Source: Eubacteriales bacterium (GTDB lineage Bacteria; Bacillota; Clostridia; Oscillospirales; CAG-272). From it: a DNA stretch of 64,000 nucleotides. The number at the start of each line of letters is the position of its first letter. Position 1 is the first letter of the stretch. The stretch covers positions 21,638 through 85,637 of the forward strand of contig JAHAZT010000041.1 in assembly GCA_018383975.1 (NCBI GenBank), read 5' to 3'. Under the pieces are notes generated by a model. The model worked only from the letters and a program-made list of their open reading frames with translations, had not been told where the DNA came from and did no database searches. The translations under genes were made by a program, and so were the position numbers. Positions 1-64,000 of this stretch are shown here, one piece after another.

Positions 1-1182
1 ACCGCCGCCATAAACGCAACGCTGTCCGGTGTTGTAAGAGGGTGCATGGAAGCCGATTGCATCGGCAAAATCTACGGCGCGATAAACGGTATCGAAGGAG
101 TGCTTGCGGAACGCTTCTGCGATCTCGGCGAAAAGCTTCCGGACGAGGCGTCGCTCAGGCTCCTCGAACAGACCCCCGCCGCCGCTCTCGGCTCGTGCAG
201 AAAAAAACTCCCGAAGCCGGAGGACGACCCCGCAACGTTTGAAAAGCTCATTGAAATCTTCAAAAAATACAACATACGCTACTTCTTCTATATCGGCGGA
301 AACGACTCGATGGATACCGTTGCAAAGCTCTCGCGCTATTGCGCCTCCGTCGGCTTTGAAATGCGCGTGATGGGCGTTCCGAAAACAATCGACAACGACC
401 TCGCCGGCACGGATCACACCCCCGGTTTCGGCTCGGCGGCGAAGTATATCGCAACGGTCACGCAGGAAATCCTCCTCGATACGGCTGTTTACACCGTCAA
501 GGCGGTCACGATTATAGAAATAATGGGGCGTGACGCAGGCTGGCTCACGGCGGCTGCAGCCCTTCCCTCTCTTTCCGGAATCGCTCCCGACCTCGTTTAC
601 CTCCCCGAAGTTCCCTTCGATTACGACAAATTCTATGAGGACATTGCGGCGGCGTTTGAAAGACATCCGAACGTTGTGGTTGCGGTTTCGGAGGGCGTTC
701 GCACGGCAGACGGAACGTACGTCGGCGAAGGCACGCAGAGCGGTGCCGTTGACGTTTTCGGTCACAAATATCTCTCCGGCACGGGAAAAGCGCTTGAGCT
801 TGCCGTAAAGGAAAAGTTCGGATGCAAGGTGCGTTCGGTCGAGCTGAACCTCCCGCAGAGATGCGCCGCCCATATCCGCTCAAAGACAGACATTGATGAA
901 TCCGTTATGGTCGGCAAGGCAGCGGCTGATTATGCCGTCGGCGGCGAGACAGGCAAGATGACCTGTTTTGTACGCACGTCAACCGAACCTTACAAATGCG
1001 AAGCCGGACTTTGCGATATCGCCTCCGTCGCAAACGCCGTCAGAAGCGTGCCGAGAGAGTTCATCACGGAGCGCGGAAACAACGTTACGGCGGAATGTAT
1101 AAAATATATCGCTCCGCTGATAGCTGGCGAAGCCGACTGCACATACAAAAACGGCATGCCCGATTTCATAACGCTCAAATAA
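1..1182 (+). CDS. pfkA: 6-phosphofructokinase (PfkA family, ATP- or PPi-dependent), 5' end outside window
   Basis: Frame 1 is open from base 1 (TAAINATLSGVVRG precedes the first Met at 46). Motifs GGNDSMDT, PKTIDNDL and MGRDAGWL are typical of PfkA-family kinases. Confidence 0.9.
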   Translation, partial: TAAINATLSGVVRGCMEADCIGKIYGAINGIEGVLAERFCDLGEKLPDEASLRLLEQTPAAALGSCRKKLPKPEDDPATFEKLIEIFKKYNIRYFFYIGGNDSMDTVAKLSRYCASVGFEMRVMGVPKTIDNDLAGTDHTPGFGSAAKYIATVTQEILLDTAVYTVKAVTIIEIMGRDAGWLTAAAALPSLSGIAPDLVYLPEVPFDYDKFYEDIAAAFERHPNVVVAVSEGVRTADGTYVGEGTQSGAVDVFGHKYLSGTGKALELAVKEKFGCKVRSVELNLPQRCAAHIRSKTDIDESVMVGKAAADYAVGGETGKMTCFVRTSTEPYKCEAGLCDIASVANAVRSVPREFITERGNNVTAECIKYIAPLIAGEADCTYKNGMPDFITLK

Positions 1183-2309
1183 TGTTTCCATACGAAAAAA
1201 AGACAAGATTTTCGTACAGCTTTGCAACCGTCCCCGAACTTTCGTATATTTGCAGACGTGAAGGCTTTGATATTCCACTGTCGCGCGACGTGTCGCCCCT
1301 CTCCGGCAAAGTGCGGCTCCGCTCAAAGGGCGGAGAGATGGTCACACTGCAGAATTCGCTCGCCGTTCTGCCGGTAAACTGCCTTGACGCAGCGGAGGAC
1401 GGAGCTCCGTCCTGCCTTACGGAAAGACGCTGGATAAGGTGCGCCGGATCCGGCGCAGGACTCGTTTTCTGCGGACCGGCAAGCGTATCGGAATCCGATA
1501 TCGCCGACGGAAGGCTTCTCATGACAGAGAATAATATACAAAAGTATAAATCTCTGATAAACAAGATGAGAGCGGTCTTTTCGGGATTATTGGTTCTTCA
1601 GTTGTTTGCGGATTGTCCGTCGGAAAAAGAGTCCGAGGGCGACCTTCCCGCGCTTTTTGCAAAAGCCGCAAGGGCTGCCTTCAATGCGGGCTTTGACGGA
1701 GTGGAAATATGTGTTTTTCCGGATTCTCCGTCGGAATACCGTTCATTGGTCTCAAAGATTTTCGGTGCCGTTTTTGCCGTCTCTCCGGAGAATGCCGTAA
1801 TCTCTCTGAAATATTTTCATAATGAAAACTCGCCGGATCCCGACGTCGTCCTTCTCTGCGATCTTGCAAAAAAAGGACTCTCGGCGATAAGTGTAACGGC
1901 GGTCTCGCCGGATCTCGCCTGCCCTTCAAACATTCCGCAAGCCACCCCCACGCGACACCCGATCGCGGATGCGGAGCAGCTTCTTTCGGCGGCAAAGCGG
2001 ATAAAAAACCTTGTGCCGGACGTATGCGTTATCGCCTCCGGAATGAGTTATTTCAAAGAGCTTGCGCCGAACGTTGCCGCCGGAGCAATCGCCGATAAGG
2101 CTTGCGACGTTGCGGGCTTTGGGAGAATGGCTCTCGCATACGAGAGCTTTGCAAGCGATTTTTTATCAGACAATACAAACAGGAAAAAGGTATGCGTTGC
2201 GTGCGGAAAATGCACAAAGCTTTATCTTTCGGGAGAGACTGTCGGCTGTCCCGTCCGCGACCAAAGTATATATCTTCCTGTTTTGCGCAGGGTCACGGGC
2301 AAAAAGTAA
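1182..2309 (+). CDS. divergent NADH:flavin oxidoreductase (Old Yellow Enzyme family)-like TIM-barrel protein with C-terminal Cys cluster
   Basis: ATG at 1182 overlaps the pfk stop (TAATG). Segments LQNSLAVLP, AGFDGVEI and VCVACGKC..GCP resemble OYE-family enzymes. The 996-1181 part of the tracked ORF overlaps pfk and is Arg-rich noise. Confidence 0.5.
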   Translation: MFPYEKKTRFSYSFATVPELSYICRREGFDIPLSRDVSPLSGKVRLRSKGGEMVTLQNSLAVLPVNCLDAAEDGAPSCLTERRWIRCAGSGAGLVFCGPASVSESDIADGRLLMTENNIQKYKSLINKMRAVFSGLLVLQLFADCPSEKESEGDLPALFAKAARAAFNAGFDGVEICVFPDSPSEYRSLVSKIFGAVFAVSPENAVISLKYFHNENSPDPDVVLLCDLAKKGLSAISVTAVSPDLACPSNIPQATPTRHPIADAEQLLSAAKRIKNLVPDVCVIASGMSYFKELAPNVAAGAIADKACDVAGFGRMALAYESFASDFLSDNTNRKKVCVACGKCTKLYLSGETVGCPVRDQSIYLPVLRRVTGKK

Positions 2310-2373
2310 AATCCCGAAAGTCCTTACGACATCGGCGTTTTCATAATTATATACACACGTATAAAATACAAAT

Positions 2374-2414
2374 AAAAAGCAAGGGTGCGGTGAAACACCG
2401 CACCCTTGCTTTTG
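2374..2414. terminator. bidirectional intrinsic terminator between convergent genes
   Basis: A 14-bp perfect stem gcaagggtgcggtg/caccgcacccttgc with an aaa loop, flanked by an A-run and a T-run. Confidence 0.75.
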
Positions 2415-2421
2415 CTGTTTT

Positions 2422-3723
2422 TTATTTTATGTCGGTCACAACTCCCATAAAGAGCGGAAGGTTTGTCTTGCTGTCTATTATATAGTATACAAACGGTCTG
2501 TCGAGCTTTACGTCAACGGGCTTTTTCGGTGCTGCCGATTCGGCAAGTATCTCAACCGCCGTAACAGCCGCCGCCCTCGTTCCCGCCTGCGTCATTTCGA
2601 TATGCGTTTTGTGGAGTACGTCGCCGATATAGAGATTGCCCAAAGGCGAAGAGCCTATGCCGGAAAGGTCTGCTTCTGAAGAAGAAAATGCCTTTTTCAG
2701 TCCCATGGACTCCAGCGCTTTGTAAAGGCTGACGTCATAATCGTATTCAAACTTCGGCAGATATGCCTTTGCACGATAGCCGTAATCGTTTTGCTTTCCG
2801 GAAAGTATCTTCCCGAGCTTCTTGCCGGAAAGAGAATTGACGTAATCGAAAACGTCGCCGTCCGGCAGCATTGCAACAAATTCATATCCGTTCTTATAAT
2901 ATTTTCTGAAACCGATAGCGTTTTTCGTTCTTATGAGCGTTTCCTCGCTCATCATAAACGTTGCGTCGCTTTTGCTCTTGTCGTAAGCGTTGAATGTGCC
3001 CTTCTGACATTGAAAATTCTCATAAGGCTTGCTCCACAGAGCGTCGAAAACGAGTGCGTTTATCAGCAGCATGACGGCGTCCGGGTCGATTGATTCTATG
3101 ATTTTATCAATCATTTTGTCCGTATGCTTGCTCACCCATTTATTGATTTTGTCAACTGTTTTCTGACTGAAAAAGTCCTCCTCATAAGCCTGCGCGTCAT
3201 AATAACTCTTGTTTACCTGCAAAAAGTCCTTGTGAACGGCAATTCTGCCGTCCTTGCCGAACCAGATTGAATTCGCAAGCTCAACCTTCGCTCCGTCGCC
3301 GTTGTAAAGCGAGTGCGCGAGCGTATAAAGATACGCGTTCGCTTCGTCGACGGAAAAGCCGAACAGCTTTTCAAATTCCTCTCTCGTTTCATTCCGCGCG
3401 CCGTTTGCCGTCATTCCGAGAGCGACTATAACGGAAAGTGGCGAGACGAGCGAGTTTTTCTTGTCAATGTCAAGCGTACTTTGCATCAGTCTGACGGCAA
3501 AATCAAGCATACCGTTTTTGAATTTGTCGTCCGCATCCTTACCTTCGACTTCGATTGCGACAAAGTCCTTCAAAAGATCGCCTGCGGCTTTTGCGTTCGT
3601 CGGAGTGACGGTCGGCAGGTCTCCTCTCGTTTCCTTCGGCTCGACCTTTGTCTTTGCGCAGGAGCAAAGCACAAGTCCGAGCATCGAAAGCACGAGTATC
3701 ATTGAAATAATTCGTTTTACCAT
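2422..3723 (-). CDS. serpin (serine protease inhibitor family) with signal peptide / lipobox-like N-terminus
   Basis: N-terminus MVKRIISMILVLSMLGLVLCSC. Serpin signatures NSIWF, LPKFEYDYD, hinge GTRAAAVTAV, DRPF and LFMGVV. GAGGAGG RBS upstream. Confidence 0.9.
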   Translation of the reverse strand: MVKRIISMILVLSMLGLVLCSCAKTKVEPKETRGDLPTVTPTNAKAAGDLLKDFVAIEVEGKDADDKFKNGMLDFAVRLMQSTLDIDKKNSLVSPLSVIVALGMTANGARNETREEFEKLFGFSVDEANAYLYTLAHSLYNGDGAKVELANSIWFGKDGRIAVHKDFLQVNKSYYDAQAYEEDFFSQKTVDKINKWVSKHTDKMIDKIIESIDPDAVMLLINALVFDALWSKPYENFQCQKGTFNAYDKSKSDATFMMSEETLIRTKNAIGFRKYYKNGYEFVAMLPDGDVFDYVNSLSGKKLGKILSGKQNDYGYRAKAYLPKFEYDYDVSLYKALESMGLKKAFSSSEADLSGIGSSPLGNLYIGDVLHKTHIEMTQAGTRAAAVTAVEILAESAAPKKPVDVKLDRPFVYYIIDSKTNLPLFMGVVTDIK

Positions 3724-3753
3724 AAATTTTCCTCCTCTTGTATATGAGCGTTT

Positions 3754-4464
3754 TTATCCGCCCGAAACCGCAAACGAAACGGCTTTCATTCTTTCGGGAT
3801 ACGGCGTATCCGCATTGCCCGTAAGTTCAAATCTGACCGTCAGCGTGACGCCGTCACCGCATGACCATCTGTAAATCGGTGCGCCGAGAGCAACCCTTCC
3901 CTCTCCGCCGAGCAATTTGCAGATCTCCGCATACGACATTCCCTTTTTCAGAACGACGTTGTCCATGACGGTAATTTCCGTAAGCTCACAGGCGGAAGCC
4001 GCGGACGTCGTTACAGGAAAATCCGGACGGGAGGTCGAAACGGCTTCCGTGCCCGACCAAAGCGGAGTCGTTACCACAACAGACGTTCCCTCCCATGTTG
4101 TCGTGGCTGCACTTTGCGGAGGAAAATACGGTATTGTAGTCGTATATTTTATCGACGTCGCCGCCTCCTCCGTCGATTCTTTGTCGAACTCGGTGTGATT
4201 TGCCGATTCTCCGCCGGAATAGCTCGGTGTGAGGATTTCAGTGCCGGCAATTGACGGCGTACCCGATGTATCGAAGTATTTTTCATCGCCTTTCACGCTC
4301 GGGGACAAAGTGCCGATTGCGATCAGCGCAGGCACGATTATTATTGCCATACACGCCGCAAGCGTTGCGAATTTTTTCAGTCTGAGTTTTTTGAGCTTTT
4401 CCTCCGCCGCTTTCTTCTCTGCCTTTTCGCGCACCGTCTGACGGAATTCATTCATATCCTTCAT
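3754..4464 (-). CDS. putative anti-sigma factor: single-pass membrane protein with Thr/Ser-rich linker and C-terminal globular ectodomain
   Basis: ATGA start/stop overlap with the sigma gene. Lys-rich cytoplasmic N-terminus and one TM (LAACMAIIIVPALIAIG). The C-terminus GMSYAEICKLLGGEG..YRW..DG..LTVRF resembles BLIP-like/DUF3862 domains. Confidence 0.55.
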   Translation of the reverse strand: MKDMNEFRQTVREKAEKKAAEEKLKKLRLKKFATLAACMAIIIVPALIAIGTLSPSVKGDEKYFDTSGTPSIAGTEILTPSYSGGESANHTEFDKESTEEAATSIKYTTTIPYFPPQSAATTTWEGTSVVVTTPLWSGTEAVSTSRPDFPVTTSAASACELTEITVMDNVVLKKGMSYAEICKLLGGEGRVALGAPIYRWSCGDGVTLTVRFELTGNADTPYPERMKAVSFAVSGG

Positions 4465-5051
4465 ATCGTTTCTATCCCCCTTTCGATAAGAACTTTTTTC
4501 AGGGCTTCCTTACCTCTGTAAAGCAGATTCGCCGTCTGCCTTTTGTTTTTCTTCATTATAATACATATCTCATCGCCCGAAAAACCGTAAAAATACGTCA
4601 GGCGGAGTATCTGCGCATATTCTTTGTTTATCGTTTCAAGAGCCTCGCGCACGATTTTTGACCTCTCGTCCGAGATGAGCTTTTCTTCAAGGAGTTTTCC
4701 GTCGGTTATGCTTTCCTCGTTTTCGCTTATGTCGGAGTCGGAAATGCGTTTTCTCTTGCGCAGCCCGTCTATCGCTTTGTTTCTTGCAACAGAGAAAAGA
4801 TATGTTTTCAGCGAACAACCGAAGGAGTATCTGTCTTTGTGGACAATCAGTTCCGCAAAGGTGTCGGCGGCGATATCCTCGGCGTCGGCAAAGTTTTTCA
4901 GCGTGCCGTAGACGAAAAATATCAGTCCGTCGTGATATATCTCCATTATTTTATCAAAAGCCGTCTCGTCGCCGCCGAGCCATTTTTCGTAAAGCTCTGC
5001 GCCGATATCCGTTCCGGACGTTCCGGCGCCGATGTATTCATTTTCCGGCAT
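4461..5051 (-). CDS. RNA polymerase sigma-70 family factor, ECF-type
   Basis: Region 2-like DIAADTFAELIVHKDRY and region 4 HTH-like EYAQILRLTYFYGFSGDEICIIM. Start moved to ATG 5051, which has an AAGGAG RBS 8 nt upstream. Confidence 0.85.
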   Translation of the reverse strand: MPENEYIGAGTSGTDIGAELYEKWLGGDETAFDKIMEIYHDGLIFFVYGTLKNFADAEDIAADTFAELIVHKDRYSFGCSLKTYLFSVARNKAIDGLRKRKRISDSDISENEESITDGKLLEEKLISDERSKIVREALETINKEYAQILRLTYFYGFSGDEICIIMKKNKRQTANLLYRGKEALKKVLIERGIETI

Positions 5052-5119
5052 ATTCTTTTCTCCTTTGACCATTAGTCGCACAGGCGGCGCGATTATCTCA
5101 CCACCCGCCGATTTTTTAT

Positions 5120-5148
5120 ATTATATCACGTTTTCCGGCGGATGAAAA
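5120..5148 (-). promoter_or_regulatory. candidate extended -10 promoter for the ECF sigma operon
   Basis: The minus strand reads TGaTATAAT (plus 5120-5128), with a weak -35 TTTTCA 17 nt upstream. Confidence 0.3.
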
Positions 5149-5195
5149 GGGGAAATCGAAGATAATAAAAGCCATTTCGTTCCGGATATTTTCCA

Positions 5196-5228
5196 GTGTG
5201 CGAAGCACGCTTGCAGGCGTCGCCGAGA
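5196..5228 (+). repeat. 33-nt conserved block, copy A (second copy at 31249-31281)
   Basis: gtgtgcgaagcacGcttgcaggcgtcgccgaga versus gtgtgcgaagcacActtgcaggcgtcgccgaga. Begins with the hairpin gtgtgc-gaa-gcacRc. Confidence 0.85.
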
Positions 5229-5239
5229 GGGGTTTGAAT

Positions 5240-5266
5240 GCGCCTCCCCTGTGTAAGGGGAGGCGC
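5240..5266. other. GC-rich stem-loop
   Basis: gcgcctcccc-tgtgtaa-ggggaggcgc, a perfect 10-bp stem. Confidence 0.7.
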
Positions 5267-5272
5267 TAACTT

Positions 5273-5310
5273 CCCGATAACCGAAGTTTATTCTGCCTGC
5301 TTTTCTTTTC
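5273..5310 (+). repeat. 38-nt 'ccgataa..cttttcttttc' module, copy A1
   Basis: cccgataaccgaagtttattctgcctgcttttcttttc. Related copies lie at 5384-5421 (same strand) and 31164-31199 (inverted). Confidence 0.8.
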
Positions 5311-5324
5311 GGGCATAACAAAAC

Positions 5325-5360
5325 AAAAAAACAGAGATGAGAAATCACCTCTGTTTTCTT
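5325..5360. terminator. terminator-like hairpin flanked by A-run and T-run
   Basis: aaaaaaacagag-atgagaaatcac-ctctgttttctt. Lies inside the 400-bp galE/sigma intergenic region. Confidence 0.5.
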
Positions 5361-5383
5361 AATTATAAAATCTGCATATCGTG

Positions 5384-5483
5384 CCCGATAATTGAAGTTT
5401 CTTTTGCCTACTTTTCTTTTCAAAGAAAAGTACGGTGCCTGCTTTTCTTTTCAAAGAAAAGTACGGTCAAAGAAAAGTAGGGT
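5384..5483 (+). repeat. module copy A2 followed by a 31-bp tandem repeat (2.5 units) abutting the galE stop
   Basis: cccgataattgaagtttcttttgcctacttttcttttc. This is followed by gcctRcttttcttttcaaagaaaagtacggt at 5406-5436 and 5437-5467, plus a half unit at 5468-5483. Each unit contains the palindrome cttttcttt/aaagaaaag. Confidence 0.85.
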
Positions 5484-6499
5484 TATTTGTCGTAGCCGTT
5501 GGGATTCTTTGTCTGCCAGCGCCATGTATCCTCGCACATATCGTCAAGGCTCTTTTCCGCCTGCCAACCGAGAATTTCCTTTGCCTTGGTGGCATCCGCG
5601 TAACATTCGGCAATGTCGCCGGGACGTCTGTCCAGCATAACCTTCTTTATCTCTTTTCCACAAGCCTTTTCAAATGCGGAAATCATTTCGAGAACGCTGT
5701 AACCGACGCTTGTTCCGAGATTGAAAACCTCAACTCCCTTGTGCGCGCCGACGTAATCCACCGCCGCAACGTGACCCTTCGCAAGGTCGACAACGTGAAT
5801 ATAGTCGCGCACGCCGGTGCCGTCCTTTGTCGGATAGTCCGTGCCGAAGACCGTCATCTGCGAGAGCTTGCCGACAGCCGTCTGCGCGATTCTCGGCATA
5901 AGGTTGTTCGGGATACCGTTCGGATCCTCGCCGATGAGTCCGCTCTCGTGAGCGCCGACGGGGTTGAAATAGCGGAGGAGAACAACGGAAAGCTCCGGAT
6001 CCGCCTTCGCCGCCGACTGCAGAATAACCTCAATCATATATTTCGTCCAGCCGTAAGGATTTGTGCATCTGCCGACGGGAGCCGTCTCTTTTATCGGCAC
6101 TTCGTCGGGGTCGCCGTATACCGTTGCGGAGGAGGAAAAAATGATGTTGTGAGCGTCATATTTTTTCATCGTTTCAAGAAGAGTGAGCGTCGAATCGAGA
6201 TTGTTTCTGTAATATCTGATAGGCTGTGCCACAGACTCGCCGACCGCTTTGAGTCCTGCGAAATGGATGACCGTATCTATATGCTCCTTTTCAAACACCT
6301 TTGAAAGAGCCTCGCCGTCGCAGACGTCAACCTCATACACGGGGAAAGTCTTTCCCGTTATCTGCTTTATTCTGCGAACCGCCTCCGGCTTGCTGTTTGA
6401 ATAGTTGTCCGCAATGACAATATCATATCCCGCGGAAAGAAGTTCAACCGCCGTATGAGAGCCGATATAGCCCGCTCCGCCTGCAAGTAAAATACTCAT
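5483..6499 (-). CDS. galE: UDP-glucose 4-epimerase
   Basis: N-terminal GGAGYIGSH Rossmann motif and full-length GalE-like sequence (YGWTK, NLGTSVGYSVLE). AGGAGG RBS. Confidence 0.95.
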   Translation of the reverse strand: MSILLAGGAGYIGSHTAVELLSAGYDIVIADNYSNSKPEAVRRIKQITGKTFPVYEVDVCDGEALSKVFEKEHIDTVIHFAGLKAVGESVAQPIRYYRNNLDSTLTLLETMKKYDAHNIIFSSSATVYGDPDEVPIKETAPVGRCTNPYGWTKYMIEVILQSAAKADPELSVVLLRYFNPVGAHESGLIGEDPNGIPNNLMPRIAQTAVGKLSQMTVFGTDYPTKDGTGVRDYIHVVDLAKGHVAAVDYVGAHKGVEVFNLGTSVGYSVLEMISAFEKACGKEIKKVMLDRRPGDIAECYADATKAKEILGWQAEKSLDDMCEDTWRWQTKNPNGYDK

Positions 6500-6559
6500 G
6501 TTCCGAACCTCCTGTATTTTTCTTCGATTTTTTGAGACTACATTATATACCGATTTTAT

Positions 6560-7141
6560 TTATTTGTCAATAGCCTGCAGCGGGTTTTCGGCCGCAACGC
6601 GTTCGGGATTGCGTTCCCTGCTTATATTGCCCGTCCGACGCAAAAGCTCAATCACCGCCGGCACAAGTAAAAGCTGAACGATTATTCCGGGAAAAGCACG
6701 CGTAAACGCTCCCGCCAGAAACATCGGAAACGTGAATTTCGTTTTTGAAATGCCGGCAATAACGTATCTCATCGCTCCCCAGGCAACCCTGCCGCAGAGC
6801 ATTGCGGAGATGAGTGATACATATGTATAAGGAAGTTTTTTCGGCAAAAGGTCATATACAAGCGCAGCCGCAAAGCCGTAAACCGCAAGTTCAACCGCCA
6901 TGGAAACGGCATCCGGAAACATCGGCGGCATGCCGAGCGTCACCGACCGCAGCAGCGGCGCGACAAATCCGACCGCAAGTCCCCACCATCTCCCGCAGAC
7001 AAAGCCGCAGATAAAGACGGGCAGATGCATGGGACAAAGCATTCTTCCGATTCCCTGAATCTGTCCCGTCAGAAACGGGAGCGTATAACAAAGCGCAAGG
7101 CATATTGCCGCCGCAACCATTCTTTTTATTCTGTTTGTCAT
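6560..7141 (-). CDS. ECF-transporter S-component-like integral membrane protein (substrate unknown)
   Basis: Six-TM profile, and the motif PMHLPVFICGFVCGRWWGLAVGFVAPLL is typical of ECF S components. Start set at MTNRIK (AAGGAG RBS 7 nt upstream). Confidence 0.55.
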   Translation of the reverse strand: MTNRIKRMVAAAICLALCYTLPFLTGQIQGIGRMLCPMHLPVFICGFVCGRWWGLAVGFVAPLLRSVTLGMPPMFPDAVSMAVELAVYGFAAALVYDLLPKKLPYTYVSLISAMLCGRVAWGAMRYVIAGISKTKFTFPMFLAGAFTRAFPGIIVQLLLVPAVIELLRRTGNISRERNPERVAAENPLQAIDK

Positions 7142-7189
7142 TTTATACTCCTTGATAATATACAAAATATCCTTGCGCCGGCTTGATTT

Positions 7190-8287
7190 TCAGCTTTCCG
7201 AGAGAAGAATGTCCGCAATTCTTTTGGAAGCCTTTCCATTGCCGTACGGGTTTTCGGCAGATGACATTTTCTCGTATTCCGCATCGTTGCAAAGAAGATT
7301 TTTGCACGCGATATAAACGCTTTTTTCATTCGTTCCGACAATGCGCAACGTGCCGGCAGAGACGCCCTCCGGTCTTTCCGTGACGTCCCGCAGAACAAGC
7401 ACGGGCTTTCCAAGCGACGGCGCCTCCTCCTGAATTCCGCCGCTGTCGGTCATGATAAAAAAGCTCTTTGCCATCAGGTTGTGAAAGGCTATGACGTCAA
7501 GAGGTTCCGTCAGCATTATTCTTTCGTGACCCGAAAGTATTTCCTCTGCCGCCGTCCTGACAGCGGGATTCGGATGAACGGGATAAACTATCATAACGTC
7601 GTCAGATTCGTCCGCAATTCTGCGCACGGCGCGGAATATTCCGCGGAGAGCCTCACCGTGACTTTCCCTGCGATGTGCCGTCAGAAGAATAATGCGCTTG
7701 CCCGACGCCGCATCGGTTATGGGCGACGAATAGTCTTTATCAACCGTGTATTCAAGCGCATCTATTGCCGTATTTCCCGTGATATAAATGTTGTCTTCTT
7801 TTAATCCCTCGCGCAAAAGATTTTCGGCGGAAAGCCTTGTCGGAGCGAAAAGCCAGCGCGCGGTTATGTCGATTGCGCGACGGTTGAATTCCTCCGGATA
7901 GGGAGAGCGGACGTCATATGTGCGCAGTCCGGCCTCAACGTGACCGACAGGCACCCCTTTATAAAAGCACGCAAGCGACGCCGCAAACGCCGTTGTCGTG
8001 TCTCCGTGGACCAGAACGATATCCGGCATTTCCCTTTTGAGCGTCTCTGAGATGCCGTCCATGACCGCCTTCGTTATGTCCGAAAGCGATTGCCCGTCCT
8101 TCATAATATCAAAATCGCAATCTGCCTTGACGCCGAAAATATCCAGCACTGACCGAAGCATTTCTCTGTGCTGTCCTGTTACACAAACGTATAAATCAAC
8201 ATTTTTCCGCTTTTTGAGTTCGATTATAACAGGACACATTTTTATAGCCTCCGGCCTTGTGCCGATGACCGCCATTATCTTTTTCAA
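7190..8287 (-). CDS. wecB: UDP-N-acetylglucosamine 2-epimerase (non-hydrolysing)
   Basis: MKKIMAVIGTRPEAIKM N-terminus, HGDTTT, GLRT and TDSGGIQEEAPSLGKPVLVLR motifs. TTG start. Confidence 0.93.
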   Translation of the reverse strand: MKKIMAVIGTRPEAIKMCPVIIELKKRKNVDLYVCVTGQHREMLRSVLDIFGVKADCDFDIMKDGQSLSDITKAVMDGISETLKREMPDIVLVHGDTTTAFAASLACFYKGVPVGHVEAGLRTYDVRSPYPEEFNRRAIDITARWLFAPTRLSAENLLREGLKEDNIYITGNTAIDALEYTVDKDYSSPITDAASGKRIILLTAHRRESHGEALRGIFRAVRRIADESDDVMIVYPVHPNPAVRTAAEEILSGHERIMLTEPLDVIAFHNLMAKSFFIMTDSGGIQEEAPSLGKPVLVLRDVTERPEGVSAGTLRIVGTNEKSVYIACKNLLCNDAEYEKMSSAENPYGNGKASKRIADILLSES

Positions 8288-8440
8288 ATTCAGATGCCGC
8301 CTTTTTTGTTTTTTATATTATATCACACAATAACGCGGCAAGTCAAAGTTTTTTCGGATATTTTTCAAAACGCTTGAAAAAGTCACGCAATTGCTGTAAA
8401 ATGTATTCGTAAAATCGTGCGTGCGAAAGGACGTTTTTTT

Positions 8441-9262
8441 ATGATAAAATATGACAGATACGTGGGCGGCAAGCGTTATGCCGCAACCTTCAGTTATGAC
8501 GACGGCGGCGCCGCGGACAGACGTCTCGTCGGACTGTTCAATAAATATAATATGAAATGCACCTTCAACCTCATTTCCTCGTCGCTGATAAAGACAGACG
8601 GAACGGGAATAAAGACGGCGGAGCTGAAAGACCTTTACGCGGGTCACGAGATCGCCTGCCATTCGTATTCCCATCCGCATCTTGAAAGAATGTCCGTGCA
8701 GGATCAGTATGACGAGCTCATCCGCGACAGGCAGATAATAGAAGGCGCGACGGGCAGAATAATCCGCGGGCTTGCGTATCCATTCGGGACGTACAATACG
8801 GATACAACCTTTACCGCAATGAAAACCGCATCGCTCGTGTATGGCAGAACGGCAACTTCGACGGGGACATTTGAGCTCCCCTCCGACTTCAGAATATGGA
8901 ACCCGACGACCCATCATAACGAATGTGAGCCGTTTGTAAAGAAGTTCAAATACAATGTCGAAAAGGCGATATGGCGTGCCGGCGGCGTGCTTTATATATG
9001 GGGTCACAGCTACGAATTCGATAACAAGGATTACCCCGTTCAATGGGATAAATTCGATGAAATTCTCGCTTCCCTCGCAGAGGACGCAGACGGTATCTGG
9101 TTTGCAACGAACATCGAAATTTACGATTACGTAAATGCGCTGAAGGCTCTTCGTCGCTCGGCGGACGGAAAAACATTCTGCAATCCGACGGACACCGACC
9201 TCTGGATTTCCGTCGACGATCAGCCGCTCAAAATCCCGAAAATATCGACGGTTACTATATAA
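8441..9262 (+). CDS. polysaccharide deacetylase family protein (NodB/CE4 domain), paralog 1
   Basis: TFSYDDG (motif 1) and HSYSHPHL (motif 2). C-terminal WFATNIEIYDY. Start set at MIKYDRY by analogy with paralog 2. Confidence 0.8.
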   Translation: MIKYDRYVGGKRYAATFSYDDGGAADRRLVGLFNKYNMKCTFNLISSSLIKTDGTGIKTAELKDLYAGHEIACHSYSHPHLERMSVQDQYDELIRDRQIIEGATGRIIRGLAYPFGTYNTDTTFTAMKTASLVYGRTATSTGTFELPSDFRIWNPTTHHNECEPFVKKFKYNVEKAIWRAGGVLYIWGHSYEFDNKDYPVQWDKFDEILASLAEDADGIWFATNIEIYDYVNALKALRRSADGKTFCNPTDTDLWISVDDQPLKIPKISTVTI

Positions 9263-9274
9263 TCGGAGGAAAAG

Positions 9275-10075
9275 ATGATAAAGCCCGACCGATATCCTAA
9301 CGGAAAACATTTCGCCGTTACCTTCAGTTATGACGACGGCGACAAAGCCGACAGACGTCTTGTTGACATTTTCAACAATTACGGCATGAAGGCAACCTTC
9401 AACCTCATTCCTTCAAGATTTGACGGAGAAACCGTTGTTTCGTCGGGCGAGCTGCGCTCGCTCTATGACGGTCACGAAATCGCCTGCCATTCATATTCTC
9501 ACCCTCATCTTGCCCGCCTGCCGCTGACCGGACAGTCACGCGAAATCGCGCTCGGCAGATTAAGCCTTGAGCGGCTTTCCGGCAGGCTTGTTCGCGGAAT
9601 GGCAACGCCTTACGGCGAAAAAAACGATGATACCCTCGTTGCGATGAAAGCCGCGGGAATGGCATATTGCCGGAACGCAGGCGTCTCCGGCGGACTTTCC
9701 GTCCCCGCGGATTTTCTCGATTGGATGCCGTCGTGTCACCATACGGGTGCGCCCGCCGTTATAGAAAAGTTCAGAAACGAATGGATACATCAGCCTTGGC
9801 AATACGGCGGTCTGCTCTTTATCTGGGGTCACAGCTTTGAGTTTGACCGGGCGGACAACTGGGAGCTTGCAGAGCAAATCTGCTCGTCGCTTGCGGGTAT
9901 TGACGACGTCTGGTTTGCGACGAATATCGAAATTTATGATTATATCACGGCGCAGCGTTCGCTTGTGATATCTTGTGACGGGGACGTTATCTTCAACCCC
10001 TCCGCAGTGGACGTGTGGGTAAGTCAAAACGGCAGTCCGATATGTATAAAAGGCGGAGATACCATCAGATTGTAA
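9275..10075 (+). CDS. polysaccharide deacetylase family protein (NodB/CE4 domain), paralog 2
   Basis: MIKPDRYPNGKHFAVTFSYDDG, HSYSHPHL and WFATNIEIYDY. Collinear with the upstream paralog. Confidence 0.8.
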   Translation: MIKPDRYPNGKHFAVTFSYDDGDKADRRLVDIFNNYGMKATFNLIPSRFDGETVVSSGELRSLYDGHEIACHSYSHPHLARLPLTGQSREIALGRLSLERLSGRLVRGMATPYGEKNDDTLVAMKAAGMAYCRNAGVSGGLSVPADFLDWMPSCHHTGAPAVIEKFRNEWIHQPWQYGGLLFIWGHSFEFDRADNWELAEQICSSLAGIDDVWFATNIEIYDYITAQRSLVISCDGDVIFNPSAVDVWVSQNGSPICIKGGDTIRL

Positions 10076-10147
10076 ATTAAAAAGTCCTTATGTCATAAGG
10101 AGTTTTGACATTTTATACTCTTGTATTATTTTTCGGAGGTGAACGCA

Positions 10148-10924
10148 TTGAACGAAAAGGATCTGCTTATTTCCCGTCTTGCGGACAAGCTCCGTCTTTG
10201 CCGCGAAAGAGACTGCACGGAGTCAACATCGTTTCTTGACGCCGCCTCTCTTTCCGAAGCAAAACGCTTCTGCGCAGCCGAAAAAGCCCGCGCCGTTTTC
10301 TTCGGCGGATACGAAAATGCGGAGCGCGTTCTGTGCGTGTTCGTCCCCGATTTCTACCCCGACGGAATGTTTCCTTCCTTCTTCTACGAACAGCCGGACG
10401 AATCGCCGGTAAAGGCGTTGCGCTGTACATGGGCACACGGCTCGCCCGCCCTTTCGCACAGGGACATCCTCGGCTCTGCGCTCGCTCTCGGAATAGAACG
10501 GGAGACCATCGGCGACATTCTCGTTTCGGAAAATTCCGCGGATATTTTTGTCCTGCCGCATATGGCAAGGCTCTTTCTCTCCGATTACAAAAAAGCCGGC
10601 AGAGTGCCGCTTTCGCTGAAAGAAATTCCGCTTTCGGAGGTCATAATTCCGGAGCAGAACATCGAACGCAGGCGGGATACAGTTGCCTCTATGCGCCTTG
10701 ACGGCGTTCTCTCCGCAATATTTTCTCTCTCTCGTTCAAAGGCGGAGGAGGCTGTCGCGCTCGGACTCGTTTTTGTAAACGATATAAAAATATCAAAGCC
10801 GGACGCGCCCGTAAAGGACGGAGACAAGGTCGTTCTGCGCGGAATGGGAAAGGCGAAAATCATCTCCTCGGACGGCGTCTCCAAAAAAGGCAGAACCGTC
10901 ATAATATTCGACAGATACAGGTAA
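10148..10924 (+). CDS. YlmH-like RNA-binding S4-domain protein
   Basis: C-terminal S4-like segment RLDGVLSAIFSLSRSKAEEAVALGLVFVNDIKISKPDAPVKDGDKVVLRGMGK. TTG 10148 lies 6 nt after GGAGGTG. Confidence 0.7.
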   Translation: MNEKDLLISRLADKLRLCRERDCTESTSFLDAASLSEAKRFCAAEKARAVFFGGYENAERVLCVFVPDFYPDGMFPSFFYEQPDESPVKALRCTWAHGSPALSHRDILGSALALGIERETIGDILVSENSADIFVLPHMARLFLSDYKKAGRVPLSLKEIPLSEVIIPEQNIERRRDTVASMRLDGVLSAIFSLSRSKAEEAVALGLVFVNDIKISKPDAPVKDGDKVVLRGMGKAKIISSDGVSKKGRTVIIFDRYR

Positions 10925-10972
10925 ATTCAGATATTATACTTTTGTATATAACGCTTTGAAAGGAGCGAAAAA

Positions 10973-11794
10973 ATGTCCATATTCACTTGCCCCGTCTGCG
11001 GGCAGAGACTCGAAAAAGAGGGCGCGCAGATGAAGTGCCCTTCCGGTCACAGCTATGATATTTCCCGCAGGGGATATGTGAATCTGCTGATGTCGCAGGC
11101 GTCGTCAAAAAAGCGTCACGGAGACGACGGCGAAATGGTTTCCGCGCGGACAAGATTTCTTTCGTCGGGTCATTATGACAGACTGCGCGATGAGGTTTCC
11201 CGAATAGCGTCGGAGTTGCTTCCGAGCGGCGGAACGGTGGTCGACATCGGTTGCGGCGAATGTTATTACACCGAGCACCTCGCAAAAACGTTTGCGGATA
11301 AAAGCATACCATGCGAAATATACGGCGTCGATATATCAAAAAAAGCTCTCGACGCCGCAGGCAAGCGGAACTGCGGAGTATCGCTCGCCGTCGCAAGTGC
11401 ATTTTCTCTGCCGATTGCGGACGAGTCGGCAGACCTGATTCTGAACCTCTTTGCCCCGCACGAGCCGAAGGAATTCGGAAGGATTGCCGCGTCCGGCGCA
11501 AAGATGATAAGGGTGTTCCCTCTCAGGCGTCACCTCTGGGGGCTGAAGGAGGCCGTCTATGACGTGCCGTATGAAAATATCATTGACACGCTTGACTTTT
11601 CGGGTTTTAGACTTTTGTATAAAACCGAGCTTGCGTACAGTATTCATCTGTCATCAAACGAGCAGATAGTCGACCTTTTTTCAATGACGCCCTACTGCTA
11701 TAAAACCTCCGAAAAGGACAGAAAAAAGCTGGACGCGCTGTCCTCTCTCGATACCGGAGTTGAATTTTGCATTGCCGTTTTTGAAAAGATTTGA
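10973..11794 (+). CDS. rlmA: 23S rRNA (guanine745-N1)-methyltransferase
   Basis: N-terminal Zn ribbon FTCPVCGQRL..KCPSGHSYDISRRGYVNLL and SAM motif VVDIGCGECYYT. Confidence 0.85.
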   Translation: MSIFTCPVCGQRLEKEGAQMKCPSGHSYDISRRGYVNLLMSQASSKKRHGDDGEMVSARTRFLSSGHYDRLRDEVSRIASELLPSGGTVVDIGCGECYYTEHLAKTFADKSIPCEIYGVDISKKALDAAGKRNCGVSLAVASAFSLPIADESADLILNLFAPHEPKEFGRIAASGAKMIRVFPLRRHLWGLKEAVYDVPYENIIDTLDFSGFRLLYKTELAYSIHLSSNEQIVDLFSMTPYCYKTSEKDRKKLDALSSLDTGVEFCIAVFEKI

Positions 11795-11853
11795 TTGACA
11801 CGGCGGCTCTGCAATGATATAATGATAGATGTGTTATCGGAAAGGAGGCTCGT

Positions 11854-12678
11854 ATGAAGAAAAACAAAAGCTTCAGAGAAAGCGGCAGAGGCGACTCTGT
11901 CGGATTTTTCAAAATTCTCGGGCTGACAGTTGTTATAATCGCCGTGGTTTTCCTCATAAGTCTCACTTCGCCGTTTGAAAAGCGCAACGAAACCACCTTT
12001 CCCTCGTCGACGGAGACGACGTCGGCGATAACTCCTCAAACAACAACGGAAGCGCCGCCGCAGACGCAATCACCTGCGACAACGGAAGCGCCCCCGCCGC
12101 AGACGACGCCGCCCGCAACGGAAACGGAGCCTCCGCAGACGACTACCGCCCCCTCCCTCGTCCCGACAAATCAGGAGATGAAGCAGCTTATTCAGGAAAA
12201 ATATCTGACGAAAAATTCCCATGCGCGCGTCGGCGAGCCCCGCACTGCAACAAAGCAGATCGTCATTCATTATGTGGCAAACAAAAATACGACGGCACTT
12301 CAGAACTGGAACTATTTTGAAACCTCCGGCGTTTATGCAAGCTCAAATTTCATCGTCGGTCTTGACGGCGAAATCATCCAGTGCATGCCGATATTCGAGG
12401 TGTCTTATCACGCCGGAAAGAAAGAAGTCAATTACAATTCCATCGGAATTGAAGTCTGCCATCCGGGCAGCGACGGAAAGTTCTCCGAGGCTACATATGA
12501 TTCTCTTATCAAGCTCGTTTCGTGGCTCTGCAAGAGATACGGAATATCAAAGAAAAATGTCATCCGCCATTATGACGTGACGGGAAAGCTGTGTCCCCTT
12601 TATTATGCCGGCGAGCCCGGAAGCGAAGGATACAACCACTGGGAAAAATTCAGAGACGACATCATTTTTGATAGATGA
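11854..12678 (+). CDS. membrane-anchored N-acetylmuramoyl-L-alanine amidase (Amidase_2/PGRP fold) with Thr/Pro-rich linker
   Basis: TM (GLTVVIIAVVFLISL), repeated TTEAPPQT linker, and catalytic region IVIHYVAN..SYHAG..NSIGIEVCHP..HYDVTGKLCP. Confidence 0.85.
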   Translation: MKKNKSFRESGRGDSVGFFKILGLTVVIIAVVFLISLTSPFEKRNETTFPSSTETTSAITPQTTTEAPPQTQSPATTEAPPPQTTPPATETEPPQTTTAPSLVPTNQEMKQLIQEKYLTKNSHARVGEPRTATKQIVIHYVANKNTTALQNWNYFETSGVYASSNFIVGLDGEIIQCMPIFEVSYHAGKKEVNYNSIGIEVCHPGSDGKFSEATYDSLIKLVSWLCKRYGISKKNVIRHYDVTGKLCPLYYAGEPGSEGYNHWEKFRDDIIFDR

Positions 12679-12711
12679 CGCCTGTGTTTTCCTTATTTTA
12701 TACAAAAATAT

Positions 12712-12750
12712 AAAACGCTCGTTTCCCTTGGGGAAAACGAGCGTTTTGTT
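12712..12750. terminator. bidirectional intrinsic terminator
   Basis: aaaacgctcgtttccc-ttg-gggaaaacgagcgtttt between the convergent amidase and dut genes. Confidence 0.8.
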
Positions 12751-12751
12751 T

Positions 12752-13198
12752 TTATTTTGTTCCCGTCGAACCGAAGCCGCCGGAGCCTCTTTCGGTCTCG
12801 TCAAGACTTTCGCATTCTTCAAAATCGGCTCTGATATATGGCGCGATGACAAGCTGCGCAATCCTCTCCCCTGCCGCTATTGTCTGCGGCTCGGACGAAT
12901 GATTGTGAAGCGAAACCTTTATCTCACCGCGATAGTCCGAGTCGATAACACCGACCTTGTTTGCCGGCGCAATTCCGCGCTTTGTGGCAAGTCCGCTTCT
13001 CGCATAAACAAGTCCGACAAGCCCGTCCGGAATTTGAGCGGCAATTCCCGTGCCTATCATAACCGTTTCACCGGGCGCAACAGTTACCTCCTCCGACGTC
13101 GCGGCATAGAGGTCTGCGCCCGCGGCACAGTCGCTTGAATAGACGGGAGTTTTCGCAAGCGGACTTAATTTTTTGAGTTTGACTTTTTCCGTTTTCAT
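12752..13198 (-). CDS. dut: dUTP diphosphatase
   Basis: Motifs ARSGLA, GVIDSDYRGE, GERIAQL and C-terminal GSGGFGSTG. Confidence 0.95.
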   Translation of the reverse strand: MKTEKVKLKKLSPLAKTPVYSSDCAAGADLYAATSEEVTVAPGETVMIGTGIAAQIPDGLVGLVYARSGLATKRGIAPANKVGVIDSDYRGEIKVSLHNHSSEPQTIAAGERIAQLVIAPYIRADFEECESLDETERGSGGFGSTGTK

Positions 13199-13254
13199 AT
13201 TCAGATTCCCTTTCGCTTTTTCATTTTTCCTTGCTACACGGACGTTTTTCGGTG

Positions 13255-15297
13255 TTATACAATAGTATATTTTATTTCGTCCGGTATGGTTATTTCGGCT
13301 TGCTTGCCCTTTTCCGTTTTTATCGTGATATAGCCGAAGGGCGTCGGTATGCTGATATCGGCGCTTTCAAGACCGTAAAGCCGCGGAGCGAGTTTTATTT
13401 CCTCAAACCCCGGGCGGACGATTTCAAGTCCCGACAGCATTATCGGCAGGTAATATGCGGGAGCGCACGAGCCTCCGTAGCCGAGGCTGTCCCCATCCCA
13501 CGATGCGCCGACGCCGTTCCGGCACCGTTCCGAAAATCCCGCCCACCTGCGGATTAGCTTCAATCCGTACTTTTCAAGCAGTCCGAGCCTTCTCAAGGCT
13601 TCAAGCAGATAAAAAGTGAAGGACGGGCTGATGTCGCAGAGAGCCTTATCTGACGCGGCGCGCGTGGCAAGCTGTTTTGCAAATGCGCTGTCGCAGAGTC
13701 CGTAGAACGCGGCGATCGTCGCCGCATGCCTTGTATAAAATTTTCTTGCCGGATTTTTCGGATGATTTCCGGTTTTTTTATCCTTTGTGGACAGTCCCGC
13801 AAGGCAAAGCTGGCGTTCTTTATCTGTAAATGCGGTTTCAAAGCCCTTTTTCACAGCGTCTGCACGAAGTCTGTACGCCGTGCGGAGCTTATTGTTTCCC
13901 CGCTCTGCATAAATTTTCGACGCCGTATCAAGCGCGCCGTAATACATCGCCGTCACAAACGCCTGACCGAGACATTTCGGCGGATTTTCAAGCGAATAAC
14001 CGCCGACGGTCACCCTGTCGACAGGCGCAAAATCCGGAGGCGTTTCTATTATTTTCGCTTCCGAAAGGTATGTATCAAATCGCGAAAGGAGAGTTTCCAC
14101 AGCTTGCTCCGTAAGCGAAAAAATGCTTTCGTCGCCTGTATAAACGTAATAATCCCATATCATCGGGACGAACGAAAGAAGTCCGGAGGATATCTCCGTT
14201 TCGTCACGCATTTCCGCAATCCTTTCGGACAACTTGAGAATGTCCGATCGGGCAAGCGCCGCGTCACCGAAGGCGACCTGCGAAAAGAGCGCCTCCGCCC
14301 TTATATCCGCCATACGGGAAACGGATTTTTTTGTCGACGGGCTGTCGCAATAGCCGTCGCGCCGACAATTTTCAAGCGTGCCGACGCAGTTTTTCCATAT
14401 ATCGCATATTTCCTCGTCGGAGCATGAAAACGACGCTTTTCTCACCGTCGGGTAAGCCGTTCTTATCAGGTGTGCGTCAAAAACCCTGACGTCGCTGCCG
14501 CCGTTGTTTGTGACGTTTATTATCATCTTTGAAACGCCTGTAAACTGCGTTGAAACATAATCTATTCTGCCGTAAGCGTGAATGGTTTCCGTTCTCACGT
14601 CGGAGTCCTCGCCCTCGGCAAGCTCAAGCGTTATCTCGTAATCCTCGCCGTCCGCCGAGAAGGCGGCAAATGCGGAATACATCGCGGGGAACGCCACGCA
14701 GAACTGCGAAAAAGAGCTTTTCGGGCATATATACATCTTCTGATGCTCCGGCTCCGTTATCTGCTCAAAAAGCGGCAGAATCCGCGCTTTGGCGAGCGCG
14801 GCGGGATAATCAACCTCTATTGCCTTTTCCCATTCGTGCGGAGCGATTGTGAAGTCCGTTTCAGTATCGCTTGTGTGTGACGGAAGATATCTTATATCCC
14901 ATTTTTCGTCCGTAAAAACGCTTTCAACCGTTCCGTCGTCATATTCTATATCGCAGGAGAGGATAAAACCTCCGACGCCGTGACTGCTTTCCGTTTCGCT
15001 CTGCACGCCTTTTCTCACAACCGCTCTTATTTCAAGCGTGTCGGGCGCCGAGGAAAGCTCATATTCGGAATAAAAGCTCATTTCATCCGTCGGATATGAC
15101 GGTCCCGAGCCGACAAATGCGCCGTTCACCCAGAGCTTGTAAACCGTATCCGCCGATACCTGAATTTTCAGGGCGACCGCCGTTTTCATCAGCCTGTAAG
15201 CCTTCGATATCTCCGCGACGCAATATCCGCCGCGCGCCGATATGCCGCTTTCGTGGGCATTTTCGTCAAGCCATATCCATTTTGCTTCGGACAGCAT
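13255..15297 (-). CDS. six-hairpin glycosidase-like protein (alpha-L-rhamnosidase/GH78-like)
   Basis: The N-terminus AKWIWLDEN..ALKIQVSADTVYKLWVNGAFVGSGP resembles the rhamnosidase N-domain. Long alpha/alpha-type C-terminal region. Start set at MLSEAKWIW (GAGGAG RBS). Confidence 0.4.
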   Translation of the reverse strand: MLSEAKWIWLDENAHESGISARGGYCVAEISKAYRLMKTAVALKIQVSADTVYKLWVNGAFVGSGPSYPTDEMSFYSEYELSSAPDTLEIRAVVRKGVQSETESSHGVGGFILSCDIEYDDGTVESVFTDEKWDIRYLPSHTSDTETDFTIAPHEWEKAIEVDYPAALAKARILPLFEQITEPEHQKMYICPKSSFSQFCVAFPAMYSAFAAFSADGEDYEITLELAEGEDSDVRTETIHAYGRIDYVSTQFTGVSKMIINVTNNGGSDVRVFDAHLIRTAYPTVRKASFSCSDEEICDIWKNCVGTLENCRRDGYCDSPSTKKSVSRMADIRAEALFSQVAFGDAALARSDILKLSERIAEMRDETEISSGLLSFVPMIWDYYVYTGDESIFSLTEQAVETLLSRFDTYLSEAKIIETPPDFAPVDRVTVGGYSLENPPKCLGQAFVTAMYYGALDTASKIYAERGNNKLRTAYRLRADAVKKGFETAFTDKERQLCLAGLSTKDKKTGNHPKNPARKFYTRHAATIAAFYGLCDSAFAKQLATRAASDKALCDISPSFTFYLLEALRRLGLLEKYGLKLIRRWAGFSERCRNGVGASWDGDSLGYGGSCAPAYYLPIMLSGLEIVRPGFEEIKLAPRLYGLESADISIPTPFGYITIKTEKGKQAEITIPDEIKYTIV

Positions 15298-15543
15298 ATG
15301 CTTCTCTCCTCTCTTCCGTTCAATAAAAAACACACGCAAGATTACTTTACCGCAAAAACCTTCGTTTGTCAATATCGGCGGCGATGATATTTTCCGTTTT
15401 GCAAAGTATCTTCCCTGCGCCGACATCGGCTTCTTCCGTAAAATTATATCAGAGAAATGCGCAAAATGTCAACACGGGGCTTGTAAAACCGGCAGACAGG
15501 TGATAAAATAGAATAAAGCAAAAACTCGGAAAAGGAGAATCTC

Positions 15544-17295
15544 ATGGGCATAACGTATCCATCAAAAGCGATAGAATATATAAAAAGGCTGACGGACACC
15601 AAAGTTGCCACAGAGCCTATGACAAAGACCCCCGTTCGCAAGTCTGTGCCGGAAAATTCGTCTGCAGAGCAGCCGTTTCCGCGCGCAAAGCCGGAGGACG
15701 TCGGAATTCCGTCGTCACGCATTGCGGAGTTTCTCCGCGAGCTTTATGAGAACCGCGCGCTCGATACGCACGGGGTGACGGTCATAAAGGACGGAAAACT
15801 CATCGCGCAGGCGATGTTCGGTCCTTATGAAGCCGACCTGCCGCAGGCGACGTTTTCCGAGTGCAAGAGCATCATTTCCCTTGCGATAGGAATTCTCATA
15901 GGCGAAAAACGCCTTTCGCTCGATGAAAAAGTCGTCGACATAATAGACGATATCAGCGCGATAACAAAAAAACGCTACGAAAAGCTGACCGTTGAAAGAC
16001 TGCTGACAATGCGTTCAAGCTCCTGCTTCAATGAGATAGGCGCGGTGATAGAAGAAAACTGGGAAAAGGAGTTTTTCACTCTCGTGTCCTTCGGAACAAT
16101 AGGAAAAACTTTCTTCTATAACAGCCTGAATACTTATATGCTCGCATGTATCGTCCGCCGCAAAAGCGGCATGACGGTGACCGAATATCTTCGCCCGCGG
16201 CTTTTTGAGCCGCTCGGCATAAAAAATATTTTCTGGGAAAAAAGTCCGTCCGGCACGGAATGCGGCGGCTGGGGACTTTATATTCTTCCGGAGGATATGG
16301 CAAAGCTCGGTCAGCTCGCGCTCGACGGCGGCGCGTGGAAGGGCCGGCAACTCGTCCCGAAGGCATATATAAATCTGGCGACAAAAGCTCACGTCAGAGT
16401 GCCGGATGACTACGGCGACTTCAATTACGGTTATCAGATATGGGTCGGCCGCAATTCGGATTCCTTCCTTTACAACGGGCTTTTCGGTCAGAATATGATG
16501 TGCTTCCGCAATACGAAAACGATTGTTACGGCAAATGCGGGAAACTGCGAATTCTTCCAGCAGTCGCCCTTCTGCCGCATATGCGAAAAATATTTTGCAT
16601 CCGATGAGCCGACTGTCACCGTCCGCAACGACACGCCGTCACTTCAGGAGATGATCAGACTTCTGAAAAACAAAGATTTCCGCACCGAAGGACTCCTCGC
16701 CGCCCGCAGAGACAAAAAACTCGCGGAAAATATGCGCGGAAGGCTCGAAGGCAGATTCTGTGTTCTTCCCGAAGGAAAAAGGACGACAATAAGCGTCTTC
16801 CCGGCTGCGCTTCAGGTCTGCGGCAATACCTACGGCAAGGGTCTTGAAAAAATCGGCTTTGAAACAAGGGACGGAAAATTTACGGTTTCGTTCTTTGAGG
16901 GAGAAAGCATTATTTCCGTTCCGATAGGCTTTTCTAAATACGAAAAATCGGAGCTGCACCTCGGAGATCAGCTCGTGTTCAAGGTCGCCGCGCACGGAAG
17001 ATTTGCCGAAAATGAGGACTATCTCCCCGTTCTGAAGCTGAAAATCGACTTCATCGAAACGCCCTGCTCCAAAACGATAAAGCTGATTTTCGATGGCGAC
17101 AGCGTTTATTACAAGCAGGAGGAATTCCCCGGCGCGAAGTTTATAAAATACGGCATAAACTTCATTTCAGACAACTTCCTTTCAAAAGGCATTCTCGGAA
17201 AGATGAATCTTGACGAAAAATTCTCGGATGCCGAATATCTCGCATACAAGGCGGAAGCAAAGCTCTCCGCAAGAGCAAACTTCAATCTCGTCTGA
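15544..17295 (+). CDS. serine hydrolase, beta-lactamase (class C/PBP4*-like) family protein with C-terminal extension
   Basis: S-x-x-K motif (SECKS) in the context ATFSECKSIISLAIGILIGE. AAGGAG RBS. Confidence 0.65.
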   Translation: MGITYPSKAIEYIKRLTDTKVATEPMTKTPVRKSVPENSSAEQPFPRAKPEDVGIPSSRIAEFLRELYENRALDTHGVTVIKDGKLIAQAMFGPYEADLPQATFSECKSIISLAIGILIGEKRLSLDEKVVDIIDDISAITKKRYEKLTVERLLTMRSSSCFNEIGAVIEENWEKEFFTLVSFGTIGKTFFYNSLNTYMLACIVRRKSGMTVTEYLRPRLFEPLGIKNIFWEKSPSGTECGGWGLYILPEDMAKLGQLALDGGAWKGRQLVPKAYINLATKAHVRVPDDYGDFNYGYQIWVGRNSDSFLYNGLFGQNMMCFRNTKTIVTANAGNCEFFQQSPFCRICEKYFASDEPTVTVRNDTPSLQEMIRLLKNKDFRTEGLLAARRDKKLAENMRGRLEGRFCVLPEGKRTTISVFPAALQVCGNTYGKGLEKIGFETRDGKFTVSFFEGESIISVPIGFSKYEKSELHLGDQLVFKVAAHGRFAENEDYLPVLKLKIDFIETPCSKTIKLIFDGDSVYYKQEEFPGAKFIKYGINFISDNFLSKGILGKMNLDEKFSDAEYLAYKAEAKLSARANFNLV

Positions 17296-17305
17296 AAAAT
17301 GAATA

Positions 17306-17352
17306 AAAGCCTTCCCTTCGGGTCAGCCTTATACCGAAAGGAAGGCTTTTTT
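17306..17352 (+). terminator. intrinsic terminator of the beta-lactamase-family gene
   Basis: A 12-bp stem ccttcccttcgg/ccgaaaggaagg (1 mismatch) followed by ctttttt. Confidence 0.7.
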
Positions 17353-17562
17353 ATGGACAAAAAAGAAAAATATCTGATTAAAAATACAACCCGCGCCCGT
17401 CGCGAAGAAATCGTCCGGATGTCGCTCGGCGGCGACGTCTGCTCCGGCTGTGCCGGTTGCGAAGGCGTCGGCTGCGGCAACGCGCTTGAAATGTACAAGG
17501 ACTATATCGAAGGCAAGAAGGAGCTTTCGGAAATAAACAGGAACATTGCAAAGACATTATAA
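17353..17562 (+). CDS. small hypothetical protein with a CSGCAGCEGVGC Cys/Gly cluster (existence uncertain)
   Basis: A 69-codon ORF starting directly after the terminator T-run. Its only SD-like sequence (aaaggaagg) is the 3' arm of that terminator. Confidence 0.3.
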   Translation: MDKKEKYLIKNTTRARREEIVRMSLGGDVCSGCAGCEGVGCGNALEMYKDYIEGKKELSEINRNIAKTL

Positions 17563-17587
17563 ATTTCAAGTTCTTCCGCTTTTATCA

Positions 17588-17672
17588 ACCCGCGCCGCAG
17601 GCGCACCTTTTCTCTTCGATCTTCTCTCTTATCTCTTATCTCAAAAAAGCCCCGCCGAAGCGGGGCTTTTTG
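17588..17672 (+). repeat. dispersed intergenic repeat copy 1: small hairpin + pyrimidine-rich tract + bidirectional intrinsic terminator
   Basis: ..gcgccgcaggcgcaccttttctcttcgatcttctctcttatctcttatctcaaaaaagccccgccgaagcggggcttttt. Near-identical copies at 49911-49995 and 31308-31373. Confidence 0.9.
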
Positions 17673-17676
17673 CTTT

Positions 17677-18777
17677 TTACTGTATTGTTTCGCTGTTGTT
17701 GAGAACGAGCGTGCTGTAAAGGAAGAGGACATCGCTGCCTTCAAAATTTACAAACCTGCCGAGATAATCCGGAACAATATAACGTATATCGACAAGAGTT
17801 ATCTTTGCGTAACCCTCAACGAGAAGCGGAGATATGCTGCTTCCGAAGGAGTCACGGAAAATGATAAGCTCTTTGTCCGTCTTTGCGTTCGGATTTTCGA
17901 TGGTCATAAGCGATATTGAGCCGGAAAGGAACATCTGATACGGGTCTTTTCCATAGGCTTTTTCCATATCGTATACGGTTGTTTTCTTGCCCGTTTCATA
18001 GTTTGTGACTATGCAGTTATCAAGAATATCGCTTGTGAGATATTTAATCGTTTCCGAGGGCATGGGAAGTGCCGCCTGACCGTAATAAACGCCGTAAAAG
18101 GGATTGTCAAGTGTGTTTTCCCTGTACTGTCCCGAAAGGCTGGCGCCCATTCCCTTTGCAAGGGCTGCCGCAGTTTCAAGCAGCTTTTCCTGTCTCCAGT
18201 GAGTATCCGTTTTATAGTAATCGGAAATTTCAAGCGTGTTCATTATGTCTATATACTGCGCATATGACATTTTATCCTTCATTTCGGAGACGAGCTTTTC
18301 GTAATCCATTTTGAGATAGCCGCCCTTGTCGGCAAGGAAATAACTCTTATCCGGTACTATGGAGAGATAAACGTTTGAAGCCTTGCCCTCCATATATTTT
18401 TTATAGACGTATTCAAATCTGCTTGCCGCATATGCAATCGACTTGTCGTTGAGCGGATATTCAATCTTTGCCGCATAGCCGTCTTTTATATAAATTCCGT
18501 TGTTGTCAAGCTGACGGAAAACGTAATAGCTCGTCAGCGCTTTGAGCGTCCTGAACTGTTCTCTCAGCGGGAACTGATCCTGCGTGTATTTTTCAAACTT
18601 CGTCATAAACGAGCCGTTGAGCAGAGCTTTAAGCTCCGGCTTCGGAAGCTGCGCAAGGTCTCTGCGCTCGCTGTCCGAATATTTCTTTGCGGGTATCGCC
18701 CAACAGCCTATGACAGTCGTCACAAAGAACGCGGCAATTATCACAAAAGAAATTATACTTTTTGTTTTGTTATTCAT
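17677..18777 (-). CDS. DHHW family protein (AlgX/AlgJ-like SGNH-type, predicted acyl-transfer partner of MBOAT)
   Basis: N-terminal TM and the motif KTDTHW (a DHHW variant). Lies immediately downstream of the MBOAT gene. Start set at MNNKTK (GGAGGTG RBS). Confidence 0.7.
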   Translation of the reverse strand: MNNKTKSIISFVIIAAFFVTTVIGCWAIPAKKYSDSERRDLAQLPKPELKALLNGSFMTKFEKYTQDQFPLREQFRTLKALTSYYVFRQLDNNGIYIKDGYAAKIEYPLNDKSIAYAASRFEYVYKKYMEGKASNVYLSIVPDKSYFLADKGGYLKMDYEKLVSEMKDKMSYAQYIDIMNTLEISDYYKTDTHWRQEKLLETAAALAKGMGASLSGQYRENTLDNPFYGVYYGQAALPMPSETIKYLTSDILDNCIVTNYETGKKTTVYDMEKAYGKDPYQMFLSGSISLMTIENPNAKTDKELIIFRDSFGSSISPLLVEGYAKITLVDIRYIVPDYLGRFVNFEGSDVLFLYSTLVLNNSETIQ

Positions 18778-18790
18778 AATATCACCTCCG

Positions 18791-20197
18791 TCAGAAGCGG
18801 AAATAGAGGAACGGATTGTATGACCCGTCAACAAGGCACGCCGTGCATATCGCAAGCAACACGCAGAGGGCAACCGGTGCAAGCACCGTCATTATCTTGC
18901 CGCCGACGCGACTTTCGTTTATCTTGCCGACAACGAGCTTCGGAAGCGGCGTCGAGCCGATCATCGCGAGCAGGATTACAACTCCGTAGCTGCGCAGATA
19001 GTAAACAAATTCAGTCGAGACAAGCGGATAGCCGCCCGCGCCGAACATCGAACCTATATAAGAGAATGCGTCCTTCATGCTTGCCGCATCGAATATAACA
19101 AAGCTGATTATGACAAGCAACAGCACGTAAATATGGTTCAGCACCTTGCTCTTTTTCAGGTATTTAAGCAGGAACAGCTTTTCTATCATCAGTATGATTG
19201 CAAAATACAGTCCCCAGATGATGAAGTTCCAAGCCGCCCCGTGCCACATTCCGGTCAGCATCCAGACAACGAAAATATTAAAGAAATGTCTTGCCTTGCC
19301 GACTCTGTTTCCGCCGAGCGGAATATAAACATAGTCGCGGAACCATGAGCCGAGCGACATATGCCATCTGCGCCAGAACTCCGTAACGCTGCCCGAAATA
19401 TAAGGATAATTGAAGTTTTCAAGGAAGTCAAAGCCGAATATTTTTCCGAGTCCGATTGCCATATCGCTGTAACCGGAGAAGTCGAAATAGATATGAAGCG
19501 TATATGCTATGGCATAAAGCCAGAAGAAAAGAACGGATTTATCGCCGGAACCCTTGAAAGTATCGCAAAGCTCGCCGAGGAAGTTTGCAATGAGAATTTT
19601 CTTTGAAAGTCCGATGATGAAGCGGCTCATTCCCGCAGATATCTTTTCAAATGAGTGATTGCGGTTTCTCAGCTGCTCCGCTATATCGGAGTAACGGACA
19701 ATCGGTCCCGCAATAAGCTGCGGGAAAAGCGCAACATAGGTTGCGAGGTCAATCGGGTTTTTCTGCGCCGCAACGTCGCCTCTGTAAACGTCAACGGTAT
19801 AGCTTAAAATCTGGAATGTATAGAAGCTGATGCCGACGGGAAGCGCGATTTTGAGAAGCGGAATGGAAAGTCCGGTCACCGCGTTGATATTTGAAATGAA
19901 GAAGTCCGCATATTTGAAATAGCCGAGTACGGCAAGACTGCTGGTAACGGAAAGAACCAGAAACAACTTTGCAAGGCCGTGATTTTTTTCTCTGTACTTT
20001 TCAATCAGAAGTCCGAAAAGATATCCGAGTCCGATAGAAAGCACCATCCATATAACATACTTTGGCTCGCCCCACGCATAAAATACAAGGCTCGAAAGGA
20101 GAAGAACCGTGTTTTTGAGAAAGCGCGGCGCAATCAGATATAAAAGTATTACACACGGTAAAAAGTAATACAAAAACGGAATGCTTGAAAATAACAT
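18791..20197 (-). CDS. MBOAT family O-acyltransferase (AlgI/DltB-like)
   Basis: Polytopic protein with FYAWGEPKY, SFYTFQ, GYSDMAIG and WRRWHMSLGSWFRDYVYIPLGGNR (conserved MBOAT His region). Confidence 0.9.
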   Translation of the reverse strand: MLFSSIPFLYYFLPCVILLYLIAPRFLKNTVLLLSSLVFYAWGEPKYVIWMVLSIGLGYLFGLLIEKYREKNHGLAKLFLVLSVTSSLAVLGYFKYADFFISNINAVTGLSIPLLKIALPVGISFYTFQILSYTVDVYRGDVAAQKNPIDLATYVALFPQLIAGPIVRYSDIAEQLRNRNHSFEKISAGMSRFIIGLSKKILIANFLGELCDTFKGSGDKSVLFFWLYAIAYTLHIYFDFSGYSDMAIGLGKIFGFDFLENFNYPYISGSVTEFWRRWHMSLGSWFRDYVYIPLGGNRVGKARHFFNIFVVWMLTGMWHGAAWNFIIWGLYFAIILMIEKLFLLKYLKKSKVLNHIYVLLLVIISFVIFDAASMKDAFSYIGSMFGAGGYPLVSTEFVYYLRSYGVVILLAMIGSTPLPKLVVGKINESRVGGKIMTVLAPVALCVLLAICTACLVDGSYNPFLYFRF

Positions 20198-20266
20198 ACG
20201 TCCACCTTTTTTACATAGCTACGGCACCGCACAAGCGGTGCCGCGCTTATTCTTGTATTTTTGTAA

Positions 20267-20965
20267 TTAAACCTCAATGTTTGCGTCGATGAGGAGCTTT
20301 GCGTTTGTATCCGCAGCAAGGCATTTTGTCTTGAATGTGTCAATCGGGTCTGCCTTTCCGAAGCCAACAATGATATATTCGCCGACAGAAACAACCATAA
20401 CCTTATCCGGGAAGCCGCACATCCAGCGTGTACCCATAATTGCGCTGTTGTAGTCCTTTGCAAAGCTTTCTGCAGTTTTAGCGTCCTTGAGATGGAAGAT
20501 CGCAGAGCTGAATGTATTTGTATTCATCATATGGATAAGGTTTGCCGCGTCGTTTTTGACCGTTGCGAGAAGGTCATCGGTAATGTGGGTATATGCCTTT
20601 ATGGATTCTTTGTTCTTTTCTATATCAAAAGCTCCGGGGCCTTCATCGGAATTGTGATCCTCATCGCCGCCGCCGACGGGGAATTTATCGTCGTCGGTGT
20701 AAGAGCCCCATATTTTATTGAAGAGATCGAGCGCATTTGCGTATGCGGGAGTTACGGGAACATCGGGAGTTGTAGTGGTTGTTGTAGCTTCTGTTGTTGT
20801 GGTTGTTGTGTTTGTGTTTGAAGTAGTTGTTGCGTTTGCGTTTGTGGTTGTTGTTACACCGGGTTCTGTCGTTGTTGTGGAATTGTTGTTTCCTCCGCAG
20901 GATACGAGCGAGATTGTGAGTGTCAGCATAACTGCCGCAAGCAAAAGTGCAATAATCTTTTTCAT
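20267..20965 (-). CDS. lipoprotein of unknown function with long poly-Thr linker
   Basis: Lipobox LVSCGG, about 40 residues dominated by Thr/Asn, then a globular C-terminal domain (possibly DUF4358-like; not verified). Confidence 0.7.
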   Translation of the reverse strand: MKKIIALLLAAVMLTLTISLVSCGGNNNSTTTTEPGVTTTTNANATTTSNTNTTTTTTEATTTTTTPDVPVTPAYANALDLFNKIWGSYTDDDKFPVGGGDEDHNSDEGPGAFDIEKNKESIKAYTHITDDLLATVKNDAANLIHMMNTNTFSSAIFHLKDAKTAESFAKDYNSAIMGTRWMCGFPDKVMVVSVGEYIIVGFGKADPIDTFKTKCLAADTNAKLLIDANIEV

Positions 20966-21001
20966 CAGTGTTTTCTTCCTTTTCTGTGTAATGTGATTTT
21001 T

Positions 21002-21559
21002 TCAGTTTTTGCCGTCCTCGGCGGACAGTATCAGACAGTCCCGTTCGCCGTCATAGGTGGCTTTGATTATAAGGGTTTTACTTTTTGACGTCACCGTCAA
21101 TTCAAAATTTTCTTTGCCCGAGATGTCCACGACCCATTCAAATGACGTGTCTCTTCTCGTTTTGATGGACGAGGTTATCCTGCCATCGGCGGTGCAAAGC
21201 GTTCCGCCTTCCGACGCTGTGATAACAGTTTTCCCATCTGCTTCGATTTTAATCGGGACGGTTATCACCTTTTTTTCGCGCGGGGAGTGATCCTCCGTGT
21301 AAACGGAGATACTCGGGGAGGTTATCTCTCCCGTCTGCTCTCTGAGCGTCTGTCCGTCAATGCTTACGTCAAAATTTCCGGAGCCGTAATTTCTGAAAAG
21401 CACAAGTGACAGGACAACAACAAAGCAAGCGGCTATCGCCCCTATATACCTTGTAGCCAAACGGAAATTCGGTTTCTTCTTTTTGACAGGCTCCCGCGCT
21501 TCCGTCAGCAGTTCGTCGTCTATCTCGGTGATAGCTCTTGCAAGTATTTCATTTTTCAT
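21002..21559 (-). CDS. putative anti-sigma factor (single-pass membrane protein)
   Basis: Follows the sigma gene by 16 nt. Short cytoplasmic N-terminus, TM IGAIAACFVVVLSLVLF, and an extracytoplasmic beta-rich domain. Confidence 0.5.
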   Translation of the reverse strand: MKNEILARAITEIDDELLTEAREPVKKKKPNFRLATRYIGAIAACFVVVLSLVLFRNYGSGNFDVSIDGQTLREQTGEITSPSISVYTEDHSPREKKVITVPIKIEADGKTVITASEGGTLCTADGRITSSIKTRRDTSFEWVVDISGKENFELTVTSKSKTLIIKATYDGERDCLILSAEDGKN

Positions 21560-21575
21560 ACCTTCACCAAATTCA

Positions 21576-22136
21576 CTATACCGTGACTCCTTCCCGCTCC
21601 AGATGCGTTTTTAGTTTTGAGCGCGTTCTCAGCAGCATTGTTTTGACGCGGCTTTCGCTTATGCCGAACCTTTCCGCTATTTCCGAAACCGAATCACAAT
21701 AAAAATATCTGCAAACGAAAACCTTGCGATTAAGCTCCTTTTGCTCCCGCAGAAAATCGCTTATGCTTTTGCCGATAAGCTTTGCCTGCTGTTCTGTGTC
21801 CATCGTGTCACCTCCCGGAACGCAATCATCAAGTTCATCGAGAGAGACGGCGAATTCCCCTTCAATCCGCTTTTCCGCGTACCTCATTTTATATTTGTTT
21901 ATCGAAAGGTTACGCGTTATCTTGCCGGCGTATGCGGCAAGGTTCTGCGGTCTGCTCGGCGGAATCGAATTCCACATTTTCAGCCAGACGTCGTTTATAC
22001 ATTCTTCGCTGTCCGGCTCGCTTGAGAGGATGTTCATTGCAATTTTCATACAATATGAACCGTATTTTTTGTCCGTTTCGCTTATAGCGGTTTCGTTACG
22101 GTCGAAATAGAGCCTGATTATCTGCTCATCCTCCAC
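21576..22136 (-). CDS. RNA polymerase sigma-70 family factor, ECF-type
   Basis: Region 2-like EECINDVWLKMW and region 4 HTH NRKVFVCRYFYCDSVSEIAERFGISESRVKTML. GTG start 5 nt after AGGAGGTG. Confidence 0.85.
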   Translation of the reverse strand: MEDEQIIRLYFDRNETAISETDKKYGSYCMKIAMNILSSEPDSEECINDVWLKMWNSIPPSRPQNLAAYAGKITRNLSINKYKMRYAEKRIEGEFAVSLDELDDCVPGGDTMDTEQQAKLIGKSISDFLREQKELNRKVFVCRYFYCDSVSEIAERFGISESRVKTMLLRTRSKLKTHLEREGVTV

Positions 22137-22327
22137 GTCTTCACCTCCTGCTCTTGCGCCTCCATCCCTATATACAGATTTTTTTCGGGAAGGTTACACT
22201 TTTTTCTGAAATTTTTTTATTTTTTTGTTTTTTCGTCGTGCAAAGGGCATTTTTCCCTCATCACATTACACACAATTCATATATTATCATTACTTTATGA
22301 ACATTTCAAGGCTTACGGTGCTAAAAG

Positions 22328-22368
22328 AAAAAGGCGGGCTCTCCCCTTCCGGAGGAGCCCGCTTTTCG
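22328..22368 (-). terminator. intrinsic terminator after the antiporter-mgtC operon
   Basis: gcgggctctcc..ggaggagcccgc stem flanked by A/T runs, directly after the mgtC-like stop. Confidence 0.65.
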
Positions 22369-22370
22369 GT

Positions 22371-23090
22371 TTATCTCATTTCTTCAATATAATATACGTA
22401 ATCAAGCGTCCGCAACGCTTCGATTATCTCCGTATGCGTTTTGTATTTTTTAAGCTCTGCGGAGCTTATCGTTATCGCGACCGTGTAAACGCTGAGTCCG
22501 GAATTGAGATATGCCGGATTTGCTTCAATATCATCTATGCGGAGTCCCAGCTCACGTATCGTCGTGACAAAATCCTGAAGGTTGTTCTTGTTTTTAAGCT
22601 CAAGGTGGACTTCAAAATGATTTGAGCGGTTTTTGAGCATGATTTCAATCCTCGGGAAGAACGAAAGGCTCATAAGCGTCGTTATAAAAGCGACTATCGT
22701 GAGCGTATACAGTCCGGCACCTGCGGCAAGACCGATTATTCCGCAAGCCCAGAGTCCTGCGGAGGTTGTAAGTCCTCTTATCTGATTTCTTGAGCTGAAC
22801 AGCACGGAGTTGCCGCTTATCATCGCAGAGGCAATTATAGTCGCCGCGGAAAGAATGGGCAGCTTTATGGGGGTTCCCTCTATAAGCGCGAGATCAATAA
22901 GCATTGATACCGTCGACGCAAGCGATATCGTTATAAACGTGCGCAGTCCTGCCGAATGTCTCTTGCTTGACCTTTCGCACCCGATTATCGCCGAAAGAAC
23001 AAGCGAAATTGCTATTCTGAAAATAACCGACCACGTTCCCAGCTGTGACGACCAGTCACCGAGGAGCTTTGCAATACTATCGTAAATCAT
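22371..23090 (-). CDS. MgtC/SapB family membrane protein
   Basis: GCERSSKRHSAGLRTF motif, four to five TMs, and a C-terminal ACT-like soluble domain. Confidence 0.85.
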   Translation of the reverse strand: MIYDSIAKLLGDWSSQLGTWSVIFRIAISLVLSAIIGCERSSKRHSAGLRTFITISLASTVSMLIDLALIEGTPIKLPILSAATIIASAMISGNSVLFSSRNQIRGLTTSAGLWACGIIGLAAGAGLYTLTIVAFITTLMSLSFFPRIEIMLKNRSNHFEVHLELKNKNNLQDFVTTIRELGLRIDDIEANPAYLNSGLSVYTVAITISSAELKKYKTHTEIIEALRTLDYVYYIEEMR

Positions 23091-23103
23091 CGTAATTTCT
23101 CCT

Positions 23104-24561
23104 TTATTTTCTGTTTATAAATCTGCGCCTGCGACCCATCGCGCCCATCGCGGCATATTGTTCCTCCGCCGCTTCAAGGAACGCCTGCTCCTCTTCCGAT
23201 GGGGCGGGGTCGCTGTGAGCGGGAAGCTCCGATTGTATTTTCTTTATCCTCTCCGTCAGGATTTCAACCGGCGTTTTTGCAACGCCGCCCTCCGTCACGG
23301 GAATATCGGCTGTAATCTCCTCAAGATTTGTTGAATACGAATGTGAGAGATACAGCGAAAGCTTTGCCGCCGCAGGTCCTATCAGCTCATACAGCACGCT
23401 GGACGCCAGAATGACCGTCTGTAAGGCGTTTCCGGTCTCTCCTCCGAGCATTCTCGCTCCGAGTGCGGCAAGACCGATTGCAACTCCCGCCTGCGGTATA
23501 AGCGCAAGTCCGAGATAATTGCGAACCTTTCTGTCCTTGCCGACTATCGCGCAACCGATAAAAGAGCCTGCATATTTGCCCACGATTCTCACAAAGAAAT
23601 ACAGCACTCCGACAACCAGCAGAGGCACTCCGCCGACGGCGGACGAGGTGTTGACGAGAGCTCCGAGGTCAAAGGTGATACCCGACCTTACGAAGAACAA
23701 AAGCAGTATCGGCGGGCTGAAATAGTTCAGCTGCTTGAAGAGCTTGTCGTCATCCGTTGTGTTTATATATACCATTCCCATGGACATACACCCGAGCAGT
23801 GGCGAAATATCCATCACGGCGCATATGCCACAGAAGGTGAAAAGCAACGCGACCGAAACGATGAGTCTGTTGTCGGTCGAGCGCTTGTTCATCAGCCATT
23901 TCATCAGAAGCCCGAAAAAGCCGCCGAGCAGAAGCACGACAAGATTCAGGATTATCGGTTTTATGATACTTTCAAATCCGGCGGAACCGCTGCCTGCGGA
24001 AGACGCAAGAGCAATCGATATCGCCGCACTGTACGCAAGCAAGCCGACAACGTCATCAAGGGCGACAACCTGAAGCAGGGTATCGACAAAGTCTCCCTTT
24101 GCCCGCGTCTGGCGGATTGTCATCATTGTTGAAGCGGGGGCTGTCGCCGCCGCGAGCGCCGCAAGCACAGCGGAGAATGCAAGGTCAAGCCCGAGCACCC
24201 AATATGTAACTATAAAGACGAAAAGCGTTGCCACAAGAGACTCGAGCAGAGTGATTATTACAACCTTCATTCCGTTTTTCTTCAGCGTCGACAGCCGGAA
24301 AAATTCTCCCGTGCTGAACGCTATGAACGAAAGGGCGATATCCGGAAGGAACTCCGTTCCGTTTATGACCTTTTGCGGGATTATATCAAAAACGTAAGGA
24401 CCTATCAGTATTCCGACAACGATATACGCCGTTACGTTCGGAAGGCGGAGCAGCTTTGTTATCCGCGTCATCAGAAATCCGCAGAAAAGCATTACCGCTA
24501 TGGAAATTATCACCGAGGCGACAGGTCCCGTGCTTTCAACCATTGCACGCATATCTTTCAT
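23104..24561 (-). CDS. cation:proton antiporter (CPA-type Na+/H+ exchanger family) with C-terminal soluble tail
   Basis: About 11-12 TMs with LPNVTAYIVVGILIGP, typical of Kef/NapA-type exchangers. The start could be the second ATG (24552). Confidence 0.75.
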   Translation of the reverse strand: MKDMRAMVESTGPVASVIISIAVMLFCGFLMTRITKLLRLPNVTAYIVVGILIGPYVFDIIPQKVINGTEFLPDIALSFIAFSTGEFFRLSTLKKNGMKVVIITLLESLVATLFVFIVTYWVLGLDLAFSAVLAALAAATAPASTMMTIRQTRAKGDFVDTLLQVVALDDVVGLLAYSAAISIALASSAGSGSAGFESIIKPIILNLVVLLLGGFFGLLMKWLMNKRSTDNRLIVSVALLFTFCGICAVMDISPLLGCMSMGMVYINTTDDDKLFKQLNYFSPPILLLFFVRSGITFDLGALVNTSSAVGGVPLLVVGVLYFFVRIVGKYAGSFIGCAIVGKDRKVRNYLGLALIPQAGVAIGLAALGARMLGGETGNALQTVILASSVLYELIGPAAAKLSLYLSHSYSTNLEEITADIPVTEGGVAKTPVEILTERIKKIQSELPAHSDPAPSEEEQAFLEAAEEQYAAMGAMGRRRRFINRK

Positions 24562-24711
24562 CCTTTCTTTCTTGGTATTTCTCCCGTTTCAAGAGATACA
24601 ACTGTATTATTATATGATATTACTTTTTATCGTTTTTGTCAACTGTTTTAATGCGCTTTCAACAAATCGCATATCCGGACGCGCCGTTTTTTTGTCATTT
24701 GCAACAGACAG

Positions 24712-24744
24712 AAAAGCCTTTCCGTATCAGCGGAAAGGTTTTTC
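24712..24744 (-). terminator. intrinsic terminator of the LtaS-like/YidC-TagF operon
   Basis: cctttccg-tatcag-cggaaagg with flanking A/T runs, 10 nt after the small gene's stop. Confidence 0.65.
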
Positions 24745-24753
24745 CCTATGACA

Positions 24754-25074
24754 TTATTTCTTTTCGTCCGTTTTGTCTGACGACGTATCGTCTTCGGAAT
24801 TATCGGCGCAGCCGTCCTCTTCTTCGTTTATCACGATATCCTCTTCGACCTCTTTGCCCGCGTTTTCATCAATACCGAGCACCTTCGACGCCTTCTTCTT
24901 TATCTTTCTCCAGACGATATAGAACGTCGCGCCCAGCGCGATAACTATGCCGCCGATAACCTGCGCTATAAGCGTAACCTGTGAAGGGTCTATATAAGCC
25001 GCAGCGTTGACCGTCGCAAACAGCGTCATTCCAAAGCAAAGGTATGCCGCAAGAAGTATTTTCATTCGTTTCAT
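24754..25074 (-). CDS. small membrane protein: signal peptide, AYIDPSQVT motif, one TM, acidic tail
   Basis: MKRMKILLAAYLCFGMTLFATVNA|AAYIDPSQVTLIAQVIGGIVIALGATFYIVW followed by a highly acidic C-terminus. Last gene of the operon. Confidence 0.6.
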   Translation of the reverse strand: MKRMKILLAAYLCFGMTLFATVNAAAYIDPSQVTLIAQVIGGIVIALGATFYIVWRKIKKKASKVLGIDENAGKEVEEDIVINEEEDGCADNSEDDTSSDKTDEKK

Positions 25075-25094
25075 ATCAGATTATCTCCCGTAAA

Positions 25095-27155
25095 TCAATT
25101 TTTTCTGTTTTGCTGAATCTCCGCAAGACGTCGGAGGATGTATTTCGCGCCCTCTGCGCCGTTCGTCCCGTACGAATAGAGATGCTCGTGAAGAAGAGCG
25201 GTTATCTTTTCTCTGTATTTTTCCCCGCTCGCCATAAGCTCCTCTGCTGTCGCCTTGGTTTTGTCGAGCTCGCTCTTTTCAAGCGCGACGCCGACCTTGT
25301 CACGAAGGTATATTTCGGACGGCGTCAGCCCGATTTTCTCCCATTCGGGATTTTCCATTTTCATTTTTGTATTGACAAACAGCACGGGCTTTTTTGTCGA
25401 AAAGCAGAATTCATAAGCAATTGCAGACCAGTCCGTTATCAGCAGGTCGGAGGAATACGTCGATTTGTTTGTCGAAAAGTCCAGCTCAAAGGTGAGCTTT
25501 TCATCCGGAACTCCGGCATATTTTTCCGTCAGCAGCCTGATTTTCTCCGGATAACGCTTGACGTACTCCGGATGCGGACGGACGGTTATATGGTTTTCGT
25601 CACACATAAGCTGCTCTATCAGCGTATCGACGCAGCTGTCCAGCAGGTTGTCCTCCTGCCAAGAGGGACCTATCAGTATTTCCCGCTTTGCGTGCGGGGT
25701 TTTGTCCATATCCTCATAAGCCTTTTCCAGCTTTTCTTCAAGAGGATAACCGAATTTCACAAGCGTCTTCTCCGGAAGAGAATAAACCTCCTCCGTCTTC
25801 CGCACTTCCCTTGCGACGTGTTCTCCCGTGCAGAAGATCGTATCGAAATGGTCAAGGGCGGCTTTGCGGAAACCCATATGAACGCTCATCATATCGTGCG
25901 GAACGTAAATATATTCAATATCCTTTTTGACGAGCGAACGCTTTATATAGAAATTGTCGAGGTCGGGCGTTGTCATCGCGACTATGTCCGCCTCCATTCT
26001 CATCATAAAGGATATCAGCTTTTTCGGGCCTATATAATACGGCTTTATCGTCGGGTCGGTTTCGGCAAGACGGAACACGGCGTCGTCGGGGTCGCTCGTG
26101 ACGTAATGTATCGTCATGTTTTTGGCTCTCTTTTTCAGCTCCGTTATAAGCGCCTCGAAATATTTATAAAACCCGCTTCTTTCCGAATAGATGACAAGGT
26201 GCTTGTTTACGATTTTGAAAAATCTCTTGTAATCCGCCTTTTCTCTTTTTGCGTTTTCCTTTGATTTTTCGTCTCTTTTACCGTCGTCGAGACGTTCGAT
26301 ATCGGCAAGAGCCTTACGGCTCTCTTCAAGCCGTTTGTAATCAACGTATTTTTTCGGATTTATCACGGCGTTGAGAACATATTGCTGGATAATTGCGAAA
26401 ACGTTGCTCGCAATCCAGTAAAGCGCGACTCCCGTATATACGAAAAATCCGAGGAAGAGCGAAACGCCGACCGAAAGCACCGTCGTTCCGTACTTATTGA
26501 ATTTCCCCTGCTCTGCCTGCAAAACGTTCGTTGCGTTCATTACCCAACAGAGGAGAAGAGACGATACCCCCGCGATAACGGGAACGAGCGTATAAAATCC
26601 CCACGCCTTATACGGCTCTATGCCGAGCGAAAGCCCGATAAACGAAAGGTCGAGCGGCTTTATCTGCGAAACAACGCCGGCAAAGGCGGCGTCGGTCGAC
26701 GCTCCCGACTGTATCGTTTTGATTATTTCAAGCTGATTTTCCGCATTGATTCCGAGGCTCTCCGCAAGCGCGGCAACTGTTTCCGAACTCATATGCAGAA
26801 CGTTTGTCAGCGGCTGCTTGACTATATACAGCACCGCCGTCAGCAGCAGAAGCTGGAGCAGAAGCGGAACTACCGTCACAAACGGACTGTAACCCTTTTT
26901 CTTCTGCATTGCCGTTTCTTCCTCGGCAATTCTTTCCCTGTCGCCGTAATATTTTGCCTTTATAAAGTTTATATCCGGCTGGATCGTGACCATTTTTATA
27001 GAGTTTTTATGCACCCACACCGAAACGGGAATGAGAATTATCTTTGTGCACAGGGTGAAGAGAATTATCGCAAGGCCGTAATTTCCGCAAAGCTCCCAGC
27101 ACCATTTCATAACGTATCCGAGCGGGTAGCATATATAATGCATGACCGTATTCAT
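25095..27155 (-). CDS. fusion protein: N-terminal YidC/Oxa1-family insertase domain + C-terminal CDP-glycerol glycerophosphotransferase (TagB/TagF family) domain
   Basis: YidC hallmarks GLAIILFTLCTKIILIPV, KMVTIQPD and GVALYWIASNVFAIIQQ. C-terminal half has GPSWQED and LLITDWSAIAYEFCFSTKKPVLF, typical of Glyphos_transf. GAAGGAG RBS. Confidence 0.8.
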   Translation of the reverse strand: MNTVMHYICYPLGYVMKWCWELCGNYGLAIILFTLCTKIILIPVSVWVHKNSIKMVTIQPDINFIKAKYYGDRERIAEEETAMQKKKGYSPFVTVVPLLLQLLLLTAVLYIVKQPLTNVLHMSSETVAALAESLGINAENQLEIIKTIQSGASTDAAFAGVVSQIKPLDLSFIGLSLGIEPYKAWGFYTLVPVIAGVSSLLLCWVMNATNVLQAEQGKFNKYGTTVLSVGVSLFLGFFVYTGVALYWIASNVFAIIQQYVLNAVINPKKYVDYKRLEESRKALADIERLDDGKRDEKSKENAKREKADYKRFFKIVNKHLVIYSERSGFYKYFEALITELKKRAKNMTIHYVTSDPDDAVFRLAETDPTIKPYYIGPKKLISFMMRMEADIVAMTTPDLDNFYIKRSLVKKDIEYIYVPHDMMSVHMGFRKAALDHFDTIFCTGEHVAREVRKTEEVYSLPEKTLVKFGYPLEEKLEKAYEDMDKTPHAKREILIGPSWQEDNLLDSCVDTLIEQLMCDENHITVRPHPEYVKRYPEKIRLLTEKYAGVPDEKLTFELDFSTNKSTYSSDLLITDWSAIAYEFCFSTKKPVLFVNTKMKMENPEWEKIGLTPSEIYLRDKVGVALEKSELDKTKATAEELMASGEKYREKITALLHEHLYSYGTNGAEGAKYILRRLAEIQQNRKN

Positions 27156-27174
27156 TTATGTCTCCTTCGGGTCA

Positions 27175-28956
27175 TCAGTAGAGCGACCCTATGTTTACAT
27201 CCGAGACGATTTCCCAGTTTGAAAAATCTTTGCCCATACCCGTAACGACAAAGTCGACTATTCTTGTATCGCCCTTGTCGTAAAGCTCGAATTTATGGTG
27301 CCTCGTGACGTTTTCTCCTTTGGCTATCTCAAAATAAGTCCTGCCGTAATCGACGTCGGTTTCAATCCCCGCGGATTTTACCAGCGTAGGAATGAGATTT
27401 GCCTGACATACCTGCGCGCTTGAATAAGCGAGCGGCTCGTCACAAGCGCCGGCAGGCTTTACAAAGAGCGCGGTAAGTCTCGGCTGGGTGGGTATTTCGC
27501 CGTCGTCTCTTGCGCTCGGGTGGTCGCCCGTGATGACTATCGTTGAATTTTCATAAACGCCGAGGCGACGCATTTCATCAATATACGAATATATCATTCC
27601 GAAGCAGCCCCTCATCGCGCCCTCAAACGACCCGTCCTCAACGCGATTGCCGTTTTCGTCCATATTGTACGGCTGATGACAGCCGTTCAGATGAATAAGC
27701 GTATATGATTTTTCGCTGTCGTCAACTGTAAGTCCTCCGGAGAGAAGCTCGTACGCGCGCGGGTCGTCAACCTTGTATGCAGGCGCCTCGCCGCCGTAGC
27801 TTATGACGCTGTTAAACGACGAAGTCGATACGGAGAGCGTGCTTTTAAGCACGGTCGGAAGACTTCTGTAAACGGAAAGCTGCGCCATATTTCCGACGAG
27901 CGCCGCTCTGTCCGTCACTTCGTATTTTGAAACGCCCGAAACGTTATATACTCTGCCGTTCATCGCTCTTGCGTCTCTGTAACCGTAATAATCTCCGGTA
28001 TAGAGCTTTATGCGATATCCGTTTTTCTGCAAATCCGAGAGGAAGGGCGATGTGCCGTATGCGGTTTCAAACCACTTCTCCGGACTGCACCCGTATTCGT
28101 AATCGACGCCGGTTATCATCGTGGCAAGCCCCGGATAAGTTCTTGAATAAAGGGAAATATTGTCCTTGAAATATGTAAATCCCGTAAGCTTATCAAAGAA
28201 TTTCGGGTCTTTGCCCTTCATTTCCTGATAAAAACTTATATCAAAACGGTCAACGACGAACACAACTATGTTTTTCCCTTTGGAAACCTCGTTTATGCCC
28301 GCCTCCGTCAGATACTGTTTTATATTTTCTTCCGGCTTTTCCGGCTCCTTCGGTTTTTCGGTCGTGACAGGCGGAGCGGAGGTCTCCGTTGTCTGCGGAT
28401 TTTCCGTCGTCTGCGGAGCCTCCGTTTTTCCCGTCTGAGTATCCGTTATCTTCGGTATGCTTGATACGCACCCGACAGCCTGCATTCCGACAATCATAAT
28501 GAGCAGAACGACCGACACCGTCTTTATCATATCAAATTTTTTCATTTTAATCGCTCCTATTACACACAGCACCGCCGCGATAATCCACAGCGCGGTATCC
28601 AATATCAGAAACCAGGGCTTGACCTTCGTTCCGACGTCGTCTCCGGCAAGCGACCCCATGCCGACGTTCAGAAAAATTGCCTGAATGTAGCCCATAAGCG
28701 CAATCCAGAAAAATATTCCGAAAAGCACCCTGTAAGCCGTGCCGTTTACAAGAAGAAGAACAAGTGTTATCACAAGCGAAACGGCAAGCGCAATCAGTGC
28801 GAGCTGCCAACCGAAATCGGAAAACGAAAAGAGCATTTCCTTTCTGTTTCCCGCAAACACTTCAACCGCTCCGAAAAAGAGCCATGTAAAACCGACCGCC
28901 GCTCCGCAAAGGGACGCGGGTAGTATTTTCTGTTTTATATCTTTTATGTCAATCAC
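27175..28956 (-). CDS. LTA synthase family / sulfatase-like phosphoglycerol transferase (alkaline-phosphatase superfamily)
   Basis: Five N-terminal TMs, a Thr/Pro/Glu linker, and an extracellular domain with VVFVVDRFD, SRTYPG (putative Thr nucleophile) and VITGDHP. GTG start. Confidence 0.8.
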   Translation of the reverse strand: MIDIKDIKQKILPASLCGAAVGFTWLFFGAVEVFAGNRKEMLFSFSDFGWQLALIALAVSLVITLVLLLVNGTAYRVLFGIFFWIALMGYIQAIFLNVGMGSLAGDDVGTKVKPWFLILDTALWIIAAVLCVIGAIKMKKFDMIKTVSVVLLIMIVGMQAVGCVSSIPKITDTQTGKTEAPQTTENPQTTETSAPPVTTEKPKEPEKPEENIKQYLTEAGINEVSKGKNIVVFVVDRFDISFYQEMKGKDPKFFDKLTGFTYFKDNISLYSRTYPGLATMITGVDYEYGCSPEKWFETAYGTSPFLSDLQKNGYRIKLYTGDYYGYRDARAMNGRVYNVSGVSKYEVTDRAALVGNMAQLSVYRSLPTVLKSTLSVSTSSFNSVISYGGEAPAYKVDDPRAYELLSGGLTVDDSEKSYTLIHLNGCHQPYNMDENGNRVEDGSFEGAMRGCFGMIYSYIDEMRRLGVYENSTIVITGDHPSARDDGEIPTQPRLTALFVKPAGACDEPLAYSSAQVCQANLIPTLVKSAGIETDVDYGRTYFEIAKGENVTRHHKFELYDKGDTRIVDFVVTGMGKDFSNWEIVSDVNIGSLY

Positions 28957-29231
28957 CTCTTTCTACGAGTTACAGTTTATCATTTATATATATCATTGTC
29001 AACCCGAAACGGACTTTTTCGGCAATTTGCACTTTTTTGAACACCTTTTTTCTACGTCCGACGAAGAGACGCCCGTGCGATAAAACATTCTTTTCGTTTA
29101 GTCGTTCCGGAACGCGGTTTTTCTCATATGAAGGCGCATTTTTTATCAAAATCAGCCGACGCCGGATGTAACCCGAAGCGCCCCTTGCGCATACTATTTA
29201 AGTGCGGGGATTTTTCGGGGAGGTGCGGCTT

Positions 29232-30146
29232 ATGGATATGGATTTCCGCTCTGCGGCTCCGTCGCGGAAAATCCGCGATTACTGCTTTTCGATAGCGGAG
29301 AAGTTTCCCTCCGTTTCGCTTTTCACAATAGGCTGTTCGCTTTCCGGTCAACCCATAGATTGCATGAGCATAGGAGCGGGAGAGATCTGTCATATCGTCG
29401 TCGGCGCACATCACGCATCGGAGCATATAACCGCCCTCATCTGCGTGAAATTCGTTTGCGACCTTGCAAAAGCCGTGCGCGACGGAATGTTCCTTGTCGG
29501 CTTTGACGCAAAGCAGATATTTTCAAGACGAAAAATTTTCGTCGTCCCCGTGATAAATCCGGACGGAACGGACATTCAGCAAGGAGTTTTCCCATGCGGG
29601 CATATTCTCTTTCCGCGGCTTGTATCAATGAACCCGTCGGGACGGGATTTTACGCACTGGCAGGCAAATGCGCGCGGCGTCGACTTGAATCACAATTATG
29701 ACGCAGGCTTTGCCGATTGTCGGCTGCTTGAAAGAAACGCCGGAATATATTCGGGAGGACCTTCGCGCTTCGGCGGACAGTATCCCGAAAGCGAACCGGA
29801 AACGCATGCGCTCTGCAATCTGACGCGTTTTCTTGCGCCGCAGCTCAAAACAGCTGTCGCGCTGCACACGCAGGGGGAGGAGATTTATTATGACTACCTC
29901 GGCGACTGTCCGCGCGGATCGCTTATGCTCGCCGAATGTTTTTCGCGCGTTTCGGGATATACCGTTTCAAAGCCGAGCGGTATCGCGTCATACGGCGGAT
30001 ATAAGGACTGGGTGATATCAAAGCTCGGAATTCCCGCCTTCACAATAGAATGCGGCAAGGGAGAAAACCCCTTGCCGCCGAGCGATTTTGATAATATTTA
30101 CAAAAAAGTCCTGCCCATTCTGCTCACCGCCGCCGCTTTCGGATAA
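29232..30146 (+). CDS. M14 family zinc carboxypeptidase (gamma-D-glutamyl-meso-diaminopimelate peptidase-like)
   Basis: GAHHASEHIT (HxxE Zn site), VDLNHNY and ALHTQGEEIYY. ATG 29232 lies 6 nt after GGGGAGGTG. Confidence 0.8.
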   Translation: MDMDFRSAAPSRKIRDYCFSIAEKFPSVSLFTIGCSLSGQPIDCMSIGAGEICHIVVGAHHASEHITALICVKFVCDLAKAVRDGMFLVGFDAKQIFSRRKIFVVPVINPDGTDIQQGVFPCGHILFPRLVSMNPSGRDFTHWQANARGVDLNHNYDAGFADCRLLERNAGIYSGGPSRFGGQYPESEPETHALCNLTRFLAPQLKTAVALHTQGEEIYYDYLGDCPRGSLMLAECFSRVSGYTVSKPSGIASYGGYKDWVISKLGIPAFTIECGKGENPLPPSDFDNIYKKVLPILLTAAAFG

Positions 30147-30192
30147 AAAACTCTTGCAATAGCGGATCAAAATGTTATAATAGATACAGAGG

Positions 30193-30450
30193 TCAGATAC
30201 CGAGATATTTTCTCACCATTGTGTTGAGAAGCTCGTCGCGGTCTATCTTGCGGATAAGCGCGCGGGCGTTTCTGTAACTCGTTATATACGTCGGGTCCTC
30301 GGAGAGCAAATATCCGACTATCTGATTTATCGGGTTGTAGCCTTTTTCAAGAAGAGCCTCGTAAACCGTTGTGAGTATGCGCTTTATATCTTCCTCGCTC
30401 TGCGCTCCAACGGAAAAGGTCATTGTTCTGTCTATATCGCTTACGCTCAT
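30193..30450 (-). CDS. ireB: IreB family regulatory phosphoprotein (UPF0297)
   Basis: [38 protein letters not shown] is the conserved IreB core. Confidence 0.9.
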
Positions 30451-30576
30451 TGACTTATCCTCGCTTTTTGTTTTTGTCTTTATTATATTCTACAACAATT
30501 CAATTCATTTTTCAACATTTTTTCGCACTTTAACGGCAGAAAGCCGTAAATAATTTATAAAAAGGACGTGTAACTT

Positions 30577-31149
30577 ATGGAAATCAAACGCAAATCAATG
30601 TCAGACGAGCAGCTTTCCGCCCGTGAAAACGAGCTTATCGCGGAGGTAAACGCCGTCTGCGACGGCTATCGTGACCGTTTTTCCTTCCTCGGCTACGAGC
30701 TTAACGTTGAAATCGACGAAAAGAAAGCCGATGATTACGAATTCTCTCCCCGCAAGGACGGAGAGGAACACAAGCCCGAATACGTTTCCGGCTATGCATG
30801 CCGCGCGACCGTAACGGTCAGACGTCCGAAGAGCGACGACGAAATGAAGCAGGACGCAGAACTTGAAGAAGAGCTTTCCGCGGCGGAAAAGGAATACTCC
30901 GAAAAGGTTGACGAGGGCGGAGAATGCGGTATAGACGAGCAGCTCGCCGAGCAGGAAAGAGCCGACGCCATCCTTGCCGACGCAGAGGACAAGCTCAATC
31001 GCAGCGTTGCGTATACCCAGCTTATGCTTATAAGAATATACAAGGCGTTCTGGATTGAAAAGGTCAGCATTTGCGAAAACACCGACGAGCTTAAAAACGA
31101 CCTTGACGAATTCTATAACAAGCTCGCCAAAGGAGAAACCGAGGAATAA
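30577..31149 (+). CDS. acidic hypothetical protein
   Basis: A 190-aa ORF with an RBS (aaagga). Glu/Asp-rich coiled-coil-like middle. No family recognised. Confidence 0.55.
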   Translation: MEIKRKSMSDEQLSARENELIAEVNAVCDGYRDRFSFLGYELNVEIDEKKADDYEFSPRKDGEEHKPEYVSGYACRATVTVRRPKSDDEMKQDAELEEELSAAEKEYSEKVDEGGECGIDEQLAEQERADAILADAEDKLNRSVAYTQLMLIRIYKAFWIEKVSICENTDELKNDLDEFYNKLAKGETEE

Positions 31150-31199
31150 CCTTCTTTTCTTCGAGAAGAAAAGAAGGCAAAAGAAGCTTCAGTTATCGG
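31150..31199 (-). repeat. perfect 12-bp-stem palindrome plus inverted copy of the 'ccgataa' module
   Basis: ccttcttttctt-cgag-aagaaaagaagg directly after the stop. The reverse complement ccgataactgaagcttcttttgccttcttttcttc matches 5384-5421. Confidence 0.8.
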
Positions 31200-31248
31200 T
31201 GACGATATGCAGATTTTTAATATAGCCTTCTCCAGTAGGGATTTGCGA

Positions 31249-31281
31249 GTGTGCGAAGCACACTTGCAGGCGTCGCCGAGA
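31249..31281 (+). repeat. 33-nt conserved block, copy B
   Basis: gtgtgcgaagcacacttgcaggcgtcgccgaga, 32/33 identical to 5196-5228. Confidence 0.85.
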
Positions 31282-31307
31282 CGGGGTCGGAAACCGCGGA
31301 GCGGTTC

Positions 31308-31373
31308 GTTTCTCTTCGATCTTCTCTCCTCTCTTTTATCTCAAAAAAAATCCCCGCCGGAGCGGGGATTTTT
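31308..31373 (+). repeat. dispersed intergenic repeat copy 2 (pyrimidine-rich tract + terminator)
   Basis: tttctcttcgatcttctctcctctcttttatctcaaaaaaaatccccgccggagcggggattttt. The outer stem pair changes from g-c to t-a relative to the other copies (compensatory). Confidence 0.9.
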
Positions 31374-31380
31374 ATTGCTT

Positions 31381-32238
31381 TTATACTCCCGAATAAGCGG
31401 CAAATCCGCCGTCAATCGGAACGACAACGCCGTTTACAAAGCCCGATGCGCCGTTATCGCAGAGCCAGAGGAGAGTGCCTGTCAGGTCGTCGACCTCGCC
31501 GAACCTGCCCATGGGCGTATGTGCGAGAATTTTCTCGCTTCTCGGAGTCAGCGAGCCGTCGGCGTTCATAAGCATACCGCGGTTCTGATTTGTAACAAAA
31601 AATCCGGGGGCGATCGCGTTGACTCTTATGCCGACCTTCGAGAAATGTACGGCAAGCCACTGCGTAAAGTTCGATACAGCCGCCTTTGCGCCGGAATACG
31701 CGGGGATTTTCGTCAGCGGACGGAAGCTGTTCATCGACGAAACGTTAAGTATCACAGAGCCTGCCTTTTTCGCCATATCGCGCGCAAAGACCTGTGTGGG
31801 AAGAAGCGTTCCGAGGAAGTTGAGATTGAAAACGAATTCAACGCCCTTGGGGTCGAGGTCAAAGAAAGTAACAAGGTCTTCTCCGCCGTCGATATCCTCC
31901 GGAAAGAGATATTCTTTTGTCGTTGTGCCCTTGGGGTTGTTGCCGCCCGCACCGTTGAGAAGTATATCGCATGTGCCGAGCTCCGCATTGATTTTTTCTC
32001 TTGCCGCCATAAGGCTCTCTTTGTCAAGCACGTTTGCTTCAACGGCGATTGCCTTACCGCCGTCCGCGTTTATTCTGTCCGCAACTGCCTGTGCGGGTTC
32101 AAGACGGAGGTCACATACAGCAACCTTTGCGCCGCAAGCCGCAAGTGCTTCCGCAAAGCCGGAGCAAAGCACACCGCCGCCGCCCGTCACAACGGCGACC
32201 TTTCCCGCAAGGTCAATTCTGAAAGGAAGTTTAACCAT
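31381..32238 (-). CDS. SDR family oxidoreductase
   Basis: VVTGGGGVLCSG Rossmann motif, NGAG, and S..Y(SGAK) catalytic residues. ATG 32238 is preferred (AAAGGAG 9 nt upstream) over TTG 32244. Confidence 0.85.
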   Translation of the reverse strand: MVKLPFRIDLAGKVAVVTGGGGVLCSGFAEALAACGAKVAVCDLRLEPAQAVADRINADGGKAIAVEANVLDKESLMAAREKINAELGTCDILLNGAGGNNPKGTTTKEYLFPEDIDGGEDLVTFFDLDPKGVEFVFNLNFLGTLLPTQVFARDMAKKAGSVILNVSSMNSFRPLTKIPAYSGAKAAVSNFTQWLAVHFSKVGIRVNAIAPGFFVTNQNRGMLMNADGSLTPRSEKILAHTPMGRFGEVDDLTGTLLWLCDNGASGFVNGVVVPIDGGFAAYSGV

Positions 32239-32257
32239 TTTCAATTTCTCCTTTATC

Positions 32258-32911
32258 TCATTTGATTTTCTTTATCGTATCGTAAATATCGCACGGGCGG
32301 TCGACTGTTATATCCGCGCCCGAGGCGATAAGTATTTCTTTTTCGCGATAACCCCATGTTGCCCCGACGGCAACCATTTCCGCATTCTTTGCGGTTTTCA
32401 TATCGACATCCGAATCGCCGACAAAAGCGCACTCCGACGGACTTGCGCCGAATTTTTCCGCAAGGTAAAGCGCGCCCTCCGGACTCGGCTTTCCGGGAAA
32501 TCTTCCCGTGCCGAGAATCTCCTCAAAAACCTCGCTGCCGTACAGCTTTTTGACAATGTCGTTTGCGTGGTCGTTATCCTTGTTTGTGAACACCGCAAGC
32601 GGGAGCCCGTCCGCGCGGAGCTTTGAAAGCGTCTCCGCCATACCGTCATACGCTGTTGTGTTGTGAAGATAGCACTGACTGTACTCGTTCAGATATATCT
32701 CTTTCGCCTTGCCGTAATATTCGTCGCTCTGCCCTTCCGGAAAGGAATTGCGTATGAACTGATCCGTCGTGCCGTTTATAAACGAAAGAAGGTGCTTTCT
32801 CGTCACAGGGGGAAGCCCGTATCTCGCTCTTGCGCGATTCATTCCTTCTGTAAGATCCGGAAGTGTGTATGCAAGCGTGCCGTCCAGATCGAAAATAACA
32901 GCTTTTATCAT
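32258..32911 (-). CDS. HAD family hydrolase (phosphoglycolate phosphatase-like)
   Basis: FDLDGTL motif I, TNK motif II and GDSDVD motif IV. AGGAGG RBS. Confidence 0.85.
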   Translation of the reverse strand: MIKAVIFDLDGTLAYTLPDLTEGMNRARARYGLPPVTRKHLLSFINGTTDQFIRNSFPEGQSDEYYGKAKEIYLNEYSQCYLHNTTAYDGMAETLSKLRADGLPLAVFTNKDNDHANDIVKKLYGSEVFEEILGTGRFPGKPSPEGALYLAEKFGASPSECAFVGDSDVDMKTAKNAEMVAVGATWGYREKEILIASGADITVDRPCDIYDTIKKIK

Positions 32912-32993
32912 AATTCTGCCTCCTGCGACAATCGCTTTAATGATTTTATCAGCATTTGAGGCATTTGTCCATAGTTTTCTTCATTTTTTTGCG

Positions 32994-33022
32994 TTGACTT
33001 TATATATTTACTGTGTTAAAAT
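32994..33022 (+). promoter_or_regulatory. sigma-A-type promoter upstream of the PPTase gene
   Basis: TTGACT, 17 nt spacer, TAAAAT, preceded by a TGt extended -10. Confidence 0.5.
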
Positions 33023-33107
33023 GTTCTTTGTGTATCAATAGGCGGCGCAAGCCGCAAAAAAGAACGGACGGAGGACAGCGCGCTTTTTTGCGTGTCGAAA
33101 GATAAAA

Positions 33108-33770
33108 ATGAGTTTTGTAAAGGTTTTTTATGCGGACGTCTCCGCTTATTATGACGAAAACGCTCTCGCCGAAAGGAAGGCGGAGGTATCTGCCGATCGG
33201 CAGAGCCGTATCGACCGCGCAAAACGTCCGGAAACGAAAGCTCTTCTCCTCGGCTCCGGACTGATCGTCCCCGTCGCGCTGAAAAAGGTTTTCGGCGATT
33301 TTGATTATGAAATCAAGGTAACGGAAATGGGCAAGCCCTACGTTTCAAATCGCGACGGCGTGTTTTTCAGCGTGTCGCATACGGGAAAATACGTGCTCTG
33401 TGCCGTTTCGGATACCGAAGTCGGCGCCGACCTTGAGGAAATTGCCGAGGCACAGACCGTTATGCCCATTGCGGACAGATTTTTCACTCCGCTCGAACGT
33501 GACGCAATCAGCCTCAGCCCGTCGCCCGCAGAAGCCTTCTGCCGACTGTGGACGCTGCGCGAAAGCTACGTAAAAATGACGGGAAAAGGCTTTGACCGCG
33601 GTCTTGCGCCGCTTGCCATGGTGTTTCCCTCCGGCACGCCGAAGATAAAAGTCGACGGAAAAATCCTTGAAAACGTATTCTTCACGGAAATCCGCGACGT
33701 TTATATGTGTCGCGGCGCAGTATGCACGGAAAAGGAAGCCGGATATTCCATTGAAAAAATAACTCTCTGA
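33108..33770 (+). CDS. 4'-phosphopantetheinyl transferase (Sfp type)
   Basis: FFSVSHTGKYVLCAVS..VGADLE and FCRLWTLRESYVKMTGKG motifs. Confidence 0.85.
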   Translation: MSFVKVFYADVSAYYDENALAERKAEVSADRQSRIDRAKRPETKALLLGSGLIVPVALKKVFGDFDYEIKVTEMGKPYVSNRDGVFFSVSHTGKYVLCAVSDTEVGADLEEIAEAQTVMPIADRFFTPLERDAISLSPSPAEAFCRLWTLRESYVKMTGKGFDRGLAPLAMVFPSGTPKIKVDGKILENVFFTEIRDVYMCRGAVCTEKEAGYSIEKITL

Positions 33771-33786
33771 AAAAGGTGACGGGTTT

Positions 33787-34236
33787 ATGAGACTTGAATT
33801 CGGAATAGGAGCCTGCGGAATTCTTTTCGGAATGACGCCGAAGGACGTTGTGAGCGCCCTCGGCATGCCGGATAAGATAAACGTCTGCGAGGACGACGAA
33901 ATATACGGGCAGACTTATATTTATAATCGCGATATGCTTATGGTATGGTTTGAGCGCGAAAAGGATATGCGCGTGACGCTGATACAATGCTTTTCCCCCG
34001 AAATGACGGTCTTCGGGAAAAAGGTTTTCCTGCGCGAAAAGGACGAGGTTATGAAGCTGATAAAATCCGCGGGGTGCAGCCGTTTCACGGAAAACGACGG
34101 CCCGACGGAGGAAACCGTCTTCTTCGATGATATCGCCGCCTGGTTCAATTTTGAATTCGGCAAGCTGTCGTATGTGGAGCTCGGCGTGTTCTTCAACGAA
34201 ACGACCGGCGAGGAAATCTGGAGCTTCGGAGAATAA
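33787..34236 (+). CDS. hypothetical protein
   Basis: A 149-aa ORF with balanced composition, followed by a strong terminator. The overlapping antisense ORF 33682-34386 has junk-like composition. Confidence 0.55.
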   Translation: MRLEFGIGACGILFGMTPKDVVSALGMPDKINVCEDDEIYGQTYIYNRDMLMVWFEREKDMRVTLIQCFSPEMTVFGKKVFLREKDEVMKLIKSAGCSRFTENDGPTEETVFFDDIAAWFNFEFGKLSYVELGVFFNETTGEEIWSFGE

Positions 34237-34248
34237 AATTTCGGATAT

Positions 34249-34279
34249 GCGGGTTGCGGAAGCAACCCGCGCTTTTTTT
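34249..34279 (+). terminator. intrinsic terminator
   Basis: gcgggttgc-ggaa-gcaacccgc followed by gcttttttt. Confidence 0.8.
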
Positions 34280-34347
34280 GTAAAAAACAAATTTTCCCGC
34301 CCATATTTTTCACGTCCGGACAGAATAATAAAAATAAAAAGGTTTTT

Positions 34348-35790
34348 ATGGATATTTACGAAAGCAAAAAGGAAGAATTCCGTCAACGGTTTGAAAAAAT
34401 GTCCGATCTTTCCGTCCGTGAGTTTTGCTGCGGAAGGCTGCGGATATGCATTTTTTATATTTCAAACTTCTGCTCCAAAAATATGATAGCGGAGCAGATT
34501 ATAAACCCGCTTTCCGCCGCATACGGCAGAGAGGGCAACGCTTTTTCCGTCGAAAGCTCGATTGCCTCCGCTTCCCTGTCAATTCTCGGCAGCGGCGACG
34601 AAGCCGAGGAAAGTCTTCTCGCCGGCTCCGCCGTTTTGATGTATGACGGCTCTCCCCGCTATGCGCTTTCCGTCGGCACGAAGAACGAAGAAGGACGCTC
34701 CGGAAACGAGCCGGACACGGAAAACGTCATAAGAGGTCCGCACGAGGGCTTTACCGAAAACGGCGAGTCGAACGCAATGCTCATTCGCCGTCGACTGCAC
34801 ACGGCAAAGCTGAAAAAGCTGAATTTTTCCGTCGGGACGTTATCAAAAACGGACGTTTCAATAATGTATATAGAAGGAATTGCGCGGGAAAAACTTGTTT
34901 TTGAGGTGGTGCGACGGATAAAAAATACAGATGTTGCAACCGTCACGGACTCCGGCATGATAGAGCTTTGTATTCAGGACGGGAAATATGCGCTTTTCCC
35001 CACCGTCGGAAATTCCGAGCGGCCGGACAAGGTTGCCGCCAAACTGACGGAGGGTCGCGTTGCGATAATCGTCGACGGATCGCCCGTCGTGCTTACGGTA
35101 CCGTATCTTTTCTGCGAGGGCTTTCAGGTTACGGAGGACTACGCAAAAAGTCCGTGGTATGCGGGTTTTGTCCGTATTCTGCGCCTTGCGGCAATGGCGA
35201 TATCCGTCTGGCTGCCGGCGGTTTTCACGGCAATTCTGACGCATCACGAATATATGGTTCCGCCTGCCACGCTGAACGTCATAAGCGAGTCCCGAAAGGG
35301 ACTTGCAACCCCCATTTTTTCAGAGGTCATCATCGTTTTTCTCCTGTTTGAGCTTGTGCGCGAGGTCGGGCTGCGAATGCCGAAGGCGGTCGGGTCGGCG
35401 GTCGGAATTGTGGGTGCGCTCCTCCTCGGCGACAGCGCGATCGAAGCGGGGATTGCTTCGTCGTCCGTGCTGATAATCGTTGCGCTTGCAGCACTTTGTA
35501 ATTTTATCATTCCGCCGTATATGAATCCCTCCGTCATTTACAGATTTATAATGGTCCTTCTTGCGGGATTTTTCGGGCTTTACGGATTTTTCATCGGATT
35601 TGTCTGCGGTGTGCTTGCCCTTGCGGGAAAAAGCTCATTCGGCACGCCGTATCTTTCGCCGATCGCACCGATTTCACCGGAGGGCATGAAGGATTTCCCC
35701 ATAATGACCTCCGTCTCTCAGATGAAAATCGCACCGGTGTCAATCACGGGAAAACGTATAAAAAGAACGGGAAAGGAGAAGGAAAAATGA
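34348..35790 (+). CDS. spore germination protein, GerA family A subunit
   Basis: Soluble N-terminal domain with IRRRLHTAKLK..SKTDVSIMYIEGIA, and a C-terminal 5-TM region typical of GerAA/GerKA. Confidence 0.85.
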   Translation: MDIYESKKEEFRQRFEKMSDLSVREFCCGRLRICIFYISNFCSKNMIAEQIINPLSAAYGREGNAFSVESSIASASLSILGSGDEAEESLLAGSAVLMYDGSPRYALSVGTKNEEGRSGNEPDTENVIRGPHEGFTENGESNAMLIRRRLHTAKLKKLNFSVGTLSKTDVSIMYIEGIAREKLVFEVVRRIKNTDVATVTDSGMIELCIQDGKYALFPTVGNSERPDKVAAKLTEGRVAIIVDGSPVVLTVPYLFCEGFQVTEDYAKSPWYAGFVRILRLAAMAISVWLPAVFTAILTHHEYMVPPATLNVISESRKGLATPIFSEVIIVFLLFELVREVGLRMPKAVGSAVGIVGALLLGDSAIEAGIASSSVLIIVALAALCNFIIPPYMNPSVIYRFIMVLLAGFFGLYGFFIGFVCGVLALAGKSSFGTPYLSPIAPISPEGMKDFPIMTSVSQMKIAPVSITGKRIKRTGKEKEK

Positions 35791-36596
35791 CTCTTTCAAG
35801 AGGACTTACCTCCCGCCAGCTTTTCTTCGTCTCCGCCGCATATCTCTTCTCCGGATTTTTTGTTTTCCGCACGCGCGGCGTTTCCGTTATGGTGACGGTT
35901 TTCCTTTTGTGGTCGCTGTTTTCGGGCATTGCGTTTATGATGAAGCACCGTGAAAGGGCATCCTTTGTCCGTCGCATATTCCGCATAATTTTCGCCATAT
36001 GCTCCGCCGTCACAGCCTCATGCGACGTCTTTTCGCTCTTTAATTTTTCCGCAGTCGACAAAAGCGGCGTTCCGCCGCTCGTGTTTACATTTTCGCTCGT
36101 CGCAATCGCCGTTTTTCTCGCGTATAAAATAAAGCTCGTGGGCAGGCTTGCGGAGTTGACGCCGTATATTTTCGCGGCGGTGCTGCTGACCGCCGTACCG
36201 TATATGAAGGCATCGCTTTCGCTATTTGACGGCAGTTCCCTCTCCGTTTTCTTTTTCCCATCCGTACCGCTTCTGCTCTGCGATGAGTCACGCAATACGA
36301 CAGAACACCCCTCCGCCTTTCTCTCTGCGGAAAAAAGCGGACTTCATCCGCTGCTTTCGTCAATGCTCGGCGCACTTGTCGGAACACTTCTCTATATACC
36401 GTTTTCCGCCGCCGACAGCGCAAAAAACGGGCTCATCTCCGTTTTCGTCTGGACGCTTTTTCTCATTCGCCTCTCTGCGGACCTGTTCTCCGCAGTCCGG
36501 CTTTGCAAAGAAAAGGACGGCTTTCTGCCGACAGTCGCCTTTGCCTCCTTTGTGTTTGTTTCCTTTGCCGTAATATCAAAAAATCCCCTTTTGTGA
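35787..36596 (+). CDS. polytopic membrane protein, possibly a short GerAB-like germinant receptor B subunit
   Basis: ATGA overlap with the GerAA gene. N-terminal LTSRQLFFV resembles the GerAB start. Only 269 aa, whereas typical B subunits are about 360 aa. Confidence 0.45.
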   Translation: MTLSRGLTSRQLFFVSAAYLFSGFFVFRTRGVSVMVTVFLLWSLFSGIAFMMKHRERASFVRRIFRIIFAICSAVTASCDVFSLFNFSAVDKSGVPPLVFTFSLVAIAVFLAYKIKLVGRLAELTPYIFAAVLLTAVPYMKASLSLFDGSSLSVFFFPSVPLLLCDESRNTTEHPSAFLSAEKSGLHPLLSSMLGALVGTLLYIPFSAADSAKNGLISVFVWTLFLIRLSADLFSAVRLCKEKDGFLPTVAFASFVFVSFAVISKNPLL

Positions 36597-36612
36597 GGGG
36601 ATTTTTCAGTCA

Positions 36613-37515
36613 TTATATCAGCCTTATGAAGAGCTTTATCGCCGTGCCGTCCGGATATTCCTTCACCTCGCCGACACCGATAAAGCCGTCTTTTGTATAT
36701 ATCTTCACCCGCTCGCCCAAGTCAAAGCGCGTGCCGATTTTCTTCTGATAAATTTCACAGCCCGAAAGGCAAAGCCTTGCATAAAAATCTGGCAGGCTGA
36801 CGCTTTCAAGATCGGAGAAAAGGTTTTCAGCGGGGATGAGACGAGCCGTCCGTTCCTCCGGAGAAAAATCTTCAAGCTCTTCCGGCGTCACAGCGTCGTC
36901 AAGCGTGAAGCCCCCGGAAGAATATCTGCAAAGTGCGCTCATGGTTGCGCCGCAACCGAGCCTCTTGCCGATGTCCTCGCAAAGCGTGCGTATATACGTT
37001 CCTTTGGAGCAGGCAACCCGCATTTTATACGTGTCGCCTTCGCCGTCAATATCAATCGACGATATGAAAAGCTCCCTCGGCGCAAGCTCAACGGTTTTTC
37101 CCTCGCGGGCAAGCTCATACAGTTTTTTCCCGTCGACCTTTATCGCGCTGTACATAGGCGGCACCTGCATATATCTGCCGGTAAAGCTCTTCGCCGCAGA
37201 AATGACTTCATCCCTCGGCGGAATGTTTTCACTGCGCGACATGACGTTCCCCGTTATGTCCGCTGTGTCCGTCACGATTCCGAGCTTCATCTCCGCATCG
37301 TATATCTTGTCCTGCGCGGTGACATAGTCGGAAGCTTTGACGGCTCTGCCGACAAGGATTATAAGCAGCCCCGTTGCCATCGGGTCAAGGGTTCCCGTAT
37401 GCCCGACGCTCCGCGTCCCGTAAAGACGTCGGATCTTGGAAACCGCGTCGTGCGAGGTTATCCCTTTTGGCTTATTCAGCAGCAGTACCCCGCCCCTCGA
37501 TATCTCATTTTTCAA
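36613..37515 (-). CDS. truB: tRNA pseudouridine(55) synthase
   Basis: LLLNKPKGITSHD and HTGTLDPMATGLL motifs. TTG start 7 nt after AAGGAG. Confidence 0.93.
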   Translation of the reverse strand: MKNEISRGGVLLLNKPKGITSHDAVSKIRRLYGTRSVGHTGTLDPMATGLLIILVGRAVKASDYVTAQDKIYDAEMKLGIVTDTADITGNVMSRSENIPPRDEVISAAKSFTGRYMQVPPMYSAIKVDGKKLYELAREGKTVELAPRELFISSIDIDGEGDTYKMRVACSKGTYIRTLCEDIGKRLGCGATMSALCRYSSGGFTLDDAVTPEELEDFSPEERTARLIPAENLFSDLESVSLPDFYARLCLSGCEIYQKKIGTRFDLGERVKIYTKDGFIGVGEVKEYPDGTAIKLFIRLI

Positions 37516-38485
37516 AGCCGCACTCCTTGATTATTTTGTCTACCGTTTCGTCGACGTCGCCTTCCGCAACGCTGCAACCGGCTGCGCCGGCATGACCTCC
37601 GCCTCCGAACATTGCGCAGATTTTTGCCATGTCGATATCCCCCGTCGACCTTGTTGATATTTTATATACGCCCGGCGTTCTTTCCCTTGCCAGAATGGCA
37701 ACCTTTACCCCTTCAACACGCCTTATGACGTTTATAACGTCGTATGTGTCCTCGTCCTCAAAGCCGCACCGCTCCTTATCCGCCTCGGTTATTCTGACAT
37801 AAGATATTTTTCCGCCGCAGAGATATTTCACGTTTTCCATGGCAAACGCCTCTGCCGCAAGCGCGGTTTTACTCTTCATTTCAAAGAGGTTGCGGCATAT
37901 CTGGAAGTGGTTTGCTCCGCACTCAATCAGTTTTGCCGCGATTTTGTGAGTATACGGGGTTGTATTTGCATAACGGAAACCGCCGGTGTCCGCCGCAAGT
38001 GCGGCATACAGAAGCGACGCCGTTTTTTCGGGAATTTTACCCTGTATCATACGGTTTATGACTCTGTATATTATCTCTGCGCAGGCTCCCGCTCCGGAGT
38101 CCACAAATCTGTAACACGCAAGGTCATCATGACACGAATGATGGTCAAGCGCAAGGTCTATCTTGGCGGCGAGATAATGATATTTTCCGAGCTGGTTCGG
38201 CGAAGCAATGTCAACGGAAATAAGAAATTTCGGCGTGAAGTCGCCCGGCAAATCCTCAATTCCGAAGCAACGCTCGCCGTCTGTCAGAAACATAAGCGAC
38301 TGCGGAATTTTATCACAGCAAGCCATATACGCCCGCTTTCCGACGGAACGGAGCGTCAGCACGAGCGCAAGTGCCGAGCCGATCGTATCCGAATCGGGAT
38401 TTTCGTGCATAAAAACAAGAAAATTATCGTTTCTTTCAAGCACCTTGCGTATGCCGTTTATCGTTATGTTATTGCTCGCCGTCAC
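37505..38485 (-). CDS. nrnA: DHH family phosphoesterase (NrnA-type bifunctional oligoribonuclease/pAp phosphatase)
   Basis: HENPDSDTIGS, DHH and GGGGHAGAAG (DHHA1) motifs. GTG 38485 (AAAGGAG RBS) is preferred over ATG 38506. Confidence 0.85.
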   Translation of the reverse strand: MTASNNITINGIRKVLERNDNFLVFMHENPDSDTIGSALALVLTLRSVGKRAYMACCDKIPQSLMFLTDGERCFGIEDLPGDFTPKFLISVDIASPNQLGKYHYLAAKIDLALDHHSCHDDLACYRFVDSGAGACAEIIYRVINRMIQGKIPEKTASLLYAALAADTGGFRYANTTPYTHKIAAKLIECGANHFQICRNLFEMKSKTALAAEAFAMENVKYLCGGKISYVRITEADKERCGFEDEDTYDVINVIRRVEGVKVAILARERTPGVYKISTRSTGDIDMAKICAMFGGGGHAGAAGCSVAEGDVDETVDKIIKECGFEK

Positions 38486-38858
38486 CTTCGTTCTCCTTTT
38501 CATCATCGGACGTGACGCCCGTCTTTTTCAGAAGTTCAAAAATATCCGCGCCGCGCTTTATCGCGTCGTCATATTCAAAATTGAATTCGGGTGTCGCGCG
38601 CATATTAAGCGTTTCCGCAACGGTATGACGTATAAATCCCGCCGCGCTGTACAGTCCCTTTTTAATCTCTTTTATTTTTTCCGCGTCCGCTCCGTAAACG
38701 GAAAAATATACTTTTGCATATTTCAAATCGCCCGAAACGTCGCAATGAGTGACCGTTATCATCTCGCCCGCCACTCTCGGATCCTTGACGGAGCGTATCG
38801 CCTGTGCCACAACCCGTCCGACCTCATCGTTTACGCGCGCTCTTCTGTATTTTGCCAT
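38469..38858 (-). CDS. rbfA: ribosome-binding factor A
   Basis: RARVNDEVGRVVAQAI..VKDPRV..ITVTHCDVSGDLKYAKVYFSV is the RbfA core. Start set at MAKYRR. Confidence 0.9.
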   Translation of the reverse strand: MAKYRRARVNDEVGRVVAQAIRSVKDPRVAGEMITVTHCDVSGDLKYAKVYFSVYGADAEKIKEIKKGLYSAAGFIRHTVAETLNMRATPEFNFEYDDAIKRGADIFELLKKTGVTSDDEKENEGDGEQ

Positions 38859-38969
38859 AATGATTTTTCCTTTCAAAGCAATGCGATATTTTTACGCATA
38901 TATTATATCACAGCTCCGCCTCAAATGACAAGATTTTTTTGAAAAGAGAGTAAAGAAATAATCAAACGA

Positions 38970-38998
38970 TTGACAGTATCCTTTTTCCGTGATATAAT
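38970..38998 (+). promoter_or_regulatory. consensus sigma-A promoter of the TerB_N/DUF2791 operon
   Basis: TTGACA (38970-38975), exactly 17 nt spacer, TATAAT (38993-38998) with TGa extended -10. GGAGG RBS before ATG 39036. Confidence 0.65.
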
Positions 38999-39035
38999 TA
39001 TATGATACAAAATAAAGTTAAAGGAGGTCGCGCAC

Positions 39036-40652
39036 ATGGCAAAAAGTATCGGCACAAACGATGATTTCCGGACGTTGTCCGAGCTTGTCCCCAAAAAAAC
39101 ATACATAAAAAAGCCAATGCACGACACCTCCTCCGTAACTGTTGATACCGGTGACGCCGAAAGCATCGGCTCACCTGTTCCGTTCCCCGAAAAACGCCCG
39201 CCTGTCCGTGCAAGGGAGAGTGTTTCATATTCTCCCCGTCATTCGCTTATAAATGACGTCACGCTGGAGGCCTGGCCGGGGAATTTCTCGTTCTATTCAA
39301 AATTTCATTTTGAAGCGGTAAAGCTGTTTCCCGTCGAGGGAAAGCCATGCCCGCCGGAAAGATTTTTTGCATACACTCCGCAATACGAGCAGCTTTCTCA
39401 ATGTCAGCTTGAATATTATCTTTATTTCAGAACGCTCGTCCGCGGCGGAGAGTATCCCGCGGTCGACAGCAGTTATATTTTTCTCCTGCTTTATGAGATT
39501 ATAAACCTTCCCGAGCTTATTCCCGCCGAAAAGGGTGCGGAGATGATTGTGCGGCTATGGAAGGCATACAGAGGCACTTATCCCTATCTTGACAAATATA
39601 TCGGCGAATGGCTTTGCGACTATTGTCTTATCCATCGGCTTCCGCCGCCCGTTTCCGTTGCGGATTTTTGCGGCGAGGTGATACAGAAGCTGTCATTTCC
39701 CGAATTTTACGAAGACCCGCAGAGCGATGCATTCTCATTTGAGTCCGTTGCGCGATTTTCCTCGTGTGACTATAAAAAAAGCCGTTTTTACGATGCAAAC
39801 AGGACCGAATATGACCGTCACATTCCGGCGGCGGCAACGCTCGCGGTAAAGACGTTTCTTTCGGGCGATGTTCCGCAAGGATTTCTCATAGTATCACACG
39901 ACCTGCGCGACAGTTTTCCGGGCGCAGTTGCATATGTCGGCGTGAAATACAAAATCAAAATCACTTCCCTTTCCCTGCGGAAAAGCAGAGAATATCATCA
40001 GCTCTGCTCGACCGTAATCAAGGCTTGCGAAAACGAGCTTCGTGCCGCAAAGGGAATAAAATCGCGCTATTCCGCGCAGTCGCTTCCCGAAATATGCAGA
40101 ACCGCGATTGCGGAATATTTTGACGGCTTCTATCCCGACCGCCGCGCAAAAAGAAAAGCCGATACATCGGATGACGACGCCCCCTATATGCGTTACTATA
40201 TGCCGCGCCGGATCGGCTCCGCCGATATAGGCCGCGCCATGCGCATTGAAAAATCCGCATGGAAAACGGCAATGCTGCTTGAATCGGAAACGGAGGAAAC
40301 ACCTGTGCCGGAAACGCATGGCGCGCCTCCCTCGCCGCAGAGCGGCGAGGCGGCGCGGCGCGAAAGCGAGGCTCCCGCCGGCGAAGTCGGGAACGATATA
40401 CTTTCTCTCCTGCTGTCACTTGACGAAACTCTGGCAAAAGCAATCGCGGCTGCTGTCGGAGGCGAAATGAAAACGTACTGCAAGGAACATTCAATAATGC
40501 CGGAGGAAGCCGAAAGACTGATAAACGAAGCCGCTTTCGACTTCACCGGAGACATACTTATAGATGAAACGTTCGGTATTCCGGAGGAATATAAAGACGA
40601 TACGAAAAAAGCGCTCGATACCGCGCACATATCATACAAGGAGGAAAAATAA
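39036..40652 (+). CDS. TerB_N / TerB_C domain-containing protein (SngA-like)
   Basis: YEQLSQCQLEYYLYFRTLVRGGEYPAVDSSYIFLLLYEIINL matches the TerB_N signature. C-terminal LLSLDETL...EAERLINEAAFDFTGDILIDE matches the TerB_C signature. Confidence 0.75.
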   Translation: MAKSIGTNDDFRTLSELVPKKTYIKKPMHDTSSVTVDTGDAESIGSPVPFPEKRPPVRARESVSYSPRHSLINDVTLEAWPGNFSFYSKFHFEAVKLFPVEGKPCPPERFFAYTPQYEQLSQCQLEYYLYFRTLVRGGEYPAVDSSYIFLLLYEIINLPELIPAEKGAEMIVRLWKAYRGTYPYLDKYIGEWLCDYCLIHRLPPPVSVADFCGEVIQKLSFPEFYEDPQSDAFSFESVARFSSCDYKKSRFYDANRTEYDRHIPAAATLAVKTFLSGDVPQGFLIVSHDLRDSFPGAVAYVGVKYKIKITSLSLRKSREYHQLCSTVIKACENELRAAKGIKSRYSAQSLPEICRTAIAEYFDGFYPDRRAKRKADTSDDDAPYMRYYMPRRIGSADIGRAMRIEKSAWKTAMLLESETEETPVPETHGAPPSPQSGEAARRESEAPAGEVGNDILSLLLSLDETLAKAIAAAVGGEMKTYCKEHSIMPEEAERLINEAAFDFTGDILIDETFGIPEEYKDDTKKALDTAHISYKEEK

Positions 40653-41971
40653 TGCCCGAAAACGATATAAAAATACCGAAAAGAATTCTCTCGGCTCTGC
40701 TCTCGTCTCTTTCGGCAGGCGTCGTTCCGAGGACGGGGGCTGCATATATTGTCATAGGCAGGGATAATGAAATTCTTTCCCTCTGCCGTGACCTTGAAAC
40801 AGTTTCCGACGGCGGTGCGTTTACGCGGTTTGTGATCGGCAGGTACGGCAGCGGAAAGAGCTTTCTTTTGCAGCTGCTCCGCAGTTATGCATGCGAAAAA
40901 GGCTTTCTCTGTGCCGACGCCGACCTCTCCCCCGAAAGAAGACTTTCGGCTTCCGGCGGTGCGGGACTTGCGACGTACAGAGAGCTGATTAAAAACCTGT
41001 CCTCCAAAACCTCCGGTGACGGCGGTGCGCTGTCACAGGTGATTGTCAGATGGATATCCTCCGTTAAGACAGACGTCGCCGCAGACGGAGTTTCCGTCGA
41101 TAGCGAGGCGTTTTCCGCAGAGGTTTCAAAACGGATATTCGCAGTTATGCGCGAGCTTGAAAGCGGCATAGGCTCATTCGACCTTGCCCGCGTAATATCA
41201 ACCTTTTATAAAGCCTATGAAAGCGGTGACGGCGAGCTTGAAAGTGCATGTATGCGCTGGCTCCGCGGCGAATACAAAACGAGAACCGAAGCAAGACAAG
41301 CCCTCGGCGTGACGGCGATAATAGACGATTCAAACTGGTATGACTATATAAAGCTCCTCGCCTCGTTTTCAAGGAAAATCGGCTATAAGGGACTGATTAT
41401 ACTCATTGACGAATGTGTAAACCTTTATAAAATACCGAACAGAATTTCCCGGGAAAACAATTATGAAAAAATTCTTTCGATATATAATGATACAATGCAG
41501 GGAAAAGCAGAAGGACTCGGCGTTATTTTTGCCGGCACACCGCAATTCCTTGAAGACGGCAGACGCGGACTTTTCAGCTATGAGGCTCTCCGCTCCCGTC
41601 TTTCCGATACGGCGTTTGCAATGTCTGAAAATTTTGTTCCGTCAAATCTTTCGGGACCCGTCATAAGGCTTGCGCAGCTTTCGGAGGACGAGCTTCTGGC
41701 TCTCATAAAGCGCGTCACCGTGCTTTACGGAATGTATTACGGCGAAACCGGCGTAAGTGACGAAGAAATGCGCGCATTTCTTTATAAGGTGCTTTCGGGA
41801 AACGTCGCAAAGGACCTTGTCACCCCGAGAGAAATCATCAGAACTTATCTTTCCGTTCTCGGCGCGATATCCGGCACAAACGGAAAAATCGGCGATTTGA
41901 TTGACACCGCACACATTTCCGCGCCGGAGCGCAATCCCGACGAGCTCGACCCGAACTCAATAGAAATATAA
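40652..41971 (+). CDS. DUF2791 family P-loop ATPase (BrxD/SngB-like)
   Basis: TAATG overlap with the upstream gene. N-terminal LSAGVVPRTGAAYIVIGRDNE and Walker A GRYGSGKSFLL, Walker B-like LIILIDE. Length is typical for BrxD-like proteins. Confidence 0.75.
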   Translation: MPENDIKIPKRILSALLSSLSAGVVPRTGAAYIVIGRDNEILSLCRDLETVSDGGAFTRFVIGRYGSGKSFLLQLLRSYACEKGFLCADADLSPERRLSASGGAGLATYRELIKNLSSKTSGDGGALSQVIVRWISSVKTDVAADGVSVDSEAFSAEVSKRIFAVMRELESGIGSFDLARVISTFYKAYESGDGELESACMRWLRGEYKTRTEARQALGVTAIIDDSNWYDYIKLLASFSRKIGYKGLIILIDECVNLYKIPNRISRENNYEKILSIYNDTMQGKAEGLGVIFAGTPQFLEDGRRGLFSYEALRSRLSDTAFAMSENFVPSNLSGPVIRLAQLSEDELLALIKRVTVLYGMYYGETGVSDEEMRAFLYKVLSGNVAKDLVTPREIIRTYLSVLGAISGTNGKIGDLIDTAHISAPERNPDELDPNSIEI

Positions 41972-44911
<2,940 letters not shown>

Positions 44912-44912
44912 C

Positions 44913-44948
44913 AAAAAAACAACGCCTCCCGCGGAGGCGTTGTTTTTT
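44913..44948. terminator. bidirectional intrinsic terminator
   Basis: aaaaaaacaacgcctcc-cgc-ggaggcgttgtttttt between the convergent lacZ and yitT-like genes. Confidence 0.85.
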
Positions 44949-44951
44949 ATA

Positions 44952-45824
44952 TTATACGTTGTCCGAAAATGACATAAACCCCTTTCCGTAAACCTCGTTT
45001 GAGTCAAGCACCGTGACAAACGCTCTGTCGTCGATTTTCTTTGTATAATCGCGTACTTCTGCCGCTTGATACGGCGTCATCGCAACGAAAAGAACGGTTT
45101 TGTTCTCATGCGTAAACGCGCCGGAGGCGTTCCAGACGGTCGCTCCTCTGTGCAGCGTTTTCGTTATATATTCCTGAACCTCATCGGGCTTTGACGTAAT
45201 TATCAGCAGGGTCTTTCTGCGGTTGATAACGCCGATCGCCGCCTGAACCATAAATGATTTGAGAAGCATACCGAGAATTGAATAAAGTCCCGTTTCGACG
45301 TTTATAAAGAATATTGTCGAAGCGGCGATTATCGCGTCGGCAATCATCATTGAAATGCTTATATCCGATTTTATGTGTTTACGGAGTATCATCGCGATTA
45401 TGTCCGTGCCGCCTGTACTTCCGCCGTATTTGAAGGTCATTGCCGTGCCGACGGCAGGTATTATTCCCGCAAAGGCAAGCTCAAGCATTCTCTGATCCGT
45501 AAACGGCTTTGTCATCGGGACGATTATATCAAGCAGCTGTACCGCTCCCGAAAAAAGCACGCTGCAATATATCGTTTTCCAGCCGAAGTCCTTTCCCACA
45601 AAGGCAAAGCCGAGTATCATAAAGATGATATTCAGTATCAGAATGAACGTTGCCGGACTTATTCCCTCTATGAGGTTGCCCAGAATGATTGATATACCGC
45701 TCATTCCGCCCGTTGAAAAATTGTTCGGTATTTTGAAAAAATGCACGCCGAAGGCACTTATAAGCGTGCCTGCCGTCATCATTATTATATCCTTTATCAG
45801 CTTTGATTTATTTTCCGTTTTCAT
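44952..45824 (-). CDS. YitT family membrane protein (DUF2179 C-terminal domain)
   Basis: MTAGTLISAFGVHFFKIPNNFSTGGMSGISIILG is the YitT signature. Confidence 0.85.
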   Translation of the reverse strand: MKTENKSKLIKDIIMMTAGTLISAFGVHFFKIPNNFSTGGMSGISIILGNLIEGISPATFILILNIIFMILGFAFVGKDFGWKTIYCSVLFSGAVQLLDIIVPMTKPFTDQRMLELAFAGIIPAVGTAMTFKYGGSTGGTDIIAMILRKHIKSDISISMMIADAIIAASTIFFINVETGLYSILGMLLKSFMVQAAIGVINRRKTLLIITSKPDEVQEYITKTLHRGATVWNASGAFTHENKTVLFVAMTPYQAAEVRDYTKKIDDRAFVTVLDSNEVYGKGFMSFSDNV

Positions 45825-45985
45825 TTTGTCCTCTGAAAAAATTCTGTTGGAAGTATTTTATCACAACCGTTTGGGTTTGTAAACACTTTGTCCGTTTTTA
45901 AGTGTTTTTTTCGAAAACTGTGGACATATCCGTAAAAGATTTGTATAATTGAATCGTAAAACAAAAAGAAAGGCTTTTTATCCTT

Positions 45986-47620
45986 ATGAAAAATTTTGAT
46001 ACGTTCGGAATAATGATAGACTGCTCCCGCAACGCCGTATATACCGCCGCGTCAATTGAAAAATTTATTGATATTATGTCGGAAATGGGCTATAACGCTC
46101 TCCTGCTCTACACGGAGGATACGTATGAGGTAGACGGCGAACCGTATTTCGGCTATTTCAGAGGAAGATATACGCAGAGCGAGCTTCGCAGTCTCGACGC
46201 TTACGCAAGGGCTCGCGGCGTGGAGCTTATACCCTGCATACAGACGCTCGCTCATCTTGCCCGTCTCCGCGCACAGGATCCGTATTCTCCTCTCTTTGAC
46301 GTAAACGATATTCTTCTCGCCGACGACGAAAGAGTGTACGCTCTCATAGACAAAATGTTTTCGGCGTGCGAAAAGTCGTTCACCTCGCGCAGAATAAATA
46401 TCGGCATGGACGAGGCGCATATGGTCGGTCTCGGAAAATATCTGGATATTCACGGCTATACGGACAGATACGATATTCTGCGCAGACATATGGAAAGAGT
46501 GAATAAAATCGCGCGTTCGCACGGCTTTGAGCCGATGATGTGGAGCGATATGTTTTTCCGTTTTGCAACGGGCGGCAGCTACTGGGCAGACGAAATCGTC
46601 ATAACCGAAAAAGAACGTTCAATGGTGCCGGACGGCATGAACGTTGTTTACTGGGATTACTATTCGATAGACAAGAAAAAATATGACATAATGTTTGATA
46701 ATCACCGGCTTCTTTCGGACAAAACGTGGTTTGCCGGCGGAATATGGACGTGGACAGGCTTTACGCCGCACAACAACGAGTCGCTCAGAGTGATAAATCC
46801 CGCAATCGAAAGCTGTATCGAAAAGGGCATCCGCAACGCCTTTATGACAATGTGGGGCGACGGCGGCGCGGAATGCTCCGTCTTTTCCGTGCTTCCCGCA
46901 ATGTATTATGCCGCCAGAAAAGCGGACGGCGAAAACGACCTGCAAAAAATCAAGGCTGGCTTTGAGGATATGTTCGGCATAGGCTATGACGATTTCTGTC
47001 TGCTCGACCTGCCCGACCTCATTCCGCGCGAGATAAAATCGGCGTGGCGCGTAAATCCCTATATGAAAAACCCTTCAAGGTATATGCTTTATAACGACCC
47101 CTTCCTCGGCAGGTATGATTCTCTCGTTCATTTCAACGAGGATAAATTCTATTCGGAATGCTCCGAAAAGCTCGCTCCGCTCGTCAATACCGAGGGTTTC
47201 GGTTATCTTTTCAGAGCGACAAAAGCACTTTGCGACGTGCTTTCCGTAAAATACACGCTCGGCGCAAGGGCAAGAAAGGCATATCAGTCCGGCGACAGAG
47301 CGGAGCTTGAAAAGGTTCTTTCCGACTTTGCGGTGGCAAAAGAAAAGCTGGACGACTTCCGTCGCGCTTATTACGACGAATGGTTTGCGGAAAAAAAGCC
47401 GGAGGGCTATGAAGTAATCGATCTGCGTCTCGGCGGACTTGCGTCAAGACTTGAAACCTGCGGAAAGCGTCTTTCGGACTATCTCTCCGGCAAGCTCGCC
47501 CGCATTGAAGAGCTTGAAAACGAGCTTCTCTGCTGTGACGGCTGCGGAAAGGACTTTTACGGTCAGGTCGGATTTTTCGCAAGCTACGAACGCGCCGCAA
47601 GCCAGAGCAATCTGCTCTGA
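45986..47620 (+). CDS. glycoside hydrolase family 20-like beta-N-acetylhexosaminidase
   Basis: FGIMIDCSRN..GYNALLLYTED..GRYTQSELRSLDAYARARGVELIPCIQTLAHL and NIGMDEAH (D-E catalytic pair context). Confidence 0.75.
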   Translation: MKNFDTFGIMIDCSRNAVYTAASIEKFIDIMSEMGYNALLLYTEDTYEVDGEPYFGYFRGRYTQSELRSLDAYARARGVELIPCIQTLAHLARLRAQDPYSPLFDVNDILLADDERVYALIDKMFSACEKSFTSRRINIGMDEAHMVGLGKYLDIHGYTDRYDILRRHMERVNKIARSHGFEPMMWSDMFFRFATGGSYWADEIVITEKERSMVPDGMNVVYWDYYSIDKKKYDIMFDNHRLLSDKTWFAGGIWTWTGFTPHNNESLRVINPAIESCIEKGIRNAFMTMWGDGGAECSVFSVLPAMYYAARKADGENDLQKIKAGFEDMFGIGYDDFCLLDLPDLIPREIKSAWRVNPYMKNPSRYMLYNDPFLGRYDSLVHFNEDKFYSECSEKLAPLVNTEGFGYLFRATKALCDVLSVKYTLGARARKAYQSGDRAELEKVLSDFAVAKEKLDDFRRAYYDEWFAEKKPEGYEVIDLRLGGLASRLETCGKRLSDYLSGKLARIEELENELLCCDGCGKDFYGQVGFFASYERAASQSNLL

Positions 47621-47634
47621 ATTTCAGGCGCTTC

Positions 47635-48027
47635 TCAGTCGGAACGCAAAGCCGCGTCAAAGATGAGCGCACAATAGTGTGCCGAGCCGTCTGCAATGAC
47701 GCGCACGGGAATTTCATCAAGCCGGAATTCTTCTTTTATCCGGCAGATACAGTCTTCTCCGGTGAGCGCGGGGTGAGCATATATCACGGCTTCTCCGCGC
47801 TTTATCTCAACTCTTCCGCGCGGAAACCAGTCGAAAGGATGCCCGCCGGTTATACTTTTGCCGAGTTTTTCCCATTCGGCTTTGTGATTGAAATTATCGC
47901 CCGATTTTGAACTGAACCCGTCAAAAGCCTCCGTCGGAACACCGTCGGAGTCGCACAAAACCTTTTTGCAAACCCATACAGTCTCGCCGTCGCGGCTCAA
48001 AGCCCGCCAAAATATTCCCTTATACAT
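47635..48027 (-). CDS. hypothetical protein (130 aa)
   Basis: Balanced composition and a GAGAGG RBS. No family recognised. Confidence 0.5.
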   Translation of the reverse strand: MYKGIFWRALSRDGETVWVCKKVLCDSDGVPTEAFDGFSSKSGDNFNHKAEWEKLGKSITGGHPFDWFPRGRVEIKRGEAVIYAHPALTGEDCICRIKEEFRLDEIPVRVIADGSAHYCALIFDAALRSD

Positions 48028-48155
48028 CCGTAACCTCTCGTTGTTTTCGTATCTGCGGATGAAAATCCGCCCGATTGTTTATTGCACATTGTTTTCTCGT
48101 TCCCGTTGCCTGCGGGAATACCCGAACCACTTTCATCGGTCATAACGTTAAACGT

Positions 48156-48186
48156 AATCCGCATCGCTCGTATGCGGATTTTTTAT
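48156..48186 (+). terminator. hairpin with canonical T-run on the plus strand, overlapping the TetR stop
   Basis: aatccgcat-cgctcgt-atgcggatt followed by ttttattt on the plus strand. On the minus strand it is followed only by acgtttaacgtt. Confidence 0.55.
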
Positions 48187-48731
48187 TTGAACGCGCAGAG
48201 CGTGCTGACAACAATGCGGTTTATAAAATCGGAAAGTCTTTGCCGGCTGTATTTGCCGTAGCCGTCAACCACAACGTGAAGCAGTCCGTTTGAAAGGTGG
48301 ATATAGAGCATATCCAACTCCTCCTCGGTGGCATTTTTAAGCTCTCCGCGCCAGTAGTCGATGCTTTTTTCCCTTGCAAGCTCTATCATTTTGCCGAGAA
48401 TTTTTCTGTCGCCGCCGTGGAACACCAGCACGCGACAGGCATGGTCGTTGCGCTCGATCATTTCATATATGGCGCTCATAAGCGAGGTGACGTCAAGGGA
48501 GCGTATATATTTCAGCGACTCCTCAAAGCCCTCAAGCATTTCATCCTCTATGCTTTCAAGCAAAGCAAAGCAATCGGTATAGTGGGCGTAGAAGGTCGCG
48601 CGGTTCAGCTCGGCAAGCTCGCAAACCTCCTTGACGGTTATTTTGTTTACCGGTTTTTCTTCAAGCAGCTTAAGAAAACTTTCCTTCAATACCTTTTGCG
48701 TATAACGAACGCGTGCATCAATCTTTTTCAT
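48183..48731 (-). CDS. TetR/AcrR family transcriptional regulator
   Basis: N-terminal HTH ITVKEVCELAELNRATFYAHYTD. Confidence 0.88.
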   Translation of the reverse strand: MKKIDARVRYTQKVLKESFLKLLEEKPVNKITVKEVCELAELNRATFYAHYTDCFALLESIEDEMLEGFEESLKYIRSLDVTSLMSAIYEMIERNDHACRVLVFHGGDRKILGKMIELAREKSIDYWRGELKNATEEELDMLYIHLSNGLLHVVVDGYGKYSRQRLSDFINRIVVSTLCAFK

Positions 48732-48852
48732 TGCACAAACTTCCTTAACAAAACATTTACAAAGATAATCAACACCGCCCGAACGGCTGTCGGGTATCTT
48801 TCAGATTCACAAAAGCTGACGGTTGTTATTTCTCTGTATTACTATTATACTG

Positions 48853-48878
48853 TAAGTGTGAAAGATATTCAACACTTA
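48853..48878. promoter_or_regulatory. inverted repeat, candidate TetR operator in the divergent promoter region
   Basis: TAAGTGT-N12-ACACTTA between a tatact -10-like box and the AAGGAGGG RBS of the 48901 gene. Confidence 0.35.
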
Positions 48879-48900
48879 TCTTGAAAAGGAGGGTAAAAAA

Positions 48901-49908
48901 ATGTTTACAAAATACTTTGTTACAGGAGCAACAGGCTTTCTCGGCACGGCTGTCATTTCAAGACTTATGACACAGACAGCGGATATTTATGCGCTGGTTC
49001 TGAAGGACGACCCGCTCGCCGCAAGCCTGCCCGAAGGAATACACGTGTTGACGGGCAATGTCTGTGACCCCTCATCTGTTGATTCGTTCCTTGACGGTGC
49101 AGACGGTCAGAGCTGCGTGATACACTGCGCGGGAATTGTTTCCGTTGCCAGCCATCCGGGCAAGCTTCTCTATGACGTCAACGTCGGCGGCACGAAAAAT
49201 ATTGTGAAAGCGTGCATTTCTCACGGAGTCGGCAAGTTGGTTTACGTCAGCTCGGTTCATGCTCTTGCGGAAAGACCGAAGGGCGTGGAGGCGGACGCCG
49301 AAGCAGAATCGTTCGACCCCGAAAAGCTCGTCGGCGATTATGCAAAAAGCAAGGCGATGGCGACGCGCATCGTGCTCAACGCCGCCAAAAAATCACTCAA
49401 CGCAAGCGTCGTTCTTCCTTCCGGAATAATAGGTCCGGGCGATACGGCGGGAGGAAGCATTACGGAGCTGCTCCTGTCTTTCCTTGCCGGAAAGTTGCCG
49501 GTTGCCGTGAAAGGCGGATATGACTTCGTCGACGTGCGCGACGTCGCGGCGGGCATTGTGTCCTGTGCGGAAAACGGCGTGCGCGGAAAATGCTATATTC
49601 TTTCCGGTCACTATGCCACAATCCGTGATATTCTCGAAACCGTTGCCAAAAACACCGGTATTAAAAAGGTCGTTTCGTATATTCCCATTGCGCTTGCGAA
49701 AATCGTTGCGCCGTTCTACGAGCTTAACAGCATAAGGAAAAAGAAGAAACTTTTCTTCACGCCGTATGCCGTTCGTGTTCTGCAAAGCAATGCGCTGTTT
49801 TCCGAAAAAGCCGCAAAAAATGACCTCGGCTATGCGCCGCGCTCATTGAAAGAAACCCTTTCGGACACGGTGAAATGGCTGAAAAGGTCGCGCCTCGCAA
49901 CAACATAA
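48901..49908 (+). CDS. NAD-dependent epimerase/dehydratase family protein (extended SDR)
   Basis: VTGATGFLG Rossmann motif and YAKSK catalytic motif. Confidence 0.85.
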   Translation: MFTKYFVTGATGFLGTAVISRLMTQTADIYALVLKDDPLAASLPEGIHVLTGNVCDPSSVDSFLDGADGQSCVIHCAGIVSVASHPGKLLYDVNVGGTKNIVKACISHGVGKLVYVSSVHALAERPKGVEADAEAESFDPEKLVGDYAKSKAMATRIVLNAAKKSLNASVVLPSGIIGPGDTAGGSITELLLSFLAGKLPVAVKGGYDFVDVRDVAAGIVSCAENGVRGKCYILSGHYATIRDILETVAKNTGIKKVVSYIPIALAKIVAPFYELNSIRKKKKLFFTPYAVRVLQSNALFSEKAAKNDLGYAPRSLKETLSDTVKWLKRSRLATT

Positions 49909-49910
49909 AT

Positions 49911-49995
49911 CCCTTGTGCCGCAGCCGCACCGCTTCTCTTCGATCTTCTCTCTTATCTTTTATCTCAAAAAGCCCCGCCGAAGCGGGGCTTTTTG
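49911..49995 (+). repeat. dispersed intergenic repeat copy 3 (hairpin + pyrimidine-rich tract + bidirectional terminator)
   Basis: ..gtgccgcagccgcaccgcttctcttcgatcttctctcttatcttttatctcaaaaagccccgccgaagcggggcttttt. Confidence 0.9.
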
Positions 49996-49997
49996 TT

Positions 49998-52040
49998 TTA
50001 CAGATTTTCTGCAAGATATTCATCTATTGCGGCACGCAAAGTTGTAAGAGCGTTCGACGTTGACGAGTTTTTCACCTGCGCGCCTGCCGAGTCGAAATGA
50101 CCGCCGCCGCCCATTTTTTCAAGTATGAGCTGAACGTTTATCGTTCCCTGCGAACGCGCCGATATATGAACCGTATCGTCTATTCTGCAAAGCGCGAACG
50201 CCGCCTGCACTCCTTCAACGGAAAGCAGTCTGTCCGCCGCTTTTGCCGCGGAAACACGCATAAGCGGCGAATTTGTCTCTGCGTCATTGAGCGCTATCGC
50301 AATAACCGATTTATATATAACGACGTTACTTTCAAACTTCGCCTCGCTGAGGAACTCTTTTATTCCCGTCTTGAAAAGGTTTTCCGCATCGGTCGGGCTT
50401 GCGCCTTCGCCGCGGAGATACATAGCGGACGAAAACGTTCTCGTTCCCGTATTGTGCGTAAAGCGTTTCGTATCGAGCAGAAGTCCGGCGAAGAGCATAT
50501 CCGCCTCCACCTTCGGAAGCGTTCCGGCGGGGAGCGTCTGTTCAAGAAATTCGGAGAGCAGCTCCGACGCCGACGACGCCGACGGCTCTATATAAACAAT
50601 GCTCGGTCTGACCTTGTATTCGCCGGTCTTTCTGTGGTGGTCGATTATGACGAGATTGCTCACGTTGCTGACAATGTCCGGAGCCTCGCAGAAAGCGAGA
50701 TTGTTCACGTCGACAACAACCGCCAACGTATCGCTGCGGATGAGATCCTGCGCCTCGATCTTATCCGTAAACAGAGCGCCGTATTCGGGATATTCTTCAA
50801 GACGTGCAAAGCACGACGCGAGGTTGCGGTCATTTTTGTCTGCGACTATATTGACCTTCACTCCGCAGAACGTTGCAAGTCTTGCAACGGCAAGGCACGA
50901 AGCAAATGCGTCAAAGTCCGCAAAGCGGTGACCCATAACGATAACGTTTGAGCTCTTTTTCAGAAGCGACATGAACTCTCCCGCGATAACGCGCGAACGC
51001 ACCTTTGTACGCTTCTGAACCGCCTTCGTCTTGCCGCCGTAAAAGTCGACGCCGTCCGCACTTTTAACAACAACCTGGTCGCCGCCTCTCTGAAGCGCAA
51101 GGTCAAGAGCCGACTGTGTGACTCTCTCTTTTTCATAAAGGGTGCCGCTTATCTTCGCTATGCCTATTGATATCGTGACCGGCATTGACGTTTCTCCGAC
51201 GTATATCTCGCGGACCTCGTCGAGGACGGAGAATTTGTCCTCCTCAAACTTTTCAAGATATTTCGCGGCAAATACGCATATGAACTTATTGTTTGCGTAT
51301 TCGCGGACAATCCCTCCGACAGCCTCCATATGCTTGCGGAGTATCGTTTCGACGTCGGATGCCGCCGTATCGTAAAGCTCCTGCACATACTGCATAAGCT
51401 CATCAAGGTTATCAATCATTGCGTAGGCGACGATTGTGTCCTCGTCCTCAAGCCTTTTGGCAAGGGCGCGTGTTTCCGTATAGTCGGCGAATATCGCCAT
51501 ATAATATGTTTTGCCATGCGACGTAACCTTGTAGCCCTTTGCGCGGAAGCATTCGCCCGATGAGCCTGCGTCTATTTCGGAAGAAAACGAAACCTCCGTT
51601 CCGTCCTCGTCGTCATCCTTGAGAATACGTTCTATCGTCGCATCGCAGATGTTGTCTATATACTTTCCGAAAACCATCGTTCTGGAGCGGAAGCGCGAGG
51701 AAAGCGCGGTGTTGTACCAGACGATTTTTCCCTTTTCGTCGCATATGACGACGGGCATATAGAGCTTCTGAATGAAATCGAGAGAGATATTTCCGAAAAC
51801 GGAGCTTCTCACCTCGCTCATCACTTTACCGCTCACCGTGCCGCGCACAAGCTCCGCTATACCGACGGCAAGAACGCATACCATATATCCGCCCAGACCG
51901 TAAAGCGCGATGCTTACGGGGTCGCCCTCGCTGTATACTATCGCGATGGCAACAATCGCAAGCGCAACGACTCCGCCGACGGCGCATATTATCCCCAGCG
52001 GAAACCGTTTTTTCTTTGCATCATTTGATTTATCCGACAT
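49998..52040 (-). CDS. gdpP: cyclic-di-AMP phosphodiesterase GdpP (TM-PAS-degenerate GGDEF-DHH/DHHA1)
   Basis: Two N-terminal TMs, MGHRFADFDAF (DHH), DHH at IIDHH, and GGGGHFDSAGAQ (DHHA1). Lies downstream of yybS, as in Bacillus. Confidence 0.9.
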   Translation of the reverse strand: MSDKSNDAKKKRFPLGIICAVGGVVALAIVAIAIVYSEGDPVSIALYGLGGYMVCVLAVGIAELVRGTVSGKVMSEVRSSVFGNISLDFIQKLYMPVVICDEKGKIVWYNTALSSRFRSRTMVFGKYIDNICDATIERILKDDDEDGTEVSFSSEIDAGSSGECFRAKGYKVTSHGKTYYMAIFADYTETRALAKRLEDEDTIVAYAMIDNLDELMQYVQELYDTAASDVETILRKHMEAVGGIVREYANNKFICVFAAKYLEKFEEDKFSVLDEVREIYVGETSMPVTISIGIAKISGTLYEKERVTQSALDLALQRGGDQVVVKSADGVDFYGGKTKAVQKRTKVRSRVIAGEFMSLLKKSSNVIVMGHRFADFDAFASCLAVARLATFCGVKVNIVADKNDRNLASCFARLEEYPEYGALFTDKIEAQDLIRSDTLAVVVDVNNLAFCEAPDIVSNVSNLVIIDHHRKTGEYKVRPSIVYIEPSASSASELLSEFLEQTLPAGTLPKVEADMLFAGLLLDTKRFTHNTGTRTFSSAMYLRGEGASPTDAENLFKTGIKEFLSEAKFESNVVIYKSVIAIALNDAETNSPLMRVSAAKAADRLLSVEGVQAAFALCRIDDTVHISARSQGTINVQLILEKMGGGGHFDSAGAQVKNSSTSNALTTLRAAIDEYLAENL

Positions 52041-52073
52041 AGCATTGTCCTTTCGGTTTATTTTATTCTCGGC

Positions 52074-53150
52074 TTACATCATGCCGTTGTCATCATCATT
52101 TTTCGGCAATGACTCTGCCCTTCTTTTAATAAATACGGCAACCGCGCCGAATATCGAAACCATTGTATACGTAATCTGCGGTGCGAAAACCAGCAGGATA
52201 ACAAACATAAAAATAAACATTCCCCTTCTTCCGTAGACCATGGGGCTTTTCTTTTCCGCCAACATTCCGACGCCTGTTGCGGCGAACACGGGCGAGGTTA
52301 TAAGCACGAGATTATACGCCACGATATTGACAACCGATCCCGATGAAGAAGCCGACGCGAAAATATATGTTATTCCGAACAGCACGATTGAAACCGCGTA
52401 AATTATAACCGTGACCATTGTGGGATAAAGCTCCCAGCGCGGCGACGGGATAATCACCTCGCAGCGCGCCTTTCTTGCGGAAAACGTGAAAATGCACGTC
52501 ACAAAATAGCAGAAAATCTGCAGAAACGCAATCATAAGCCCCGGCATGAGCATTATAAAGGAGTCGGCAAGGGTTTTCGCAAGCTCCTTCACATCGGACT
52601 TGTCAACCGTCTGTCCCATGCCTTTCAGCGTTTCCGCATAAGCGTTCACCATATCGCTTATTGCCGTGCGGATAACGTTGATCTTGCCTTCCGCAAACGC
52701 TTTTACTCCCTCTGCCGAAAACACTCCGCCGGACATGAAATATTCCGCAATCAGCGCTATCAGCAGCATGAGCGCAAACGACGCCGACATCGCAATGACC
52801 GTTCCGGTCCTGTCGCTCTTTTTCACCGTGCAGAGCGCAAGCACCCCGCCGACGGCGACAAAAGCACAGAAAACGATGACGCTGTCCAATCCGCCGCCCA
52901 TAACGGTTATTATGACGGAGCCTGTCACCACCGCAACCGGACAGAGAATGCAGCATATAAGAGAGGCGCGCATACAGATCAGCAGCGCGAGCATCGCCGC
53001 GGACGCCATCATAAGCAGCAGCCCCATGAGCACATTTCCCTTTGCCGTTCCGAAAGCGGACAAAACCGCGCTCAAAAGCATAATCGTTCCCGGCACGACG
53101 GGAGAAGCAACTCTTCTTCCCGCTCCGCCTTCGTTCATTCCGTTGTTCAT
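52074..53150 (-). CDS. yybS: YybS-like DUF2232 polytopic membrane protein
   Basis: About 9 TMs. Conserved position immediately upstream of gdpP. ATGA overlap with the hprK stop. Confidence 0.7.
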   Translation of the reverse strand: MNNGMNEGGAGRRVASPVVPGTIMLLSAVLSAFGTAKGNVLMGLLLMMASAAMLALLICMRASLICCILCPVAVVTGSVIITVMGGGLDSVIVFCAFVAVGGVLALCTVKKSDRTGTVIAMSASFALMLLIALIAEYFMSGGVFSAEGVKAFAEGKINVIRTAISDMVNAYAETLKGMGQTVDKSDVKELAKTLADSFIMLMPGLMIAFLQIFCYFVTCIFTFSARKARCEVIIPSPRWELYPTMVTVIIYAVSIVLFGITYIFASASSSGSVVNIVAYNLVLITSPVFAATGVGMLAEKKSPMVYGRRGMFIFMFVILLVFAPQITYTMVSIFGAVAVFIKRRAESLPKNDDDNGMM

Positions 53151-54121
53151 TCCTCTGTTTCGCCTCCCGCAAGAAGTCTGTTCATGCGCTTGTTGAACTC
53201 CTCCGCCGTATTGTAGCCCATTTTCTTCTGACGGTTATTCATGGCGGCGATTTCAAGAATTATCGCAAGGTTTCTGCCGGGGCGAACGGGGATTGTCGTT
53301 GTCGGGACTTCTATTCCGAGAATGTTTGTCGTTTCCTGTTCAAGACCGAGCCTGTCATAAATCTTGTTTTTGTCCCATTGCTCCAGTTTTATAACCATAT
53401 CAATCTTTTCCGTCTCTTTGACGGAGCCCATACCGAAAAGCCGACGAACGTCCACTATTCCTATACCGCGAAGCTCGATAAAGTGACGTATTATCTCCGG
53501 CGAAGAGCCGACGAGCGTCTTTGCCGAAACCTTTTTTATCTCAACGGCGTCGTCCGCAATGAAGCGGTGACCCCTTTTTACAAGCTCAATCGCCGTTTCG
53601 CTCTTTCCGACTCCGCTTTCGCCGAGCATGAGTATTCCCTCGCCGTAAACCTCAACAAGAACTCCGTGACGGGTTATTCTCGGCGCAAGGTATACATTCA
53701 GCGAAGCGATGAGCGCCGCCTGAAATTCGGACGACTTCTGCGCCGTGCGGAAAACAGGCACGGAATATTTTTCCGCCGCACGAAGCATTTCGTCAAAAAC
53801 GGGCAGAGACGTCGTCACAATGACCGCGGGTATTCCCTTCGCAAACAGGTCGTCAAGCTTTTTCTCTCTTTCCGTATGCGTCGCAAAGCCGAGATATTCC
53901 GATTCCGCATTTCCGATAAGCTGAAGGCGGTTCGGGTCAAAGCAATCGAAAAATCCGCCGAGCGCAAGCCCGGGTCGGCTCACGTCCGGACTTTTTATAA
54001 GTATCTTTTCCCAGCCCTGCGGGGCATATATCGTTTCAAGGCGGAATTCGTCCGCGATTTTTTTAAGTTCGACGCTGTATTCGCCGACGGCGTATTCCAT
54101 TCCGTTTCCGTCTATGTTCAT
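53147..54121 (-). CDS. hprK: HPr kinase/phosphorylase
   Basis: GVLVEVYGEGILMLGESGVGKSETAIELVKRGHRFIADD (P-loop) and LRGIGIVDV signature. Confidence 0.95.
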   Translation of the reverse strand: MNIDGNGMEYAVGEYSVELKKIADEFRLETIYAPQGWEKILIKSPDVSRPGLALGGFFDCFDPNRLQLIGNAESEYLGFATHTEREKKLDDLFAKGIPAVIVTTSLPVFDEMLRAAEKYSVPVFRTAQKSSEFQAALIASLNVYLAPRITRHGVLVEVYGEGILMLGESGVGKSETAIELVKRGHRFIADDAVEIKKVSAKTLVGSSPEIIRHFIELRGIGIVDVRRLFGMGSVKETEKIDMVIKLEQWDKNKIYDRLGLEQETTNILGIEVPTTTIPVRPGRNLAIILEIAAMNNRQKKMGYNTAEEFNKRMNRLLAGGETEE

Positions 54122-54258
54122 GGCTGCCCTTTCCGTGTCATAAAAACACTTCCGTAAAATAGTACAAGTTAATTATATCCTATATCGATACTATTTTCAA
54201 TAAATATTTTATGATTTTTTCGTAAACATAATAAAAAAGCGTTTCAAAGGAGGAAAAT

Positions 54259-54903
54259 ATGGCGGCAATATTCATAAGAACACTGATTATTTACGTAATT
54301 CTGATTGCAATGATGCGCTTCACGGGCAAAAGACAGATAGGTCAGCTTCAGGTTTCCGAGCTGATAACGGCATTTCTCATAAGTGAAATAGCGTCAAACC
54401 CCATAACCGACAACAATATTCCGCTTCTTCACGCAATCGTGCCGATAACCGTAATTCTTTGCCTTGAAGTGATAGCTTCGTTCCTTTCGACAAAATCCGC
54501 CGTCATAAAGAAGTTTCTTGAAGGCAAGCCGAGCGTCGTCGTGCGCAACGGGGTGCCCGTGCAGAAGGAAATGGCAAAAATGCGCATGAGCGTTGAGGAT
54601 TTGCTCTGTCAACTTCGTCTCAAGGACACGCCCTCTCCGTCCGTTGTGGACTATGCGATTTTTGAGCCGAACGGACAAATATCCGTTTTCCCGCTCGAAA
54701 ACGCGCCGTCGGTCACAGGCATAGCGCACCCCGTCATAGTCGACGGTCACATAATAAATTACGTTCTTTCCGAAATCGGCAAGGACGAAAAATGGCTGTT
54801 CAAAACACTCGAAAAAAAGAAAATCTGCAATATAAAAACCGTTTTTCTGATGACTGTCGACGACGGCGACGCCGTCACCGTTTACAAAAAGGAGGCAAAA
54901 TGA
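54259..54903 (+). CDS. DUF421 (YetF-like) membrane protein
   Basis: MMRFTGKRQIGQLQVSELI N-terminal signature and EPNGQISV C-terminal motif. Confidence 0.85.
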   Translation: MAAIFIRTLIIYVILIAMMRFTGKRQIGQLQVSELITAFLISEIASNPITDNNIPLLHAIVPITVILCLEVIASFLSTKSAVIKKFLEGKPSVVVRNGVPVQKEMAKMRMSVEDLLCQLRLKDTPSPSVVDYAIFEPNGQISVFPLENAPSVTGIAHPVIVDGHIINYVLSEIGKDEKWLFKTLEKKKICNIKTVFLMTVDDGDAVTVYKKEAK

Positions 54904-55286
54904 AAACCTTCATAGCTTCGCTCATACTTCTCTGCGCCGTTGCGACCTTTATAGCTTTCAACACGGCATATATCGTGCGTATATCCGATGAAATGCTTGA
55001 AATTGCAGAGTCGCTGCCGGAAAGCAAGGCAGCTTTTGAGGCGGATATCCCGTCTGCCATGGAAAAAACGCAAAGGCTCTGGGACTTATGGGACAAGACA
55101 ATAGATAAATTTGCGTTTACAATCGGTTACGGTCATATCGACCGTGCCGACGACGCCGCAGCCGAGCTTTACTTCGCCGCAAAAAACGGCGACGGCGACT
55201 CATTCATCACCGCCGCCGCAAAATTCCGCGATTGCCTGACGCGAATGAAAAAGCTCGAAAGCTTTGACTTCGGAAGCATTATGTGA
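54900..55286 (+). CDS. DUF4363-like small membrane-anchored protein
   Basis: ATGA overlap with the DUF421 gene and one N-terminal TM. This pairing with DUF421 is common in Firmicutes. The 54792 start in the track overlaps the upstream gene. Confidence 0.6.
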   Translation: MKTFIASLILLCAVATFIAFNTAYIVRISDEMLEIAESLPESKAAFEADIPSAMEKTQRLWDLWDKTIDKFAFTIGYGHIDRADDAAAELYFAAKNGDGDSFITAAAKFRDCLTRMKKLESFDFGSIM

Positions 55287-55288
55287 TT

Positions 55289-56722
55289 TTATTTTCTTGC
55301 GAGCTTTGCCGGCTCTGCCGGTATTTTTTCAAGTCGCCACGTCCAGTTGCCGTCGGAGGTACCGGGGGTATTCACTCTGCACCCGTCGCCGAGAGAGAGA
55401 ATGTCCCACATGGGTATGACGGCTGCCTCCGCGCGACTTTCCAGCACAGCTTTTATGAAGGTTTCCGGCGCCTTTATGCGCTTTTTTCCGAGATACTCCG
55501 CCACGCGCGCCTTCCCTTCCGCAGTTCTCGACGACCACCAGGAAAGCGTTGACGCATTGTCGTGCGTGCCGGTGTAATAGTATGTGTTTTTGCGCACGTT
55601 TTTCGGCAGATGCATATTTGTCCCGTCGTCATCGAAGGCAAACTGAATGACTCTCATTGAAGGATATCCCGTGCTTTTCAGCAGCTTTATCACCTTCTCC
55701 GAAACGATTCCGAGATCCTCCGCCACAACTCCGAGCGAGGGAACTTCCTTTTCCAGCGTTGAGAAAAGACTTTTTCCGGGTCCGTCGCGCCAGAAGCCGT
55801 TTTTTGCGTCCGGAGCGTCGGGGGCGACGCTGTAATAATTCGCAAAGCCGATGAAATGGTCAAGGCGGACGGAGTCAAACAGCTCCGCCGCCGCTCTTGC
55901 CCTGCGGACGAAGAAGTCATAGCCGTGATTTTTCATGTATTTCCAGTCGTAAAGCGGGTTGCCCCATTTCTGCCCGTCCTCCGAAAAATAGTCCGGCGGC
56001 ACTCCGGCAACAAAGCGCGGACGGCGGTCGCGGTCAAGCTGAAAACTCCTCGGATTTGCCCAGACGTCAGCCGAGTCCGGCGCAACGTATATCGGCATAT
56101 CGCCGAGAATGTCTATCCCGATTGAGTTTACATATTCCCGCAGTCTTTTCCATTGTGAAAAGAAAAGATACTGCTCGAAAGCATAATAATTTATCTCGTC
56201 GGAAAGCAGCGCCGCATATTTTTCCATCGCCGCTTTTTCTCTGCGGACAAGGCATTTCGGAAAGTCGAGATAACGCCTTCCGCCGAATTTATCTTTGAGC
56301 GCCATAAAAAACGCGTAATCTTTTATATCGGGGTGTTCAAAAAGAAATTTTTCCGTTTCGTTTTTCAGTCGCTTTCCCGAATATTCATACGCGGAGCGGA
56401 GCATTTTCCGCCTTGAAAAATAGATTTTCCCATAATCGATTTTTTCTTTTCCGTCGACCTTTTCCGGAAGGTCGTCTTTTTTCATAATGTCATCTTCGCA
56501 TAGCATTTCGGGGTCGATAAAATACGGATTTCCGGCAAACGAGGAAAAACTCTGATAAGGCGAGTTTCCATATCCCGTCGGGCCGACGGGAAGCACCTGC
56601 CAGATGTCCGCGCCCGATTTTTTTATATAATCCGCAAATTCACAGGCTCCCCTGCCGACCGTTCCGATGCCGTACGGCGAGGGGAGCGAAAATATCGGCA
56701 TAAGCACGCCGCTTCTTTTCAT
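55289..56722 (-). CDS. malQ: 4-alpha-glucanotransferase (GH77 amylomaltase)
   Basis: MKRSGVLMPIFSLPSPYGIGT..WQVLPVGPTGYGNSPYQSFS and DHFIGF motifs. A TTG at 56728 is an alternative start. Confidence 0.93.
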   Translation of the reverse strand: MKRSGVLMPIFSLPSPYGIGTVGRGACEFADYIKKSGADIWQVLPVGPTGYGNSPYQSFSSFAGNPYFIDPEMLCEDDIMKKDDLPEKVDGKEKIDYGKIYFSRRKMLRSAYEYSGKRLKNETEKFLFEHPDIKDYAFFMALKDKFGGRRYLDFPKCLVRREKAAMEKYAALLSDEINYYAFEQYLFFSQWKRLREYVNSIGIDILGDMPIYVAPDSADVWANPRSFQLDRDRRPRFVAGVPPDYFSEDGQKWGNPLYDWKYMKNHGYDFFVRRARAAAELFDSVRLDHFIGFANYYSVAPDAPDAKNGFWRDGPGKSLFSTLEKEVPSLGVVAEDLGIVSEKVIKLLKSTGYPSMRVIQFAFDDDGTNMHLPKNVRKNTYYYTGTHDNASTLSWWSSRTAEGKARVAEYLGKKRIKAPETFIKAVLESRAEAAVIPMWDILSLGDGCRVNTPGTSDGNWTWRLEKIPAEPAKLARK

Positions 56723-56811
56723 AAACAAAATTTTCCCTTCTCAAAGCCGAGATTTTTTCTATTATTCTATCATCATACGCACGATATGTCAATTTTTATT
56801 TTATACGAATA

Positions 56812-56840
56812 TTGACTTTCCCTCCTCTATATGATATATT
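56812..56840 (+). promoter_or_regulatory. sigma-A-type promoter of mntP
   Basis: TTGACT, 17 nt spacer, TATATT with TGa extended -10. Confidence 0.55.
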
Positions 56841-56874
56841 GCATAGATAGTGTTTTTGACCGGAGGATTTGATT

Positions 56875-57462
56875 TTGGGCATTGTTGACGTTCTCATAAT
56901 AGCCGTCGCTCTCTCGACGGACGCGTTTGCCGTCTCTGTATGCAAGGGGCTTTCGGTCAGAAAAATAAAGGCGGGACATCTGCTCGCCGTCGGATTTTAT
57001 TTCGGAATTTTTCAGGCGCTCATGCCCACAATAGGCTATTTTCTCGGCAAACAGTTTGAAAAATACATATCCGGGTTCGACCATTGGATAGCCTTCGGGC
57101 TTCTCCTTATAATCGGCGTGAATATGATACGCGAAGCACTCTCAAAGGACGCTCCCGAAGCCGAAAAAAACTCCTCGTTTTCCGTCGGAACGATGCTCGT
57201 TCTCGCTGTCGCAACGTCGATTGACGCTCTCGCCGTCGGTTTTTCGTTCGCGCTGAAAAGCATGGACAGAACAACGTTTTTTTATTCCGCGGTTTCAATC
57301 GGCGTGGTGACGTGCGTTCTCTCGATGCTCGGACTTCTCATCGGAAATTTTTTCGGCAAAAAGTACAAATCGAAAGCAGAGCTTGCGGGAGGAATAATTC
57401 TCATTCTCATCGGAATAAAAATCCTTCTCGAAGACCTCGGAGTGATAAGTCTTCCGTTTTGA
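56875..57462 (+). CDS. mntP: manganese efflux pump MntP
   Basis: IAVALSTDAFAVS and AVATSIDALAVGFS repeated motifs. TTG 56875 lies 7 nt after GGAGGA. Confidence 0.9.
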   Translation: MGIVDVLIIAVALSTDAFAVSVCKGLSVRKIKAGHLLAVGFYFGIFQALMPTIGYFLGKQFEKYISGFDHWIAFGLLLIIGVNMIREALSKDAPEAEKNSSFSVGTMLVLAVATSIDALAVGFSFALKSMDRTTFFYSAVSIGVVTCVLSMLGLLIGNFFGKKYKSKAELAGGIILILIGIKILLEDLGVISLPF

Positions 57463-57470
57463 CAGCACAT

Positions 57471-57500
57471 AAAAGCGCAGGCGACGCCTGCGTTTTATTT
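57471..57500 (+). terminator. intrinsic terminator of mntP
   Basis: aaaagcgcagg-cgacg-cctgcgttttatttttt. Confidence 0.75.
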
Positions 57501-57684
57501 TTTCATCGGATTTTGCCGGCGTGCCGCTACGCAAGGGTCGACAGGCGGCAAAAAAGCGGCAAAAACTGAATTTGCGCGCGCGCCGCGGGCAATAATTTTT
57601 CATAAAGCCTTCCCCGCCCGACCGTTTCGGCGGAAAAACCCGTCGGCGAAACAATTTTGTTACAATTAAAATTTCATTTTTCAC

Positions 57685-57713
57685 TTGACGAAAAATTGTA
57701 TATAGTATAAAAT
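57685..57713 (+). promoter_or_regulatory. sigma-A-type promoter of the first AI-2E transporter gene
   Basis: TTGACG, 17 nt spacer, TAAAAT. Confidence 0.5.
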
Positions 57714-57758
57714 TAGAAAGGCACGTCGTTTTGCCGAAAAAAAGGAAAGGAGAAAAAC

Positions 57759-59108
57759 ATGGACGAAAACAAAAACCTTCCGGAGCTTCCTCCCGAAGAA
57801 AACGAAAAAAAGCGCAGAATAAACTGGAACAAAAATTATACAACCATCGCCGTTTACGCGCTGTTTGTGATTCTTTTTGCCGTTGTCTGCGTGTTCTTCT
57901 TCCTCAATAATCACGATTTCGGCAAGTATGCGAGCGGATTCCTTTCCGTCTTCAATCCCATAATATACGGAATGATTTTCGCATACATTCTCAACAAGCT
58001 GATGAAGAAGGTTGAGATTTATGTTTTCGGCTTTCTCGAAAGGCCCGGAAAACGCCGTCTGCAAAGGACGCTTTCCGTATTTCTGACGGTTATCGCCGTC
58101 GTGCTTATCATCTGTCTTTTTCTCTGGCTTCTCGTGCCGCAGGTTGTTGCCGGATACGCCGACCTTGAAGGAAAGCTGACCTTCTATATCGGCAACGTTC
58201 AGAAATGGCTCGAAACACTTGACGATAACGCCGGCGCCTTCGCGGATTACATCGCTTCGGCGGTCAAATATATAAACAGCCTCATAGACAGGGTTTACGA
58301 AATCATTAAGAACATAACCCCGAAAATTGCGGGCATGGCAAAGAATTTCGTCGTGACCCTCAAGGATATACTCCTCGGCTTCGTATTTGCGATTTATTTC
58401 CTGTTTGCAAAGGAGCGGCTTTCCGCCCAGACAAACAAAGCAATGCATGCGCTCCTGACGGACAAAGCCTATGACGGCACGAAAAAGGTCGTCTCTCTCG
58501 TGGATGATAAGTTCGGCAATTTCATAACGGGAAAAATTCTGGACGCAATCCTCGTCGGGCTGATATGCTTCCTCGGTTGCTGGATAATCGGCGTTCCGTA
58601 TTATCCTCTTATCAGCGTTATAATCGGCGTTTGCAGCATTGTTCCCGTGTTCGGACCGATTGTCGGAATTGCGCTTTCGTCATTCATCGTCTTCATAACC
58701 TCGACGGACGCTTCCCTCACATTCTGGTATCTGCTGTTCGTCATAATGCTCCAGATACTTGACGCGCGTCTGATAACGAGCAAGCTCGTGGGCGAAAAGC
58801 TCGGCTTGCCGGCAATGTGGATATTCGCTTCGCTCATAGTGATGGCGGGCTTCTTCGGTCTGCCCGGAATGATAATCGCCGTGCCGACGTTCGACGTCAT
58901 ACGCGAGCTTATCAAGGAGAAGACGGAAGACCGCCTTGAAAAGAAGTCCGAGCCGACAAGCACGGAGGATTACTATTCCTCCGAGGACGGCATCGCGATT
59001 CTCAGAGAACAGCGCAGCGCTGCGGAAAAGGGTCGCGAGAGGGACAGAAAATTCATTGAGAAAATCAAAAGCCTTTTCAAAAAGAAGGACAACGAAAAGC
59101 AGTCCTGA
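57759..59108 (+). CDS. AI-2E family transporter (UPF0118/PerM-like), paralog 1
   Basis: About 8 TMs with PLISVIIGVCSIVPVFGP and GLPGMIIAVP conserved segments. Hydrophilic C-terminal tail. Confidence 0.85.
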   Translation: MDENKNLPELPPEENEKKRRINWNKNYTTIAVYALFVILFAVVCVFFFLNNHDFGKYASGFLSVFNPIIYGMIFAYILNKLMKKVEIYVFGFLERPGKRRLQRTLSVFLTVIAVVLIICLFLWLLVPQVVAGYADLEGKLTFYIGNVQKWLETLDDNAGAFADYIASAVKYINSLIDRVYEIIKNITPKIAGMAKNFVVTLKDILLGFVFAIYFLFAKERLSAQTNKAMHALLTDKAYDGTKKVVSLVDDKFGNFITGKILDAILVGLICFLGCWIIGVPYYPLISVIIGVCSIVPVFGPIVGIALSSFIVFITSTDASLTFWYLLFVIMLQILDARLITSKLVGEKLGLPAMWIFASLIVMAGFFGLPGMIIAVPTFDVIRELIKEKTEDRLEKKSEPTSTEDYYSSEDGIAILREQRSAAEKGRERDRKFIEKIKSLFKKKDNEKQS

Positions 59109-59269
59109 AAGAAGCAAAGGCGATTGAGTTTCGACCGTCCCGGTGTCGTTAAACCCAAGGGTGCGAAAGGCAACGTCTAAAAAAGCCGAATAGGTAATAC
59201 GCGATAATGGGTTGACGTATCCCACTATCGCTGCAAAACAAAATATCACGGCGGATTTCCCGCCGTTAT

Positions 59270-59346
59270 GCACCCGTAGCTCAGCAGGATAGAGCAACCG
59301 CCTCCTAAGCGGTAGGTCAGCGGTTCGAATCCGCTCGGGTGCGCCA
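59270..59346 (+). tRNA. tRNA-Arg (anticodon CCU), CCA encoded
   Basis: Manual cloverleaf: acceptor gcacccg/cgggtgc, D arm gctc-agcaggat-gagc, anticodon stem accgc/gcggt with loop ctCCTaa, and T arm agcgg-ttcgaat-ccgct, followed by gcca. Confidence 0.9.
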
Positions 59347-59376
59347 CTTTATTTCAAAGCAAGCCGGGTAAAAGCA

Positions 59377-59853
59377 ATGTCAAACATCATCATAAGGCGC
59401 GCCGCAAAGTGCGATATGAAAAGGATAGACGAGCTTCTCTTTCAGGTTCACAAAGTCCACAGCGACGCCCGCCCCGACATTTTCAGAAAAGGCGCAAAAA
59501 AATATACGGACGAGGAGCTCGAAAAAATCATCGCGGATGACAAAACACCCGTTTTCGTTGCGGAGAAGGACGGCAAAGTCGAAGGCTACGCCTTCTGTAT
59601 CCACAAGCAGTTCCCCAAGGAAAGCAACATGACGGACATAAAGACTCTTTATATAGATGATCTTTGCGTCGACGAAAACTGTCGTGGGCACCACATCGGC
59701 ACCCTGCTGTATGAGTACGTCCTCGCTTATGCAAAGGAGCACGGATATTACAACGTCACCCTCAACGTCTGGGCGGACAATGTAAATGCCGTAAAATTCT
59801 ATGAAAAAATCGGTCTGAGAGTGCAGAAAATAGGTATGGAGAAAATACTCTGA
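59377..59853 (+). CDS. GNAT family N-acetyltransferase
   Basis: LYIDDLCVDENCRGHHIGTLL (acetyl-CoA-binding Q/RxxGxG/A-like) and NVNAVKFYEKIG. Confidence 0.85.
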   Translation: MSNIIIRRAAKCDMKRIDELLFQVHKVHSDARPDIFRKGAKKYTDEELEKIIADDKTPVFVAEKDGKVEGYAFCIHKQFPKESNMTDIKTLYIDDLCVDENCRGHHIGTLLYEYVLAYAKEHGYYNVTLNVWADNVNAVKFYEKIGLRVQKIGMEKIL

Positions 59854-59919
59854 GCCGAATATAAAATCAACATCTCGGTTTGAGCAGCACGGAACACGAA
59901 CAAGACGAGGTGAATCACA

Positions 59920-60612
59920 ATGGAAAATCTTAATTTCTGTATATTCGGCGACTCCGTCGGAAAAGGGGTCGTTCTTTCGGATACGGGACGTTATGCAAGC
60001 GGCTCGCCCGATATAAATTCTCTCACCGGCAGAGACGATATAACCCTAAAAAACTATTCGCGCTTCGGCTTCGTGACGGAAAAAACCCTTTGGCTCATAG
60101 AAAAATGCGGGGACGAGATTGCGTCAAGTGACGCCGTGTTCATAGAGGTCGGCGGAAACGACTGCGATTTTGACTGGCAAAGCATATCGGAAACTCCGGA
60201 TGAAGAACACCTCTGCAAAACCCCGCCTGCTCTCTTTGAAAAGATTTATACGGAGCTTCTCAAAAAGGCGAAGGCTTTCGGGAAAAAGGTGTTCGCGCTG
60301 AATCTTCCGCCAATCGTCGCCGCAAGATATTTCAAAAACATATCGCAGAGAGCCGGCGTGTGCGCGGAAAACGTGTTGAAATGGCTCGGCAGCGTCGAAA
60401 CAATATATCGCTATCAGGAAATGTACAGCATAATGGTTGAAAAAATCGCCCGTGCGGTTGACGTTGCGCTCATAGACATACGCTCCGCGTTTCTTTCCGA
60501 CCATCACTACGAAAACTTTATCTGCGAGGACGGTATTCATCCGAACTCAAAGGGATACGAGCTTATATATAAATCCGTAATAGAGCAATACCGCGCGATA
60601 GAGCAGGAATAA
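59920..60612 (+). CDS. SGNH/GDSL hydrolase family protein
   Basis: FGDSVGKG block I, EVGGND block II/III, and DGIHPNSKGY block V. Confidence 0.85.
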   Translation: MENLNFCIFGDSVGKGVVLSDTGRYASGSPDINSLTGRDDITLKNYSRFGFVTEKTLWLIEKCGDEIASSDAVFIEVGGNDCDFDWQSISETPDEEHLCKTPPALFEKIYTELLKKAKAFGKKVFALNLPPIVAARYFKNISQRAGVCAENVLKWLGSVETIYRYQEMYSIMVEKIARAVDVALIDIRSAFLSDHHYENFICEDGIHPNSKGYELIYKSVIEQYRAIEQE

Positions 60613-60637
60613 AAAATCAAAAGAAAGGAGAAAGCAG

Positions 60638-61987
60638 ATGAAGCTGTCATGGAATAGAAAATACACAACAATCGCCGTTTACGTTGCGCTTGTGCTCCTT
60701 GCCGCTTCGTTCATCGTTTTCTTCTTCCTCAACAACAACGATTTCGGCAGATACGTTAAAAAATTATTTTCCGCCGTTTCCCCGCTTCTGTACGGAGTTA
60801 TAATCGCGTATCTCCTCAATCCCATTGTTGTTCTTTTTGATAAAAAGGTCTTTGTCTTTCTTGACAAAAAAACGGGAAAGCGTCGTCTGCGCCGCGGACT
60901 TTCCGTCGCCGCAACTATGATGATTTTCCTCCTTTTCATCTCGCTTATAATCTCCGCCCTTGCCCCGCAGTTGATTGCAAGCATTTCGGAGCTTCAAAGC
61001 AAATTCGGCGGATATGTCGCGACGGCAAAAAAATGGCTTGCCCAGGTTGGCACTTCGTCTCCGTTCCTCGGAGATATCGTCTCTGCGCTGAACAGCTATA
61101 TTGATAAATTCCTTGATAAAACCGAGGAAATAGTCACGGTTGTCATGCCGTGGCTCGGTTCATTTGCAACCTCGCTTCTCAACGCCCTCAAAAACGCGCT
61201 CATAGGCATCGTTTTTGCGATTTTCATTCTTTGCGGCAAGGAACGCATCGGCGCTGTGACAAACAAACTTCTTCGCGCTTACCTCTCCGACAACAGACGA
61301 ACCGGACTCATTTCCGCCGTCAAAAAAGCGGATAAGAGCTTCGGCGGATATATCAAGGGTACGATTCTCGACGCTATTTTCGTCGGAATTGTGAACTTCA
61401 TCTTCCTCGGTCTGATAGGCGCTCCGTTCTATCCGCTTATCTCGGTCGTTCTCGGAATAACAAACATGGTACCGATTTTCGGTCCGTGGATGGGAAGCAT
61501 CCCGTGCGCACTTATTCTCCTCATCGCGTCGCCGTCAAAGGTTATCCCGTTTATCCTGTTCACGATTGTATTCCAGGGCATAGACGGAAACGTCATTGCT
61601 CCGAAGCTTATAGGCTCGAACACGGGCATGCCTTCGGAATGGGTCGTTATCGCAATTACGGTCATGTCCGGATTTTTCGGCGCGGCGGGAATGATTATCG
61701 GCGTTCCGACGTTTGCCGTTGCATACACGCTCATAGGCGATAAAATAAACGCAAAGCTGGCAAAGAAGGGGTATTCGTCCGACGATGTCGATTATTGCGA
61801 AGGCAGAGCGAAGGAAATCATGCTTGAAGCCGCGGAGGAGGAAGCCCGGCCAAAGGAGAAAAAGCTGCTCGGCTTCATCAGAAAGCGCAGAAAGAAGCCC
61901 GATACAAAAGACAACGCCGTCACAGACGGAAGCGAAAACATTCCGAATACCGGAGCCGAAAATCCGCCCACGGATGACAAGCAATAA
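60638..61987 (+). CDS. AI-2E family transporter, paralog 2
   Basis: Collinear with 57759-59108 (NRKYTTIAVY.., PLISVVLGITNMVPIFGP, GAAGMIIGVPTF). Same length in the ORF track (449 aa). Confidence 0.85.
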   Translation: MKLSWNRKYTTIAVYVALVLLAASFIVFFFLNNNDFGRYVKKLFSAVSPLLYGVIIAYLLNPIVVLFDKKVFVFLDKKTGKRRLRRGLSVAATMMIFLLFISLIISALAPQLIASISELQSKFGGYVATAKKWLAQVGTSSPFLGDIVSALNSYIDKFLDKTEEIVTVVMPWLGSFATSLLNALKNALIGIVFAIFILCGKERIGAVTNKLLRAYLSDNRRTGLISAVKKADKSFGGYIKGTILDAIFVGIVNFIFLGLIGAPFYPLISVVLGITNMVPIFGPWMGSIPCALILLIASPSKVIPFILFTIVFQGIDGNVIAPKLIGSNTGMPSEWVVIAITVMSGFFGAAGMIIGVPTFAVAYTLIGDKINAKLAKKGYSSDDVDYCEGRAKEIMLEAAEEEARPKEKKLLGFIRKRRKKPDTKDNAVTDGSENIPNTGAENPPTDDKQ

Positions 61988-61999
61988 AAAATCATCAAA

Positions 62000-62033
62000 G
62001 CGACAGAGAATCTTCTCTGCCGCTTTTTATTTT
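62000..62033 (+). terminator. intrinsic terminator
   Basis: gcgacagaga-atct-tctctgccgc (one mismatch) followed by tttttattttt. Confidence 0.65.
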
Positions 62034-62202
62034 TCCCGCGCAACCGTCCGCTCACCGCTCCCGCGATTTTCTCATATAATAATTATTGATTTGTCGGAAT
62101 TTACGTATTTTTTCGTGATGCGAGAAAATCCGCCGCGAAATCCGACAGATAATATATATAAGGCGCGTATGCGTCGCACGGTTAAAGGAAAAGAGGCAGA
62201 AT

Positions 62203-62856
62203 ATGATGAATATATCCACGCGGTCTCTGTTTGACAGTCCGCACCCGCTCATTTCGGAATATGAATTTCCCTGGGAGGCGACGGAAAAACTCTCTGAAAA
62301 TATAATCGCCCTCGGTCGTACCCTCGGCAACGACTATTATTCTCCAAAGGAAAACATATGGATACACCGCACGGCGAAAATTTCGGAAAGCGCGGAAATA
62401 GTCGCGCCATGCATTATAGAAAGCGGCGCGGAAATACGTCACTGCGCATATATAAGAGGCTCCGTTTACGTCGGCGCAAACGCCGTTATCGGCAATTCTT
62501 CGGAGGTGAAAAACAGCATCCTTTCGGAGCGCGCGTGCCTTCCCCATTTCAATTATGCCGGTGACAGCGTAATCGGCAGAGGGGCGCATCTCGGCGCAGG
62601 TGCCGTAATTTCAAATCTGCGGCTTGACAAAGCAAGCGTGACCGTATCGGACGGCAATGAAAAAATCGCGACGGGCATGCGCAAATTCGGGGCAGCCGTC
62701 GGCGACGGAACGGAGGTCGGGTGCGGTGCCGTGATATGTCCCGGGAGCATTATCGGCAAGGGCTGTATAATTTATCCGCTCGCGCTCGTGCGCGGCTGTG
62801 TCGACGAAAACAGCGTATACAAATCCGTCGACTGCGTAAATGAAAGGAGACTGTGA
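62203..62856 (+). CDS. stand-alone left-handed beta-helix (hexapeptide-repeat) protein resembling the GlmU acetyltransferase domain
   Basis: Imperfect hexapeptide repeats (IRGSVYVGANAVIGNSSEVKNS, GDSVIGRGAHLGAGAVISN, GAAVGDGTEVGCGAVICPGSIIG). The stop lies 1 nt before the glmM ATG. Confidence 0.65.
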   Translation: MMNISTRSLFDSPHPLISEYEFPWEATEKLSENIIALGRTLGNDYYSPKENIWIHRTAKISESAEIVAPCIIESGAEIRHCAYIRGSVYVGANAVIGNSSEVKNSILSERACLPHFNYAGDSVIGRGAHLGAGAVISNLRLDKASVTVSDGNEKIATGMRKFGAAVGDGTEVGCGAVICPGSIIGKGCIIYPLALVRGCVDENSVYKSVDCVNERRL

Positions 62857-62857
62857 T

Positions 62858-64000
62858 ATGGCACGACTGTTCGGAACGGACGGAATACGCGGAATTGCGG
62901 GAAAGGAGCTGACGCGCTCCCTTGCCGCCGGCATAGGCGAAAAGCTGACGCTTATTCTTTCGCGGTCGGGAGAAAAGCCGAAAATTCTTCTCGCACGTGA
63001 CACAAGACCTTCGGGGCAGATGCTCTGCCTTGCGATTGCCTCCGGCATATGCTCTGCGGGCGGAGACGTTCTCTTTGCGGACATTCTCCCGACGCCCGCC
63101 GTCGCTTTTCTGACGGTGCATCTCGGAGCGTCTGCCGGAATAATGGTAACGGCTTCTCATAATCCTTCGGAATACAACGGTATAAAAATTTTCGGAGGCG
63201 ACGGTCACAAACTGTGTGACGAGCTTGAAGACAAAATAGAGGCTATGCTCTCCCGTCCGTCGCAGAATATGCCGCTTTGCGATACGGGCGAGATAACAAT
63301 TCTCGATGGCGCAGGCGAATATATAAGTCATCTTGTTTCGGCTACCCCCTCCGACCTTTCGGGACTTCATATCGCAGTTGACTGCGCATGCGGCTCTGCC
63401 TGCGTAACGGCGGAGAAAATATTTTCGTCGCTCGGGGCGCGGTGCGATATGCTTTTCGATAAGCCGGACGGCGCAAATATAAATTCGGGCTGCGGATCGA
63501 CGGATGTATCGTGCCTTTCGGAATACGTCAGAAAAAACGATCTCTGCGGCGGCGCGGCGTTTGACGGCGACGCCGACAGGTGCATCTGCGTCGACGAGAC
63601 GGGTAACCCCATCGACGGAGACTCAATGCTCGCGGCACTTGCGCTTGATATGAAGCAAAGCGGCAAGCTGCACGGAGGAATTGTCGGCACGGTGATGAGC
63701 AACTGCGGACTTATACGCTTCTGCGATGAAAACGGCATAAGATTTTTGCAGACAAAAGTCGGCGACAGATATGTTTCGGAGGAAATGCGTTTATGGGGCT
63801 TCAATCTCGGAGGCGAACAATCGGGACATATGATATTCGGCGATATAATGCCGACGGGTGACGGTCAGCTGACGGCGATAATGCTGTTTTCGCTTGTCCG
63901 AAGAACGGGAAAGACGCTTTCGGAGCTTGCTTCGGTTATAAAGAAAATGCCGCAGCTTTCCAGAAACATTCCCGCAACGGCGGAGCAGAAAATTGCGTTT
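62858..64000 (+). CDS. glmM: phosphoglucosamine mutase, 3' end outside window
   Basis: MARLFGTDGIRG N-terminus, TASHNPSEYNGIKIF phosphoserine loop, and DGDADR Mg site. The frame stays open to base 64000 (not in the ORF track because it has no stop). Confidence 0.93.
   Translation, partial: MARLFGTDGIRGIAGKELTRSLAAGIGEKLTLILSRSGEKPKILLARDTRPSGQMLCLAIASGICSAGGDVLFADILPTPAVAFLTVHLGASAGIMVTASHNPSEYNGIKIFGGDGHKLCDELEDKIEAMLSRPSQNMPLCDTGEITILDGAGEYISHLVSATPSDLSGLHIAVDCACGSACVTAEKIFSSLGARCDMLFDKPDGANINSGCGSTDVSCLSEYVRKNDLCGGAAFDGDADRCICVDETGNPIDGDSMLAALALDMKQSGKLHGGIVGTVMSNCGLIRFCDENGIRFLQTKVGDRYVSEEMRLWGFNLGGEQSGHMIFGDIMPTGDGQLTAIMLFSLVRRTGKTLSELASVIKKMPQLSRNIPATAEQKIAF

Follow-up and report, generated by a model that had tools for sequence, protein, structure and literature searches.

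An operon joining an ECF sigma factor, a single-pass membrane protein and a predicted surface serpin in a Eubacteriales bacterium, and its arrangement across Clostridia

Is the serpin encoded at this locus of a gut Eubacteriales bacterium (Clostridia) controlled by the ECF sigma factor whose gene lies two genes upstream, and to what would such a system respond? An earlier note had proposed that a sigma/anti-sigma pair drives the serpin. The window analysed is a 64-kb stretch of assembly GCA_018383975.1 (JAHAZT010000041.1, positions 21,638-85,637, forward strand), and all coordinates below are positions in it. The following features were located around the serpin gene.

2375-2413, both strands: bidirectional intrinsic terminator, operon end (terminator scan)
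2422-3723, minus strand: lipoprotein serpin of the inhibitory type (PF00079)
3724-3753, minus strand: 30-nt junction with the serpin ribosome-binding site AGGAGG alone (sequence)
3754-4464, minus strand: single-pass membrane protein, anti-sigma-like (ATGA overlap with the sigma gene)
4461-5051, minus strand: ECF sigma factor (HMM domains)
5072-5100, minus strand: P2, ECF-type TGAGATAA-N14-CGACTAA (exact pattern)
5120-5148, minus strand: P1, sigmaA-like TTTTCA-17-TATAAT with a TGn extended -10 (10/12 matches plus TG, promoter scan)
5324-5361, minus strand: intrinsic terminator of the upstream galE-like gene, upstream boundary of the unit (17-pair stem plus T-run)
5483-6499, minus strand: galE-like gene, upstream neighbour (ORF list)

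The sigma factor, membrane protein and serpin genes were shown computationally to form one operon ending at the 2375-2413 terminator, because the first two overlap by ATGA, the 30-nt junction holds a ribosome-binding site only, promoter and terminator scans gave no promoter-like or terminator-like site within 3724-3753, and terminators stand on both flanks. The terminator at the operon end has an 18-bp stem with 10 G-C pairs and T-runs on both strands. In relatives the junction also keeps the ribosome-binding site alone, and in L081 the genes abut. The layout given in the earlier note (three co-directional minus-strand genes, the ATGA overlap, a 30-nt gap free of hairpins and a strong bidirectional terminator) was recovered in every part, and an independent promoter in the gap, which would have told against its proposal, did not appear on the scan.

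Neighbours of the operon are the galE-like gene (an order also present in the relative L085) and genes for an ECF-transporter S component, a wecB-like protein, PFK and one protein without assignment. No kinase or response regulator was found among these neighbours, and a Bifidobacterium-type serpin operon, with a two-component system and a LacI-type regulator adjacent, was rejected on that ground. Passages on the serpin of the gut commensal Bifidobacterium breve in PMC8012564 (citing Turroni 2010 and Alvarez-Martin 2012) and PMC8201313 describe protease-induced, autoregulated transcription and a proposed protection from environmental proteases. There, a histidine kinase/response regulator adjoins the serpin operon, whereas here, in another phylum, the partner is an ECF sigma/anti-sigma pair.

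The ECF (group 4) sigma-70 factors have sigma2 and sigma4 domains only, in about 170-220 aa; their cognate regulator, usually a membrane anti-sigma, is co-transcribed immediately downstream, and an autoregulatory two-block promoter precedes the operon. The sigma factor at this locus has the same domain content and size: 196 aa with the ATG at 5051 as start (preceded by an AAAGGAG ribosome-binding site conserved in relatives; the mechanical ORF reaches farther, to a GTG at 5081), with Sigma70_r2 at 3.4e-12 (aa 37-102), Sigma70_r4_2 at 7.7e-07 (aa 133-184) and 79.8 bits against TIGR02937 (sigma70-ECF, cut-off 42.9). The ATGA-overlapping single-pass membrane protein occupies the place of the regulator, as in all sigma-positive loci, and a candidate two-block promoter, recognised from sequence, lies upstream. 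All named ECF equivalog models in NCBIfam (SigW, SigM, SigV, SigX and others) fell far under cut-off, the best resemblances being to SigW (79, cut-off 209) and SigM (77, cut-off 148). The protein was assigned to a 'family A', with identities of 89-91% to L001/L085, 58% to L081 and 37-42% to an 'MDNG...' group whose genes precede those of distant serpins. The window also encodes a second ECF sigma factor (21576-22136), which makes it less secure that the ECF-type motif described below belongs to the first, although the -35 ahead of that second gene is another one, TGTAACC.

Synteny in relatives, which the earlier note had named as a check, was found at close, intermediate and distant range. The order sigma factor, TM protein, serpin is kept in L001, L085 and L086 (close) and in L081 (serpin 52% identical). 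Of 68 distant serpin loci from Clostridia (40-48% identity), 26 (~38%) are directly preceded, in the same orientation, by genes for an ECF sigma factor and a single-pass membrane protein; the other 62% have no adjacent sigma factor. When 80 serpin loci from species-representative genomes were scanned, 29 of the 32 sigma-HMM matches lay on the strand of the serpin gene and no more than 3 kb upstream of it, in a region making up 12% of strand-space (binomial p = 1.4e-23). The adjacency is far beyond chance, and the module is widespread, with records from Lachnospiraceae, Oscillospiraceae, Acutalibacteraceae, Eubacteriales and Caldanaerobacter. The sigma factors at serpin loci belong to two ECF families (A and B) with a mutual identity of only 20-28%.

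Two candidate promoters precede the operon. The P1 blocks CCTTTTCAT and GTG.TATAATA.AAAAAAT are invariant in the window, L001, L085 and L086, with diverged sequence around them. The search for an ECF-type promoter that had been proposed earlier gave P2, whose pattern TGAGAWAA-N14-CGACTAA was expected 0.00 times (100 shuffles). The motif lies upstream of the sigma gene in the same three relatives and in L081, with unalignable flanks. Its -35 block, TGAGAWAA in the window clade, is without the canonical ECF 'GGAAC'. P2 overlaps a leader hairpin (dG -19.6, z -2.5), and a leader from it would be very short (~20 nt). Since the motif precedes the sigma factor's own gene, it was assigned to this sigma factor as a putative target, which would make the operon autoregulated. 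Operon expression is probably not purely sigma-dependent, because the conserved sigmaA-like P1 also precedes it, and given P1 the serpin may be largely constitutive.

Taken to its end, this would make the serpin a passenger without regulatory link, in an operon constitutive from P1 and with a sigma factor that controls other genes. P1 is well conserved and near consensus and has an extended -10; this reading is nevertheless highly improbable. Serpins of the MDNG group have a single recognisable promoter, of ECF type, which lies ahead of the sigma gene, and the motif of that group (family A), AAGGAAy-N~17-(T/C)GTATAAT, occurs 12 times in 848 kb, every time upstream of the sigma gene; the family-B motif is TGnAACC-N15/16-GACGAG. 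The ortholog of the serpin tengpin in L040 (about 45% identity with the window serpin by tblastn) lies downstream of two sigma/TM-protein pairs, and an ECF-type promoter, GGAAC-N16-CGTC, stands directly upstream of this ortholog. A passenger is also at odds with the gene order kept from family to family and beside both sigma types, and with the gene fusions described below. Synteny, the ECF-type motif and the uninterrupted stretch from sigma factor to serpin support the earlier proposal that the pair drives the serpin; all of its checks that were open to computation favoured it.

The motif was matched only twice in the 64-kb window, at P2 and at a second site, even with two mismatches allowed. 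The second site precedes a group of envelope genes.

29098-29126, minus strand: second ECF-type motif, TGAGAAAA-N14-CGACTAA, candidate regulon promoter (pattern match)
27175-28956, minus strand: LtaS-like polytopic membrane protein, 593 aa, first gene after the second motif (Sulfatase PF00884 4.3e-06, aa 228-486)
25095-27155, minus strand: 686-aa fusion of a YidC-like insertase with a TagB/F-like CDP-glycerol glycerophosphotransferase (PF02096 8.2e-30 and PF04464 8.4e-12)
24754-25074, minus strand: small membrane protein, 106 aa (ORF list; no Pfam match)

Both blocks of the second site are invariant, and its spacer is diverged but of fixed length, before orthologs in L091/L092 (83%) and L089 (69%). 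The YidC-TagB/F-like gene is putatively in the same operon as the LtaS-like gene, and judging by spacing the small membrane protein is possibly its last gene. This envelope operon sits 24 kb away from the sigma operon.

Envelope genes behind the second motif would also be expected of a generic envelope-stress sigma factor (sigmaM/sigmaW-like) that answers wall, teichoic-acid and membrane damage, not proteases, with the serpin as one output. The resemblances to SigW and SigM, under cut-offs as they are, point the same way, as do the dual sigmaA and ECF promoters, which are typical of Bacillus subtilis ECF operons. An LtaS paralogue in B. subtilis is sigmaM-dependent. Like B. subtilis sigmaW-RsiW and sigmaM, the system would be an autoregulated ECF operon with an extra sigmaA promoter and envelope genes in its regulon, and the MDNG group of family A has a GGAAC/TGAAAC...CGTA-type promoter; unlike them, it scores under the equivalog cut-offs, its anti-sigma is not of the zinc-binding class I and the -35 of the window clade differs. 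We know of no serpin in the sigmaW or sigmaM regulons. A generic stress response leaves unexplained the link of the serpin to two unrelated ECF families at 38% of loci, its repeated conversion into an anti-sigma ectodomain and the fused two-gene modules in which the serpin is the sole local output, and it was judged somewhat doubtful.

The middle protein has 236 aa, with a single TM helix (about aa 32-53). A conserved ~30-aa cytoplasmic helix with the TM is followed by a ~110-aa Thr/Ser/Pro-rich tether and a C-terminal ectodomain (aa 160-236). In the AF2 model, with helix 4-36 and TM 39-50, pLDDT is <50 for residues 26-159 and 78-91 for 160-236; the tether is predicted to be disordered and the ectodomain to be a small alpha/beta domain. 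No Pfam, NCBIfam or PDB-sequence match was obtained (Pfam and NCBIfam even at E<=1), and a Foldseek search of the PDB gave no significant match (best E = 0.12). Class I anti-sigma proteins (ASD / zf-HC2, RsiW/RseA-like) have an N-terminal four-helix domain of ~80-90 aa, often with an HxxxCxxC zinc motif. The middle protein was rejected as a member, having one short cytoplasmic helix, no Cys/His motif and no family match; no curated anti-sigma domain was detected in it. The label 'anti-sigma' is given here by position and architecture. Among 25 homologs the N-terminal 45 aa are near-invariant and the remainder varies, and a motif M-K/R-x-x-x-E-F/Y-K/R...basic+TM is common to family A, including the post-sigma protein of L081; both points lend indirect support to a putative binding of the sigma factor by the N-terminal helix. 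Across loci, the post-sigma proteins always have a basic N-terminus of ~25-30 aa and a TM helix, with differing ectodomains.

Varying ectodomains behind a short N-terminus and TM are also a feature of another clostridial pair, SigI-RsgI of cellulolytic clostridia, for which work cited in PMC7826278 is there said to describe swappable extracellular sensors on a short N-terminal anti-sigma segment. That pair differs in having a sigmaI-like factor with a sigmaI-C domain, and sensors that are carbohydrate-binding or glycoside-hydrolase modules and not protease inhibitors. In sigmaV-RsiV (B. subtilis, C. difficile, E. faecalis), a single-pass anti-sigma ectodomain directly recognises the hostile host enzyme lysozyme, regulated intramembrane proteolysis (RIP) frees the sigma factor, and the regulon gives resistance to the same enzyme (PMC4183432, PMC5014341, PMC9044953). 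The likeness is in logic only: an ECF sigma factor is co-transcribed with a single-pass membrane partner. In sequence the middle protein is unrelated to RsiV (family scans negative), and its cytoplasmic part of ~30 aa is without canonical anti-sigma domain; the enzyme class would be serine proteases and the recognising module a suicide inhibitor, the serpin, fused in some lineages and separate in the window. As an RsiV-type receptor the middle protein was rejected, with no Pfam hit above noise and the negative structure and PDB-sequence searches above.

The serpin has 433 aa and a full PF00079 domain (3.2e-84, model positions 4-369/370). Among solved structures tengpin (2PEE/2VH4, E~1e-88) comes nearest to it, in keeping with an inhibitory-serpin fold. 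Bacterial lipoproteins carry a signal peptide that closes in a lipobox, [LVI][ASTVI][GAS]C. By this pattern the serpin is a predicted lipoprotein, with the lipobox L-C-S-C (MVKRIISMILVLSMLGLVLCS-C22) and Cys22 retained by 90% or more of 20 homologs, as are 100 of the 150 nearest serpin representatives; the earlier description of a full-length serpin with a signal/lipobox N-terminus stands. In inhibitory serpins a hinge with Gly at P15, Thr/Ser at P14 and Ala/Gly/Ser at P12-P9 allows loop insertion. The hinge here, GTRAAAVT (QAGTRAAAVTAVEILAES), is of this type, as it is in all fused and unfused relatives. By alpha1-antitrypsin numbering, counted by hand, the P1 residue would be about Glu/Ser in 'LAES', an uncertain placement, and the target specificity of the serpin is one that we infer.

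Miropin of Tannerella forsythia, a lipid-anchored cell-surface lipoprotein, is likewise a serpin of a host-associated anaerobe and was among the PDB sequence matches (5NCS-5NCW). It belongs to another phylum, its similarity is much lower (E~1e-38 to 1e-46), and no sigma/anti-sigma linkage is reported for it. Tengpin (Thermoanaerobacter/Caldanaerobacter tengcongensis) is known only from a truncated soluble protein that was assayed against elastase and whose N-terminal cap traps the native state; the paper is silent on regulation and genomic context (PMC1905895). A tengpin-type [N/D]-L-[M/L] cap, here 'D-L-L' with an invariant L50, is present at the N-terminus of the window serpin.

Siropins and SerpinBL were assayed against host proteases (PMC8201313). 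No protease gene was found in four Pfam-annotated serpin neighbourhoods, which fits an exogenous target of the serpin. Both points weigh against an internal negative feedback in which the serpin would brake an endogenous site-1 serine protease that cuts the anti-sigma, and so end the response: the characterised relatives target exogenous or host-type proteases. Co-expression of the serpin with the sigma/anti-sigma pair, a predicted anchoring of serpin and anti-sigma on the outer side of the membrane, and the serine proteases that act at site 1 in several RIP systems would suit such a brake, which was considered improbable.

In other loci the anti-sigma-like N-terminus and TM are fused to a complete serpin domain (L019, L039, L070, L042, P0100, P0106, P0073, P0093). 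Such fusions make up about 17 (~11%) of the 150 nearest cluster representatives at 50% identity. They are dispersed over at least six serpin lineages, and that of L039 is the sister (75%) of the adjacent lipoprotein serpin. In L083 and L087, whose gene context was examined, the fusion gene directly overlaps the upstream sigma gene, giving self-contained two-gene modules. The fusions are the strongest evidence obtained and the most novel aspect of the locus family, and were absent from the earlier note.

They raise the question whether the serpin itself is the sensor. Protease capture or cleavage of the reactive-centre loop would drive the S-to-R transition and remodel the surface (helices E/F, s1A/s2A) on which the [D/N]-L-[M/L] cap is docked; the juxtamembrane tether, released or exposed, would license site-1/site-2 cleavage of the anti-sigma and free the sigma factor. 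This would act in cis in fused forms and, in the window, in trans via the small ectodomain of the middle protein, and each spent suicide inhibitor would prompt its own replacement. The anti-sigma ectodomain has been replaced repeatedly and independently, in two sigma families, by a complete serpin with canonical hinge; the two-gene modules stand alone; the cap motif, with its invariant L50, lies about 1-16 residues past the TM in most fusions; and the tengpin residues N40-L41-M42 trap the native state by docking on helices E/F and s1A/s2A, elements that shift upon loop insertion (PMC1905895). Against this, the window serpin is a separate lipoprotein whose contact with the middle protein is putative, and a 'FSFSLTWGCYGISSY' domain also swaps between anti-sigma (ectodomain in L003, L035, L038, L077) and separate lipoproteins (separate ORF in L065), so that fusion may merely reflect common membrane tethering. 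A serpin sensor was considered unlikely.

The reading slightly favoured here is an autoregulated envelope-defence circuit with the surface serpin among its outputs and protease attack as the presumed trigger. P1 would give basal expression and P2, recognised by the operon's own sigma factor, positive autoregulation. At rest, the ~30-residue cytoplasmic helix of the membrane protein would hold the sigma factor. When surface serpin is short or consumed, proteolytic damage to the long, exposed and disordered tether or to the ectodomain outside the cell would serve as the site-1 cut, intramembrane proteolysis would follow, and the freed sigma factor would raise transcription of its own operon, hence more surface serpin, and of the LtaS-like/YidC-TagB/F-like operon 24 kb off. 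By trapping serine proteases on the cell surface the serpin would close a negative feedback loop. RsiV as the receptor of a host enzyme (PMC4183432, PMC5014341) and the protease-inducible serpin of B. breve (PMC8012564) are precedents for such a circuit. Regulated proteolysis of the membrane protein, with a protease as signal, is the part that we infer.

No description of a serpin-ECF link was found in a limited literature library, in agreement with the earlier view that this regulatory logic is undescribed. That a surface serpin shares an operon with an alternative sigma factor and the membrane partner of that factor, recurrently across Clostridia and often as one anti-sigma::serpin protein, suggests an undescribed way of sensing or countering proteases outside the cell. 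A bolder reading, given clearly less than even odds, is that serpins may serve in Clostridia as signal-transducing protease sensors. The metastable serpin would be the extracytoplasmic domain of an anti-sigma, fused to it or, in this window, paired with it; irreversible loop insertion upon protease capture would undock the juxtamembrane [D/N]-L-M cap, set off intramembrane proteolysis of the anti-sigma and free the ECF sigma factor. If so, consumption of the suicide inhibitor would set off a transcriptional pulse that replaces the serpin and remodels the envelope; it would be the first bacterial case of a serpin conformational change serving transmembrane signalling, and would offer gut commensals a direct route to read host or luminal protease activity.

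Three co-directional genes and their flanking signals were mapped computationally on the minus strand of the window as follows.

Features of the serpin operon
2375-2413, both strands: bidirectional terminator closing the operon (18-bp stem)
2422-3723, minus: serpin gene, full-length (PF00079, 3.2e-84)
3724-3753, minus: 30-nt junction between the middle gene and the serpin gene, with an AGGAGG RBS as its sole content
3754-4464, minus: middle gene (236 aa, one TM helix), its ATG overlapping the sigma stop as ATGA
4461-5051, minus: ECF sigma gene (Sigma70_r2 and Sigma70_r4_2)
5100-5072, minus: P2, ECF-type element TGAGA(T/A)AATC...GCGACTAATGG, downstream of P1 (footprinting)
5148-5120, minus: P1, sigmaA-like TTTTCA-17-TATAAT with TGn (promoter scan and footprinting)
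5361-5324, minus: terminator dividing the operon from the upstream galE-like gene (terminator scan)

An earlier note had described a sigma/anti-sigma/serpin unit here, with an ATGA overlap, a 30-nt junction free of hairpins, a full-length serpin with a lipobox-like N-terminus and a strong bidirectional terminator at its end. All of these were recovered, the three ORFs at exactly the coordinates noted. Scanning of the minus strand between sigma and the serpin start yielded no promoter-like or terminator-like site. The sigma passed the NCBIfam ECF superfamily model (79.8 bits, cut-off 42.9) and reached none of the NCBIfam named equivalogs; by domain criteria it can be taken as a bona fide ECF sigma. 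Its start is most plausibly the ATG at 5051, after an AAAGGAG RBS kept in relatives. The serpin has a lipobox with a conserved Cys22 and an inhibitory-type hinge (GTRAAAVT), is separate from the middle protein (the unfused form), and had no database record of its exact sequence. No RNA family was found close to the operon in an Rfam search, the sole gathering-score match in the 64-kb window being a tRNA gene (59270-59343, plus).

Conservation was assessed in 80 serpin loci fetched from species-representative genomes, in which every ORF was searched with a sigma-sequence HMM. Relatives of the window serpin formed a graded series. In the close relatives (loci L001, L085 and L086) the whole neighbourhood was common: wecB-like, ECF-transporter S component, galE, sigma, TM protein, serpin, unknown protein and PFK. 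An intermediate locus, L081 (identity to the window 58% for sigma and 52% for serpin), had, in this order, sigma, a 373-aa TM protein whose gene overlaps it, a tandem pair of serpins and a small lipoprotein. Among loci with at least 1.5 kb of upstream sequence, 26 of 68 (38%) had an ECF sigma on the serpin strand and no more than 3 kb upstream, and the other 62% had no adjacent sigma. Only three sigma-HMM matches lay outside that zone, so that 29 of 32 fell within 12% of the strand-space searched (p = 1.4e-23). Sigma-positive records bore the labels Agathobacter, Lachnospiraceae, Oscillospiraceae, Acutalibacteraceae, Eubacteriales, Faecalimonas, Flemingiibacterium and Caldanaerobacter. The synteny that the earlier note proposed to check was kept in the three close relatives, in L081 and in those 26 loci, and defines a widespread, self-contained module. 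Two sigma families were involved: family A, in which the window sigma is 37-42% identical to a large 'MDNGASSYRRFLDGDE...' group, and family B ('MQDEKIVELYWNRDE...'), which has 20-28% identity to family A. The L054 sigma gene was split into two ORFs (3370-3660 and 3805-3963; region 3370-3963), either a frameshift/pseudogene or a MAG assembly error. Some operons held tandem serpins (two in L081, 3743-6308; a fused and a lipoprotein serpin in L039 and L042), whose reactive-centre loops have diverged, a pattern that fits diversified protease specificities.

The gene that follows sigma overlapped it in all sigma-positive loci. Its product spans the membrane once, with a short basic N-terminus ahead of a TM helix at about residue 26-30. 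The family-A N-terminal consensus was M-[KR]-x-x-x-E-[FYC]-[KR]-x-E-[IV]-F-R-R-S-E...R-R-K; the N-terminus of the window protein is MKDMNEFRQTVREKAEKKAAEEKLKKLRLKK, and that of L081 (MKDMNEFKKSVYEKAEK...) forms a bridge between the window version and the wider family. Across 25 homologs from the window's clade, residues 1-45 were almost invariant and the remainder varied as a mosaic: in alignment A3 (P0126-P0130 against P0131-P0140) the window-type C-terminal domain occurred in some homologs with a different linker, and vice versa, which suggests recombination inside the ectodomain. AF2 predicted a helix (4-36) that merges with the TM helix (39-50), a disordered stretch of about 110 residues rich in Thr/Ser/Pro, and a small confident alpha/beta domain (160-236, pLDDT 78-91) for which neither structure nor sequence comparison gave a significant match. 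Neither Pfam nor NCBIfam matched the window protein, even at E ≤ 1, and it failed the class I anti-sigma test. A 58-aa profile of the anti-sigma N-terminus, too short for significance, returned one match from a 5.8-billion-protein database. By architecture and position the protein is classed as a putative anti-sigma, not of class I, that would bind sigma.

The commonest family-A ectodomain ended in the conserved unit 'Y.I.....G....Y.L.GN.L......L...Q...L..LL' (C-termini in L005, L024, L027, L030, L046, L054, L065 and L072). Another domain, 'FSFSLTWGCYGISSYDSxTGxLVKT...KGQKFLDVCKAI..EWKxLPEYE', served as the anti-sigma ectodomain in L003 (5200-5895), L035, L038 and L077 and was a lipoprotein of its own in an operon of this kind in L065 (5346-5894); here, too, a module has been exchanged between anti-sigma and operon lipoproteins, as with the serpin.

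In four loci (L019, L039 and L070 of family A, L042 of family B) an anti-sigma-type N-terminus, a TM helix and a complete serpin (PF00079 positions 2-369 of 370) formed one ORF, in which the lipoprotein signal peptide was replaced and the usual ectodomain was missing. The same architecture was present in database proteins P0100 and P0106 (both with an A-type N-terminus), P0073 and P0093. The fusion genes for P0106 (locus L083) and P0073 (L087) overlapped the upstream ECF sigma gene by 4 bp; because only opposite-strand genes follow the fusion gene in L083, sigma and fusion there make a self-contained module. An exhaustive HMMER search over 1.84 billion cluster representatives gave 51,850 serpins. 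Among the best 150 of these, 100 were lipoproteins and about 17 (~11%) had an anti-sigma-like cytoplasmic tail and TM helix (about 12 A-type, 4-5 B-type). This tally includes P0181, which was not relied on: it resembles a read-through keeping the whole lipoprotein signal peptide and is possibly an assembly or frameshift artefact. Fused serpins occurred in at least 6 dispersed lineages with 42-54% mutual identity (NJ tree, deep branches poorly resolved), and in L039 the fusion was sister (75%) to the neighbouring lipoprotein serpin. The canonical hinge was kept in all fused serpin domains. A prosaic reading is that anti-sigma and serpin both merely need a membrane tether; it gains some weight from the 'FSFSLTWGCYGISSY...' domain, which likewise occurs in two states, as ectodomain of the anti-sigma or as a lipoprotein with its own gene in the operon. 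The repeated and independent origin of such fusions in both sigma families strongly supports an action of the serpin at the extracytoplasmic side of the anti-sigma.

Other appendages were also recorded. L070 (5806-7965) and P0162 carried, in addition to the fusion, a C-terminal BspA-type leucine-rich repeat region (LRR_5, 1.2e-58), which points to adhesion at the surface or to recruitment of targets. The close serpin representatives P0201, P0264 and P0173 had N-terminal modules of dockerin-like or SLH-like type. Predicted surface anchors of the window-type serpin family are thus at least four: lipid, anti-sigma TM, dockerin and SLH.

Footprinting within the window's clade gave the two conserved elements upstream of sigma, P1 and P2. 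The upstream region of L081 is otherwise unalignable, yet has TGAGAAAA-N14-CGACTAA at identical spacing; a candidate ECF-type promoter, of the sort sought upstream of the window sigma, is kept in relatives. TGAGAWAA-N14-CGACTAA had exactly two sites in the window (5100-5072 and 29126-29098; 0.00 expected, 100 shuffles), which were also the sole matches when 2 mismatches were allowed. The -35 block of this clade is atypical among ECF promoters, and P1 may dominate expression of the serpin operon. At 5052-5112 (minus) the ECF -35 block is overlapped by a leader hairpin, GGCGGGUGGUGAGAUAAUCGCGCCGCC (dG -19.6 kcal/mol, z -2.5), which would belong to the 5' UTR of any transcript from P1. A GGAAC that precedes P1 (5197-5193) was rejected as a promoter element, since it is not conserved in L001 or L085.

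Elsewhere, the family-A 'MDNG' group had a conserved ECF-type promoter upstream of sigma, TAAGGAAy-N~17-(T/C)GTATAATA, followed by a conserved 5' hairpin. A strict regex matched 12 times in 848 kb, each directly upstream of a sigma gene (12/12) and never separately before a serpin. The only relaxed match in the window (12698-12728) corresponds to one arm of a terminator hairpin and was attributed to chance. A 5'-leader stem-loop, GGGTCA-GACG-TGACCC, conserved in sequence and structure, starts a few bases past the -10 of the family-A promoter in L003 (~4606-4640), L035, L046, L054, L065, L072 and L039; Rfam gave no counterpart of it in the window, and it could be a 5'-end stabiliser or a regulatory site. 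The family-B promoter was TG(A/C/T)AACC-N15/16-GACGAG.

The second motif site lies about 140 nt upstream of an envelope operon, and the window also holds a second ECF module.

Features near the second motif site and of the second ECF module
24754-28956, minus: envelope operon (LtaS-like membrane protein; YidC-like insertase::TagB/F-like glycerophosphotransferase; small TM protein)
29202-30146, plus: M14 zinc carboxypeptidase gene, divergent, in the same intergenic region as the second motif
21576-22136, minus: family-B sigma, with a TGTAACC -35 upstream
21002-21559, minus: B-type anti-sigma-like TM protein, N-terminus MKNEILARAITEIDDELLTEAREP
20267-20965, minus: Thr-rich lipoprotein, the partner in place of serpin

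Orthologous loci of human-gut metagenomes, at 83% and 69% identity, had the two blocks of the second site unchanged, and the spacer was fully diverged at fixed length; one locus had a deletion there. A sigmaA-type promoter nearer the envelope gene was also conserved. The second ECF module (20267-22136, minus) pairs its sigma with a non-serpin lipoprotein; in other genomes, family-B sigmas are upstream of serpins or fused to them. This second sigma was rejected as owner of the TGAGAWAA motif, which was assigned to the serpin-operon sigma because the second has a different -35 (TGTAACC) upstream. The 29098-29126 site, in front of the envelope operon, is a candidate promoter of that sigma's regulon.

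The L040 serpin is an ortholog of tengpin (E = 2.5e-230 to PDB 2VH4). GGAAC-N16-CGTC stands directly upstream of it, after a terminator, and a one-mismatch copy precedes the adjacent sigma gene; the finding is no more than suggestive, as at least 2 matches arose in 7 of 200 shuffles. The ortholog (4783-6067) is split into a 50-aa ORF with a lipoprotein signal (…NTTGCSFF…) and the serpin body, probably by a homopolymer frameshift in the assembly. This implies that the '56-aa N-terminal region' of tengpin would be a lipoprotein signal plus tether. In tengpin the native state is trapped by the cap N40-L41-M42, which binds to helices E/F and strands s1A/s2A; its deletion shortens the half-life from ~600-800 h to 5-8 h, and loop insertion moves these same docking elements (PMC1905895). 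The cap leucine (L50) was invariant in the window serpin family, and the cap lay ~1-16 residues from the TM helix in most fusions.

The evidence best supports a model in which an autoregulated ECF circuit would serve envelope defence, with a surface serpin among its outputs. Basal sigmaA transcription would supply sigma, anti-sigma and serpin; released sigma would boost the operon from P2 and induce envelope-biogenesis genes, and the lipid-anchored serpin would neutralise serine proteases at the surface. We infer extracytoplasmic proteolysis as the trigger because serpins were specifically and repeatedly recruited, because the window anti-sigma has a long, exposed, disordered tether, because no protease gene was found in the annotated neighbourhoods, and because there are precedents: RsiV, an anti-sigma acting as host-enzyme receptor (PMC4183432, PMC5014341), and the B. 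breve serpin, whose transcription is protease-induced (PMC8012564). In a sharper and more novel version the serpin itself would be the sensor: protease capture would lead to loop insertion, undocking of the juxtamembrane segment and licensing of RIP. Such undocking is conceivable because the cap-docking elements shift, the cap leucine is invariant and the cap is near the TM helix.

In its working the circuit would be like sigmaV-RsiV and other RIP-controlled ECF systems. Comparison with RsiV, RsgI and the two-component regulators of serpins revealed no homology. Full-text literature searches returned no paper tying serpins to ECF or anti-sigma factors. A gut-serpin review is silent on sigma factors. 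The ECF reclassification paper is silent on serpins in its main text, and its group tables may still list one. The significance of the window derives from the family-wide pattern, its own copy being unfused.

To our knowledge, the regulation of serpins in Firmicutes is essentially unknown, and the module with its recognisable promoters gives a directly testable model of commensal protease sensing. In inflammatory bowel disease the gut lumen shows elevated serine-protease activity, and serpins of gut bacteria (SerpinBL, siropins, miropin) are under exploration as protective factors (PMC8201313). The module would also be a compact protease-responsive genetic switch of possible use in synthetic biology. 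Tengpin, the textbook model of serpin metastability, gains a regulatory context, and a physiological meaning is suggested for its N-terminal 'cap'; the serpin would add a new class of anti-sigma sensor domain.

Follow-up and report, generated by a model that had tools for sequence, protein, structure and literature searches.

What is the short sequence that recurs at three gene ends of the 64-kb stretch of DNA analysed here (the window), and how did it come to stand there? An earlier note on this DNA had described three plus-strand copies and had proposed that they serve as rut-like Rho loading sites, as seeds of small RNAs derived from 3'UTRs or as a mobile terminator cassette of the REP/MITE kind. 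The copies, designated c17, c31 and c49 from their positions, are present where it had placed them, as confirmed by an exact 19-mer, TTCTCTTCGATCTTCTCTC, found at 17610, 31310 and 49934 (n=3 in the window). With up to three mismatches allowed, 0.07 matches were expected by chance from dinucleotide-preserving shuffles, and 0 of 100 shuffles reached three. A profile search of the whole window found no full copy beyond these three.

Architecture of the cassette

The element is a non-coding, modular, intergenic repeat of about 85-100 nt. Its parts follow in a set order: a T-run with an AT(C/A)AAYCC border, a mini-hairpin, ACC, a pyrimidine tract, A5-8, a G+C hairpin and T4-6 (Table 1). A border motif of the c17 type was found before the mini-hairpin at most paralogous sites. 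Coding potential was considered for the cassette and the inserts and was rejected, only short overlapping open reading frames without a convincing product being found.

Table 1. Positions of the three copies, their neighbours and associated features in the window
Feature	Position	Strand	Remarks
Tract-like piece CTTCTCTCCTCTCTT, exact 15-mer of the c31 tract, then A-run	15298..15337	+	
c17 left border motif, TTTTATCAACCC	17580..17591	+	type T-run + AT(C/A)AA(T/C)CC
c17 mini-hairpin	17592..17604	+	GCGCC-GCA-GGCGC
c17 linker ACCTT and 33-nt tract	17605..17642	+	tract itself 17610-17642; C11 T18 A3 G1; 11 YC dinucleotides; predicted unpaired
c17 bidirectional intrinsic terminator (predicted)	17643..17671	+	A6, GCCCCGC-CGAA-GCGGGGC, T5
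c17 abutting gene, DHHW-family protein	17677..18882	-	true start probably 18777
Segment bracketed by c31 and c49 (same orientation)	31141..49996	.	18.85 kb
Other repeat modules upstream of c31	31150..31286	+	palindrome, one U-type unit, module B
Module B upstream of c31	31238-31286	+	
c31 mini-hairpin	31292..31306	+	AACCGC-GGA-GCGGTT
c31 pyrimidine tract	31310..31342	+	C12 T18 A2 G1
c31 bidirectional terminator (predicted)	31343..31373	+	A8, TCCCCGC-CGGA-GCGGGGA, T5
c31 abutting gene, short-chain dehydrogenase	31381-32244	-	stop 7 nt from T-run end
c49 plus-strand neighbour, epimerase gene	48901-49908	+	
c49 mini-hairpin	49916..49930	+	GTGC-CGCAGCC-GCAC; begins 8 nt past epimerase stop
c49 pyrimidine tract	49934..49966	+	C10 T19 A3 G1
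c49 bidirectional terminator (predicted)	49967..49994	+	A5, GCCCCGC-CGAA-GCGGGGC, T5
c49 abutting gene, GdpP-like	49998-52040	-	stop 3 nt from T-run end

The 33-nt CU-rich tract with a single G, as first described, holds in all three copies, and the change of the outer terminator pair of c31 from G-C to T-A is real (GCCCCGC/GCGGGGC versus TCCCCGC/GCGGGGA). The upstream mini-hairpin was likewise found in the two copies for which it had been reported, c17 and c49, but it is not limited to them, c31 having one of another sequence. The c31 type elsewhere comes after the first tract in tandem copies. The mini-hairpin, a perfect 13-nt palindrome, varies in sequence and has a G+C stem of 4-6 bp. Eight distinct sequences, nearly all self-complementary, were found across 12 sites, the variation being tabulated as distinct self-complementary variants; MAFFT places the hairpin types in different registers.

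All three copies are predicted to be terminator-like on both strands, with an A-run, a G+C hairpin and a T-run lying just past gene ends as in a bidirectional intrinsic terminator. Their stems share CCCCGC-CGRA-GCGGGG, a sequence unrelated to the stems of some ten further good bidirectional terminators in the window, and the terminator therefore belongs to the repeated unit. The predicted fold consists of a 5' hairpin, about 39 unpaired nucleotides and the terminator (z -4.1, -3.9 and -2.5), with -29.4 kcal/mol for the 89-nt c17 RNA (z -4.1). In addition, the mini-hairpin with its T-rich tail scores terminator-like by itself.

Sites and companion modules

The copies had been described as lying at convergent gene junctions, which is true of all three in the window and does not extend to the family as a whole. 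At 11 of 15 sites the tract, A-run, hairpin and T-run are followed by the stop codon of an opposite-strand gene, so that the constant feature is a terminator abutting an opposite-strand stop rather than convergence. At c17, for instance, 5 nt separate the end of the T-run from the stop codon of the DHHW gene on the minus strand, a gene whose true start probably lies at 18777 in view of homologues 366 aa long. The neighbour upstream of the cassette is variable, on either strand and 8-660 nt distant. At 3 or 4 sites the terminator is absent and a same-strand gene lies downstream, which implies that the tract and mini-hairpin also exist outside a terminator role.

The flanks of paralogous copies are unrelated, and the copies are thus not leftovers from a single duplicated gene end, a possibility that had been raised at the outset. 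Chance origin was ruled out by the shuffles, by these unrelated flanks and by the many additional sites.

The cassette is one module among several, which include a palindrome, tandem units of about 72 nt and modules B and c. Together these modules take up the intergenic spacers between one stop codon and the next. Upstream of c31, the palindrome CCTTCTTTTCTTCGAGAAGAAAAGAAGG stands directly past the stop of a 190-aa gene, and the modules seen there recur at 5082-5482 and in related loci. The ~72-nt units were considered as a CRISPR-like array and rejected, their "variable" halves being two recurring types and not unique spacers. A group II intron after the terminator, prompted by a minus-strand GGTGCG, was also rejected, with no Rfam intron match in the inserts of 500-750 nt. 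When the window was compared with Rfam, a tRNA was the sole match to pass the gathering threshold; a known RNA family was rejected for the cassette, which in E-value searches gave only sub-threshold matches to terminator-bearing models.

Distribution of the family

The wider search for copies that the earlier note had called for did find more sites, in related genomes and metagenomes. About 17 sites were found by genome and metagenome scans plus a profile search, all but one in human-gut Clostridia MAGs (UMGS660, UBA4653 and relatives). A scan of one genome per species across 185,579 species found further members in UMGS660 and UBA4653 only. Some 22 further loci came chiefly from human-gut metagenome assemblies, and the profile search added diverged copies. 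Viral contigs, phages and plasmids gave zero matches to the cassette, and an origin from a phage or plasmid was rejected on that result. The family is lineage-restricted and previously undescribed, while the kind of element is familiar. One near-identical tract was found in an unrelated organism of 38-43% G+C (locus L103), which suggests horizontal movement; recombination among resident copies would not by itself account for it.

Native terminators in relatives

At these junctions, two related species in which the gene order is the same have no family member and carry unrelated native terminators. In the first (L123-L125), the MBOAT-DHHW pair facing a small gene and a beta-lactamase is preserved, with a spacer of 47 nt and a terminator, AAAAAGGCACTGTAAAA-ACAA-TTTTACAGTGCC-T6, that ends 5 nt from the DHHW stop. 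In the second (L118-L122), the same GdpP C-terminus is followed by a different native terminator. No family member was found in the 19-21 kb of these two sets of loci. The cassette, its terminator included, thus stands in the place of the relatives' native terminators; the direction of replacement is deduced on the assumption that the latter are the ancestral state. Neither a target-site duplication nor a duplicated flank was seen at the two junctions that lack the cassette in relatives, and the presence of a native terminator where the cassette stands argues against simple insertion.

We consider it probable, with some reserve, that the repeat is a lineage-specific, BIME/BOX-like portable bidirectional terminator cassette spread by recombination or gene conversion. 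Spread and the likeness of copies would have come about through non-reciprocal recombination or gene conversion and not through cut-and-paste transposition.

A non-autonomous transposable element, either a MITE or a REP-like element served by a RAYT or an IS200/IS605-type enzyme, is an unlikely alternative in which a trans-acting transposase with a preference for gene ends would read the mini-hairpin and the adjacent ATCAA/TTGAT motif. It would account for expansion in one lineage with sister species devoid of the family, for the small perfect hairpin adjoining a conserved border motif, for the tract in the unrelated lower-G+C organism and for contigs that often end at or near copies. Nevertheless, inspection of aligned copies showed no terminal inverted repeats, the ends sharing T-run/A-run complementarity only, and no target-site duplication; at the two junctions for which relatives have a native counterpart, the native terminator is missing rather than pushed aside as by a simple insertion; the best-conserved part is internal and not terminal; and the scanned subset of window genes contained no transposase, RAYT (Y1 transposase) included. 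The genome material covered was the 64 kb of the window and pieces of 4-22 kb from relatives. Of the three roles first proposed, the mobile REP/MITE-like cassette nonetheless comes closest, in that the terminator is part of the unit, native terminators occupy its place in related species and the clade is narrow; what falls away is the label itself, there being no palindromic core, terminal inverted repeats or target-site duplication.

The pyrimidine tract

The tract spans 26-35 nt, with 0-1 G and 7-14 YC dinucleotides, and no pairing is predicted for it. Its 19-nt core is 97.5% identical among paralogues. It had been argued that such conservation far exceeds the need of a terminator; this does not follow, since the near-identity is found among paralogues in closely related genomes, where it is in line with gene conversion or a recent spread, and purifying selection on the sequence is not required to account for it. 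Instead of recent spread, a protein or RNA that reads the sequence specifically could be an explanation of the core. Between orthologues the picture is different: in the UBA4653 orthologue of c17 identity is 76% in the tract and about 86% in the flank, and the tract contains 0 G, as does that of a diverged subfamily. Composition is kept and sequence is not.

It is doubtful that the copies act as multicopy trans-acting C/U-rich small RNAs, either independent or cut from 3'UTRs, whose unpaired tract would serve as a seed for purine-rich ribosome-binding regions. The predicted architecture is typical of such RNAs, the single-stranded core is best conserved while the hairpins vary and mostly stay paired, and the plus-strand genes at c17 and c49 must carry the cassette as 3'UTR. 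As a lead only, 15 nt of the c31 tract are perfectly complementary to the Shine-Dalgarno region of the rhamnosidase-like gene on the minus strand (13255-15297), a region formed by the complement of the 15298-15337 piece, and the orthologous leader of this glycosidase gene at locus L072 is tract-complementary too. On the other side, complements of tract 11-mers in 245 kb are scattered and mostly intragenic, and the orthologous tract has diverged more than its flank, the opposite of what is expected of a seed. None of the three window copies has a sigma-70-type promoter, c49 begins 8 nt past a stop codon and the sequences upstream of the cassette are heterogeneous between sites. Some copies are terminator-less, tandem or in 5' leaders, and the family is entirely absent from sister species. 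Finally, CCUCC, the motif on which known Gram-positive anti-Shine-Dalgarno small RNAs rely, is missing from the consensus of the tract. With neither this motif nor a conserved promoter upstream, the small-RNA seed is the weakest of the three roles first proposed.

The border motif was also considered as a promoter and rejected, a TATAAT box being found in one upstream module type only and absent from the others and from c49. The 15298-15337 piece itself is either the relic of a copy or a low-complexity match that arose by chance; the related species that lacks the family has plain GGGGAAGGAGGG at its position. Any C/U-rich sequence pairs with purine-rich leaders.

Maintenance of composition without sequence is the pattern expected of a rut-like site, and a rut-like role, judged on composition and predicted structure, is compatible with the evidence. 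The Rho of B. subtilis prefers short, unstructured, pyrimidine-rich and G-poor sites of about 50-100 nt and terminates pyrimidine-rich antisense RNA (PMC12350095; PMC13323073). In its strongest form, which we hold to be quite improbable, this reading makes the tract primarily a selected rut site within a two-stage, intrinsic and Rho-dependent barrier to convergent read-through, repetition being secondary. The G-free, YC-rich, unpaired composition would fit these published properties (PMC12350095; PMC13323073), C/U-rich RNA arises at 11 of 15 sites only from transcription antisense into the abutting gene, and the coding strands of the window are modestly purine-rich (mean 0.518). However, the tract, at 26-39 nt, is shorter than the mapped sites of about 50-100 nt (PMC12350095), the strong intrinsic terminator directly after it leaves little room for Rho, and selection for a rut site leaves the mini-hairpin and the near-identical 19-mer unexplained.

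Probable recombination at the copies

When two sites of the window were compared with UMGS660, the abutting genes were mostly 98-100% identical, the left part of the cassette was 82-87% identical and the sequence further left was unrelated. Orthologous sites differ in mini-hairpin type, and two orthologues (L011 and L017) differ in terminator subtype. At another locus (L127) the cassette-type terminator is retained and the mini-hairpin and tract are absent. Some apparent chimeras could be products of misassembly at the repeat, for example L048, whose contig is 1 kb long.

The rearranged 18.85-kb segment that c31 and c49 bracket is absent at this junction in a related species, in which 110 nt separate the 190-aa gene from GdpP. 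It contains core genes (truB, a DHH phosphoesterase and gerA) and glycosidases, and no integrase or recombinase was found among its scanned genes. An integrase-bearing island was rejected on this gene content. Homology between copies would make them act as rearrangement breakpoints, as we propose for the portable terminator cassette.

Very improbable is a DNA-level binding or crossover site for a recombinase or a chromosome-organising protein, which would account for copies bracketing this rearranged segment, for homology with related strains that ends at the left edge of the cassette and for the shared orientation of 5/5 neighbouring pairs on one contig, but orientation is tied to the abutting gene and co-orientation is thus expected from gene-strand bias, no examined copy has a recombinase gene beside it, the conserved core lacks dyad symmetry and the monotonic GC skew of the window rules out a nearby replication terminus or origin.

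Proposed mode of action

In the reading as a portable bidirectional terminator cassette, the A-run, hairpin and T-run would terminate transcription from both sides, as their sequence predicts. The cassette would end the mRNA of the abutting gene and keep transcripts that come from the other side from entering that gene in antisense. The mini-hairpin with the U-rich stretch, itself terminator-like, may reinforce this barrier to incoming transcripts. The purine-free tract, which would pair with nothing nearby, may let the terminator hairpin fold regardless of the upstream sequence, and as a short, unstructured, G-poor and YC-rich RNA it would be of the type preferred by Firmicute Rho.

A joint and more speculative reading, to which we give little credence, makes the cassette a polar transcription insulator that propagates itself. 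Rho, or some other RNA factor that binds pyrimidines, would be recruited by the purine-free tract before the bidirectional hairpin. The portable unit would then merge intrinsic with factor-dependent termination, and it would take the place of native terminators through gene conversion and give rise to chromosomal rearrangements. Alternatively, tracts released from 3'UTRs would form a multicopy regulator of purine-rich ribosome-binding sites, of which that of the glycosidase gene at 15297 could be an example target.

Comparison with known systems

The REP and BIME sequences of enterobacteria are short, extragenic and lineage-specific, lie at gene 3' ends, often near stop codons, and form mosaics with other motifs; they can affect termination and mRNA ends and can be rearrangement substrates. 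The cassette resembles them in being short, extragenic and lineage-specific, in its placement at gene 3' ends and in its mosaics. On the contrary, its core is a non-palindromic tract and not an imperfect palindrome of 20-40 nt with GTAG/GTGG, its mini-hairpin has no GTAG head, it is present in about 10-20 copies per genome against hundreds for REP, and a complete intrinsic terminator is built into it, unlike in REP/BIME.

BOX elements of Streptococcus pneumoniae, where RUP and SPRITE are also found, are modular non-coding intergenic repeats that can fold as RNA and influence neighbouring genes. They share with the cassette a Gram-positive host, modularity and variable numbers of internal modules. 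The two have no sequence relation, the order of BOX is fixed as boxA-(boxB)n-boxC, and BOX has neither the built-in A-run, hairpin and T-run terminator nor the purine-free tract. Correia elements (NEMIS) and other MITEs are small, dispersed gene-end repeats that can carry in a terminator or a promoter and can mark the variable stretches lying between conserved genes. In Correia elements the terminal inverted repeats are 26 nt long and TA is duplicated; neither terminal inverted repeats nor a duplication were seen in the cassette, and relatives have a native terminator in its place. Ordinary bidirectional Rho-independent terminators have the same A-run, G+C hairpin and T-run between two gene ends. 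They are locus-specific, while cassette terminators are copies of one another with about 55 nt of additional conserved sequence upstream.

Among RNA regulators, LhrC1-5 of Listeria and the streptococcal csRNAs are likewise several paralogues per genome, of about 85-150 nt, with their own terminators and C/U-rich unpaired stretches, which in their case pair with ribosome-binding sites (PMC4132741). They have conserved regulated promoters and UCCC/CCUCC motifs; the cassette has neither a conserved promoter nor this motif in its consensus, and its tract, unlike their motifs, drifts between orthologues. Firmicute rut sites are similarly unstructured, pyrimidine-rich, G-poor and YC-rich. Mapped examples are non-repeated and mostly about 100 nt long, in contrast to a tract of 26-39 nt that stands immediately before an intrinsic terminator.

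Significance

To our knowledge, almost no intergenic repeats have been described in uncultured gut Clostridia. The cassette family, together with its companion modules, accounts for breaks in contigs and in synteny in MAGs of these bacteria. The family also provides a natural example of terminators that apparently gave way to a spreading cassette and did not evolve where they stand. If the tract neither improves termination nor recruits Rho, the family is one more lineage-specific selfish or neutral repeat. If it does either, the cassette would be a ready-made, context-insulated bidirectional terminator for the engineering of Clostridia and would offer a test in nature of the recent claims that short pyrimidine-rich anchors are read by Firmicute Rho.

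Structure and distribution of the cassette

Three same-orientation copies of an intergenic repeat had been claimed (c17, c31 and c49), and all were found in place and as described. They share the order G+C mini-hairpin, short linker (in most cases ACC and two further bases), pyrimidine tract, A-run, G+C hairpin and T-run, the tract being 33 nt long and in each copy made of C and T apart from a single G and two or three A. A scan of the window places the 19-mer TTCTCTTCGATCTTCTCTC at exactly three positions, all on the plus strand, against a chance expectation from shuffles of 0.07 matches with up to three mismatches permitted, and a profile of 18 family members detected no further full copy in the window. 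In the predicted RNA fold of each copy, about 39 unpaired bases separate a 5' hairpin from a strong terminator (z-scores -4.1, -3.9 and -2.5), and the cassette hairpins of the three copies are predicted to be terminator-like on both strands. About ten other good bidirectional terminators in the window have unrelated stems, whereas the three cassette terminators are variants of one sequence, and the terminator therefore belongs to the repeat.

An exact-match scan of one genome per species (185,579 species) returned 24 loci. Eight of these belong to the family: the MAG UMGS660 ("uncultured Eubacterium sp.") carries seven and Clostridiales UBA4653 carries one. The remaining 16 fall within genes of unrelated organisms and were dismissed as chance. 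When metagenome contigs were scanned with a slightly degenerate pattern, 88 stretches matched; about 22 belong to the family, and most of these come from human-gut assemblies. No matches were obtained in viral contigs, phage genomes or plasmids, and no Rfam family fits the cassette. The check for further copies proposed in the earlier note, made with these scans and the profile search, was thus positive, with about 17 distinct sites after de-duplication and grouping by flanks, among them tandem copies and a diverged subfamily whose tract is TTCTTTTCACTCTTCACTCTTCTCTCTTAACTC. Also counted among these sites is a hairpin-ACC-tract unit with about 31 of 33 tract bases of the family consensus in an organism of 38-43% G+C (locus L103), where a second tract, inverted and diverged, pairs with it as a long hairpin (-36 kcal/mol) beside a tRNA-Leu(GAG) gene. 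This unit suggests presence of the tract module beyond the clade, or its movement there.

Positions of cassettes, companion modules and other features (window coordinates unless a locus is named)
Feature	Locus	Positions	Remarks
c17	window	17592-17671 (+)	abuts DHHW protein gene
c31	window	31292-31373 (+)	abuts short-chain dehydrogenase gene
c49	window	49916-49994 (+)	abuts GdpP-like phosphodiesterase gene
Small plus-strand gene beside c17, tail	window	17539-17562	last ~8 codons
Segment ending in c31 and c49	window	31141-49996	18.85 kb
Tract-like piece	window	15298-15337	exact 15-mer of c31 tract, then A-run
Rhamnosidase-like gene	window	13255-15297
Hairpin-ACC-tract unit	L103	2936-3075
Repeat-module spacer	window	5082-5482	400 nt, non-coding, between two minus-strand genes
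Palindrome CCTACTTTTCTTTGAAAAGAAAAGTAGG	window	5405-5435, 5436-5466	tandem; palindrome lies directly 3' of neighbouring gene's stop codon
Module B, 45 nt	window	5188-5232, 31241-31285	91% identical
A+T-stemmed terminator-like hairpin	window	5325-5357	bidirectional
~72-nt units, tandem	L107; L069; L100; L072	3950-4200; 6280-6480; 5470-5680; 5095-5420	GGCAAAAGAAACTTCGGTTATCGGGGA + hairpin with TTTTAATT loop
Module c			companion repeat before ~190-nt module
~190-nt module, non-coding	L072; L065; L126 (UBA4653)	5420-5830; 1300-1710; RC of 11081-11808	GCTTTAAGATTCGA...GGTAAAGCCGACGTGGCAGA...GTACTTTCTTTTCAAAAAAGAAAGTAC; in L126 ~100-700 nt downstream of DHHW stop
TerB-N/TerB-C and BrxC/BrxD-type genes	window	39036-41971	adjoining
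Tandem paralogous genes	window	~8440-10075	repeats 8441-8580/9275-9414 and others, 71-79% identical
GTTGTTGT-type short repeats in series	window	20769-20878	within minus-strand ORF 20267-20965

Constant and variable features

The earlier note had placed every copy between convergent genes. This holds for the three window copies, which lie between plus- and minus-strand gene ends with 3-7 nt from the T-run end to the minus-strand stop codon, but not across the family: the neighbour on the other side stands on either strand, 8-660 nt away and sometimes with its own terminator-like hairpin, and convergence is not the constant feature. At 11 of 15 sites, the order is tract, A-run, hairpin and T-run, and an opposite-strand gene has its stop codon no more than a few bases further on. 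At three sites the usual terminator is missing and the repeat leads into the beginning of a gene on its own strand; one of these is a tandem pair immediately 5' of GGAGG-ATG. One more site carries a second mini-hairpin alone ahead of the opposite gene's stop. The three abutting genes of the window have no functional relation.

Paralogous sites share a mean pairwise identity of 97.5% in the 19-nt core, 86% over the whole tract, 72% in the terminator hairpin, 71% in the mini-hairpin and 49% in the left flank. Across twelve sites, mini-hairpins come in eight sequences and terminator hairpins in ten, nearly all self-complementary.

Probable replacement of native terminators and signs of recombination

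Orthologous loci at increasing distance were fetched with the proteins of two abutting genes. At the c17 junction of a well-sampled relative (L123-L125; DHHW 88% identical), gene order is kept on both sides and a native bidirectional terminator, AAAAAGGCACTGTAAAA-ACAA-TTTTACAGTGCC-T6, lies in the 47-nt spacer and ends 5 nt from the DHHW stop, a distance equal to that of the window cassette's T-run. At the c49 junction of the same relative (L118-L122; GdpP 92% identical), an identical GdpP C-terminus is followed by a different native terminator. No family members were found in the 21 kb of L123-L125, in the 19 kb of L118-L122 or, for the c49 junction, in more distant relatives (69-78% identical), and the companion repeat modules too are confined to the window's clade. 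Assuming that the relatives' state is ancestral, the cassette would replace a native terminator rather than sit beside one. The tail of the small gene beside c17, compared with L072, L127 and L123, varies by lineage (RNIAKTL*, KTVKGGSVT* and a third one ending ...TVN* in L123), and junction turnover thus extends into adjacent coding sequence.

At two sites compared with UMGS660, the abutting genes are mostly 98-100% identical, as against 82-87% for the left part of the cassette, and sequence further left is unrelated. Mini-hairpin type varies between genomes at all three orthologous sites (for example from GCGCCGCAGGCGC to CGCGCGGAGCGC in a c17 orthologue), and at another site the orthologues L011 and L017, from UBA4653 and UMGS660, differ in terminator subtype within identical flanks. 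In the relative L127, the c17 junction contains 410 nt of companion modules with a cassette-type terminator at the end, without mini-hairpin or tract, an arrangement suggestive of deletion between a pair of short CAAAAGCYCCGC repeats. One short contig (L048) fuses the left flank of a site to the right side of another, and this chimera may reflect either a true rearrangement or an artefact of assembly. Finally, two genes only 110 nt apart in L118 are separated in the window by a segment that ends in c31 and c49, one each and in equal orientation. Under the best-supported mechanism, spread by recombination, cassettes would mark rearrangement breakpoints as a by-product.

The segment between c31 and c49 contains the core genes truB, DHH phosphoesterase, gerA and phosphopantetheinyl transferase, as well as glycosidases; no recombinase was found among the genes scanned, an integrated element was rejected, and the segment was read as a rearrangement. 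Its content varies among strains of the clade, homology to L066 ending at 34236. In L100, 5.8 kb left of the cassette are not present in the window.

Companion modules and other features of the window

At c31 and in relatives, other repeats occupy the spacer next to the cassette, and such repeats also fill the spacer at 5082-5482. No convincing ORFs were found in these inserts, and the cassette is usually the final module, adjoining the abutting gene's stop. The 5082-5482 spacer, made wholly of repeat modules, also includes U-type units and a strong hairpin, GCGCCTCCCC...GGGGAGGCGC, and has no pyrimidine tract. Each array of ~72-nt units starts with a palindrome adjoining the neighbouring stop codon and ends in a truncated unit joined to the cassette mini-hairpin, whose surroundings resemble the unit's hairpin region; the unit has no Rfam match. 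Since the ~190-nt module recurs at two different junctions with ~75-80% identity, it could be a structured RNA.

Elsewhere in the window, the TerB-N/TerB-C domain protein and BrxC/BrxD-type ATPase (Pfam E = 8e-145) genes form a possible anti-phage defence pair. By synteny with L123, the tandem paralogues are two polysaccharide deacetylase genes, and the GTTGTTGT-type repeats would encode a low-complexity stretch.

Role of the pyrimidine tract

In the c17 orthologue of UBA4653, the tract is 76% identical against ~86% for the surrounding DNA, yet it has 0 G and only three A, and the diverged-subfamily tract is likewise G-free; composition is thus kept while sequence drifts. The pattern speaks against a base-pairing seed and for a role needing an unstructured, purine-poor stretch. 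A tract free of purines would find no pairing partner in its own sequence or in the C-rich 5' terminator arm, and the terminator hairpin would therefore fold regardless of upstream sequence. Together with the U-rich beginning of the tract, the mini-hairpin too is predicted to be terminator-like, and mini-hairpin and terminator may act as two tandem barriers against transcripts entering antisense of the abutting gene. As to the Rho site proposed earlier, Rho of B. subtilis favours short, unstructured, pyrimidine-rich, G-poor sites and chiefly ends pyrimidine-rich antisense RNA (PMC12350095; PMC13323073). The tract offers 7-14 YC dinucleotides and is 26-39 nt long, below the mapped Rho-site range, and a Rho-landing or insulating element is plausible from its sequence.

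An sRNA using the tract as a seed for Shine-Dalgarno regions, also proposed in the earlier note, is unlikely given this drift, and one lead is left to it: the glycosidase gene at 15297 has a Shine-Dalgarno region with a perfect 15-nt complement of the c31 tract. The complement of the tract-like piece there is the Shine-Dalgarno of this rhamnosidase-like gene, and a promoter-like site, TTGACA-17-TAAAGT, lies upstream. In L072 the orthologous leader likewise resembles the tract, and a relative without the family has plain GGGGAAGGAGGG there. The piece may be a relic copy, its purine strand turned ribosome-binding site, or a low-complexity coincidence.

Relation to known repeats

The nearest systems in behaviour are REP/BIME, the enterobacterial mosaic extragenic repeats, and pneumococcal BOX. 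The cassette differs from REP/BIME, BOX and MITE in having no palindromic core and, on inspection of the aligned copies, no terminal inverted repeats or target-site duplication, and its complete built-in bidirectional terminator is not a defining trait of any of them. Of the proposed REP/MITE-like mobile terminator cassette, a terminator within the unit stands and portability is best supported, but the likeness to REP/MITE in defining features does not. The family is real and previously undescribed, the kind of element being familiar, and it is filed as a dispersed intergenic repeat outside any named family. The best-supported mechanism, judged from sequence comparison, is that of a portable, predicted bidirectional terminator spread and homogenised by recombination.
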